Source of the DNA: Octopus vulgaris
Taxonomy: Eukaryota
Direction: 5' to 3'
DNA: 64,000 bases
Assembly (NCBI GenBank): GCA_951406725.2
Contig: OX597815.1
Location: 106,454,001-106,518,000 of the forward strand
A program made the position numbers and the translations under genes. Below are positions 1-64,000 of the stretch, piece after piece; the stretch's first letter is position 1, and each line of letters opens with the position of its first letter. The notes beneath the pieces were generated by a model. It had not been told where the DNA came from. It did no database searches and was given only the letters and a program-made list of their open reading frames with translations.

Positions 1-1221
1 AGATGTTTACTGTCAACAACTAGTGAAACTGGAGAAAGCAATCGAAGAAAAACGGCCAGAATTGGCAAATGGTAAAGGAATCATATTCCACCATGGCAAT
101 GCTAGACTACACATGTCTTTGCCAACTCGTGAAAAATTATTAGAGCTTGGTTGGGAAGTGATGTCACATCCACCATATAGCCCTGACCTGGCACCATCAG
201 ATTATCATTTATTTCGAAGTCTGCAAAATTCTTTGAATGATAATATTTTCAATAATGATGATGACCTGAAATCGCACTTGCTTGAGTTTTTGGCTGATAA
301 GGACCAGAAGTTCTATGAGTGCGGAATCATGAAGTTGCCAGAAAGATGGCAAAAGGTCATCGATCGAAATGGAAAATATATAATTGATTAAAAAGAGTAA
401 AATGTGTATTAAACGAATATGAGAACAATCGATTATAGTGAAATTTGCGCCAACGAACCGATTATAATGAAATTTGGGGGAAATTTTTTTCCCAAGGGTG
501 TGGGAGAGGACGAGACATTTAGGAATTATTTTTTTGAGTCTAACGGAAAAGGGTTTGAAAATATAATTTTTAGATTTATTTTTCGTCTGAGTAATAGATA
601 AAGATTTTAACAAAGATCTCATGTATCATGGTAAGATAAACTGATTCATATGGTAAATCGTTCAGTTTACTTTCGTAAAAAAAAAGAAAGCAAAGGGACA
701 TAAATACAACTGATTTCTAACTTTGCTTATCTACCTATCATTTCTTACTGCTTTGTTTCAAGATATAAACAGGAATTGAAAAAACAAAAAAACTAATATA
801 AAAGTTATTGTCAACAACACGTTCTGATTTGACGAACGATTACGGTGTTGAATATGGTTTCACTTAGGAAAAGGGCAATTTACCTGCTGTTTTTAGCGCA
901 TCTCACGACCATCTGATGCCTTGTTTAATATTTTCGATTAATTACAAGTTCTCTCGGATTCCAATAAGCAAGTTAAGTCTAATGGGAATAGGTAGAGTGG
1001 TATTGAGTGTTTTACAGTATAAAAAATGCAAAAACACCATTAGGGTAAGAAGAGTTGTATTGAATGTTTAAAATCAGTTCATTGGTGCAAATTTTGGTCC
1101 TCGTATTCGTTTGATACACTTTCAACACCCTTTTTCTTGTTTTGTTGACCAGGTGTTAAACATAAACCAAAAAACGACTTGTTTCACACAAAAAAACCGA
1201 AGTTACTTTCTTGCCAACCTA
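1..1221 (+). mobile_element. Mariner (DD34D) transposon 3' part: transposase C-terminus (to 391) and right TIR (~1191-1221), interrupted by a MITE
   Basis: ORF 23-391 has HPPYSPDLAPSDYHLF and LPERWQKVID..GKY mariner motifs. The second catalytic D is mutated (HGN instead of HDN). aaaaaccgaagttactttcttgccaacctac resembles a mariner TIR. Confidence 0.85.
400..1125. mobile_element. Non-autonomous TIR element (MITE) nested in the mariner 3' end
   Basis: aaacgaatatgagaac...aaatttgcgccaacgaaccgatt (~411-463) is the approximate reverse complement of aatcagttcattggtgcaaattttggtcctcgtattcgttt (~1072-1112). No coding capacity. Confidence 0.55.
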
Positions 1222-1426
1222 CAGTTTTCCTGGTCAATTTTTTCCAGATATAATCAATTAAAAGCTATGCAAGCCCAACTATTTATGCTAGTTTCAATTA
1301 AATGTTTTCTTACTTTTTCATCACTATTCTGATTAAAACATTTAGCTCTGGTCTCTCATTGATAACTGGTGAAATACCATTTGATTAATGGTTAACTTGT
1401 ACACAAACACTTTAGTTTTAAATCTT

Positions 1427-1540
1427 CAGTATGTCTGTTAATCTGGATATGAAATTGTTATCCATTTGGTTAAACCTGCAGAGTAGATTGCAACTCAGTG
1501 ACATTTAAGGTTGGTGTGACTTCGTGAAATGCAAACATGA
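1427..1540 (+). ncRNA. Candidate box H/ACA snoRNA
   Basis: Hairpin (ttaatc-tggata/tatcca-ggttaa), H box AGAGTA 1480-1485, second hairpin closed by ttgca/tgcaa, ACA 1535-1537 plus 3 nt. Lies next to other snoRNAs. No target identified. Confidence 0.3.
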
Positions 1541-1552
1541 TTTAAAAGTTGA

Positions 1553-1718
1553 TCTGTAGCAAGATTAAATGAATTAGGATTTCCCATTGCTGTAGAAATA
1601 AATCTAAATACAGCATCAAAAATATCAGGACAGTTGTATGGTAGTATTGCGTGCTTGTAGGCAAAAGATGCTGCCCGATAAAGGTCTTGAATCATTTATC
1701 AAAGATTTAGGTACATAA
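1553..1718 (+). ncRNA. Candidate box H/ACA-like RNA
   Basis: tctgtagcaa/ttgctgtaga hairpin, ANANNA-type hinge (aaataa), 3' domain closed by atctaaat/atttaggt with an internal cagcatc/gatgctg stem, ACA at 1713-1715. Confidence 0.25.
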
Positions 1719-1841
1719 GTAGATTTTATCAGAAATGTTTGATGGATGGGCTTATGTAAATTTTGATCCAAATGAAGCTTCCAGTGTAGGATTTTAATCT
1801 TCTGGTTTATATCAATATTTCATTCTTAGCTAAATTGCATT

Positions 1842-1924
1842 TTGAGGAATGATGAAGATTAACTGGGTTTTCATGAGATGTAACATCGATGAGACCATGC
1901 TCACTAGACAGTAACTGACCTCAA
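1842..1924 (+). ncRNA. Box C/D snoRNA candidate (target not recognised)
   Basis: 6-bp terminal stem ttgagg/cctcaa, C box ATGATGA 1849-1855, D' ATGA 1873-1876, C' TCGATGA 1886-1892, D box CTGA 1915-1918, canonical 1-nt spacer. Confidence 0.7.
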
Positions 1925-2659
1925 TGCTATTAATCGATAATTTTTGTAGAGGTAGACTTCTATTGAGAAAGCTTTTCTAATGTGTAAGTTTTCAGTAGTT
2001 AGATTTAGATCTGTAATGAAGATGCTACTTAAAGTGAATCTGAAATGACACAATTTGAACTCATTTTAGAATATAAATAGAATTAGAATCTATATCTAAA
2101 TGTCTTAACCCTCTGAATAAAGACAGCTTGCGTGTGCTCTGCTTGCTGATAGAGAATCCAACTAGAATTTAAAAAAGGTTTTGTCATACAGTAGGACAGG
2201 AAAAGTGATTTGGATCATGAATGACAGAAAGCCTGTCGAATGATTAAGAAAGCTGGTGTATAGTTTTTTAAACAATACGTTTTGCTTAAGACGGGAAATA
2301 CATTCCTCCTGTATGAACGTTAACAAAGTGCATGTAAAATTATTTTAAAAAAAGTTATGCTATAGTAATATTTAGGTTAAATTCATCTAATGTTCTTTAG
2401 ATGGATTTGTTGAAAGACCCTTTCTTGATTGTCTGATTTATCTTTCACAAAGTATGTTCTTGAGTTTTTCGGTATTTTCTATTTACGATACTATGAATAG
2501 TAATTCATGTTTAAGTGTTGGTTTATGTTCCTTGACATGTGGGTAGTTACAGCTTTCTAGTTTAGTGTCATTGACTCTTCATTATATTTATTGAAATACA
2601 CAAATAATGTACACTTGGCTAGATGTTCAAGATTCATGCTTGTGTTAGTACTGGTTTTT

Positions 2660-2727
2660 CCAACATGATGATTTAATATCACAGACCTGTTCTGAAACTT
2701 CTGTGGAAACTTGATATATCTGATTGG
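2660..2727 (+). ncRNA. SNORD25: Box C/D snoRNA U25-like (guide for the 18S rRNA G equivalent to human Gm1490 / yeast snR56 site)
   Basis: Stem ccaa/ttgg, C box ATGATGA 2665-2671. Antisense ATCACAGACCTGTT 2678-2691 is complementary to conserved 18S AACAGGUCUGUGAU and lies directly before D' CTGA 2692-2695. D box CTGA 2720-2723. Confidence 0.85.
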
Positions 2728-3183
2728 TGTAAAGTTGAGCTTTAATACTTGAAATTTTATATGAAAGACTTGTACAAGTTACTGTGAACAGCACTACATA
2801 TCTTGTATTTGTTACTTCAGATATCTGACTGATTTTGTGTACATTTATTTTTCTCTAGGCTATAATGTTGCATTCATAGCATGCTATAGTTATTCTACTA
2901 CTTCAAAAGTGTATATATGTGAGCATAATGAAGTGAATTTGATGTATGTGGTTTCTACTTCGTTTCTCAACTGACCAGATTCTCTCATAAGAGCCAGGGT
3001 TAACATAATTATTGTCCATTTTTGTGAGAGCATGAATTATAAAGTGATCACGACTGTAGACACAAAAACGAAGTTGCTGTTAGATATTTCTCATTATGAT
3101 GCTCTTATTGTTGGTCACTTCATATTTCATTATGATAGTCCAGTAATTTTCATTGTAACTATATCTGTTGCTGTTTTCATGCT

Positions 3184-3280
3184 GAGAACAATGATGATGT
3201 ATTGAACATATTTGTTCGCGGTTTCCACCAGAGATGTATTCTGTGATGGTCACCTTCCTTTCTTGGATGTCTGAGTTCTC
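3184..3280 (+). ncRNA. SNORD14: U14 box C/D snoRNA, copy 1
   Basis: Stem gagaac/gttctc, C box ATGATGA 3191-3197, domain A TTCGCGGTTTCCACCAGA, domain B CCTTTCTTGGATGT directly before D box CTGA 3271-3274. Matches vertebrate U14 UUCGCAGUUUCCACCAGA and CCUUCCUUGGAUGUCUGA. Confidence 0.92.
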
Positions 3281-3830
3281 TTCTGCAGCAGTCTGATGTT
3301 ATGCTCATTTGACCATTTGCTTTTAACTGGTACAGTCTGCTGTAAACAATTTTAAATGCACTTGCTTAATTCTGGCATGAGAAGCTTTTTAACGCTTAAG
3401 GTTTTCATATTCACTATTACCGTCTCATTCATTAAGAAGTATCAAAATGGTTTTACAGCTGAATTACTTCTATACTAAGAACCTATTTAGTATGTCAAAA
3501 TTCAGTGATTTCATTTTAGCATGGTTTAGATAAATCTAAACTTCAAATCCTCTTTTGGTGTCTGTTTTACATGCTGGCATGGGTTAAACTGCTCAACATA
3601 TATGAGCAGGTCCAGGAAGAACTTTGGGTTCCATCGTGTTTTGGCTTCATTTCTGTAGCTGGATGCCCGTCTTATTGCCAACTCCACTGTACTAAGTGCT
3701 TTCACTGTAACACCAGTACTTCTTCATGGCTGACACACATACATGTGTAGAACGTTTACGCAAATTATTAAGGATATTATGTCGTAAGCTAATTTGTCAT
3801 TCTGACCATAATTCAGCTTTTGATGTTCCA

Positions 3831-3928
3831 GAGAACAATGATGATGTATTGAACATAATTTGTTCGCGGTTTCCACCAGAGATGTATTCTATGAAGGTCA
3901 CCTTCCTTTCTTGGATGTCTGAGTTCTC
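3831..3928 (+). ncRNA. SNORD14: U14 snoRNA, copy 2
   Basis: Same boxes, stem and domains A/B; 1-nt insertion upstream of domain A. Confidence 0.9.
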
Positions 3929-4457
3929 TCCTGCAGCAGTCTGATGTTATGCTCATTTGACCATTCGCTTTTAACTGGTACAGTTTGCTGTAAACAATTT
4001 TTAATACATTAGCTTAATTCTGGCATGACAAGCTTTTTAAAACTTAGTTTTCATATCCACTATCGTCTCCTTCATTAAGAAGTATCAAAATTGTTTTTAC
4101 AGCTGAATTACATCCTATGAATCTACTTTAAAAGAGGACACTTAATGTCAAAATTCAATGATTTCATTTCAACATATCAACTTTGTGTCCGTTTTACATG
4201 CTGGCATGGGTTAAATGCCTAAACATAAATGAGCTGGGCCAGGAAGCACTTTACGTTCCATCTTCTGTTTTGGCTTGGTTTCTATAGCTGGATGCCCTTA
4301 TGCCAACTCCTGTACTAGGTGCTTTCAATGTAACACCAGTACTTCTTCATGGCTCACACCCAATCATGTGTAGAACGTTTACACAATTATTAAGGATATT
4401 GTATGATAAGCTAATTTTTTGTCATTCTGACCTCTTAACCTAGCATTTGATGTTCCA

Positions 4458-4554
4458 GAGAACAATGATGATGTATTGAACATATTTGTTCGCGGTTTCC
4501 ACCAGAGATGTATTCTATGAAGGTCACCTTCCTTTCTTGGATGTCTGAGTTCTC
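4458..4554 (+). ncRNA. SNORD14: U14 snoRNA, copy 3
   Basis: Intact C/D boxes, terminal stem, domains A and B. Confidence 0.9.
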
Positions 4555-5388
4555 TTCTGCAGCAGTCTGATGTTATGCTCATTTGACTATTCATTCCCTT
4601 TTAACTGGTAGTTTGATTGCTGTAAGCAATGTTAAAACTTTCGTTAATATATTTCTAACAAAAATACACCCCTTAGGAGTTTCAATTAAACTTCTAACAT
4701 AATCATGAATTTAGTCTGGTTTCATAAAACATTTTCATTTATCAATATATTGCCATTTTTGGAAGATAATTTTACGAAACATTCTCAACCAATTCCATAC
4801 CATAATTTTTGTCACAAAGTGGCTCTAATTACAGAAGATACAGGTACATTCAACAAGATATAAAGTCATTAAAATTTTTGTTCAAACACTGCTATAGGAA
4901 ATGGATTATTAGCTAATATTCAATTGGGTATACAACAAAATTTTACTATAGAAGAGTTGTGTACATTACTGGATTCATCAGGTGAATTTAAGCACAAAGG
5001 TCGGGTGTACCATGAAGGTATAAGTAAAATGAAAGACCGGAATTTGAAGAAAACTAGAAAACAAAATACCATCAACTAGATTATATAAGCTCTCTCACAT
5101 AGATACACAGATACAATAAGGTATAGAAGAATTTAATCAAAATTTGTCATTCACCTTAGAGGTAAATTAAAATTACATGAAAGATAAAAACGAAGTAAAT
5201 TTGAAAATATAAAATGTAACATTTGATGCCCGTCTCAATGCCAACTCCTGCACTATGTGCTTTCAATGTTACACCAGTACTTCATGGCTCGCACCCATAC
5301 ATGTGTAGAACATTTACAGTTATTAAGGATATTATATCATAAGCTAATTTTTTGTCATTCTGACCGTAATCCAGCTTTTGATGTTCCA

Positions 5389-5485
5389 GAGAACAATGAT
5401 GATGTATTGAACATATTTGTTCGCGGTTTCCACCAGAGATGTATTCTATGAAGGTCACCTTCCTTTCTTGGATGTCTGAGTTCTC
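5389..5485 (+). ncRNA. SNORD14: U14 snoRNA, copy 4
   Basis: Intact C/D boxes, terminal stem, domains A and B. Confidence 0.9.
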
Positions 5486-5999
5486 TCCTGCAACAGTCTG
5501 ATGTTATGCTCATTTGACCATTCACTTTTAACTGGGACAGTTTGTTGTAAACAATTTTTAATACGTTAGCTTAATTCTGGCATGACGAGCTTTTTAAAAC
5601 TTAGTTTTCATATCCATTATCGCCTCATTCATTAAGAAGTATCAAAATTGTTTTTGCAGCTGAATTACATCCTATGAATCTACTTTAAAAGAGGACACTT
5701 AATGTCAAAATTCAAGGATTCCATTTTAACATATCAACTTTTTGTGTCTGTTTTACATGCTGGCATGGGTTAAATGAGCAGGGCCAGGGAGCACTTTACG
5801 TTCCATCTTCTGTTTTGGCTTGGTTTCTATAGCTGGATGCTCTTGTGCCAACTCCTGTACTAGGTGCTTTCAATGTAACATCAGTACTTCATGGCTCACA
5901 CCCATACATATGTAGAACGTTAACACAATTATTAAGGATATTGTATGATAAGCTAATTTTTTGTCATTCTGACCTCTTAACCTAGCATTTGATGTTCTA

Positions 6000-6100
6000 G
6001 AGAACAATGATGATGTATTGAACATATTTGTTCGCGGTTTCCACCAGAGATGTATTCTATGAAGGTCACCTTCCTTTCTTCTCTTCAGCAGTCTGATGTT
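6000..6100 (+). pseudogene. SNORD14: U14 snoRNA copy 5 with a 13-nt deletion removing the end of domain B and box D
   Basis: Reads ccttcctttctt|ctcttcagcagtctga, lacking ggatgtctgagtt. C box and domain A are intact. Confidence 0.85.
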
Positions 6101-6899
6101 ATGCTCATTTGACTATTCATTCCCTTTTAACTGGTACAGTTTGATTGCTGTAAACAATGTTAAACCTTTCGTTAATATATTTCTAACAAAAATACACCCC
6201 TTAGGTGTTTCAATTAATTTGTAACATAATCATGAATTTAGTCTGGTTTCATAAAACATATTTTTATTTATCAAAATATTGTGATTTTTGGAAGATAATT
6301 TTACGAAACATTCTCAATCAATTCCATACCATAATTTTTGTCACAACGTAGCTCTAATTACAGAAGATACAGGTACATTCAACAAGATATAAAGTCATTA
6401 AAATTTGTTCAAACACTGCTATGGAAAATGGGTTATTAGCTAATATTCAATTGGGTATACAACAAAATTTTACTATAGAAGAGTTGTGTACATTACTGGA
6501 TTCATCAGGTGAATTTAAGCACAAAGGACAGGTGTACCATGAAGGTATAAGTAAAATGAAAGACCGGAATTTGAAGAAAACTAGAAAACAAAATACCATC
6601 AACTAGATAATATAAGCACTCACACATACACAGATACAATAATGTATAGATACATAGAATAATGATTTACAAAAGAAATTAATCAAAATTTGTCGCTCAT
6701 CGTAGAGGTAAATTAAAATTACATGAAAGATAAAAACAAAGTAAATTTGAAAATATAAAATAAAACATTTGATGCCCGTCTTAATGCCAACTCCTGCACT
6801 AGGTGCTTTCAATGTAACACCCATACATGTGTAGAACATTTACACAATTATTAAGGATATATCATAAGCTCTGACCTTAATCCAGCTTTTGATGTTCCA

Positions 6900-6996
6900 G
6901 AGAACAATGATGATGTATTGAACATATTTGTTCGCGGTTTCCACCAGAGATGTATTCTATGAAGGTCACCTTCCTTTCTTGGATGTCTGAGTTCTC
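6900..6996 (+). ncRNA. SNORD14: U14 snoRNA, copy 6
   Basis: Intact C/D boxes, terminal stem, domains A and B. Confidence 0.9.
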
Positions 6997-7528
6997 TCCT
7001 GCAGCAGTCTGATGTTATGCTCATTTGACCATTCGCTTTTAACTGGTACAGTTTGCTGTAAACAATTTTAAATACATTAGCTTAATTCTGGTATGACGAG
7101 CTTTTTAGAACTTAGTTTTCATATCCACTATCGTCTCCTTCATTAAGAAATATCAAAATTGTTTTTACAGCTGAATTACATCCTATGAACCTACTTTAAA
7201 AGAGGACACTTAATGTCAAAATTCAATGATTTCATTTCAACATATCAACTTTTTGTGTCCGTTTTACATGCTGGTATGGCTTAAATGCCTAAACATAAAT
7301 GAGCAGGGCCAGGGAGCACTTTACGTTCCATCTTCTGTTTTGGCTTGGTTTCTATAGCTGGATGCCCTTATGCCAACTCCTGTACTAGGTGCTTTCAATG
7401 TAACACCAGTACTTCTTCATGGCTCACACCCAATCATGTGTAGAACGTTTACACAATTATTAAGGATATTGTATGATAAGCTAATTTTTTTGTCATTCTG
7501 ACCTCTTAACCTAGCATTTGATGTTCCA

Positions 7529-7625
7529 GAGAACAATGATGATGTATTGAACATATTTGTTCGCGGTTTCCACCAGAGATGTATTCTATGAAGGTCACCT
7601 TCCTTTCTTGGATGTCTGAGTTCTC
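7529..7625 (+). ncRNA. SNORD14: U14 snoRNA, copy 7
   Basis: Intact C/D boxes, terminal stem, domains A and B. The array breaks off right after it. Confidence 0.9.
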
Positions 7626-8085
7626 TTTGGTGCAGTTCTTGGTCTTCAGTTTGCTGTACTGAATAATTTACAAATTAGGTCCATTTATAGGACAATTTCA
7701 CTCTCCCTGTGTTGGCTATAGTTTATAAATCAGTAGTCTTGATTAGATACAATAAATCTTTTGGAACTTCTCATTGTGGTTAATATTGTGATCTGCTTAT
7801 GGCAATTTTTCCTCAAAGAGGATGGATATCTATATAAATAGGTAGCAGCCATGCTTCCACCAATACATGTATACATGCACACACAACTGAAATGGAAGTT
7901 CCAATGAATCTACTTCCCCCCCCCTGTGTTTCCATGTGCCTTAGTGTGGTTATTTTGAAACGCCAATAGAGACCTTGCCAGTTAGCTGACATAAAGCAAT
8001 AAAAAAATTGCAATACAATTAGTGGCAAAATCACATTCCATTTGAAAAAATGAGTGGGATGATATTTCACTGTTGTAATGTTGGT

Positions 8086-8141
8086 GGATGATGTATTGAA
8101 CTTAATTGTTCGGTTTCCACCAGAGATACACTATGAAGGTT
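8086..8141 (+). pseudogene. SNORD14: Degenerate U14 remnant
   Basis: ggatgatgtattgaacttaattgttcggtttccaccagagatacactatgaaggt: mutated C box, 2-nt deletion in domain A, no domain B or box D. Confidence 0.75.
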
Positions 8142-8580
8142 AATTTAACTTTAAATAGTACAGACTGTCTGTATATGACACCTATGTATGTATGTGTGTG
8201 TGTGTGTATATATAAATATATACACCACCACACACACACACACATACTCATCCATGAATATGTAAAATTTTTTATTACTATAGCCGTATCACAGCTTGTA
8301 CATAGTGGTTGCATCTGGTTGTGAACTCCAGTGTGACAGCTGCACTTCAAATATTCGTGTGTAAACCAGTTCAACTGTGCTGAAAGATCTATAGTTCTTT
8401 CGAGTCCTACTTTGATTCTTTATACATCACAAAATTTGCTATCAATGCTGGTGTTTGCTTCCCAAGCAATTGGGTTTTGCCTCACTACATGGAACCTTGG
8501 ATAATTATCTTCTGCATCTTTCTGCTGACAAAGGCCTTGAGTAGATTTGGAAGACTGACAGAAGCCTGTTTTTGTATATT

Positions 8581-8830
8581 CAGAGTGGGCCATGATGATG
8601 GGGACAGTTCAACACATCGAAGATTTTGCAATTTTTTTTTTTATAGGTAGTTGGTATTGTCGTATGCTTATATTATCAAAGCATACATTACTAGCCAAGG
8701 ATCTATTGCAGCCCTGAGAAAATTCCGACAGCACTTTAAAAAGCAACAGAAAAGCTCATGGATGTTCTCTGGTGGTGGTGTCCATCTCCAAGATGTGATT
8801 TTCAAATCTTAGATACGTTGACCTATGTGT
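8581..8830 (+). mobile_element. Internally deleted Tc1/mariner-superfamily element
   Basis: cagagtgggcca TIR-like start. N-terminal fragment IKAYITSQGSIAALRKFRQHF is joined to C-terminal GGGVHLQDVIFKS*. Confidence 0.55.
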
Positions 8831-8939
8831 CAGTTAGGTAATATATTTGGTGCTCAGTCATTTTTAAAATCCTATATACTAGCATTTATGAACTAGTGGC
8901 TTACAATTCCATTTGATTAAATTAATGCTTAAGTAATGT

Positions 8940-10290
8940 GACAAATGACAGTGATGGTAAGATCTAAAGTTGATGGATGATGTCAAGATTTGAATGGAGA
9001 GTTAATTGCATTTTTGAAGGTCAAAGAGTTGGATGATAACGATCTAGACGTAAGTGCTTCAGAAACAATGCCAAATTACTCAATGGACAAAATATTTCCA
9101 TTTATAGGATGAGAGCATTCAAATACCTCTGCAACCTATTTACTGCTCAACAAAAAGCTAAAATGATAAAACCAAAACGCAGAATAAACAAATTAAATAC
9201 AACTGCTTGAGAAGTTGTATTTACTGTGTTTACTGTTACGAATGGGATTGTCTAAAAGTGGGGCTATGACAGACATCCACAAAAGGGAAGACACTCTAGA
9301 AACAGGTTTCAACTTGTAAACTGTTTTAGTTAAGATGCTGAACAGGCAAAGATGACACCAGCTAAGATTCATCCATTGATTGATGCTTTGAAGAATTACA
9401 GGGAGATCTTTCCAGAAGAAATAATTGGCAAGTCTTTGGTATCATTGGAGGGGTTGCTTAATTAGACAATATATCACTAATTAAAGCCATTAATATGGAA
9501 TATAGCTACTCATGTTTTGTGTTCTAAGTGGATATACTTTCATGTGATGAGTGGCCAGAAAAAGTCCAGCGAAAAATGAGAAAGATTAGTGTACAACGTG
9601 AACTTAGCAAAGCATTCAAATGAAGGAAGAACACTGCACAATGTTTACGAGTTAGAAAAAAAAAATGCTGTTAGTCAGAAATAAAATTTGCAAACACCTT
9701 TGTAAAGTACATTGCAGAAGGGAGAGATGATTGCATTTGAAGATGACAATGGAATAGCCGTCTTGAAATAGAAAGATAAAGAGATGTAAGAATGCTATCA
9801 ACTAAGCATAGAATAAAACTACTGGAAATACAAAAATACATGAGACATAGGTATGCTTGGTCCTTAACCTCAAAGAAAAATATATATCAGGAAGTGTCAT
9901 GAAGTCCGGGATAGTATTTTACAATAAAAAGGCAAAGTAGGAATAGCTCTGTTACAACTCTAGTTGAAGTTACCAAATGATGCTGAAAGCTTGGAAGAGA
10001 GTTGTTTGGATTATCAATTCATATATTGTTTACAAAACCAACTGGTAGAAATATTACAAGAAAATTAAGAAAATGTATAGATAGATCCCTGATAAAAATG
10101 TACAAAAATGCATAGGCTGGGCCAAGTAAATCCTCAAAGTTCTTGTGTGCAAGCCTTGCTATGCAAGAATTCTGATAATGAAAAAAAAGAAGTACTATTG
10201 TAGTGGTCATGAAGGTAGCCTGTTTCAGGAAAATTCATGACTAATCTAATATAAATGTGGAAAACTAATTTGTGTTATTGTATCACACTC
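8940..10290 (+). mobile_element. Decayed piggyBac (PGBD4-like) transposase
   Basis: Frameshifted fragments RNRFQ, KIHPLID, RQYI, YGI, GIAVLK*KDK.DVRMLSTKH, YN. Confidence 0.7.
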
Positions 10291-10569
10291 TGACCCCTGC
10301 TCTTTATTCATTGACCCTGTTTACTATTCATGTTGGGGTGAGAGTAATTGTAGGCATAGAAACAGTAGTAGATTGATGGTTGTGATAAAGTGGAGGACTT
10401 AGAAGCAAACTGAAAAAGATGCGTGTTGAATTGGATTTTAAGGAAAAAATTATTTTGTCCAACCCCTGTAAGTTTATTTGTAATAACTTGTAAGTACTCA
10501 TTTTGTTGTGGGGCAGGGTTCTTAATGTTTCGGTGCCATAAAGGATGACTGGGCTCCATGGTTGTAGAT

Positions 10570-11166
10570 CTTCAGAGATAAGAGACATCAGATGAGTGTG
10601 CTGGTATGGTCATTCGATGCATATGGATGTGGACAGCTATGGAGGAAACATGTGGTAGTGGTAGACCCACAAGACATGGGACAAAGTGGTGAAGTATGCC
10701 TCACAGAAGCAATGACTAGTGACAGACTATTGGCAATATGCAAGCCAATTCGAATTGTTATGGCTGATGTTGGAGTTGTGTAACTGGCACCCATGCTGGT
10801 GGCATGTAAAAAGCACTGTTGGAGCATTGGGCCTCCTAGAAGCGAAGTGGCTGAAGACTTTTTGAGTGTTTGGCCTCGCAGAGGCAAAGTGGCCGAGTTC
10901 CTTTCCAGCGTTGGGTCTTGCAGAGGCAATGACTGAGACCTTTGGCATTATATTGTGATCAAGAAGATGACTATCTAGCCAGGCGATATTGCAGTCATGG
11001 CAGATACTGATGTCATGCAAATGGCATCTGTGCTGCTGGTACGTAAAAAGACCCATTACATTTTGGAGTGGTTGGTGTTTGGAAGGGCATCCATCTGGTG
11101 CAGCTTACCAACTATTGTCAAACTCCAACCTATTCCAGCATGGACAAGGGATGTTAAATGATGATT
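10570..11166 (+). mobile_element. RTE-clade LINE 3' fragment
   Basis: Decayed WYGH...GRP..TW..VVK end, 3' UTR homologous to 34620-35236, ending ccagcatgga...gttaaatgatgat. Confidence 0.7.
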
Positions 11167-11242
11167 GTGGATCCTCAGTACTATTTAGTTGGATTGCCTT
11201 GAATCCAAATATATCACCTGATCTGAGACTTTGTTGTGTAAG

Positions 11243-11330
11243 GCAGTGCTACTCAAAATAGTGGTCTGTGGACCAGTGCCAGTCTATGAGCTATTAGCTG
11301 CCAGTGTGCGGTGAGTTTCCGGAAAAGAAA
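11243..11330. mobile_element. hAT/Charlie-like MITE end
   Basis: cagtgctactcaaaatagtggtctgtggacc resembles MER5/Charlie-type termini. Confidence 0.4.
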
Positions 11331-11401
11331 GAAACAATATTTTTATTTTGCATTTATTTTATAAACAAATACAAAGTTAACTTTTATTATATTCATTATA
11401 T

Positions 11402-12535
11402 ACAGGGGTTAAACAAAATAATGGAAACACCTTAAAATTTCAAGCTAATTTATTTTAATCTGGGTAGGACCACCTTTGGCAGTAATTACAGCTTGAATTC
11501 TATGAGGTTTGGACTTGTACAAAGTTTGAATTGTTTCCAAAAGAATTTTTATCCATTCTTCAGCTAAAACAGTCTCCATTTCTTGTAGTAATATTGAGAT
11601 CTGGGGACTGTGGCGACTAGATAAGATGTTCAACATAACTAGGATGTTCCTTGTACCATTCAGTAACAACTATAGCTGTGTGAATTGGTGCATTATTATC
11701 CTGAAAAATTGCATTTCCCTCCAGAAACAGTCCCACAACCATAGGATGAATTTGGTCAGATAAAATGCTTAAATAGTCTTGACTATTAATTCTGCCATGA
11801 AGGGAAACCATTGGGCTAGCGGATTTCCATGATGTAGCACAAAGTCAAATGCTTCTTTTGGCTGTCTCCACATGTATACTTGGCCAGTGGATGGAAATAC
11901 AGTAAAGGATGACTTGTCAGAGAAAATAACATTCTTCCACTGCTCTTGGGACCAATTCTATAGGTTTTTACTCCACTGTAAACATGTTGCAACATTTGTT
12001 TTTGAAAGTAGTGGTTTTCTCTGATTGCAGCCCTCCCATGAAAACTGGCTTTGTGCAGCACCCAGTGAACAGTTTTTGTGGAAGTTGGGTTCTTGAGATG
12101 GTCATTAAGCTCTGCAGTAATTTTGGGAGCTGTACTTTTTGTATCACCAGCATTGTGCGGATGGCCTTAGCATCAGATTTAAAATTCATCAAAGACTAGG
12201 GTCACATACCACACGTCCCCTACAAAATTCAGCCTCAACAAAAATTCTTTTCAGCAGGCCGTGCTATTTAACATTGTCAAAATGAAGAAAAAGACTCCAT
12301 CACCTTCAAAACAAACCTAGCAACTTTCAAGGGACACCAGATAAGCCACCTATACTAGGATGTATCTCAGTCAACTATAGCTGAGTCCTTTCTAACAATT
12401 TGTGCAAGAGTCCGTTGGTCCCTATCTGAAAGTTTTGGTTTTCTTCCAGAGTTTTGTTTCGATGAGGAGGTTTTTCCCTCTTTCTCAAAGCTGTCATTTC
12501 TTTTGAGACAGTACTTCTTGATACACCAAACATTT
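11402..12535 (-). mobile_element. Decayed Tc1 transposon, interrupted by a LINE 3' fragment (~12185-12385)
   Basis: Fragments MFGVSRSTVS..KTSSSKQNSGRKPKLSDRDQRTL, VIQKVQLPKL, FQDNNAPIHTA, IQAVITAKGGPT. TIR caggggttaaacaaaataatggaaacacc follows TA. Confidence 0.85.
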
Positions 12536-12729
12536 ATACTACTAGAGCTGCTTTTAATTCGTAGTTTAATTTTATTTCCTGTATGTAGCTTAAGTATGTT
12601 TCAACCAGATTGGCCCAGGTAACTTAATAGCATTGTTTTGTGGTATCGGCCTATTCAAGTAGGGAGCTATGGTTGACTGAGATACATCCTAGTATAGGTG
12701 GCTTATCTGGTGTCCCTTGAAAGTCGCTA
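12318..12729. repeat. 65-bp inverted repeat (12318-12382 / 12665-12729) derived from a CR1/Jockey-like LINE 3' end
   Basis: Arms are reverse complements with 2 mismatches. Upstream residues resemble the LFN...FK..L..F...PD.P...G LINE C-terminus. Confidence 0.8.
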
Positions 12730-13124
12730 AGTAATGCTTGCATTACTATAATGAACGCTGGGAGATTATTATTAAGCTTTAATATTTAATGCACCAGGCA
12801 AATGGACGCAAGATAACTAGATGCTTTTCATTTGTCACTGGTAATACTTCGAGTCGAGACTTACCAATTTCCGCGCCAAAGTATGACGTATGAAGAGTTG
12901 TCCCCCTTCTGTAATTTTTGTTTAAACGTTCGTTAAAGGTACGAGGGAGTTTGTACATAGGACAAGGTGAAATACTTCTCTGTTCACAGACTGGATTCAT
13001 GTTATCTTTTTTTTAATAGAGAATGATGAATGAAGTTAGCGTTCATGAAAATAATCTTTTCTATATTTTAATTTCATAATTTCGTTTCCTCTTCCTCTGG
13101 AAGGTTGTCAGTGGCTGCTACCTA

Positions 13125-13580
13125 TAGGGTGGCCCTAAAGTAGGTTTACAGTTATTCAACTATCTCTTTCGCATTCATATATTAAGATCATAATTATAAA
13201 ACAGTATGAGATCATTCATTATTCTATGCTAATTTAGTTAATTTTTTCAAGCTCCCTTTTTAGTTTGTAATTGTATTATAAAGGTATTATAAAGTGTAAG
13301 CCATAGCAAACAATTTAAATCAAGAGCAAAGAAAGTGGATATTAAAGCAATATTGGAAGTCTCAAAATGCTGAGCAGGTGTACACAACATGGCCAGAAGC
13401 CTTTCACACATCAAAATCTGCACACCCTAAAACTTTGACTGAAAAAAAAAATGAGATGTTAGTGGCTATGACATTTGTGAACAGTCCAAAGAAGCCTACA
13501 CAACGTACTTCTCTAGAACTATCCATACCGAAAACATCATTGCAATGCCTAATGCATAAGCTGAAAATCATGGGGGAATA
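13125..13580 (+). mobile_element. Tc1/mariner-superfamily 5' remnant
   Basis: TIR-like agggtggccctaaagtaggtttacagt. HTH fragment VNSPKKPTQRTSLELSIPKTSLQCLMHKLK. Confidence 0.6.
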
Positions 13581-13779
13581 GATGATAGGCACATCTGGCC
13601 ACACCAGGAGAATAAGGAGGGTGATTAACCAGTTCAAAGCCATATTTAAGCATAGCAGCCACTGAAACCAAGCACTTGGATGTTAGAGTATTGTTTTACT
13701 GAAACACGACCTATTTTGTCAGTTTTCTTGAGCGTTTGGTCTTGATGGCTCTTCATAACTGCCTCAGAAGGTTGGCATA

Positions 13780-14615
13780 TTACTCTCCATTGCTCCCTTT
13801 TGAAGATGGTCAATAAGCACAATGCCTTTTGTACCCACAAAAGCAGGCTGTCATCTTGCCTACAGATGAAGTGACGTTGGCCTTTTTTGGAGCAGGTGAG
13901 GAAAGGTGTTTCTGCTCCATGTCTCTGTCTTTGGCTCAAAGCGATGAATGTAACACACATTTTGTGTTAAGAAACATTCAAGGAAACCTGCTGGTTCTGC
14001 TTCAAGCAGTGTCACATTTTCCTCATGATGTGATCAGTCTGATGTACTTTTGATCAGGTGTCAGATGATGTGGTGCACACTGAGCAGAAATCATTATGTT
14101 AAGTCCATTGCACAGAATATACACAAGTATCTAATGGGATATGCTAATATCATTTGCAATTTGATTTATAATCAGTCGTCTTTCATCCATCACTGAACAT
14201 GGTCAATGTTTTTCTTGGCGGTGGCAATTGCAGGACGTCAGGACCTTGGGTCATCTTCAAGACTACCTTTCTGTCTTAAATTCAGCTGCCCTCTTTTGCA
14301 CTGTTAATAATAAAACTGGAGTGTCATCCCAGAATGTAGCAACCATGTCAGTGAATGTCGTCGGGAGCAAAACCTTTTCCCTGCATGTACTTGATAACAC
14401 CACGATTCTATATTCTGTCCATTTTCAAGAGGAGTTGCCTCTAGTTACTTTTGAAGTCTTTGAACAGTCATATACCAATTTACTTACAAAGAAACAATGC
14501 AAAATAAACAAAATAAAACAAAAAAGAAAACTAATTTGAAGATTTGAAATGAATACATGCAAGTTTTTGCAGCATCACTCCTTCATAGCCAATGAACTTT
14601 TCAGGCTACCCTTGC
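13780..14615 (-). mobile_element. Decayed mariner 5' half
   Basis: Minus-strand fragments GSLEDDPR, SAQCAPHHLTPDQK (WVPHxL-like). TIR-like caagggtagcctgaaaagttc. Confidence 0.6.
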
Positions 14616-15756
14616 ATGTTCATTTGGAAAGATATAAAACCGTTAGTAGTGTTGTAAAACCAAAACGTTGTGACACTAGTGACAACTGAACTCAGTTTTA
14701 CAAACAATATATGGCCACGAGTTGCACTTATAAATGTATTGGTTTGTTCCTCCAGTTCAATATTCTCAATCTAAAATGGGTAGCAGGCTACATTCCCTCT
14801 TGAATTTCATAGTCTAGCCACATGAAGCACCTCTGCTATTTACTGTGACTAATTTGTTCATAGAACTCGAAATTTATAACAGTGTAGCTAAAACTAAAAC
14901 AGCTTACAAGTATGTATGTTTAAATTCAAATTAAGACAAAAAATTCAGAAATAATTTGAATTAACTAGGGAAAAATTAAAAAATGTTAGAATAAACAGAA
15001 TAAGATCTTTAAGCGATATGACATAAATGAATCAGAATTCTCTTGTTATGAAGTAAAATTTTCATGTCTGATTGAAGAAATGGAAGGTGGGAAAAAGCAT
15101 GGCTTGGACATTCTCCTAGATATCCTCTTCATTTGCCGTCTGGTTTTGGCTGACAAATTACGGAAGTAAAACCAAAATATTTTTTGTCCAGAAAACAACA
15201 CTAAGAGTTATTTCCCTTGTTTACTAGATTTACTAGAGTTATTTCCCATATGTTGTTTTCATTTAAACGTTTAGCTGTATGCGCGGCAATGCCATGCATC
15301 ACATTTTTCTTTATAATTCATAGTTATTTTGTGTGATTTTCGTTGGAAATTGATATAGGACAAATTTCAAGATTTCAAAGTTGTTTACTGCTATATTATT
15401 CACTATTAATTGGTGTGAAGATTATGAATCAGTACGCACGTTTTATGTCTTACACCTTGACACTCGTGAACGAGGACATAATCACTCAGTCTACTAGAAG
15501 TGAAAGTCCAGTTTTCTGTAAACTATAGCTTAAAAACAAAACATAGACGGTATACGAAATTACACTGGATAAGAAAATAATATTCAATTCTAAATTACAT
15601 TCCTCTATGTAACATTGTATTTATATTATCATTGATTAAACGTAACTCATTAAAACCGAAATAGACCAATTTAAATGCTAAAATTTCCTCGGTTTTCTGA
15701 GATAAAATTATTCCAGAATCAATGGTGCTGGTTGTGTCTAATATCGAAACCCAACT

Positions 15757-15962
15757 ATCCTTTTCTACTCAAGGCACAAGACCCAACATTTTGGGGGAGG
15801 GGGCCAGTCGATTAGATCAACCACAGTACGCAATTGGTACTTAATTTATCAACCTCGAAAGGATGAAAGGTAAAATCGATCTCGACAGAATTTGAACTCA
15901 GAACGTAAAGACAGACGAAATAACACTAAGCATTTCGCCTGGCATGCTAACGTTTCTGTCAG
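15757..15962 (-). mobile_element. tRNA-derived SINE with Deu/Nin-like core. Further copies ~19050-19240(+), 27750-27965(-), 28030-28247(-), 28760-28935(-), 54715-54907(-), 55738-55951(+), 57935-58130(+), 58668-58870(+), 60930-61140(-), 63690-64000(+, two partial)
   Basis: Shared gagttcaaattc (B-box-like) ...gactttgcctttcatcctttcggggtcgataaattaagtaccag core in >10 dispersed copies. Confidence 0.85.
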
Positions 15963-17496
15963 TTTACTATCCAAAAATATATTGTCACTGTTGTAGTTTA
16001 GTAAAATACAATATAATTGTAACTTTTGATATGAGAATTAAAATAAGGATAGTAAAGAAGTAGTAATCATGAGCAATTAGATGCAATGTTCTGTTATAAA
16101 GACAAAGGTATCACTGAAATACTGGTCCTTAGAATTAGATTCTGTTATATTTCTGGCATTAACGTTTGTAATATTTACATCTGTGGAGTTTTCTGTAGCT
16201 GTAGAATGAAACTAGAGCTGTTGTTTTTCTTTTTAATAACGGAATATGAAGAAACCATTTTAAAATTGAAAATTTAAATGTCTCAAGGTGGTGTGTCCAT
16301 TAATCCATCTAAAATTGATTTTTCTTTGAATTTCCTGTTTTAATTTCCTTTCCGTCACTCCTTTTATTTCTTTTCCATTAGCCAACTGGAACATTATCTA
16401 TAATTGTCAAATTTGCTATTGTAGACATGGAAGCAAGGAGAATATCGTGGGTGTTAGACATTATCCGTTGATCAGCTTAAAACCACCATGACATGGCACT
16501 TGGGTGCTTTTAGCTGATCCACTTTGTTGAAAGTGTCCGATCTGAACATAACTTCCTCTCTTCTCACACATCATGGAATCGTCCTTAAAAGGTCATAGTC
16601 ACTGCCTTCCAACTTTGATCAAGTTTTTCAAGATTTGCAAGCTATTCACTCAAACGTTGTTCACAGTGTATTATTTTATGTTTCTGAATTAAATGTAATG
16701 GTGTTTCACTGCTGCACAATGCATGTAATTACTTACAGATCATTGTTTAAATAGGTTCAAAGAAGTGAATTTAGTTTACATTTGGTTTTTTACTTTTTAA
16801 TTATTGTTGCCTGTTTCATTCATTGAACTGCAAACCTACACAGGTCGTCAAGCAGTTAGAGACAATGCATGCATGCACACACACACCTTCTTTATTTCTC
16901 TCTCTCTCTCTCTCATACACATACATGATGGACTTGGAGGTAAGCTTTGTTTTAGAGAGAGCCAAACAGAGAGCCACAGGTAGCTCTCAGATTGTCATGG
17001 GGCTTCTAGGCCCCAGATCAATGTACGAGTTGAACTTGCCTCTCATAGGTTCTGGTCTAATGATTAGATGATTAAACCCCATTAGTCTGAGGAACAGATC
17101 ATTGTGACTCATTAGTTATCTGTTCACCTGATGTAAAGATAACTGTGTCAAATCAACTACTGTCAATAAATCACTGTGTAAAATATTAGCTTGATAAATA
17201 CATTTTTATGTAACAGTATTATGGTGAGCAGAATATTTTTCTAGTAGTGAGAATCTTTAAGGTAAGATGGGCAACAGAAGTTCTTCAGAGAACTCCGTCT
17301 CCATGCTTCGGTTTTTAACTTCTTACACTCTAACTGGACTAGGCTACCCTGGATACCCATCTGCTGTTGCTGTTTGTGCCATTAGTCGGATTCTGAATCA
17401 ACAGTATGTTATGGGAACTGTGGTTTAACTTCTGGCCTTAGTTTTCCAATGTCTTATCTGCTTGTGCAATATGCTAATCAAATGGAATCAAACAAA

Positions 17497-18385
17497 CATC
17501 ATCATCATTATCATTGTTTAACATCCGCTTTCCATGCTAGCATGGGTTGGATGATTTGACTGAGGACTGGTGAACTGGATGGCTGCACCAGGCTCCAATC
17601 TTGATCTGGCAGAGTTTCTACAGCTGGATGCCCTTCCTAATGCCAACCACTCCGAGAGTGTAGTGGGTGCTTTTACGTGCCACCAGCATGAGGGCCAGTC
17701 AGGCAGTACTGGCAATGGCCAAGATCAAATAGTATTTTTTTACGTGTCACCAGTACAGGAGCAGCTCTAGTAATATAAATGTTATTGGTTGTATAAATGT
17801 TTGGTGTATCAAGAAGTACTGTCCAATGGCACTGGCAATGACCTCACTTGAATGTTTTTTTCACGTGCCACCAGCACAAGTGCCAGTAAGGCAACGCTGG
17901 TAACGATCATGCTCAAATGGTGCTTTTTATGTGCCACTGGCATGGAAGCCAGTTAGCCGCTCTAGCAACGATCTTAGCGCTCCACTAGCACGGGTGCCAG
18001 TCATCGAATTTGATTTCGATTTCACTTGCCTCAACAGGTCTTCGCAAGTAGAGTTTAGTGTCCAATGAAGGAAAGGTATGCATAAGTGGGCTGGTTACAC
18101 TCTTGGCATAAGCCACGAGGTTATTTGGCTTGCCGGGCCTTCTCAAGCACAGCATATTTTCAAAAGTTTCGGTCATTAGTCATTGCCTCGGTGAGGCTTA
18201 ATGTTTGAAGGTCGTGCTTCACTACTTCATCCCAGGTCTTCCTGGGTCTACCAACCGCTAGGGTGTGGCACTGTTTCACTCAGCTATCCTCATCCATTCT
18301 CGCCACATGGCCATACTAGCACAGTCGTCTCTCTTGCATACTACATCTGATGCTTCTTAGGTCCAACTTTTCTCTCAAGGTACCT
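17497..18385 (-). mobile_element. RTE-clade LINE 3' fragment with (GAT)n tail
   Basis: Reverse strand reads RRLC*YGH...RPRKTWDEVVKHDL. 3' UTR homologous to 34620-35236. Confidence 0.85.
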
Positions 18386-19849
18386 GATAGAATAAGGAAG
18401 TTGTGGTTTCTGTAATCTTTATATCATTCCATCCATTCTGTTTAACCCTAAACTGAAGATTGAAAAAACAATGTAAATATTTACCTGTAAAAAGTATTAT
18501 ATAGCAACAGTCACTGCGTCTTCTTTACTACATGGCTGTTTATCCATTCACAAAGAAAGACAGAGAGCAAGGTATGTAAAATCACATAGTTTTGAGTAAA
18601 AAAAGTGAGAAACGGAAAAAAAAAGTGCCCGAGCAAATTTTGTGACAAGTGAGTATAAGCTATTTATTGTGCTAGAAATATCTGCAAAGCACCAAAATAG
18701 ATATTCTAATGATCACAAGGCATTAGTATTACATGAATCAGTACTGGAGTCAAAGAAAATTGTCATTATCTATTTTTTGAATCCTTTACAAAGTTCTTGA
18801 GAGCAGAAACTTCTTGTTGCTGAATTTTAAGATCTGAATCTGTCGACACAATCAGTATCAAGATTTTATGATTATAATGATTATTTCTGACTTATGCACA
18901 TAGGAAAACATTCTGTGGGAGTCAGTTGAATTGGTTGCAATACTTAACTGTTACATTATGTTATGAACCATTTGAAGGATGAAAGCAAAAATAAACTGCT
19001 AGGATTGAAATCAGAGCACAAAGGACATCATTCATCGTTGTGAATGCTGGACGACAAAATTGGTAGAACATCAGACATTGATTTGTGGTATTTAATTATG
19101 CCCTTTGGCATTCTGAATCCAAATCTCCATGGTCAACTTTGTCTTCTGTCCTTCTCAATTGATAAGTACCAGTTATGAAATGAAAGTTGATTTTTGCAGT
19201 TACCCCCACCCATCAGCATTTAAAGCCTTGTACTTATTTAGACATATTATATGGACGTATTTTGTTATACCTTGTTCAAAAAACAGCAGTTGTACAAATT
19301 ATCTTCATAGTTCTATAAATAATAGCATGTAAACATTGGGTTAAAAAAACCTATTGGGTAGAAAAAGATGAAGACTCAGTGGGAGTTGAGGCCACAATTT
19401 CTGAATCATGAGAAATGCTTCTAGATTCGTAAGATGTAAACAATAACATTTTCGAGGCTAAGGACAAAACTTCAAAGATGGATGATGGGATTCAAAGAAT
19501 TGCTTTAGTACAACTGTAGGGTGTCATTAGGTCTCTCTATCACTCTCTTTGTCTCTCTCTCTCCCTCTATCTTATCTATCTGCATACATAAGAATCAGGC
19601 CGTATACTTGTTGAAAAATTATATTTTAACAAAATCAAAGTGATTATGGAAAATTCCCAGGAACTAATATAAACAAAAACAATTTTTTCTTTAAATACAT
19701 ATATTTATTATTCTTTTCTGATGTGTATATTTAATAAAGCCACAATGAAATATTTTATATAAATAGAAGTCTATGCATAAACATTTCCTCCAATTATTAT
19801 CAAATAAATAAGTATACTTACGCAAGCCTCAAAAACATAAATATTATAG

Positions 19850-19982
19850 AAATATATATATATTCATGTATATATATATGTATGTGTATATATATATATA
19901 TATATGTGTGTATATATATGTGTATATATGTATATGTGTATATATATATATGTGTGTATATATGTATATATATATATATATG

Positions 19983-20013
<31 letters not shown>

Positions 20014-20060
20014 ATGTGTGTGTGTGTGTATATATATGTGTACATATATGTGTGTGTGTG

Positions 20061-20105
<45 letters not shown>

Positions 20106-20155
20106 GTATGTATATGTATGCATGTATATATATGTATGTATATATAAATATAATG

Positions 20156-20192
<37 letters not shown>

Positions 20193-20504
20193 GTACATAT
20201 ATACATGTATATATATATATCTATATATGTATGTACATGTACACATATATATGTGTATATATATATGTATGCATATATATATGTTTATATGTCTACATAT
20301 ATGTAAAAATATATATATAAGTATATATGTATATATGCATGTATATGTGTATATATATATATGTATATACATGTATATATATTTATATATGTTTATATGT
20401 ATCTTTGTCCTTATGTATGTATATATATATATATATATATGCATATATGTATATATGTGTATGTGTGTATACATATATATATGTATATATCTATATATAT
20501 ATGG

Positions 20505-20562
<58 letters not shown>

Positions 20563-20646
20563 ATATTTATAATGTATATATAGATGTGTATATATATATA
20601 TACATATATATACATATATATACGTATATATATATATATGTTTATA

Positions 20647-20682
<36 letters not shown>

Positions 20683-21130
20683 TATAAACATATATATACG
20701 TATATGTACATATATATACGTAAATGTGTGTATATATATATATTTATATGGATATGTATATATATGTATGTACATATATATATATATTTTATGTCTATAT
20801 GTATATGTATGTATGTATACATATCAATAATCACACTCATGCACACATATATATGTGGGTGTGTACATGTACGTGAAAACATCATCTATGCATATATACT
20901 TATGTGCTCATACATACTTTCATATATGTATAAATATGCATATATAATACATATGTAAAAATGTGCGTGTGCATATATATATATGTATATACACACATGT
21001 ATATGTATGCATGTATATAAAGACACACATGTATATATGTATGTATATACACACACATGTGTATATATCTCTATATATATACATCTCTGTAGACACATAT
21101 TCAAATATGATGATTTGTGTATATTTATGT
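19850..21130. repeat. Compound (TA)n/(TG)n microsatellite tract
   Basis: Directly visible. Confidence 0.97.
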
Positions 21131-21922
21131 ACGTTTGGAAACAATACTTACAAAATATTGTAGACAGAAATGTATGTGTATCAGTCAACATTCTTGATAT
21201 AAATTTGCTAATTTATATGATAATTGTTTGTATGAACCATAGAAAGTTATAATGCTGCTGTGTATCTTCAATATCGGTAGCGTTTCTGTTGATGTCAAAA
21301 ATTTCCTCTGGGTAGTATGCTACCCTTTGTAGCCACTCTTACCCAGGATATCTCATACTTTTTAGATTCTTCTACATTTAAATCACGTGGTCTTTGTAGA
21401 ACTAAGTATCTGTCCTGTCCAATAGTGAAAAGATATGCCAGCAACAGATATGAACACTTGAGCTGAGACAGGCAACCATCACTATCCAGTCGGTCATTTC
21501 ACTTTAAGACGCAGAATCTTACCAACCCATACGTCCTTATAAGTGCATTTAAACATGCGTGCACACACACACAGACACACAAACACACAAACAATTCATG
21601 CATGTGCGCTGATATTTGAAGCATTACTGAATATATAAAAAAAAATCAGTATGACATAAAAAGCAATATTGGAATGTTACCTTTGAAATATTTAATAAGT
21701 ACTGATATGTTGGGTCGAATAAATTCTTTGAAATGGCTTTAAAGAAGAAAAGGGATAAAGATATAAATTATATGCCTATTCCGTTGGCAGGATTCACTAA
21801 TGAAATGTGCATGCAAATTACATCATTCCCTCTCTTCTTTAAGGCTCTGTAAAGGAGTTATTAACCTGAAATATTGGGACTGGTTTAACATTTGAAAGGT
21901 AACATTTCAGTATCTTAGTTAC

Positions 21923-21961
<39 letters not shown>

Positions 21962-22549
21962 GGTTTCATTGGAATTATTATCACTTTCTCTGATACATTC
22001 ATTTGCTATGTAGAGACGCACACACACTCATATAAAAACACACACACTCTCTTTCACACACATACGCACACATAAGCATGTAGAACATCTCTATATATTA
22101 TCACATACACATGCATAAACATATGTAATATATTCATATAGATATTTCATATATGTACGTACATATATTAATATGAATGCACGTATACGCATATATATAT
22201 ATATTTATACTTGTCTTGGGAATACTTATGCAAATCTATAAATACATAAATTATGCTTATTTCTCTGAGTTTAAAGGCTGATGAATATGAACAATATGTT
22301 CTTATATATGCATTTATATATATATGCAGATATTGCATATAAAACTGTGCGTCTTTATGCATTTTATTCACACCTGTACATACACACATTCATAGATACA
22401 TACTCATATAAAACTGTGCATGTTCATATATTATGCATACATATCTATGAGTGTGTGAGTATGTGTAGTATGTGTGTGTGTATGTGTGGGGTGACTGTAT
22501 GTATTTCAGTATTGGCATGTGAGAGCATGCATGTTGTGTGCGAAGGTGC

Positions 22550-26310
<3,761 letters not shown>

Positions 26311-26461
26311 GTGTGTATAAGTTCTGTCATATTTATTATGTCATACATATTTGCTTATTTGTCGCATATAATTTTACAAAAGCGTTTACTATGTATATAT
26401 GGACAAAAGAGAAATATCTCGGTTGACAAACATTTTGTCAAGAAAGATGAAATTTTTTTTT

Positions 26462-27000
26462 TCACAGTAGTGCAGATTGACCAGCAGTTCCATCACTAGA
26501 TTCATCAGGAAATTTGTTATTGTTCATAATATTTTTATTGTCTATATTCGGTGGTTGAACTGTTGAAGTTGTTGTTGTCGGTGGTTGCGTTGGTGCTGGT
26601 GCTGCTATTGATGCCGTACCCTCTGGCGGTGTTTTGGCTGTTGTTGTTGTTGTGGTTATTGTTGATGACGGTGATGATGATGATGCGGCTGAAGATTGCA
26701 ACAGAGAAGAAGAAGCATTTTTTCCAGTATCCATTGACGTAATTGTTAATGATGTTGCAGCTGTAGGTGTACTAAATCCTTCAGGTGACTGAGTGACGTT
26801 GTTTGTCTGGCTGGTACCTAGTCTTTCTGTCACTTCTGCATCGGCTTCTTTGCTTTTAAGATGAGGCTTATGAGGTCGGCCATTACTAGTAATATTTTTG
26901 GTCCACTTGTTCCGCCACTCTACAAAAAGTGTGCCACAGAACAAAATAGCAAACAGTGCCACTCCAATGCTTATACCGATTGCCATTTGTGCACCAAAGC
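26462..27000 (-). CDS. Terminal coding exon of an LDLa-containing single-pass membrane protein (TM helix + Ser/Thr/Pro-rich cytoplasmic tail)
   Basis: Acceptor catcttacag|GC (phase 1). Reads FGAQMAIGISIGVALFAILFCGTLFVEW (hydrophobic) then basic RNKWTK. Open to the stop at 26462. Confidence 0.85.
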
Positions 27001-27125
27001 CTGTAAGATGGTAAAACAGAGCAGTTTAGATATATATTAGATATAGACATGCGGTCATATATATATATATATATATATATATTTTATATATATGTATATA
27101 TATATAGGCATGTACACATGCATAC

Positions 27126-27165
<40 letters not shown>

Positions 27166-27204
27166 ATATATTATATATATGTATGTATGTATGTATGAAT
27201 GTAA

Positions 27205-27437
27205 TCTCTCTCTATATAAACGGCAGTTTGTCTGTGCGTGTTTCTGTGTGTCTGTTTCTCGTACCCTCACTCTGACCACGGCTTTCAACCGATTCTGATG
27301 AAACTTGACACACACATAGCCCAATGTCATAATTTAATTTTTTTCCATTTTTTTGCTATTTTTTGGCTATCACTCTCTAAAAATGCTTTATAGTTATTTC
27401 CCTTACAAACCTGAGCAACGCCGGGCGATACTGCTAG
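27205..27437 (+). mobile_element. Non-autonomous Helitron-like element
   Basis: A|TC... start, subterminal GC-rich hairpin cctgagcaacgccggg, CTAG|T end, no TSD. Confidence 0.6.
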
Positions 27438-28305
27438 TGTATATATACTAACAAAGGATGTATTGATTATATGTTAATTTGTTATAAAATTCTATGTTGT
27501 AAGAAAATATCAATTGGTCAGTGATTTGATATGTAAAAGATAAGATTGTTTTCAATCAGTATAGAAACCTCTTAATATCATATTGTTTGTTTGAAACATT
27601 CTTAAAATATAGGGTATTGAGGAAAGACACTTAGCAATGAAGTATGCACTATTAAGTGGTTTTAAAAAACACACATATGCAAACAACACAACAACAACAA
27701 TAATAACAATAACAATAACAATAACAATAATAATAATAATAATAATAATAATCTTTTCTACTCTAGGCACAAAACCCGAAATTTTTGGGTAGGGAGCCAG
27801 TCAATTAGATCAACCCCAGTACGCAACTAGTACTTAATTTATCAACCCTGAAAGGATGAAGGGCAAAGTTGATCTTGGCGGAATTTGAACTCAGAACATA
27901 AAGACTGATGAAATACCGCTAAGCATTTCACCTGGCACACTAACGTTTCTGCCAGCTTGCTGCCTTAATAATAATAATAATAACAATGATGATAATAATA
28001 ATAATAATAATAATAATAGTAATAATAATTGTTTCAAATTTTGGCACAAGGCCAGCAGTGATTTTGGGTGGTTTAAGGCAAAAGTCATTTACACCGACCT
28101 CAGTGTTGAACTGGTACTTACTTTATCGACCCAGAAAGAATGTAAGGCAAAGTCGACCATGGTGGAATTTGAACTTGAAGCATAAAGACTGACGAAATGC
28201 TGCTAAGCATTTTACTTGGTGTGCTAAGGATTCTACCAGCTTGCCACACATCTATCCATTCATCATTGCACACACACACACACACACACACACCTGTGTG
28301 TGCAT

Positions 28306-28351
<46 letters not shown>

Positions 28352-30630
28352 GTACACACACATATAAATACATACATGCACACACACACACATATATGGT
28401 CATGCATATATGTGTGTGTGTATATATGTTTTTGTGTATATATGTATACACAGACAACACAATCTATACAGAAGTCTAATGAAATTTAAAGATATCACCA
28501 CACAGCTTACAAATTTACAAATAAATTTGCTAATTAAATACCACTGTTCATATGGAAACAGATATCTATAAGGAATCATCTATTCCTAAATGAAAAAGTA
28601 TATGAACTGCAGTTCATATTTTTTGGTTTCTTATCATTGTATTTTGTGAACAATAGGGTAATTGGCTACAAATTTGCAATAGGCCAATCACTTGTTCTCT
28701 GCGTTTATGATATTGAAGGCATTGTGGAAGCATCTATGGAACTCGAATGGAAGAAATATTGATTTCAGATTTTGGCACAAGACACCAGTGTTTGACTGGT
28801 ACTTACTTTATTGATTCTGAAAGGATGAAAGGCAAAGTCGATCTTGGTGCAATTTGAGCTTAGAACACAAAGACAGACGAAATGCCACTAGGCATTTTGC
28901 CCTGCGTGTTAAAGGTTCTGCCAGGTCGTTGCCTTTGAGTGGAACAAAAGAAATATTACCAAAATATTTTGTTTGAAAGTACTGGTTTACTTCTCTCAAA
29001 ATAGTTGATAAATCGTTTTTGTCTTTTGTTGTGCTTTTATTACTCTAACTCATCCACAGCAGAACTGAAAACGTTTATGTATTGCTTTGCACATTGCAGT
29101 TTTACTGATCTTCTTCATATGCTGTATTTAAATATTTGCAATAATAATTATTATTTATTACAACGGAGAAAGGTGACAAATTTTGTGGGTAGAGAGGTGT
29201 AATTAAATCGACTCTAATACTGGTAATATAATTTCATCGACCACGAAACAATGGGAGACAAATTCATGTGCTGTATAGTACGAACTCATAAGTTAAAAGG
29301 ATGCAATTTAATTAGATACCACATGATTTATTTTTCATGGACCTACAAATTCTACTATCCATTGTCCAGATAAAAATGTTCTATTAATTTCTATGTGAAA
29401 CAGTGGAATCTGAGGTCACTAATGAAGGTCAGTGCCAGCAAATAGCAAGTACAATTAATTTTTCCACCATTAGAAGAAAAAGAGAAGTGTAAGTACTCTG
29501 TGGAGAATCACTTCTGTATTTAACAATGTGTAAGGTAGGCAACATTTTTTTTTCTGAATTATGGGCTTTAATTTCTTTTTATCAAAGCTCCAGAAATCAT
29601 CAATCAGTTCTCTTATCACTCATGCTGCTTTGCTAAGAATTTGTGAGTAACCCCCCAAAATTCATTCAACAGTAAAAGTGTTACCTTTAAACACAATACA
29701 CTTCAGTAAACTTCTCAAATTCCTGCTATTCAATGAGTTATTGATCATCAGGTTATTGGAACTTAGATCATTGGAGTTTAGATCATTGCAATTTAGTCAG
29801 TACTGTTTTTGTATTAACATTAGTTTAAGCAGAATTGAAGTTAGTGATTTTTGATGCTGTTTAGAGTATGAGGCAAAGACAGTAGAACACTAGATGAAGT
29901 CTCAGTACACTGATGTTATGATCTAATTTCGATTTTTGATTGATACCAAGTTGCTTTATTTACACTGTTATTTTTTATAAAAGGAAAGACAAAGAACTCA
30001 CAGAATGTAAATCACTAGTTTATAAAATAAGTGATTTTATACCCAAATATGAAGCTCAATATTTAAAGAATTTGAGCTTGAGTCTTTTTAAACCTCATTT
30101 TATCATGTCACTCGATTTTGGTAACAGTAAGGAGATAAAGTTAGCAAATGATTGAAAAATGTTTAATTTACTGCATGCTCTTCTAATTTCAGAACTTCAT
30201 CTCATTTGAATTGATAAAATGAAATGAAAGACAAATTCTGAATAAAACAACTAAATATCTTTAAAAAAGATATTTAAGAAGGAAAATTATTTATAAAGCT
30301 AATAATATTTGCCTGCAAATTATGAATCTAAATTTTTCACTCCCAGCATTGTGATGAACAGCCAAAATGTTGGAAAAATTTGACATCTTTTGGTTCTAAA
30401 GTATATTTGCTTTACGTATACCAATTTAGTTGACTTTCACAGATTTTTTAAAAAAGTAATCCTTAAAATTTTATTATACAAGAAATTTTAGTGTGGGTGA
30501 GCTGGTACAATCCTATAACTTACATTTTTAGCATTTATATATTTGGACTCGATTTCTTCATTTACTCATAAAATTGGCTTGTTTGCAAACAGGAAATGAA
30601 ATGAAATGTCTATTCAGGATTGTAACTTAC

Positions 30631-30759
30631 TCATTATTTCCGTTTTGTCACATTGGTGTTCATCACAACCGACCATACAACCACAGTCGTTGATGCCATC
30701 ACAGTGTGATGATTTTGATACACATTCATCATTGGAACACTGGAAACTGTTGACACATT
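30631..30759 (-). CDS. LDL-receptor class A module exon (phase 1-1)
   Basis: ttttcag|...|gtaagt, 129 nt. Reads (E)CVNSFQCSNDECVSKSSHCDGINDCGCMVGCDEHQCDKTEIM(S) and joins in frame to exon 26462-27000. Confidence 0.9.
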
Positions 30760-30807
30760 CTGAAAATATATTGATCAGATATTAGATATCACTGTTTCAT
30801 TCTTTCC

Positions 30808-30868
<61 letters not shown>

Positions 30869-31889
30869 GTGTGCATGCATGCCTCTGTGTGTGTGTGTGC
30901 ATGTGTATTTGTGCATGTCACTACCCTGTCATTTTTTTAGATATAACGTATATAGGGTTACATTATAAAATGTCGCCTAACACTCTAAGATGGTAGGGTA
31001 AGATTTGAAAGAGATTTGGTTGCTATTTCTAACAGGTCGATCAATCATATGAAGGCTCTTCTGTTGATTCATATATGTGTTCGATGTGGTGTGTCTGCAT
31101 ATTTGTGTACACATTTTATCAGAAACCTGTTGCTTAATGTTGTCTAATGGATATTTAAGATACAAACAAAGCTTCACAATCAATGAAATACAAACATTTT
31201 ATTCCATCTGGATGAACACGTAGATTTACATACATATAGATATACACCTTTCGGTATACTGCCAATATTTTAATTAGTTTGCTTTGTGACCCAAATCAGA
31301 TGAGCTTGCCAATTCTTCAATTTTACTTTATTCATATCCGAAAATGTTTAGTATGTCATGTTACCATTACCACTGTTATAAGTTACAGCTTCTTGTGTTG
31401 TTATCTTTGTTTTAGTTGATCATGAAAGAATCGCATACATTTGTTTAAGATATATATATATATGATGATGATATATATATATATATATAAAAGTATGAGT
31501 GTACATGTGCTGAGTGTCTGTACTATCCCACCATACATACAAATGCCAAAATTAAAAACCTTATCAATGGTAAACGACAAGCCAGAAAACAAAACAAGGT
31601 ACTAATGACCTGTGTGATTTCCAAATTTGATTGCAAATGGGAAAATTGTTAATTTCACGAATGCTACAGTTGTATTTGGTCTAAGTAGTTGGAAAATGAT
31701 GTAGTTTCACTGTCACAAAGTAAACTATATCGCACTTGAAATGTATTTGAAAAAAAAAAATTAATAGGGGTGAGTGCAGCAATATTGTAGAGTTTATCTT
31801 GGAGAAGGCCACTCTAAACAATAAAGCACAAAATAGTGCAGTCTTCAAGCTGAAATACTACTTGCTGGGTCTGGGAAAGCTGTCCGAGA

Positions 31890-32300
31890 CAGGTGAGACG
31901 AATGCCTTTTTATGTTCTTCTTGAACCATTGTAAATCAACGCATACGGTAAAAACATGAGCACGGAGGCGGAGTTTAGGAGGGTTGACGTTTTGGGACAG
32001 ATAGACAAAATGTAGTGATTGGTGTGGGGCTTGGGGTGGGTTGAACAAAAGGGTGATTACTGGAGGAGGGATGAGTGAGTTGATTATGTCTGAGGGGAGG
32101 AGGCACGAGCCCAGCTACCTCTGAAGAGAAGAGTCCATTGTCGTAGCAGTAGATAAAGCAGAAAGGGAAGACTGCACACTTGTGGGCTAGAAGTTTCAAC
32201 ATTTCTGTGATGACTTTAAAATACTCTTTTGGATGGTTGCTTTCTGGATGCGGTCTAAGATGTGCATCACATGCCAGGTAGGTGCATAAAAGAAAGAAAA
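31890..32300 (-). mobile_element. CR1/Jockey-like LINE 3' coding remnant
   Basis: LDRIQKA..., GLFSSEVAGLVPPP...SSSNHPF, PKTSTL.NS, LQWFKKNI fragments. Confidence 0.6.
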
Positions 32301-32701
32301 GTGCATTGGATACATGTGAAGGCGTTAGTGAGGAGTATAGTTGGAGAATAGTTAGTGTACATGGGGTGGGGTGGTGAAATCCTACCCCACCCAGCCCATA
32401 GAGTCATGAAAGAAAAATAACCCGATTTAATTCTCTGTTCAAACTAGCTGTTTCCACGAATATAGCTACAAAAGTTTTATTCTTAATAAGGCACCATTTC
32501 CAAGCATGTATAAAATTCAAAGCTTTTGATGTGCAAAATGCTAGAGTGAGTTACTCTTGTCAAGAAAAAAATTGCTTCAGATATCGTATGTTCCAAAAGA
32601 AAAAAAGTGTACACTCATACAGGCTTTTTCCTTTGCACCTGCCTGAAACTATAGAAATTAATCAGCCTGCCTTCTGAGAGGATTCTGTATTTCCTAGCTG
32701 G

Positions 32702-33121
32702 TTACTGTGAAATCGAAATTTCAGCAAATTTCATGAAATAGTATGAACAGCTAATGGCTTAAAATGAAGTAACAGATACTGTACGGGCCTTACAGGCGAT
32801 GATTTCAAAACAAAGTTAACCCAGTAAATATATTTCTTTACTTTCACGGACAGAGAAATCTCCTCTTTCCTGATTTGTTTGATTTGGAGGATGCAAGACC
32901 AGGGAAAGTTCCACCCAGTATAATCTAGAACATTCTCAATAAGACCCGGCTTATTTTTACTTCTGTAATAAATTGCATATATTGCAACAGCCCATTGTAT
33001 CCCTTAAGAAAACTAAACGCTCATGCTGCCGTCACCTACAGAGCCATCTGTTACTTAATTTTAAGCCATTAGCTATTCATACTATTTCATGAAATTTGCT
33101 GAAATTTCGATTTCACAGTAA
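32702..33121. repeat. 76-bp inverted repeat (32702-32777 / 33046-33121), MITE/foldback-like
   Basis: Arms are reverse complements with 2 mismatches; ~270-bp spacer. Confidence 0.85.
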
Positions 33122-33682
33122 TTTTTTTAATGAAAACAAGCGAGACTACGCCTATGCATTGCATCAGACTTGCTTCTTATCCAGCCGCAGTAGCCGATTT
33201 CACCACGTGATCCAAACTGGAGAATAAGAGCGAGCTACATTCATCATCATCCAATGACAATAAGCATATTTAGAAGCTGTGATCTTCTTTCCACTCAGTA
33301 TGAAGCATCCGAGCGATCAGAAATGCTTTTGAGTTTGTGAAATGTAAACTAATGCAATTCTGAGTCAAATTCTGTAAATACATATTTCTATATGTCGTAC
33401 CTATGTTTACTCTTGTATATACATACATGAACGCTCATATATATATTACTTTATATTATTCTTTTTGGTTTTAGTCATTGAACTGGAAAGTCGATTACAT
33501 TTGACCCAGTACTTATTTATGGCCCTCAGAACGGTCGAAAGGCAAAATAGATCTGAGTAATCCAAATGCAAAAAGAAGTGTCCACAAGATACCTTGTTTG
33601 GCAACCAGAGGTCCATAGTGGTACTTGATGGGTGCTGACTACCAATTACACAACTACAAAATGAATATGGGAAAACTGGAAA

Positions 33683-33731
<49 letters not shown>

Positions 33732-34287
33732 ATATATCCGCTCGAAACGCGAAATCCTCTTTCTTTTCTTTCCTTTCCTGAGCGTCCAACAACACTGTAC
33801 TTATTCGACGTCCTCGCGTTGTTGTCTTTTCTTGCTTGTTCATGTTTGGATTGACTATATATAAATATATATATATAGTATGTGTAACCATTTCTAACAT
33901 TTTATTCTATCAAAACCATATCATGCTAAGTTAACAAAACCTGATTCCCAACATTTTCGATGACCTCCCTTATACCAAAAAAAAAATCTCTGATTACCTC
34001 CCCCTGTTTCGAACTCTTCTAGATCACACCATAACGAATAGATGACACAACATCGGTAAAGAAATTTGAAACGAAAATGCGAAACCGGTTATTTCTCCAA
34101 AAATGATATCACTATACACAAAATTTTACATCATTTTCCTATCATGACGATTTTAATACATTTTAAATATATTTTAATATAATGTTATTTTCCCACAAGA
34201 AATCAATGGTAGCCTTAATTCACAAATAAAGAAATTCTTTATTCACCTATGCGGTGTTGAGCACTCATTCCAACGTTCTACTGTTAA

Positions 34288-34327
<40 letters not shown>

Positions 34328-34352
34328 ATATATATATATATATACATACATA

Positions 34353-34512
34353 CAGGCGCAACAGGTGCCACATGTCAGATGACGAAATGATCGTAGAGCA
34401 ACGTGAAATGAAGCGCTTTACTCAAGAGCACAATCCAACGCCCGGTCTGGGAATCGAACCCACAATTTCGCAATCGTGAGTACAACACCTAAACCACTGA
34501 GCCATGCGCCTT
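34353..34512 (-). mobile_element. tRNA-derived CORE-type SINE 5' fragment
   Basis: Reverse reads ggcgcatggctcagtggtttagg...ggttcgattccc (A/B boxes) then a CORE-like segment. Confidence 0.65.
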
Positions 34513-34517
34513 CACGC

Positions 34518-34577
<60 letters not shown>

Positions 34578-34619
34578 GCGCATATATATACACGCACATA
34601 TACATATATATATACATTG

Positions 34620-35236
34620 TAGAAAAATGTTGGACCTAAGGAGCATCAATTGTGGTGTGCAAGAGAGACGATTGCGCTGGTATGGTCATGTGGCGAGAAT
34701 GGATGAAGATAGGTGTGTGAAAAAGTGCCAATCCCTAGCAGTGGAGGGATACCGTGGAAGAGGTAGACACAGAAAAACTTGGGACGAGGTGGTGAAGCAC
34801 GACCTTCGAACTTTAGGTCTCACTGAGGAAATGACCAGCGACCGAGACCTTTGGAAATATGCTGTGCGTGAAAAGACCAGGCAGGACAAGTGAGTCCAGC
34901 CCACTTATGCATGCCTTTCCTCCCTTGGACACACAAAGACCTGTTGAGGCAAGCGAAGTCGATGTCGAACCTCATCCGACGACAGGCACCTTTGCTTGCG
35001 AAGACCTGTTGGGGCAAGTGAAATCGAAATCGAAATCGGAATCGAAATTGAACCAATCCTATGACTGGCACCCGGCAGATGCCAGGACCCCTGGACTGGA
35101 GATACGTAAAAAGCACTATCCGAATCGTGGCCAGATAAGACCGGAGCCTGGTGCAGCCTTCTGGCTTCCCAGATCCCCGGTCGAACCGTCCAACCCATGC
35201 TAGCATGGAGAACGGACGTTAAACGATGATGATGAT
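34620..35236 (+). mobile_element. RTE-clade LINE 3' fragment
   Basis: RRLRWYGHVARMDEDRCVKK...GRGRHRKTWDEVVKHDL...DRDLWK, 3' UTR and (GAT)n tail. Confidence 0.9.
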
Positions 35237-35239
35237 ACC

Positions 35240-35346
<107 letters not shown>

Positions 35347-35950
35347 TACATATACAAAAAACTATATTAACTTAACTGGGTTGTCCATGCTTTCTGTCTT
35401 AGAAGAAGACAAAATATTAATGTCTAAATTTTTACAGAGCAATTCCATTAAAAATTAACTTAGGATGGAAAAAAAGACAAATTGGCAATATTTTTCTGAA
35501 GAAACAAAAATGCAAAGCCCCAAAACAAAAGCAAAAGAAAAAAACAGAAATACAAACTAAAACAAAACAAAAAAACATTGTCATCAGAAGTGTTAAAGTT
35601 TTTTCATTCTGCTTTTCACTCTCCTACGTACATGTGTGTTGGCCGTTTAACCAAATTTTCGAAATTGTTGCAAACAACGTCATACAATTATACAATGATT
35701 TATTTTATTTGTTAGTTTCGGTTCGTCTTGTGTGTATGTGTGTATCAATATATGTGTCTGCGTGTGCTTATGACATGTTATAGTTGCAATATTTTTTTTG
35801 GATAAAATATATACTTTCGTACCCATAAAATATTTAGAGCAAAAAGAAAATATTAAGCCATATCCAGAATGTTCAGTGAATACATAGCTTAAATTTTGTA
35901 TCACAAACACGCACATATACGTGCGCGCATGCGCAAACATATGTACTTAC

Positions 35951-35983
35951 CGATTAGTGATGATATATTTTCGGATGATACTC
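35951..35983 (-). CDS. 33-nt micro-exon (phase 1-1) upstream of the LDLa exon
   Basis: ttctattgcag|GAGTATCATCCGAAAATATATCATCACTAATCG|gtaagt. Reads (G)VSSENISSLI(E), in frame with the LDLa exon. Confidence 0.65.
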
Positions 35984-37004
35984 CTGCAATAGAAATGGAA
36001 ATAGATTGTTAAAGCTGATAAAAAGTAATATCTGTCTATAATACTATTAATTTATTTGCAAATATTCTCAGTAAACAAAATGGAAAAAACTATTTATATA
36101 TCTTCAGGTTCCTACCAAACAATTTGATAAAAATTTTGTTTTTAGTCATTTTTATAGATTTCACTTACAACGTATCAATATTTCAAACATTTAATGTGAA
36201 ATGATTTTAGTTGAGAAAACATAAAACGATAATCGGATCTTTACCTTTTGACTGGCAAATTAAAAAAAATAATTTTTTGTAACTATACACTTTCAAACTT
36301 CGGACACTGGTAGAATGTGTCATATAAAACATCTTTTACTCTTAGCGTTTTTGAGAAAAGCTTATATTTAGGAAATTATTCCACATTAAAGTTGTCGTAT
36401 TTTGGTTATTTCAACCAATCAATGATATGTATACAGCTGAATAAAATTACTGCCGTTGTTTGTCAACAACAACTATCGGTGGTGTATTTTTCGTTTGTCA
36501 CTGTTATTTATGACATCCTTCTTGCGTTTGTACTGGTTTTAGCTTTAAGGTTTTAGGGTTAGGTTTAGGATTGTCTGTCTGTCTGTCTGTCTCTCTCTCA
36601 CACACACATACACATTTAATAATAACGTGCATTTCACAGTTCTTGGATCCTCCTTTAACTGGATATACATGTGGAAATCCGCTGGAGTACGCAGAATTAA
36701 AAAAAATATATAATACAACTGGATGGAATGAATAGGCTTTAATCCAAACCAGGACAAGCCAAATCACAACTTCATATTAAGTATTTTCTTTAGCATAGAC
36801 ATGTCTCGCCTTTTATGAAAATAGATAGTAATGTTGCCAAAATATATATTTGAATAATTCCTTATCTCTTTTGTCTGTAAGCACTGGGAACTATGGGCAA
36901 TCCAGCAGTACTCTCACCTGATGACATGCGAGTACACAGCTATTGCTAATCCATAGAAACAATTGTTGTGGTTTGAATTAAAGCCTGTTCATTCCATTTT
37001 TCTG

Positions 37005-37044
<40 letters not shown>

Positions 37045-37273
37045 TCTCTTTTACTCTTTTACTTGTTTCAGTCATTTGACTGCGGCCATGCTGGAGCACC
37101 GCCTTTAGTCGAGCAATTCGCCCCCGGGACTTATTCTTTGTAAGCCCAGTACTTATTCTATCGGTCTCTTTTGCCGAACCGCTAAGTGACGGGGACGTAA
37201 ACACACCAGCATCGGTTGTCAAGCAATACTAGGGGGATAAACACAGACACACAAACACACACCACACACACAC

Positions 37274-37324
<51 letters not shown>

Positions 37325-37467
37325 TACGACAGGCTTCTTTCAGTTTCCGTCTACCAAATCCACTCACAAGGCATTGGTTGGCCCGGGGCTATAGCAGAAG
37401 ACACTTGTCCAAGATGCCACGCAGTGGGACTGAACCCGGAACCATGTGGTTGGTTAGCAAGCTACTT

Positions 37468-39698
37468 TATTTCAAAACATTTGCCATAAAGGCAGTACAC
37501 AGATTAAGTTAGCTTTGCGGGCTGGACGAGGACATTAATGAGGTGAATGATAATGAAAGAAAGATGATAAGGATGGGAGAAGACAGAAAGCGCCCGCCGA
37601 CTTTTGCTTCTCTAAAACATTGTTCTTTTTAAAAAAAGATTAACACAAAACGAGGTATTAAACCTCTTACAATTTTTCCAATTTTGGGCTTAGCAGTCCA
37701 TTATTAATACAAAACGAGGTATTAATCCTCTTACAATTTTTCAATTTTTGGACTTAAGTCCATTACTAATAATACATATCGTCCTCGAAATAGCTTGTTC
37801 CCGCGCCCTCCACCATCAACCACGCCTCCCTCAGAACGTAGTCAAGTTCCGAGTTCGCGTCGCCCGGGACCAAGTTATAGTCTTCATTGAGCTCCTTTAG
37901 CCCTAGCGTCACGTCGAACGCCACGGCCTCCACAGCTACCTGCGGAGGCCATTCGGGGTCCTGTGTGAAGGCTAAAGGTGCTCCCTTGTAGTGCTCTTCC
38001 ATCACTTTTTCAATTTCTCCTCCTCTATAGAAGAGGACCAATACATTCAGTTCTTTCGTTGGCGGCACAGTTTCCGCCAACGGTATTCCTTCTCTTGTCG
38101 GTCCAACCGACGTAGTTCCGCGACATTCCGGTGCCACACTGACAGCCGGCAACGTCCCGTTTTTCTTCCTCTTTTTCTTTTCCCTTTTCAACTGAGGGAG
38201 GGTGCGTCTCCTCCGTGGCTGGAAGATTCGCCCTCCTCTCCTCATCCCTATTATCCTTTGGTGAGCACCCATTGTTGCTCACCTTCCTCTTTCGGCCTCT
38301 GCTTGAGGAGTCCTCTGCTTTCTCGGCCGTTATCGTTCCCTCTTCTAGAGGGGTTTTACTTAACTGTTCCGGGATCCTATTTTGTTCCCGAGGACAGTTC
38401 TTCTTTATGTGGCCGGACTCCAAGCACCGATGACACTTAGGGGGCGACCCTCAAGCATCACCGGGTACCTGCACCCGGCCATTTTCAAAAAATCTGGAAA
38501 AACCAGATTGGCTGATTGGGTCCACAGGGTCAAAACTGCTTTCGAGCCAACCCAAGCAGCCGCAGGAAGAACTTTTACATTGAGGAGCTTAGTTTCGCTG
38601 TCACCCAGACCCCGGCGGATAGTCTCCTCTATCCACTCGGGTTCTATGTCGGGTGGCAGTCCGCAGATCCAAGCTTTCATCAATTTCTTTTTTTTGTAAG
38701 TGGGCAGGAATAAGATTTCCTTACCCTCCAAGGGTTCGCTAGCAAATTTGCAAGCCTCTTCAGGGGTGTCAAACAGCAACCACACCGTTCCATATTTGAC
38801 ACCCCTGGAAATGAATTTAATTGTTGGCAAATACTCCTCCAACTCCTCCTCAATTGCCGTCTTTTCGAATAGGGCGATGGTGTCAAGTGCCTTGGAGTAG
38901 GTTCTCAACACCACCGTCCTATCTTCACGGTCCTTCAACCACTTTTTGGGTGGTATGATTTCCCACTCCAAAACTTTGTTATTTTTCATTGCCATGTTTT
39001 TTAAAAAATATATTCAAATTAGACTCAAAAGCAGGAAGAAAAAGTTCAAAAGTCTAAATAAATTTGATAGATTTTTGAAAAAACAAAAAGGAGAAAGCAC
39101 AACAGAAGGGAAGAAATTAACGGAAAGTCGCAATAAAGAAAAAACAAAAGGGGGGGGGGGTAAATGAAGTTCAAAAGAAAGTTAATAAACAGAAAAAACA
39201 CAGCAAAAATATTCTGGCCTTGCGGTACTCCCGGCCTGGGTTGAACCTGGAACACCGCAACTGCAACACAACCTCCACAAAAAGGTCCGAAAGGTAATCC
39301 AATAGTGGCTTATTTTTATACTTTTCTTGCGAAGTACTCTGACAAGGGAATAAATTCAACAAATCCAAACACAGCACTGGCTACCGCCAACGGTGATTTT
39401 GACAGTAACTGTATTGAATTCTGAGGATACGCCCCTCGACTGTTTTTTTCTTTTTTTTTTTTTTTTTTTCAATGAACACAAAAACGGCAGCCGCCTAGCG
39501 CAGGCGAAATTGTCTCAGAGTTGGACACAACCTACTGAAATAATAATTGGCACGCAATAAATTATGCCCAACTCACAATAAACAAAATCACTTACCTCGA
39601 CAACTTTCCGTTTTTGGTCTTTTTTCTTTAGTTGGAAGGAGCTTTTTACTCACGTCCACTCTAGCTCAACAGGAAGCAACCGACTAACTGCGCATGTG
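37468..39698 (-). mobile_element. ORF1-only non-LTR element A (HAL1-like, Tx1/L1-type ORF1)
   Basis: Flanked by identical tggttagcaagctactt (37451-37467, 39699-39715). ~700-nt 5' UTR, single ORF1, ~300-nt 3' UTR, no EN/RT. Confidence 0.8.
37766..38995 (-). pseudogene. ORF1-like protein of element A (~410 aa, 2 frameshifts)
   Basis: ORF pieces 38405-38995, 38025-38423, 37766-38272 join into an RRM-like region, EGRPPKCHRCLESGHIKKNCP zinc knuckle (1-nt loss in a C-run at ~38440), basic linker and C-terminal WPPQV domain. Confidence 0.8.
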
Positions 39699-39715
39699 TG
39701 GTTAGCAAGCTACTT

Positions 39716-41696
39716 TATTTTAAATAATTTGCCACTAGGGCAGCACACAGAGTAGTAGCTACGGGCTGGACAAGGACATTAATGGATGATGGTGGTGGTT
39801 GATGAAGATGGTGATGGGAGAAGTCGAAAGCGCCTGCCGACTTTTGCTTCTCTAAAACAATGTTTCAATAAATACATTTAATAAACAATGATTCAAATTG
39901 CATAAAAATGTTCAACAATTCTTCTCGTCAGGTCCCCGAAGCAAATTGTCTTGCCGCCTGCAGACAACTCTGCGACGACAAGTCGGGGCCTGCAAAGAGA
40001 AAGGTAAAGTCTTTCTTTTCAAAGGTCTCTGCGACCCTTGACAAAGTATCTTCTGTTACTTTCTCCGCAGCTACCTGCGGAGGCCATAACGGACTCCTTG
40101 AGCCGACCGTGTCCTTACGCTCTCGGTCACCCAAGCCAGTCAAGAATCTTTCAACCTTCTCTCCCTTGTGGTAAAGGAGGAGAAGCATCTCCTCTTCACA
40201 GGGAGGGACCTCACACTCCTCCGTCGGTGGCACACTTCCCACTGGCGGAGCCTTGTCCGCGGGTGGCACACATCCCACCCGCGGCTCCGTCGGCGACACA
40301 GAAACGTCAGTCGTCCGACCTCTCCTTTTTCTCCTCCTTCTTTTGGGGAGACTGCTGACCCAGGGGACTCCGTCACCAGACACGGGGGATTGCTATCCCC
40401 CTTCGCCCCCTGAGCGTTCTTTGGCGGGCAACCATTGTTGCTCGCCTTTCTCTTTCTTTTCGTGGAGGCAACCTCCTCCACGACTTCCATCGTCTCCCCC
40501 TCCAATGAGGGGGCGGCGGGCGCCTTTTCCCCTCTCTGCTCCGGGGCACCACTACGGCCCCTGGGACAATTCTTCCTGATATGTCCGGGCCTCAGGCACA
40601 GGTGACACTTGGGGGGGCGACCCTCGAGTATCACCGGGTACCTGTGCCCAGCCATTCTCAGGAAGTCCGGGAATTTCATTTCCCCCACCGCTACCGGTGT
40701 CCACAGGGTCAAGGTTGCCCTCGACCCCTGCCAGGCGACCGCAGGAGCCACCTTCACACTTAGCAGTCTGGGTCCGCTATCCCCCAGGCCTCGCCGGATG
40801 GTCTTTTCGATCCATTCCGCCTCCGTGCCCGGGGGCAGCCCACACACCCAGGCTCTTTTCACTTTTCTGCCACAATACGAGGGGAGGAACAAAATTTCCT
40901 CTCCCTCCAGTGGCTCGCTAGCAAATCTGCTAGCTTCCTCGGGGGTACCAAATAGCAACCAGACCGTTGCAAATTTGCTCCCCGAGAAATAAATTTTATA
41001 GTTGGCAGGTAGTCCCCCAACTCTTTCTCTATAGTATTCTTGTCGAAGAGGGCAATGGCTCCACGCGACCTAGAATAGGTTCGTAGGACCACCGTCCTCT
41101 TCTCAAGACTTTCAATCCACGCTTTGGGTGGGATGACCTCCCATTCCAAAGCGGTGGTTTCTTTTGTTGCCATGTTTTTTTGTTTTTTTTTTAAATAAAT
41201 GTATTTAGAATAAAACTAAAAAACGAGAAGAAAAGGAAATCCGAAGAAAGTCACAATGAAAAACGGAGAGAGTCAAATAAAGTTAAAAAGAAAGTCAAAT
41301 AAAGTTAAAAAGAAAGTCAAAAACACAGCAAAATCCTTTTGGCCATTTGGTACTCCCGGCCTAAATCGAACCAGGATCGCACAACTTCCACAAAAATTGG
41401 TGTAAAATTGGTAGTTCTTCACAGCACCATACAATTTTCACAATTCGAAGACGGATACGCCCCCCAAAATTTTCTCAGCGAGAAAAATATATCTGCCACA
41501 TGTCGGCAGAATCAGAATTCTGAATCCAGTAGGACTTCCTGCATGTAAAAAATAATTCTCAACAAAAACTCCCACTGGATCCAGAAAACAGAATCTTACC
41601 TTACATGGGGCTTCCAAAGTTTTCAATTCAAGACGGCTTCAAAAGCACATCTTCACTGCTTCAGTAGCAAACACAACACTGACTCGCACATGCGCA
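39716..41696 (-). mobile_element. ORF1-only non-LTR element B (diverged paralogue of A)
   Basis: Flanked by gttagcaagctactt (39701-39715) and gttagctagctactt (41697-41711). Same layout and homologous 3' tail. Confidence 0.8.
39928..41173 (-). pseudogene. ORF1-like protein of element B (~415 aa, 2 frameshifts)
   Basis: LEWEVIPPK..RTVVLRTYS..YLPTIKFISRG..FASEPLEG..CGLPP..EGRPPKCHLCLRPGHIRKNCP..WPPQVA, aligning to element A throughout. Confidence 0.8.
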
Positions 41697-42749
41697 GTTA
41701 GCTAGCTACTTCCCACACAGCCACTCCTGCACCTTTTTAACAACTTTTTAACCGTAAAGGTATTTTAATATGCAGCCACATTTTTTGATGGAATTTTTTT
41801 TTCTGCAGGAAAAAAAACTTCATCCTATATTAGTAGTATATATATATATAATATATACACACACAATATACATGCATACGCACGCACATGATTATGCAAT
41901 TATATACATGCATACATACGCACATGTTTATGCAATTATGCATGTATGTATAGGTACGTGTGTGTAACTATGCACACACACACATACACATAAGGTCACA
42001 CACACAAGCATGTGCATACGTGTACACACGCATACATTCGTACGCTTACACGCACACACACGTATATACCTTTTACATAATTTTCATTATCTGTCAATTA
42101 ACTTGAAACACTTAAAGTTACCCCATTGCCGTCTACACAAGTTCGATCAATAAATCAACAACAATAACTTTTAATTGATTATTCATTTATTAATTATGTT
42201 GCCGAGGAAATCTGTTAAACAAATTACATTGGCCGACTTCTTGACCACGAAGCTCAAAACTACACCAGAGAAATGCTGATTTCAAATAATTTAGTTAACT
42301 CCTCGTTGTTCTTTTCCTTTTCTTTCTTTCTTTCTTGTGTACGTATCACATGTCCACTAAGAGATTTTCTCTCAGACAAACGCCACAATATCATACCTTT
42401 CAATGATGTATAGACATTACAAATATGTCTATTTTAATTCAATACTATTTCAATTGCGTACATCGAAGATCTGTCTGTCTGTCTGTCTGTCTGTCTGAAG
42501 TACAACTTTCAAATGACTTAATATAGTACTATAAGTATTGTGCAAGAGGAGAGATGGATATTAAATTTTTATGTTCAAGAGAAGGCTTACTATTCGGCTT
42601 GTTCTCTGAATAAAGAGGCAAATTTCAACATCTATATATAGATACTATATATAGATACTATATATAGATACTTTCAAACAAACATGATTTTTAATGAAAT
42701 CCTAATATATTTTTTTACAATTTTGGAAAATGGAAGAATGAATATCTGA

Positions 42750-44276
42750 ATTAAAAAACGTTTATTTTAAGGTTTGCTGTATCACATACTTATTTTTTCT
42801 TAAAATTTAAGATTGTGTGCAATTGCCTTTATAAAAAAAATTTTTGGCTTGGATCATATTTTTTCATGGCGTTTTTTATACGCTGGTTCATATCTCTGTA
42901 TTTTTTCTTTTAGCTTGGTTCTTCTTGCAAAAACTTCTGACAAACCTTTCCCCATTTAATCACATCAGTAAGTTTCCAAATATTTGGATGACTAATATTC
43001 ACTGTGTTTTTTTCGCGCGTTATGGTAGGCTTCTAAACTAGTTGTAGTACGAGCAATCCCCGTCATACATCGATCCCAAGCATTCCATATAAGTAATGCA
43101 AATGGATGTTCAAGGCGTCACCTCCTCTGTCCTCTTCCTCTAGGTGGTCCTGCATAATTATTTTAAAAATAAGATACAATTGACTGTGGAATATCATAAT
43201 CATCTACAAGTTGTTCATATCCATCTACAACATCATCAATCGGCAGGAGGGCAAAGGCAACAAAACAACGCATTTTTAGACTAGAACTGTCATTTTCGTG
43301 ATATCTGCATTTTAGTCCTTTTTGCACAACATGCTTGTACACATTTTGTCCTAAATGAAACAAGCAGCATGCCAAATTCGAGCCAGGAAACGATTCCAGA
43401 AATCCGTTATGGGCTGCTTTTTCTAAATCCATAATCATATTATCAGATCCTTCATTCTGCAGTAATTCATTTATTTTAGTTAAAAGTCTACTATATGTGT
43501 CTTGACTTTTGTCAGAGAGCAATGCGAATAGTCGTGGGGCATTAAAATTATCAATTTGAATGTGAAGTATATATAACTGAAAAAATATACGAGAGCATCA
43601 CTTAAATGTTCCATCTGCCGCCCAGTTCTCGAGCTGTTTTAACTGTGGAAGTGCTTCATCACTTGCAAATATTAGTGTTCCTTTTGAATCTTCCATCCTG
43701 CTGTTATATCGTGAAAATGTTTCATCAGTGTCAAGGTAGGAGTATTCACTTGGAATGGAAAACCCAACATTTGTAAGTGGAGTGGCAGGATAGTTGAAGT
43801 TAGCTTGCTTCCAACGTCTAATATTCCTATTAAGCTGTGCAAACGGAGGTATTTGCCACAATGTACAGTCGTTTAAATTCTGAACTTCACTAGAGATAAT
43901 TGAGCGAGGGGCATCACGAGAAGAAATAGACTTTATTTTAATATTTGAAACTATTATCCTTGCATTTACCTCTGCAGTAGTTGAAGCGTGATCATGGATC
44001 CCAATCTTTTTAAGCTCCTTATAATTTTCATCTATATGAAGTCTCGCCTTACATACACGATTTTCGCACCTCTGGTATATCTTCAATCCATCTGCATTCT
44101 GTTTATTTTTTGTGTATATATAATTTTCTTGATCGACCCCATTGATTTTTCCTTCTCTGAAGTTATGATCTTGAAGGTAGTCTTGTTGATGGGTAGGCGT
44201 ATTGAATAAATTTAATTCGATTTGCTTGAAAATCTTTGTTCATAAGCTTTATTCAGCACAGATATTTAAGAGAGGG

Positions 44277-44331
<55 letters not shown>

Positions 44332-44542
44332 AGAGAGATGGAGTTAAAGAAAGGAAAAAAACATCTGAAACTGTGCAGCGACAATTTTAATTCTAAAGTG
44401 ATTGTTCTAAATTTTCCCTCGAAAATCACATTTAAGAGTATTTTGTGACGAATTGAACTGGGTATGAATTGATCAACGACGAATTGACCGGGAATAAATT
44501 AACCGACGATGAAATACCCAAGAACGAATTGTCCTAGCACCA
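42750..44542 (-). mobile_element. Mutator-like (MULE) transposon remnant
   Basis: CENRVCKARLH..HDH zinc finger, WAADGTFK, IMDLEKAA..FPGS..CLFHLGQ MULE motifs. Terminus ggtgctaggacaattcg with subterminal aattcgtc repeats (44445-44542). Confidence 0.85.
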
Positions 44543-45009
44543 CCAATCCCATTCAAATAGCCAACTACTACCATTCATAGCAGTTCGCCAAACTCACTCT
44601 GGCAGCACACACCATGAGTCTATCAGCTATTACTAAATTCAAACTACGCCGGACGGAGGGGATGGCATTAAAGCCGACGATTTTAAACTAACGGAGACAA
44701 CACTCGCAGATCGCCCGAGGAAGCACAACTAGATCTCATTATGCAAACAAGCAGTTGCATAATCAAGTACCTATATTTTTGAAGAACTACTTTGTGTTGA
44801 AACAATTATAGCGATTAAAAAAGTAACTGTCCAACCGTGCTCCTTCTTGTCGACTCCCATTTCTTCAATTTTATATTCTCACACGACGAATGCCCAAACT
44901 TAAACTTGGAAGTATATAATAATACTACCGGATAGTACTGGGCAATTCTGAAGGTGTTCGAACTTTATACGGTACTCTACCACGTTAACGGAATAACTAT
45001 ATACATATA

Positions 45010-45175
45010 TATAGTTTTTTTCTCTCCTTGTGTCTTTCTGTGTCCCTTTCTGTGGAAGAGCGTAGGCTCGAAACGTTAAAAACTTTTTCAATTCCCGAGC
45101 GTTATACTAATACATCTGTTTGTTTTCTACACCACCTGTCTTCGTCTTTTGTTTTTTTCGTGAATTCTACCTATA
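45010..45175 (+). mobile_element. Dispersed repeat, possibly a Penelope-like terminal sequence (second copy 61760-61920 on -)
   Basis: Two homologous copies flanked by (TA)n, with core gaagagcgtaggctcgaaacgt. Confidence 0.5.
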
Positions 45176-45231
45176 TATATATACATGTATGTGTGTGGTT
45201 GTATGAGTGTAAATATATATATATATATATA

Positions 45232-45399
45232 TATCTATACAATATGTTACATTACTCGGTAGTCAAGATAAAACTCTGAGTTTCAGATGCCGAAGTGGAA
45301 ATCCACAACACCATCTCTTCGGTTATGGATTTCCACTTCGGCATCTGAAACTCAGAGTTTTATCTTGACTACCGAGTAATGTAACATATTGTATAGATA
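45232..45399. repeat. Perfect 74-bp inverted repeat with 20-nt loop
   Basis: 45232-45305 is the exact reverse complement of 45326-45399. Confidence 0.95.
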
Positions 45400-46879
45400 A
45401 ATTTCCTCTATTTACATAATATTGAGGTCTCTTTCTTTCTTTTGTTATCTTACCGTTTTATCATATATATATATATATATATATATATAGGAAGGGGAGA
45501 GAGAGAGAGAGAGAGTAGTGAAGTAGAAAAAGATCAGAGTATGCGCAGCAAAAATACTGAATACAAGGAATGTGTATATTTTAATTGAAGGCAAAGATGT
45601 ATGAATCATTATTCTGATCTGAGCTTCACGTAGACAACTATTTAATCGTTTGAAGTTGGAGAGCAGCGTGATGATACATAAGTAAAAACATTCGTAAAAC
45701 CATCGAAATATAAATTATCGCTATTTAATTGATTATCCAAAACCCTTCAGATCCCAACAATGTACTTTTTCCACTTGTATGCACAAACATTTTCACCAAT
45801 CAAAACGGTTCTCTTTACTTTGTCGAAAACTGTCAATACATAAGGCTACAATAACTGAAAATGGAACAGTATCCCACAAAAATATCTGCAAAGAATGCTT
45901 TTGATGTTACAGAAAAAAAATTAAGTGCCTAATTGAAAAGAGCAAATATCTAATCAAGAGAATGAGATGGAAGTTAAAGGTAATACGTTTTAGCATTAGT
46001 AAATAAGATCTGACAGAGATGTCAATATTTCATAGTGTGTTAGTAGAACATAAGATTGAGATTCACATATAAAAGAAAGGCTTAAGAAAGAGTCAATAAA
46101 GAAGTAAGACAAATTATCTCCATGAACAAAATCCGTTGAAGTGTGCTAAAGAAGTTCGCTAAAGAGATTACAACAAATCAAATTCTAGGCCAATAAATTA
46201 AGTGCGGAAAGAACTATGTGTTTGGCAACGAAAAAAATAATAGATGAATATTTATCGGAAGAGAAATGATTATTTTCCAGTATTTAAGAAATAATTATTA
46301 AAACGATAAAAACAAATGTTCAGGAACATTTCAATAATTCAAAGGGATTTTGTTTGAACAGCAGCCAGATAATGGTTTAAAAAATCATTGGTTAAAATTT
46401 AATAATAGATGATAAAATCACCTACAGAAAAAACCCCACCAAAAGGCCAAGGGGAAGGGGAAGAGAATGCCAAGGCGTTTCTTAAGGATTTTCACGAACA
46501 ATTAGCAAAATCTAAAATCTCTTTAAATTTGTCAAGCTTATATAATCTAATTTCTTCCCACCCTGTGGTAAAATAAAGAATATCCCTCGTTAGAGTTTTC
46601 GTAGTGTTCGCCTTGACTGAATTCCAGAGTTTTCGGGAGATCACAATTCAAAGAAATTGACGGCAAATTAGATAATTAGTGCAACACATAGCCGTCAAAA
46701 CTCTTGCCGAACGCGAGAGCACAGAACTGATTAATTCATCTATATGCGAACACTTTCTTTGAATATTTTATGAGCGTTGATTAGGCAATTTTGTGCGCGT
46801 TTGTTTATGTTAAAGATGTATTATTATACTACTTATGTGTATGCGTGTTTGTTTGTTGTGCTATAACAAGGAAAAGAGT

Positions 46880-47300
46880 TAAGGCTTGAGATATCGAAAA
46901 TACATACCAAAGAATAAAAAAACAAGAACTATTTGAATTCGATATTCTCAATATGATAAAAACAAGATAAGTACTTGTTATGGTTTTAGCCATTCTGGAG
47001 GAGCATGGGGAGATTGTGGAGGTGAAGTCCACCCCACAACTCAACAGGACTGCAATTCTTATGGAATTACAGATTCTAGTTTCTACAGAGGAAATAAATC
47101 GCATTCCTGATTTTTCTGTTTCGGGGAATGCGAACAGATACCAGTTTCTATAGAAAGAAAAAAAAAGTGTTTTGTGTGTGGGAATTCGAACCACCTCAAA
47201 GCCTTTTGCTCCTCGGTGGACAAAGCTCGAATCTCTCCACCGTTATTACCAACTACTCAAGGTGAGGACAAATATATTACCTCGCATCTGCCTCCTTCCT
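46880..47300 (+). pseudogene. Decayed L1/Tx1-type ORF1 with CCHC knuckle
   Basis: ILEEHGEIVEVK...RIPDF..., KKCFVCGNSNHLKAFC. Confidence 0.55.
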
Positions 47301-47474
47301 TCGACTCAGGCCTCACAAAAGCAAAGTCCTCATTGACTTCGCACCGAAATAAAGACCAGCCCAAATTGAATGCTCTAAGGCATGACGGTAAAAAGAAAAA
47401 TCCATCACAACTCCAACTTAAAAACAAATCAACACCAACATCAACATCTTCATAACAAGGCAACCAATTTTTAT

Positions 47475-47647
47475 AAACACGATCCGTGGAATAAGCTGCC
47501 GGACGAGATGGTGAAGATGCCGACGACCGCTCGGTTCAAAGTCTCCCTTGACCTCAAGTGGCCTGAACTCTTTACATGAACACCACTCTGTACATAACTC
47601 CATGTCCCCCTACATGGCCTTGCTTTTTGCTTTTTGAGCCAAAAAAT

Positions 47648-47678
<31 letters not shown>
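47475..47678 (+). mobile_element. CR1/L2-like LINE 3' end with (CTAA)n tail
   Basis: PWNKLPDEMV...FKVSLD..W then (ctaa)n. Confidence 0.65.
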
Positions 47679-47679
<1 letters not shown>

Positions 47680-48129
47680 AACCACGAAAAAAAACCCACA
47701 AAAAATACGAAAACAAAAAAGAAACACCCGAAAACAAAATGACTAACAGTCACACTCTCAGGTACGTATTTCATCAACTTTACTGTTATTCAGAAGAGCA
47801 ACATTAAATTGATTGAGGAAGTTATTAATAACAAAAACATTACAACAAGTGGAGAAAGTTTTGCGGAACTGCCCCCGAAAACTCCACTGGACAAGAAGTT
47901 AATTTAAACAGATACGGACATGTATCTTGACTTGAAACCGAAATTCCCCCAGGACTTTGGAGAGTTTAGCAAGTATCCCGCAAAAAACTTCCTAGAAAAA
48001 CCATTCCCCACTCCCACCTCGACCAAAAAGAAGACTGTGTCAGCAGTCATCCCTGAAAACCAAGGTATGTAATTCCATTTTCTTTCCTCTAAGTTAAACT
48101 GTTCAGAAACTTCCAGCTTTCTGACAGGT

Positions 48130-50850
48130 ATCGATTGGATTTCCCTGATGTGCCATCACAATGGATCATCCAGACCGTATCTAGATAGAGTATTTGTTAG
48201 GTTAGCGGATAAGGAAAGTATAGGGTGTCCACAATTCAAATTGGCTGGCTACACAGCCCACGAATTTGTGATCTGCACAGTCGATTTAGATAGGACGAGT
48301 AGACAGGGACCCAGTTACTGGAAGTTGAACGCGTCCTTTCCGGCGCGCAAAGACTACAGCGAGAGGATTAGCGAACTAGTTAAGCGGCAGTTGACGGGGG
48401 CAATCATTAACAACCGGATAGCCCTGAAGAGGGTGATTAGAGCAGAATCCATAGAATTTAGCAAAGAGTTAGCAATAGAAAGAAACAGATTAGAGGGAGA
48501 ACTAGTTAGCAAAATAAAAGAGAACTAGTTAGCAAACTAGTAAAGGCATCGTGACAGACGTGTTAGCGGCTAGAATGGCCCTTGACCATTATTTGAGGCG
48601 AAACATGAAGGTTGCATTGTCAGAGCTAAGGCTCGTATGCTAAAACATAAGGGAACTAAAGCCGTCCGATGGCCTCGAATGGTGGCGACGCGACGTGGCA
48701 ACAAAACTACGATAGGGTGTTTGACGAATCGGGATGGGTGCGTGCTTCATGATTCTGAGCAAATGTGTGCAACTGTTTGGAGGGGGGATGGGTCAACGAC
48801 GGTAGTGGACTTTAGTTAGTACTTAGATGGCCTGCCGCAGTACTCGAGGTTTAGATGGTTTGCCCTATGAATTCTATATATTTGTGCCAGATTTGTTTGG
48901 CGACCTCTTGGCAGACGTTTACCACAACTAGTAACAGAACGGGAGAATTGCCAGTGCTATTAGTCGGGGTGTGGTGATACTGCTGAAGAAGGACGCCTAT
49001 AGTAGGGACATACAAGAGAATTTTTGGTTCATAAATCTGTTAGGCCAAAGTGTTAGCGAAAAGGTTGGTGATTGTCGTTGGTAGTCTAGTAGGGGAAGCA
49101 GAAATGTGCGCAATCCCGAACAGGTCTATCCACGACAACCTCCACCTTATGCGATACATCATAGAGAGGACTGGGATTAAAGCTGGCTTCGGTGGGCCCC
49201 TAATCAGTTTGGATCTATCAAAAGCATTTGATAGGGTCGACAGTCGCTATCTGAAAGCCGTCCTTAAAGCGGCCGGTTTCCAACCCGTTTTCAGAGGCTA
49301 GATCGCTGCAATGTACAGCGGCACATGTTCGGTGGTCAAAGTAAATAACTATCTATCAGAACAGTTTAGTATCCCACGCTCGGTCCGTCAGGGCTGCCCG
49401 TTGTCACCTCTCCTGTACGTGCTGGCTCTCGAGCCACTACTGCGGAATAATTGCGGGGCATCCCTTTCGAACTGAGACTCGGAAGAGCAGTCTACATACG
49501 TGGACGACGTCACCATCATGGTGTCGGATGCCTTCGAAGTTGAGGCGGTCGGCTCCATTCAAGCAGAAGAGTCGGTTGCAGGAGATAAAATCAATGTCGA
49601 GAAGTCAGTGGGCTTGTGACTGGGCATCTGGAGAGGAAGATCGATGCCATCAGACGGCGTCGTCGGACGCTGGACTGACGGACGAATTACAATGCTCGGG
49701 ATCTGGTTTGGTCTCAACCTCCAGGTGGATAAGAAATAGGACGAGTTGACGAACAAGGTGGCCAATCTTACCCAGGAATGGGCTGAGAAGAGGCTGTCCT
49801 TGAAAGGTCGAGCAGAGGTGGCGAATGCCTACATCGCCTCCGTTATCATTTAGCGTCTGACCGTCTTACCTTGCCCCAGTTATTGCTTGATCAAGTTGGA
49901 GCGTCTCTTGTTCATGTTCTTGTGGAAGGGACGCGTTCCAATGGTCAGGTGGTCAATCTGTTGTCAGCTCCCTTTGAGCGGTGGCTTAGGCATGCCGTGG
50001 CTTTTGATGCGGTCAAGTTGCACCATCTGCAACGATTTCTAGAAGGTGAACGTGTGTGGACTCCGTTTGTGAGGCACGTATTTCCACAAATCGTTTCCTT
50101 GACGGAGCTGCAGTCCTGGGTGAAGGATAAACCAAGACTGGGCACCTGGCACTTAAAATGTTGTCAGGCGCTCAGTTTTCTACCAATCGGGCAATAGGAT
50201 CAGTAGATCTTTAGCTATTTATAGAGGATTAGTGGCGGGAAAGTGCGACGACGTCCTAGAGGAGACTCTGGGAGTTGACGAAGATGAACTGACTAGTCTG
50301 TTCCGGGGGACTTTTCGGTCGGGGACTATTATGAATAATTTCCAGATGTCTTTGGCTTGGCAGTGATACCGAGGGGCGCTACCGGTTCGAGATAAACTCT
50401 ACAGGTACAGATGTGCTGTCAGACGGGCATGTTCGAGGTGTGTGCAGTGCGACGAAACCGTTCTGCATGCACTCGTTCCGTGTCCGGCAATTGCTGACTC
50501 GTGGAGTTATGTCGAACAGCTGCTGTCGTGTGTGGGACGGATCCATCTATCGTCCGAGTCTATAATGATGATTGCCCCGCTGCCCTCTTTTAATCGAGCA
50601 GGCAAGGCAGCTTTCCTTTGCCTGGTTACTGTGGCGAAAGAGGTTGTCTGGTGGACGAGGCTGAAAGGAATGAGGACAGACATTCTTCTTTGGTAAAGCC
50701 CTCATCGACTTTTTCAAATTTCACTTAAAAAGGAAATTGAGGGTGGAGAGGGAGGTGGTGTCCTCGAGTGAATTTATGAAAAGGTGGGTGAAAGTTGCGA
50801 AAATGGAAAGAGTGGACGGTACCACTCTCAGTGTAGACCTGTGAGTCGGA
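48130..50850 (+). mobile_element. Decayed Tx1/L1-clade ORF2 (EN end, RT, C-terminal zinc knuckle)
   Basis: YLDRVFV, GPSYWKLN, RSIHDNLHLMR, LDLSKAFDRVD, SVRQGCPLSPLLY, YVDDV, CSRC..CDETVLHAL..C; many stops and frameshifts. Confidence 0.9.
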
Positions 50851-51189
50851 GGAAAAGTAGTTGGAAAAAGTATCTGTCCGCGGTATTCAGGGTGATCTTG
50901 GATGGTGGGGTTCCTCGATCATCCCTAGAGGTCCCCCTGTATCAGGAGAATTTTCCATCAATTTCTTTTTCCTTATTGCTGTATATTATGTATACTTAAT
51001 TTCTTTTAATGTATTCGATGTATACTTTTTTTCTTTTTTACATTCCATTATATGCAAACCTCCACATTTTATGTCTGTTTTCGTAACACCACCACCACCA
51101 CCACCGCCGCCGCCGCCGCCGCCACAGCCGCCGCCACAGCCGCCGCCGCTGCCGCCGCCACAACCACCACTACCTTAGCCATTATTATT

Positions 51190-51221
<32 letters not shown>

Positions 51222-53317
51222 TATTATTATTAAAATTGTTAGAAATCGTTAATAACAAGAAAATGATAGCTGCAATAAAAGCATGATCAGTTCTCAAATA
51301 ATAGCAACATTAAAGTTAACATCACCCAACAACTGTAACAATAAGAACAACAGCAATATCATAACAACGACTAAAACGTATAGGATCAGAAAAACAATAA
51401 CAATTCAAAATCAATTAAAAGAAGATAACTTCTACAACAGCAACAATTACAACAATAAAGGAAACATTAAGAGTAACAAGAGCAACAAAAACAACGATAA
51501 CAATGCTGAATAAAATACATATATTAATTAATCAATGAAGATAATTAACTACGTTTCAAATTATATATGCTTTGTTTCATTTCCAATGTCTGCTTCTGAT
51601 GATGACCAAATTATTTTGCGTTTAATTTCTTTCTTTCTCTTTTTTCTCTATTCTCTCTCTCTCTCTCACTCTCTCATTCTCACTCTTTGTCTCTGTCTGT
51701 CTCACTCTCAAACTCACTGTCTCGTTCTCCCACTCTCCTTCTCTCTCATGTTTATTCAACCAACTCTTTCTCTCACTTCCTCTTACCCCTTCTCCTTCCC
51801 CCCCCTCACTATGTTGCATTTGGTTGTTACACAAGAAATTCTATTCTGTGTGGATCACTAATTTAAAAAGGAATTTAATTAGAAGAATGAAATTATGTGT
51901 GTGCCAAAAGCCGCCTAAACTAGCATTTATTGAAACTGTGTTTTTATTATAGAAGTGTGGTTTGCATTTCGATAAAGGGATGAAGTTTGAAAGCCAAATT
52001 TATATCGATCTTTGTGAACTTATATTACATTACAAATAATTTGTCTAGTTTTAAAAATAATGATGACCATTATTTAATTAGTTGAAGACCATTTTTTTTT
52101 TGTAATTATTTTTCTTACTTTGGCACAATATCTGAACTTTCCTTGAGAAAAGGGGGAATTAATATAATGTCTGTCTTTCACGCAAATATTAGTGATGTAA
52201 AAGCAGTCAAATGAGTACAACTATGACTTGAAACTGGAATATAACTGAAAGAAAACAACTCTACATAACACAAATCAGGTTATCATAACATAAAATGTAA
52301 CATACTCATTGTTATTGCTGGTTTTTACTTTATATAACTGCAGGTATCACGAGATTAAAATCCTTGATCTTGCCAATTTTGGGAAGAATGTTCTGGAATA
52401 ATTTCCTGTTATCTTCTCTCTGCAAATGGACTTAAAGTCAGTACTACAAGCTGATGAAATACTCGTTAATCTACGCGACTACATTTATTGCTAATATTGT
52501 TGTTTAGCACAAGGTTAGCCCTAATCAGCAGACTAAGATCAAGAGCGTTCAAGCCTTAATATTGCTAATTTCTTTCTTTTTCCCCCCAATTAGAGTGTAT
52601 TCCAGACTATATTACTCAATGCATCATTCTACCATTTGTTTTAGAGATTGGGAAATAATTTGAGAGAACCTTGGCTGCTACTTCTAGCGTGATGAGCGAT
52701 CATATCGGATCGGAAGGGGCATGCGCTTCTGCATTTTTGTGCGTCGTCAGTTACGAAAACCGAATCCGTCTTTCTCTACCTTATAAGAACGATATATGAC
52801 AACAAACAGTACATGCACATACATACATATACGCGCACACATACATACATACACACATACATACATACATGCATGTATGCATATATACATACATGCACGC
52901 ATACATACATAAGGTAATTATAACGAATTATATATGTATATGTATGTATGTATGTATGTATGCGTTCGTATATTTATGCGTGTGCACGTATGCGTGTGTG
53001 CGTACGTGTAGAAATATTTCCAAGTATTCTATTAACTCACAAATGAAGACCGTACTTTCATTGATGGATTAATATTAGAAATCTCGGTACATATAGAATT
53101 GCGCATTTGGAAAATTTCTCTGGGGAAATTACAAAGGAATAAATTTAAGTTCACGTTAACATTTCTGTAATAAAAGATCCTTACATGTATTGAAATGTAG
53201 TAATGTTTTGTGGGTTTATTAGGAAGGCGGTGAATTGGCAGATTTGTTAGTGTGTTGCAGAGACGGTGCTATTTGCTCCAGTTATCTGAGTTCTAATCCC
53301 ACTTAGGTCATCTTTGT

Positions 53318-53772
53318 TTTCAGGGCCGATATATAAACTGTCAATTAAAACCTTTCAGGGCCGATAAATAAACTGCCAATTAAAACCTTTCAGGGCCGAT
53401 AAATAAACTGTCAATTAAAACCTTTCAGGGCCGATAAATAAACTGCCAATTAAAACCTTTCAGGGCCGATAAATAAACTGCCAATTAAAACCTTTCAGGG
53501 CCGATATATAAACTGTCAATTAAAACCTTTCAGGGCCGATAAATAAACTGCCAATTAAAACCTTTCAGGGCCGATAAATAAACTGCCAATTAAAACCTTT
53601 CAGGGCCGATAAATAAACTGCCAATTAAAACCTTTCAGGGCCGATAAATAAACTGCCAATTAAAACCTTTCAGTGCCGATAAATAAACTGCCAATTAAAA
53701 CCTTTCAGGGCCGATAAATAAACTGCCAATTAAAACCTTTCAGGGCCGATAAATAAACTGCCAATTAAAACC
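53318..53772 (+). repeat. 35-bp minisatellite, 13 copies (tttcagggccgataaataaactgccaattaaaacc)
   Basis: Directly visible; follows a decayed SINE head (53225-53317). Confidence 0.95.
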
Positions 53773-53893
53773 CAGATGAATATTACTCTCCCTGTCTGTT
53801 TGTTCTTTCCCTATCTCTCTTCTCCTTTCTCTGTCCCCTTCGCATGCGCGCGGGATAGGAATCGGATAAGTTGCTCTGTAATAAGTTGCTCTG

Positions 53894-54463
53894 AAGAATA
53901 TGTGGTCGTCTATCTTGAGGGAGGTGCTGTAGACAACATTGTAGAAAGTTGTCTTGAAGGTCGGGACCTGATGGACCCGACCGGTATTGATAGTCAGCAT
54001 TGGCCTCCGCAGGTGACTGCGCTGGTGGTGAAAGAAAGAGATTTCTTCGAATAATGGATTCCTTTTCGAAGGAAAATTACAATTATCTCTTTGGGGGCCT
54101 CAACTTGCTGCTGCAGGATTACCTGCAGGCGGCAAGAGAATTGATAGGGGATGGTTGAAGAGACTTGGTGTCTCAGTCTGTGTAAGAGGTTCATTACCTC
54201 ATTTTTGTGTGTTTCTTTTTGTAAAAAGGTAAAAGAAAATTTGTAATGGAGCAATTATAAAAACTAAAGTAAGAGGTTTAATACCTCGTTTTGTTTTTTA
54301 TGTATTAAAAAAAAGAATAATGTTTTAGAGGAGCCAAAAATCGGCGGGCGTTTTTTGTCTTCTCCCATCAATATCATCCTTTTTCATCATTCATCTCATC
54401 AATGTATTTGTCCAACCCGCAAGCTACTCTGTGTCATGCCTTTATGGCAAATTTTATGAAATA
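53894..54463 (+). mobile_element. 5'-truncated third member (C) of the ORF1-only family
   Basis: EEYVVVYLEGGAVD...WPPQVTA. 3' UTR homologous to elements A/B. TSD aagttgctctgtaa at 53868-53881 and 54464-54477. Confidence 0.8.
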
Positions 54464-54604
54464 AAGTTGCTCTGTAAAGAGAGTCATAAGGTTGCACATA
54501 CAGTGTCCCTTTCTTCTGAAATAGAATAAAGCAGGGTTGAAATAGGGGCCTGTAACGTTTTATAGAAAAAACAACAACAACAAAAAAAAAGAAAATCTGA
54601 TATA

Positions 54605-54683
54605 CCGCTGGAGTCATCCCAAGCCTAACCGATGTGCTGTTCAGGACAACGGAAATAAAGAAAATAATGTACAAAGAAGACAT
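54605..54683 (-). CDS. Possible signal-peptide exon of the same gene
   Basis: MSSLYIIFFISVVLNSTSVRLGMTPA then gtatat; acceptor-like ttaacag just upstream. It ends in phase 0, so at least one unfound exon would be needed. Confidence 0.3.
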
Positions 54684-54931
54684 GTATAAGGAGCTCTGTT
54701 AATATACGTTTCAAATATAGGCACAAGGCCAGCAGTTTTGCGTGAGGGGTAAGTCGGTTACATCGACAGCCAGCGCTTAACTGGCATTTATTTTATCGAC
54801 CCCGATAAAATAAGTGCCAGAAGATAAAGTCGACCTCGGCGAAATTTGAAGTCGGAACGTAAAGACGGATGAAATACCGCTAAACGTTTTGCCCAGCTAG
54901 CTGCCTTGATCTCTATTAATATTAATACTTA

Positions 54932-55717
54932 CTAGCAGGACCCGTGAATATTTCATGGAATGAATGGTAAACCTATTGGGTTATTTCAGAAAACTTTGTC
55001 CAAAAAACCTGAGGGTGTAGCCTGTGTTGTGTATACATGGAAAGCTAGTTGCTCATCTGCTACTCATTGAAAAGCGAAAGAAGTTGGAATACGATGATTA
55101 TATAATGCACTTTATATATACACCTTATATACTTTATGCACACTTTTATAGACTTAATACACAGCACTCATAAAATAAATATTCACTCTTATTTTTCTAT
55201 TTTCCTATAAACAAACAAGAAAAAATATCCCGTACATATGATACAACCTTTAGTTAAATTGCATATACCTGCCACAAATAAGCGGGAATATTTTACAGAA
55301 TTGCACTTATGTGCATGCGTTAAGTGATAGGTGATATAAAAAACTTAGTTCAATTAAAACATACACTTTCACTATCCAATCACCATCCTCACCTCCATTA
55401 CCACCACCATCATCATCATCTCTCTCCCTTCTCTCTTCTCTCTCTCCCCTCTCCCTCCATCATCTCTCCCTCTCTCCTCTCTCCCTTCCTTCTCTTTCAC
55501 TCTCTCCTCTCTCACTCCCTCCTCTCCCACTTCCTCCTCTCTCTCCCTCCTATCTCTTCTCCCCCCTCTCCTCACTCTGTGCCTTTCTTTAACTTCACCA
55601 TCAGAACATCACCCTTCTGCTAAAATTATATTTTTCTCTCTCCCCATTTTTCTCTAATCATGTGAAAGCGTTACTGACAGGCTAAGTAACGGAATGACAA
55701 GTAGAATTATTATATGA
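54932..55717 (-). mobile_element. Possible Helitron-like non-autonomous element
   Basis: Reverse strand starts atcatataataatt and ends hairpin + ctgctagt. Confidence 0.35.
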
Positions 55718-56048
55718 TTATTATGATACATACTACGAAGGCGGCAAGCTGGCTGAAGCGTTACGCGCCGGACAAAATGCTTAGCTGTATTTCGTCTGCT
55801 TTATCTTCTGAGTTCAAAATCTACCGAGGTGGACTTGGCATTTCATCATTTCCGAGTCGATAAAAAATAAGTACCAGTTGAGTACTGGGATCAATATAGT
55901 CGTCTTATGCCCTCCACCGAAATTGCTGTCCTTGTGCCAAAATTTGAAGCCAATACGATATATACTACGGATGTTTAATTTAAAAGAAACGCATTTAACC
56001 AACTGCTTTTGAAGGATCTCTACGGCCGATGAGCTTTCTGCTGAGCTT

Positions 56049-56369
56049 AAAATTAGTTTATGATTTTAAGGATAAATTGACCACGGAAGATACGTATCTA
56101 TCGGATAAAAATGTTGCGGGTGCGAAAGAGTAAGTTTGTTTTGTCTATCTCATAGTGTTTTGCTGATTTCACTTACTGTACTGTGTATACTGGGACTTCG
56201 TCTTAAAGAAAATTCGTTTATGATTTTAAGGATAAATTGACCACGGAAGATACGTATCTATCGGATAAAAATGTTGCGGGTGCGAAAGAGTAAGTTTGTT
56301 TTGTCTATCTCATAGTGTTTTGCTGATTTCACTTACTGTACTGTGTATACTGGGACTTCGTCTTAAAGA
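56049..56369. repeat. 160-bp tandem duplication
   Basis: 56056-56209 is repeated essentially exactly at 56216-56369. Confidence 0.95.
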
Positions 56370-56549
56370 GTCTTAGTCGAATATGATAAACAAAATATCT
56401 AATCCAGTCTTGTACTTATTTTATCAATTTCTATTTGTCACACCGCTCACATAAAGGGGCACAGCATAAACAACAGCATCATTTTTTAGACAGGTGCAAA
56501 CAGACACACAGACAGACATTTCTTACGCAATATACATAGGTACATACAT

Positions 56550-56990
56550 AATTAAAATAGCCACCAATTTAAAACACAACTGGCCAGATATTATTGCGTG
56601 GGACCACAAAGAAAAGATATGTTCTGTTGTGGAAATCAGCGACCCTCTGGACACGAATGTGGTTAGAAAAATACAAGAGAAAGAGGACATCTATGGACTA
56701 CTGAGAAGGAGTTTGCAAATCCAGTACCCAAGGTATACTTTCCGTTTCTTACCTATTATTATTGGAGCAACAGGTTATATACCAACCCGTTCGGAGCAAA
56801 GTATGGCTAAACTTGGGAAGAGAGTGCAAATCCTTAATTCATATGTTACAAATGATCACGATATCGGGGACTATAGAAATCTGCAACACCTTCTTCAGAT
56901 TTAAAGGACGAAGCTTAAAACAAGATGATTTCCTTCACAACCTTGCTACTAAGTAGGTGGCCGGTCAAAATTTATTCTAAACTAACGAAG
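56550..56990 (+). mobile_element. 3' end of an RLE-type (R4/NeSL/CRE-group) non-LTR element
   Basis: HNWPDII..D.....VVEIS.P.D.N...K..EK...Y..L...PIIIGATG restriction-like endonuclease motif. Confidence 0.75.
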
Positions 56991-57002
56991 TAAATAGACC
57001 AT

Positions 57003-57092
<90 letters not shown>

Positions 57093-57558
57093 TCTCTCTC
57101 TCACACACACACTCTCTCTCTCACACACACACGCACACAAAATATTAGTCAAACTGAGGCTACTGTAGAAGATACTTGCCCCCAGGTACCGTGCAGTAAG
57201 ATCGAACTTAAAACCACACAGTTACTAAACAAACTTCTTAAGAACACTGTAGCATCATATTCAAATTCAGCCAGCATCAGTTTTATTTTTGACCCCACTT
57301 GCCTTACTGCGGTGGATTTCACAACGATTGATTCTGAGCCTAATATAATAATATGATTATATGTTGCAGCTTCTTCTTCTTCTTCTTCTTCTTCTTCTTC
57401 TTCTTCTTCTTCTTCTTCTTCTTCTTCTTCTTCTTCTTCTTCTTCTCCTCCTCCTCCTCCTCCTCCTCCTCCTCCTCCCCTTTATCCTCCCCTCATCCCC
57501 TCCCCTCCTGTGTGGTAATGTAATAAGATAACAGAGGTATAAGGAATGAGCAAGAGAG

Positions 57559-57603
<45 letters not shown>

Positions 57604-59339
57604 TAAAGAGCGGGAGTGGGAAAGGAAGAGGGAAAGTCAGAGAAAGAGAGGGAGAGAGAGGGAAAGAGAAAGAAAAAAGAGGAGAGAAAGAAAGATATTC
57701 GTGCGTTGTGGTAGTGGGGGAGGACGTTGGGAAATGAAAAAGAGTAGAGGAAGAATGTGATAAGAAAAAGAGAAAGCAATGTAGATAGAGGGGAAGAGGA
57801 GATAAGGAACAATATGAGGTGGGGCGGGGAGAAGAAAAGAATAACTGAAACAAAAATCTAACAAGAAGAAAATGAAGTAAAAAGCTAAAAAAAATTGACA
57901 GAAAACAGAAATAAGACATCAATTTGATTTGCACTACTGCGGGGTGGCAGTATCATTAGAGAGTTGGGCAGTATTTCCTTCCGCTCTTTACGTTCTGATT
58001 TCAAATCCAGCTAAGGTCATCTTTACTTTTCATCATTTCGGGCTAGATAAAATAAAGTATCAATCAAGTACTAGATTCGATGATCTCGACTTAACATTCC
58101 CTCAAAACTGCTGGTCTTATGACTAAATTAGAAAAAAAGAATCTTTCTATAGAATTGATATTGCAGTGAATTCGTAGAGTTATTGAAACACTGGCTAAAA
58201 TGACTCGCAGTATTTCTTCCAATTCCCTGCGTTTTTAGTTTAAATTTCACCGAAGCCAAGTTTCCTTTTTAATCATCCTTTTCGAGCCGACGCTAGTGTC
58301 AAACTTGTAACGATCCCTTGTGGCAACTTTGACATCAGCGGTGTGAAAGAGGAAACTTGCATGGATGAACAACTGCCGGTTTTTCAAAAATAAAAGAAAA
58401 ACATTCTGGAGCCTGTACTTACAGATGCCGAAGTATAGCAAAACCTAATCGAAGCAGCCTCGCAGAGTTGATATTAGAAAATTCTTGAGATAACATAAAT
58501 AAGGAATACGTGCAACTAGAAAATGTATTATGCACAGGATAAGACTTGATTTAATACGGTTTGTTAATAATACATTTTTTATTAGTTTATTCTAGAGGAT
58601 AAGGACTGCATCTATATCCTTCGTAAACAGTTATGTTAACTGTCAATCAGTATTAAAGAAGTGGGGAAGCTGGCGAGCCAGCAGAATCGTTAGTACGCCG
58701 GGAAAATAATGCTTAGCAGCATTTCTAGTTCTGAGCTCAAATTCTGCCGAGGTTGACTTTATCTTTCATCCTTTCGGGGTCGATAAAATAAGTACCAGTT
58801 GAATACTGAGGTCAATGTAATCGACTTACCTCTCCCCTAAAATTGCTGGCCTCGTGCCAAAATTTGAAAAAAATGAGTGGGGAACACTATTCAAGAAAAT
58901 AACGATGATCAACCCGAAATGTCAATTCAATTCTTCTCACAGTACTGAAACTTATTTGATATTACTAATTCTGTTAACTAGTAAAAATCGATAACCCTGC
59001 CATCCAGATAATAGAGAATTTCATATTGATTGAATATTCATCCTTGAAGCGTGGTAGTTCAATGTTTTGAGCACGAGCATTGAAACGCAAATCTCAATTT
59101 GAGCTTAGAACTAGAAGACGGACGAAATGCTGCTAACCTCAGCAGGCAAATGTAAGTTTTACTTGTATTTCAAAGGCTCAGCTTTGTAACATTCTGTGTC
59201 ATGCTGAATCTTCCTGAGAACTACGTTAAAGGCAGCCACTTGCACGTTAATCTCACGAGCTGGCTGTTCAGTTGGTCGGATCAGCTGAGATTCCCTTCAT
59301 CGTAACCGACGGATTGCCAGTACACACACACACACACAC

Positions 59340-59393
<54 letters not shown>

Positions 59394-59443
59394 ACACGCA
59401 CACACACACACGCACACACACACACGCACACACATGTATAATG

Positions 59444-59493
<50 letters not shown>

Positions 59494-59509
59494 TATTATT
59501 ATTATAATT

Positions 59510-60880
59510 GCAAGAGGAAGAAAAGTAACTTAGCCATGTCATGAATCGACTATCGTAAGGCGTACGATATGATCCCACATTCTTGGATTACGGAGTGTAT
59601 GAACCTATTTGGTATTGCATCGAATGTTGAGTGATTGCTTGGAAAAAGTATGGCAACAGACCTGACAGTATACAGAAGACGTTTAGGGACAGTAGAAATT
59701 AGGAGGGGCATCTTCCAAGGGGACTACATGTTCCCACTGATCTTTGTACTGTCCTTGATACCACTAACACTGATTCTGAGGAAAGCAAAAACTGGGTATG
59801 TATTCAAAAGCCGACAACAAAATATCAACCATTTGTTATTCATGGACGACTTCAAACTTTATGGTAAAGATGAAGCCTAAGTCAGTTCCCTCGATGATAC
59901 GGTGTATACCTTCAGTGCTGATATCAGAATGGAGTTCGGACTAAGAAAGTGTGATATGTTAGTCTTGAAAACAGGCAAAATCAAATGTATGGAGGAGCTA
60001 ACGATACCGTCGGGGGAGGTTATGAAGCAGATAGAAGAAACGGGCTATAAGTACTTGGGGATATTGGAAATGGATAAATTGATGGAGAAAGAAATGACAG
60101 AAAAATTTAAAGTGGAGTACTTGCGCAGACCGAGGCTGATCCTTAAGTCGAAATTAAATGGACGGAATAAGATCGAAGCTATCAAGACCTCGGCGGTTTC
60201 ACTACTTAGATATGGAGCAGCGGTAATCGCATGGACAGTAGACGAACTAAACAGTTTAGACAAAAAGACAAGGAAGTTGCTAACTGCATATGGGTCAATC
60301 CACCCCAAAACTGACACAGACAGACTGTATGTACCAAGAAAAAGAGGAGGAAGAGGACTTATTGGATGCGAACACGGCATTAGAGCAGAAAAAAACAACA
60401 TAGCATGGTATGTAAAAAATGCTACAGAACCGCTATTATTAGAAGTAAGAAGGTCAGGCTTGTGTAGGTGAAAGATTGCAAAGATAAAGCACTATACAAG
60501 AAATTGAAAACGGATGAAACTGAAAATAGGTGGGTAAAGAAAAGAATGCATGGTCAATTTCATAGGGAAATTCAAGATAAAACAGACAGAGAAAAAAGGA
60601 GGCTGTGGATGACAAAAAGGTGATTTGAAACTAGAAACGGAGGCTCTAATCTGTGCTGCCCAAGAGCAAGCACTAAGAACAAACTACATAAAGCACAGAT
60701 TAGACAACATAGCAGAAAGTGATAAGTGTAGAATCTGTGGACAAAACGGTGAAACCGTATGGCATATTACCAGCCAATGTACGCCACTAGCCCAGAAGGA
60801 ATATAAGAGACGCCACGACAATATAGCCAGGCTTGTCCATTGGACACTTTGCAACAAGTATGGACTTGACAGAGCAACAT
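59510..60880 (+). mobile_element. R4/Dong-clade non-LTR RT remnant beside (TAA)n
   Basis: IDYRKAYDMIPHSWI, IRRGIFQGD, INHLLFMDD.KLY, YKYLG, RLYVPRKRGGRGL, CRIC...ETVWHI.S.C...EYKRRHD. Confidence 0.85.
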
Positions 60881-61137
60881 CTCTAGCGTTAGAAGCTGTG
60901 CAAAGGCAATAATAATAACAATGATAATAATTCTTTTTACTATAGGCATAAGGTCTGAAATTCTGGGGGAGTGGCCAGTCGATTAGATCGACCTCAGTAC
61001 TGGTGCTTAATTTATCGACCCCGAAAGGATGAAAGGCAAAGTCAACCTCGGCGGATTTGAACTCAGAACGTAAAGACAGACGAAATACCGCTCAACATTT
61101 CGCCCGGTGCGCTAACGATTCTGCCAGCTCGCTGCCC

Positions 61138-61195
<58 letters not shown>

Positions 61196-61705
61196 CGGGA
61201 ATTCTGTCCGTCTAGGACCTCTGTATCTCAGACTATTTTTGTTCTACATAGACATATTAAACCACTTTGGAATCAGGATGATTCCAGGATTGAAAATCTG
61301 TCCTTCATTTGGTTCTTGAACATCCAGCATTGGGATCTGATTTAAAAGCATTTGGGTCGCTATTTCTAGCAGGTAAAGCTTGGCTGATTCGTGACATCTT
61401 GGTTGCTGTTTGTCAGATGACGTCAGAGATCAAGCGGGAAATATATGACATTCGCTTCGTTAACTTTACGTCGAGATAAGAACTTTGGGATAAATTGGCC
61501 AACAGTTAGATTCAACTTGGGACTGGAACAATAAAATGATTGCATTGCAGAATTCATTTTTATCCGTCCTTAACCTCTGATCAAACACCAACAGAGCATA
61601 TAGTACATAATTTTAAATGTATTATAACCATGCTATTTAGCTCTCTTTAGTTTTGGGCCACAGGAGCTAGCTTAAAAGTCTGCGTGGAGTGTGGCTTTTA
61701 AGCTA

Positions 61706-61763
<58 letters not shown>

Positions 61764-61930
61764 AGAATTTACGAAAAAACAACAAAAGACGAAGACATGT
61801 GGTGTACAAAACAAACAGATGCATTAGTATAACGCTCAGGAACAGAAAAAGTCTTTTACGTTTCAAGCCTACGCTCTTCAACAGAAAGGGAGAAACAAGG
61901 AGAGAAAAAATGTGTGTAGTGGCGGCGTCC

Positions 61931-61984
<54 letters not shown>

Positions 61985-62898
61985 CTGGTATTTTATCCAC
62001 AGGAAATGTGTATCCTTTTCATTTACTAATACTACGAAAGTGTGATATATCCGTTCTTTACGACCCCCCCTCTCTCTGTATTTGTGTGTGTGTATGTAAA
62101 TGCATTCATATGTGTGTGCAAACGTGTGTGCGTGCGTATGTGTATCTATTTGTGCGTGTGCATGCGCGTACGTTTGCATGTTTTTAGTGTGATAATAATA
62201 ATCTCTTTGAATGAAGATTGTGTTTCAAAACGAAGAATCTTTTAGTAAATAATGATCAAACACTTTTATGTTATACATTCGAGTGCAATTTCGAAAAGGT
62301 GGATAAACTAGTGTATATGAAGTAAATTCCCTATATAGCTATTGATTTTATTGCATCAATACTTTATTATCACTTTTTCGCACCATATTACCAAGTTTTT
62401 GCACAAAAATGAACATAAATGGCAACTAAATAAATAATATGCGTTTTATTACTTTAGCCATGCTCCAATATCATTATAAAACAATTCACACACGCACGCA
62501 CACACACACACACACACACACATACACACACGCACGCACACACACACACACACGCACGCACACGCGCACACACAAACACACACACGTGTGTGCACGCGCG
62601 CATGCGTATGTGTTGCCTCTCTGCTTAAAATATTCATGTATGTAAATTGAGATGAAAAAAAGAAAGCATAAAAGAATAAAAAACAAAATATAAGAATATT
62701 TATTTGATCTGAATATAGGTGATACACTGGAAATATTGACCAATATTGAGCAATAATTAACGATTTCAGAATATCGAATAGGCAAGTGATAAAATCTTTT
62801 GCAGACCAGATCTGTTTTGACGGCTTCCGTGCCGCGTGCATCATTTAATAATGAGATACTTAAAAACACTCAGCATCATCATGTGAGCCCATTATAGA

Positions 62899-63085
<187 letters not shown>

Positions 63086-64000
63086 ATACTGAAGGAGAGC
63101 GGGAGTGTTCAGACATAGCTGTATGGAAGAGTCAAATTATCGTGTTTGCACTAAATGAAAAAATATCACTGCTTTGGATTGTCACGCTTTAGAATATTTT
63201 ATTATCCAATCCTTTTATCTTGAGGTAAAAAAAAAAATTGGTCAAAGCAAACACAGATATTGCACTATACAGAAAAAAAATAACAACTTCATTTGTGGTA
63301 ATGGATAATTCTGAATATGGGTCGACACTGATAAAGAAAAACGAGTGTGGGCTAGATATGTCCATAAATCTGCCTCCTGGCGATTTTATCGGAGGAAGAG
63401 CAAGGAGAAAAGTGACTTATCTTTGTCTCAAAAAGTCGGGAGGTTTTCAGTATGCTCTTCAAGCAATATTTGAAACAAGCCCTTGAATGATCTACGGAGT
63501 AATGTGGTTTCAAAATTTGCTAATCGATGAGGGAAGGCAGCTATGACATAAGAGAAAGAGTGAGAGAGAGAGAGATAGATATAAAGAGAGAGAGAGAGAG
63601 AGAGGGAGATAGAGAGAAAGATAGATAGATAGAGAGAGAGAGAGAAAGAGAGAGAGGGAGAGGGAGAGAGAGTGAGAGAGAGAGAGAGACCCGGCGAAAT
63701 GCTTAACGGTATTTCGTCTGCTGTTACGTTGTGAATTCAAATTCCGCCGGGGTTGACTTTGCCTTTTATCCTTTCGGGGTCGATAAATTAAGTACCAGTT
63801 ACGCACTGGGGTCGATGTAATCGACTTAATCCGTTTGTCTGTCCTTGTTTGTTCCCTCTATGTTTAACCCCTTGTGGGCAATAAAGAAATAGGTATTTCG
63901 TCTGCCGTTACGTTCTGAGTTCAAATTCCGCCGAGGTTGACTTTGCCTTTCATCCTTTTGTGGTCGATAAGTACCAGTTACATACTGGGGTCGATCTAAT

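What the first reader, a model, noticed from the sequence alone, without database searches (positions are those of the whole stretch)
3184..8141. Tandem amplified array of U14 snoRNA genes hidden in an apparent satellite
Seen: a 97-nt block is nearly invariant in six repeat units while spacers accumulate many indels and substitutions. It has a terminal stem, C and D boxes and both U14 antisense domains. Known: U14 domain A is needed for 18S processing and domain B guides the Cm at human 18S 462 / yeast 414. Vertebrate U14s lie in introns of HSPA8 and RPS13. Here no protein-coding exons are visible between copies. Inference: recent local amplification under purifying selection or concerted evolution, in a non-coding host or polycistronic transcript.
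Basis: partly seen in the sequence, partly recalled or inferred. Interest (0 to 1): 0.75.

Follow-up and report, generated by a model that had tools for sequence, protein, structure and literature searches.

The report
Six-copy U14 snoRNA gene cluster
Six near-identical copies of the gene for U14, a small RNA predicted to help cut and methylate ribosomal RNA, stand in a row beside two other guide-RNA genes in what is likely a non-coding host gene, a real but familiar kind of arrangement.

Summary
Confirmed. 3184-7625 holds six intact 97-98-nt U14 (SNORD14) genes and one copy lacking domain B and box D; a truncated relic lies at 8087. SNORD14 is the best Rfam snoRNA match (E 2.5e-8, but 50 bits, under the 64-bit cut-off). 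Both antisense domains pair with this genome's own 18S, with a G:C change on both sides in domain A. The block is far more conserved than the spacers (2 of 97 against 86 of 495 variable sites, p 8e-6). The array starts and ends at U14 itself, as unequal crossover between U14 copies would leave it. No coding exon or splice joint was found, so the host structure is inferred. One oddity: three dispersed fragments begin 0-5 nt behind a U14 3' end. Multi-copy U14 and snoRNA-to-snoRNA duplication in non-coding hosts are published; this scan noted an 11-copy U14 array in another genome. New member of a known kind.

The parts
1842..1924 (+). Box C/D snoRNA gene (box C 1849, box D 1915-1918, 6-bp stem); its D guide pairs over 10 nt with 28S and predicts a 2'-O-methyl U, probably the site of yeast Um2347/snR65
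   Evidence: 12 of 1000 shuffled guides score as well; no Rfam family near cut-off; the equivalence to yeast U2347 rests on recalled sequence context
2398..2443 (+). Possible decayed 3' half of a further U14 copy
   Evidence: weak: nhmmer E 3.1; local score 39 reached by 0 of 1000 shuffles (best 38) and 0 of 53 control segments (best 37)
2660..2728 (+). U25/snR56-like box C/D snoRNA gene; D' guide pairs over 15 nt (one G-U) with 18S, target G2235 of this 18S
   Evidence: Rfam snR56 34.9 bits E 0.0074 and snoU25 E 0.029, both under cut-off; 0 of 1000 shuffles score as well; single copy in the genome
2839..2858 (+). Candidate 3' splice site 135 nt behind the U25 box D
   Evidence: sequence only; one contig of run X2 starts at 2858, a weak hint
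3184..3280 (+). U14 copy 1, intact; two substitutions in the C'-like box; unique 5' flank
3281..3830 (+). Spacer A', 10-12% diverged from the A spacers; holds a decayed dispersed repeat (SINE-like) at about 3547-3720
3831..3928 (+). U14 copy 2, intact, one inserted A
3929..4457 (+). Spacer A
4458..4554 (+). U14 copy 3, intact; domain A about 4484-4502, domain B 4531-4544, box D 4545-4548
4555..5388 (+). Spacer B: first about 76 nt and last about 170 nt shared with A, the middle replaced by sequence that includes a high-copy AT-rich repeat
   Evidence: summed contig depth in the thousands at 4640-5111 in runs X16 and X19
5389..5485 (+). U14 copy 4, intact
5486..5999 (+). Spacer A
6000..6080 (+). 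U14 copy 5, broken: 16 nt missing with the end of domain B, box D and the 3' stem arm
   Evidence: Rfam 21.5 bits; no terminal stem in the fold
6081..6899 (+). Spacer B, 4.4% diverged from the first B spacer
6900..6996 (+). U14 copy 6, intact
6997..7528 (+). Spacer A
7529..7625 (+). U14 copy 7, intact; its 3' flank departs from all others within a few bases of the stem
7630..7730 (+). Unique 3' trailer of copy 7, copied to two other contigs from position 7630 on
8087..8142 (+). U14 relic: box C damaged, 2 nt missing in domain A, no domain B or box D

Best explanation
This is a cluster of six intact U14 box C/D snoRNA genes, with two other C/D snoRNA genes upstream, that is likely transcribed as one non-coding host RNA from whose introns each snoRNA would be trimmed out. 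Shown: the boxes, stem and both antisense domains; their pairing with this genome's 18S; stronger conservation than the spacers; no coding exon. Inferred from the family: domain A pairs near the 5' end of 18S for pre-rRNA cleavage, domain B guides 2'-O-methylation of C663 of this 18S (yeast Cm414). Inferred from the anatomy: two older U14 copies with different flanks mispaired, unequal crossover repeated the unit [U14 + spacer], a repeat insertion made spacer B, and the 1.55-kb A+B pair was then duplicated; a host without a reading frame tolerates this. Inferred and untested: the host start (a TOP-like site 7.2 kb upstream of the window) and one intron per copy. Separate odds: U14 identity about 0.97, origin by unequal crossover about 0.8, the whole statement with one snoRNA per intron 0.5.
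For: SNORD14 match over the full model in 6 of 6 intact copies. Domain B pairs over 14 nt (one G-U) at 18S 659-672 and puts the fifth base from box D on C663; 2 of 1000 shuffles do as well. Domain A forms 18 pairs with one bulge at 18S 80-98; it has G where the Rfam consensus has A, and 4 of 4 own 18S copies examined have the matching C; a fly U14 primer shows the same G (PMC4430873 supplement rows). Block against spacer p 8.2e-6. The 5' flank of copy 1 and the 3' flank of copy 7 are unique right up to the stem; dimers differ at 60 of 1480 sites. The same geometry is published for cow U17HG (PMC1687206 passage). 0 of 146 short + strand frames reach a Pfam cut-off, and among 147 longer frames only a Rab exon, a reverse transcriptase and a mariner transposase, all upstream of the window, hit. 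A pyrimidine-rich AG with branch-like motifs lies 61-63 nt behind box D in 5 of 6 intact copies and 77 nt behind the 1849 snoRNA. TOP-like start with ETS motif and a GTGAGT donor 35 nt later, single-copy, in CpG-rich DNA; the cluster lies in CpG-poor DNA. Fly U14:30Ea is hosted by non-coding Uhg2.
Against: Score is under the Rfam cut-off (50 against 64 bits). Domain A duplex energy alone is not significant: 28 of 300 shuffles pair as well somewhere in 18S. No GT-AG joint among the 9 joints listed for 1100-8170 or among the 15 of 64 shown for 400-14000; contigs run through the candidate splice sites. No strong donor motif was found in the three A spacers. The C13 and C17 dispersed copies read through candidate acceptors. 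The TOP-like site lies 9 kb from the first snoRNA with nothing linking them but position.
Confidence: 0.5

Rival explanations
1. The same functional U14 genes lie together in one long intron or unspliced polycistronic RNA and are separated by a cut close behind each snoRNP, then trimmed.
For: No splice joint seen in 8 runs laid; no strong donor in the A spacers; three dispersed fragments begin 0-5 nt behind a U14 3' end and the C13 one runs 180 nt on without a splice; an unchecked note of this scan reports several snoRNAs per intron elsewhere in this genome (e1-8672560); a reference title says plant U14 genes are polycistronic (seen).
Against: Acceptor-like sites at a steady 61-63 nt behind box D in 5 of 6 intact copies; none of the runs is on record as RNA, so unspliced contigs may be DNA or pre-mRNA; a stalled reverse transcriptase explains the fragment starts without a nuclease.
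Confidence: 0.32
2. One or two copies do the work; the others are a neutral copy-number expansion kept alike by gene conversion and not processed.
For: Broken copies are tolerated (copy 5, 8087 relic); spacers are mosaic between units and between samples, which shows exchange; unit number may differ in organism D (one contig skips 1546 nt).
Against: Identity drops sharply at both edges of the block (0 of 49, 3 of 50, then 4-19 variable columns per 50), which conversion alone would not align with the stem; both CpG sites of domain A survive in 6 of 6 intact copies in CpG-poor DNA.
Confidence: 0.13
3. The array is an assembly artefact.
For: Four blocks are identical; no contig spans the whole array.
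Against: Spacers differ by 2-12% with many indels; unit-specific A', A, B and copy-7 flanks are covered by contigs of other samples under four organism labels.
Confidence: 0.03

Closest known systems
U14 / SNORD14 (Rfam RF00016; yeast snR128)
   Same: Box C/D, terminal stem, domain A and domain B against the same two 18S sites; predicted Cm at the site of yeast Cm414 (U14 listed as guide in PMC5199042 table passage).
   Different: 50 bits, under the cut-off; short middle part without the yeast Y-domain (alignment); G in domain A matched by C in the own 18S; a G-U pair in domain B.
Drosophila Uhg2 non-coding snoRNA host
   Same: Non-coding host carrying U14 (U14:30Ea) with other C/D guides (PMC4430873 supplement rows). 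That Uhg2 also holds U25 and a second U14 is recalled, not seen in any call.
   Different: Six intact U14 copies over 4.4 kb with repeat-filled spacers; fly Uhg2 spans about 1.2 kb. Orthology was not tested.
Mammalian hsc70/HSPA8 U14 copies
   Same: Several U14 copies in one transcription unit (three copies, PMC7277114 passage).
   Different: That host codes for a protein and its copies sit in unrelated introns; here the spacers are themselves duplicated and no coding exon was found.
Cow U17HG intragenic duplication
   Same: A 930-bp duplication running from one snoRNA copy to the next in a non-coding host adds a snoRNA copy and an exon (PMC1687206 passage).
   Different: H/ACA family, one duplication; here several rounds with a higher-order dimer.
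snoRNA retroposons, types 1-3 (PMC1687206)
   Same: Dispersed copies carrying host sequence downstream of the snoRNA; truncated versions are ascribed to arrest of reverse transcriptase (passage).
   Different: The published types start at the mature 5' end; three of the five dispersed pieces here lack the snoRNA and start at its 3' end.

Membership tests
U14/SNORD14 | Box C and box D closed by a terminal stem | tested here: met
   6 of 6 intact copies, stem 6-7 bp
U14/SNORD14 | Rfam RF00016 score at or above the gathering cut-off | tested here: not met
   48.9-50 bits against 64; best snoRNA family, full-length, E 2.5e-8. A score threshold, not a biological feature
U14/SNORD14 | Domain B complementary to 18S next to box D, fifth base on the conserved C | tested here: met
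   14 nt with one G-U on own 18S, target C663; 2 of 1000 shuffles
U14/SNORD14 | Domain A complementary to the 5' region of 18S | tested here: met
   18 pairs, one bulge, 18S 80-98, change on both sides against the Rfam consensus; energy alone not significant, 28 of 300 shuffles
U14/SNORD14 | Mature nucleolar RNA needed for 18S processing and methylation | not testable with these tools
   only contigs of runs not on record as RNA were available
Non-coding snoRNA host gene (Uhg/SNHG type) | Several snoRNA genes on one strand | tested here: met
   three families, eight intact genes, all on +
Non-coding snoRNA host gene (Uhg/SNHG type) | No conserved reading frame | tested here: met
   no Pfam hit at cut-off in frames of 27 aa or more across the cluster; shorter or orphan exons are not excluded
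Non-coding snoRNA host gene (Uhg/SNHG type) | One snoRNA per spliced intron | tested here: inconclusive
   acceptor-like sites present, strong donors missing in A spacers; no splice joint in contigs
Non-coding snoRNA host gene (Uhg/SNHG type) | 5' TOP start | tested here: inconclusive
   motif 7.2 kb upstream of the window; link to the cluster not shown
U25/snR56 | D' guide against the conserved 18S G (yeast Gm1428) | tested here: met
   15 nt on own 18S, 0 of 1000 shuffles; aligns with both Rfam guides; scores under cut-off

The most novel reading that the evidence does not exclude
The whole cluster sits in one intron or unspliced transcript and its snoRNAs are freed by a cut right behind each snoRNP; the three dispersed fragments that start 0-5 nt behind a U14 3' end are fossil copies of the released trailers, a genomic footprint of polycistronic snoRNA processing in an animal.
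Probability: 0.2. Interest if true: 0.62.

Novelty: new member of a known kind. Interest (0 to 1): 0.33.

Why it matters
It appears to be the genome's only U14 locus (lower bounds), it falls under the Rfam cut-off and so would be missed by routine annotation, and it gives a clean case of an essential snoRNA amplified by crossover between its own copies. If U14 and U25 share a host here as recalled for fly Uhg2, the pairing may be old among protostomes. The fragments that start at the U14 3' end offer a way to read snoRNP boundaries or processing cuts from genome sequence alone.

Tried and rejected
Rfam at gathering score: 0 hits in the window. Expression: no RNA holder listed; the 8 runs laid are contigs and show cover but no splice joint, which is no evidence either way on expression. 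A coding host: no Pfam hit at cut-off across the cluster; one sub-threshold DUF4817 hit at 8651-8809. A splice at 1079-1146 suggested by a loose end in run X9: a contig of run X16 also stops at 1147, so read as a DNA indel. Further snoRNAs: none at E 1 or better in 8300-19500, only the decayed U14 in the 40 kb upstream, none in my C/D scan from 7.3 kb upstream to 20000 beyond those listed (one candidate inside the mariner at 237 had no good guide). miRNA-family hits are microsatellite noise. Folding is not a signal for C/D RNAs: z -0.89 for copy 3, -2.46 for copy 1. Spliced retrocopies of the host: none in the four dispersed loci fetched. Three papers asked for by id were not held, so the fly Uhg2 content and the plant U14 clusters are not read at source. 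Searches for U14 with octopus, U14 with Uhg2 and U14, U25, 30E found 0 papers; snoRNA with cephalopod and host gene found 3 unrelated ones; the library lacks most subscription journals.
Full report
Setting. The window is G000:C2:106454001-106518000 of a 2.8-Gb genome with an 18S gene of about 2640 nt. An octopus is inferred from these and from an unchecked note of this scan; I did not test the taxon.

Observation. Seven blocks begin at 3184, 3831, 4458, 5389, 6000, 6900 and 7529. Six are intact: copies 3, 4, 6 and 7 are identical, copy 1 has two substitutions, copy 2 one extra base. Copy 5 lacks 16 nt with box D; a truncated relic lies at 8087-8142 and a decayed copy 19.3 kb upstream on the other strand. 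Among the four alignable units 2 of 97 block columns vary against 86 of 495 spacer columns, p 8.2e-6; 5 of 6 pairwise tests give p 0.0007-0.014 and the closest pair p 0.18.

Identity. Rfam gives nothing at the gathering score. By E-value SNORD14 matches all six intact copies end to end at 48.9-50 bits against a cut-off of 64, E 2.5e-8 to 5.2e-8. The test that matters is the organism's own rRNA. Domain B pairs over 14 nt with one G-U at 18S 659-672, placing the fifth base from box D on C663; 2 of 1000 shuffled guides do as well. Yeast Cm414 is made by U14 (PMC5199042, table passage). Domain A forms 18 pairs with one bulge at 18S 80-98. It carries G where the Rfam consensus has A, and all four 18S copies examined carry the matching C; a fly U14 primer has the same G (PMC4430873, supplement rows). 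Against this, the energy of the domain A duplex is not unusual by itself: 28 of 300 shuffles pair as well somewhere in this GC-rich 18S; its weight comes from hitting the known site. U14 is needed for 18S maturation and also guides methylation (PMC7277114, passages). A genome search with the Rfam model found only these six copies (106 of 42584 candidates scored) and a DNA search nine matches, all here or 19 kb upstream, so this seems to be the only U14 locus.

At 2660-2728 lies a U25/snR56-like gene whose D' guide pairs over 15 nt with 18S (0 of 1000 shuffles), single-copy. At 1842-1924 lies a C/D gene with a 6-bp stem and a 10-nt guide for a U in 28S (12 of 1000 shuffles); the site looks like that of yeast Um2347/snR65 (listed), an equivalence I draw from recalled sequence context. 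A possible ninth U14 remnant at 2398-2443 is weak.

How the array arose. The order is U14-A'-U14-A-U14-B-U14-A-(broken U14)-B-U14-A-U14-unique-relic. A' differs from A by 10-12%, A from A by 2-5%, B from B by 4.4%, and the two A+B dimers at 60 of 1480 sites. The 5' flank of copy 1 and the 3' flank of copy 7 are unique right up to the stem: the outer limits of the repeat are the snoRNA itself, as unequal crossover between two older U14 copies would leave them. The same geometry is described for a 930-bp duplication in cow U17HG (PMC1687206, passages). Spacers carry a decayed dispersed repeat and, in B, a high-copy insert, which gives the satellite look. Contigs from other samples cover unit-specific flanks, so the units are not an assembly stutter. 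One contig of run X19 skips 1546 nt between the two B spacers, and one of run X16 joins an intact box D to a flank shortened like that of copy 5: weak hints that unit number and the lesion in copy 5 vary.

The host. No frame of 27 aa or more across the cluster reaches a Pfam cut-off (0 of 146 short frames; of 147 longer frames only three upstream ones hit: a Rab exon, a reverse transcriptase, a mariner transposase; 17 of 164 listed frames were left out of that call and one downstream frame added). CpG is rich from 8 kb upstream to about 1000 and poor from there on; 7.2 kb upstream of the window stand an ETS motif, a pyrimidine-rich TOP-like start and a GTGAGT donor 35 nt later, in single-copy DNA. 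An acceptor-like site lies 61-63 nt behind box D in 5 of 6 intact copies, but no strong donor motif lies in the three A spacers. No run is on record as RNA, and no GT-AG joint appears among the 9 joints or the 15 of 64 shown. One contig starts exactly at the candidate acceptor 2858. So a non-coding host is likely, while one snoRNA per intron (0.5) and a shared intron or polycistron (0.32) remain open. Fly U14:30Ea lies in the non-coding Uhg2; that Uhg2 also holds U25 is recalled only.

An oddity. Five dispersed pieces of the cluster were found. Two contain a whole decayed snoRNA with flanks (19 kb upstream; contig C17). Three lack the snoRNA and start at 4553 (C13, 180 nt, B type), 7630 (C7, 100 nt, followed by a SINE-like head) and 7630 (C11, 37 nt, then an A run), that is within 0-5 nt of a U14 3' end, each behind TA-rich sequence. 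A rough uniform-start figure is 1e-3 to 1e-4 for two independent events and 4e-5 to 1e-6 for three; it is after the fact, two fragments share a start, and only 40 of 77 candidates were scored. The simplest reading is retroposition of 3'-extended precursors with reverse transcriptase stopping at the assembled snoRNP, which would mean germ-line transcription of this strand; arrest of the enzyme is invoked for truncated snoRNA retroposons in PMC1687206 (passage). The bolder reading is a cut behind each snoRNP.

Comparison and verdict. Several U14 copies per host are known from hsc70, and by a reference title from plants; an unchecked note of this scan reports eleven in a sea-urchin gene, whose homologue here lies on another contig. 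Searches found no paper on U14 in octopus, within a library that lacks most subscription journals. The finding is real and correctly read; it is a new member of a known kind. Interest 0.33.

Noticed in passing
L013:2570-2845 (7.4-7.2 kb upstream of the window): Two ETS motifs, a TOP-like start and a GTGAGT donor; a second TOP-like run at 3141 and an E-box at 3348; single-copy. Candidate start of the host.
   Followed up: partly
L012:605-689 (- strand): Decayed U14 of the copy-1 type with short flanks, directly behind a SINE-like tail.
   Followed up: yes
L027:5470-5898 (contig C17, - strand): 76% identical copy of window 1740-2108 with the 28S-guide snoRNA; box C, guide and stem each mutated, so a pseudogene.
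   Followed up: yes
L028, L029, L030 (contigs C13, C7, C11): Dispersed fragments that begin 0-5 nt behind a U14 3' end.
   Followed up: partly
L013: about 5000-8400: Large inverted duplication: two arms of over 1 kb with a SINE-like element in each.
   Followed up: no
L013:9345 to window 391: Mariner transposase across the window start (Pfam HTH_48, Transposase_1); 400-1174 behind it is covered by deeper contigs in runs X5 and X12.
   Followed up: no
window 1079-1146: 68 nt present in this assembly but apparently absent in contigs of runs X9 and X16.
   Followed up: partly
L011:6844-7308 (+): Exon of a Ras/Rab-family gene, E 6e-29, about 23 kb upstream; a reverse transcriptase frame at L011:4084-6090 (-) lies just before it.
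   Followed up: no
L024, rDNA spacer behind 28S on contig C20: Two short pieces of 28S sequence recur in the intergenic spacer about 600-750 nt behind the 28S end.
   Followed up: no
window 22553-26308 and 19837-20824: Very long TA/CA dinucleotide tracts, 3.7 kb and 1 kb.
   Followed up: no
window 26462-27025 (-): 187-aa frame with a membrane-like stretch and a Ser/Thr/Pro-rich tail, no Pfam hit; may be the last exon of a gene on the - strand.
   Followed up: partly
window 37766-41215 (-), 43163-44239 (-), 48073-50696 (+): Two related zinc-knuckle frames without Pfam hit, a MULE/FLYWCH transposase and a decayed non-LTR element (zf-RVT).
   Followed up: partly
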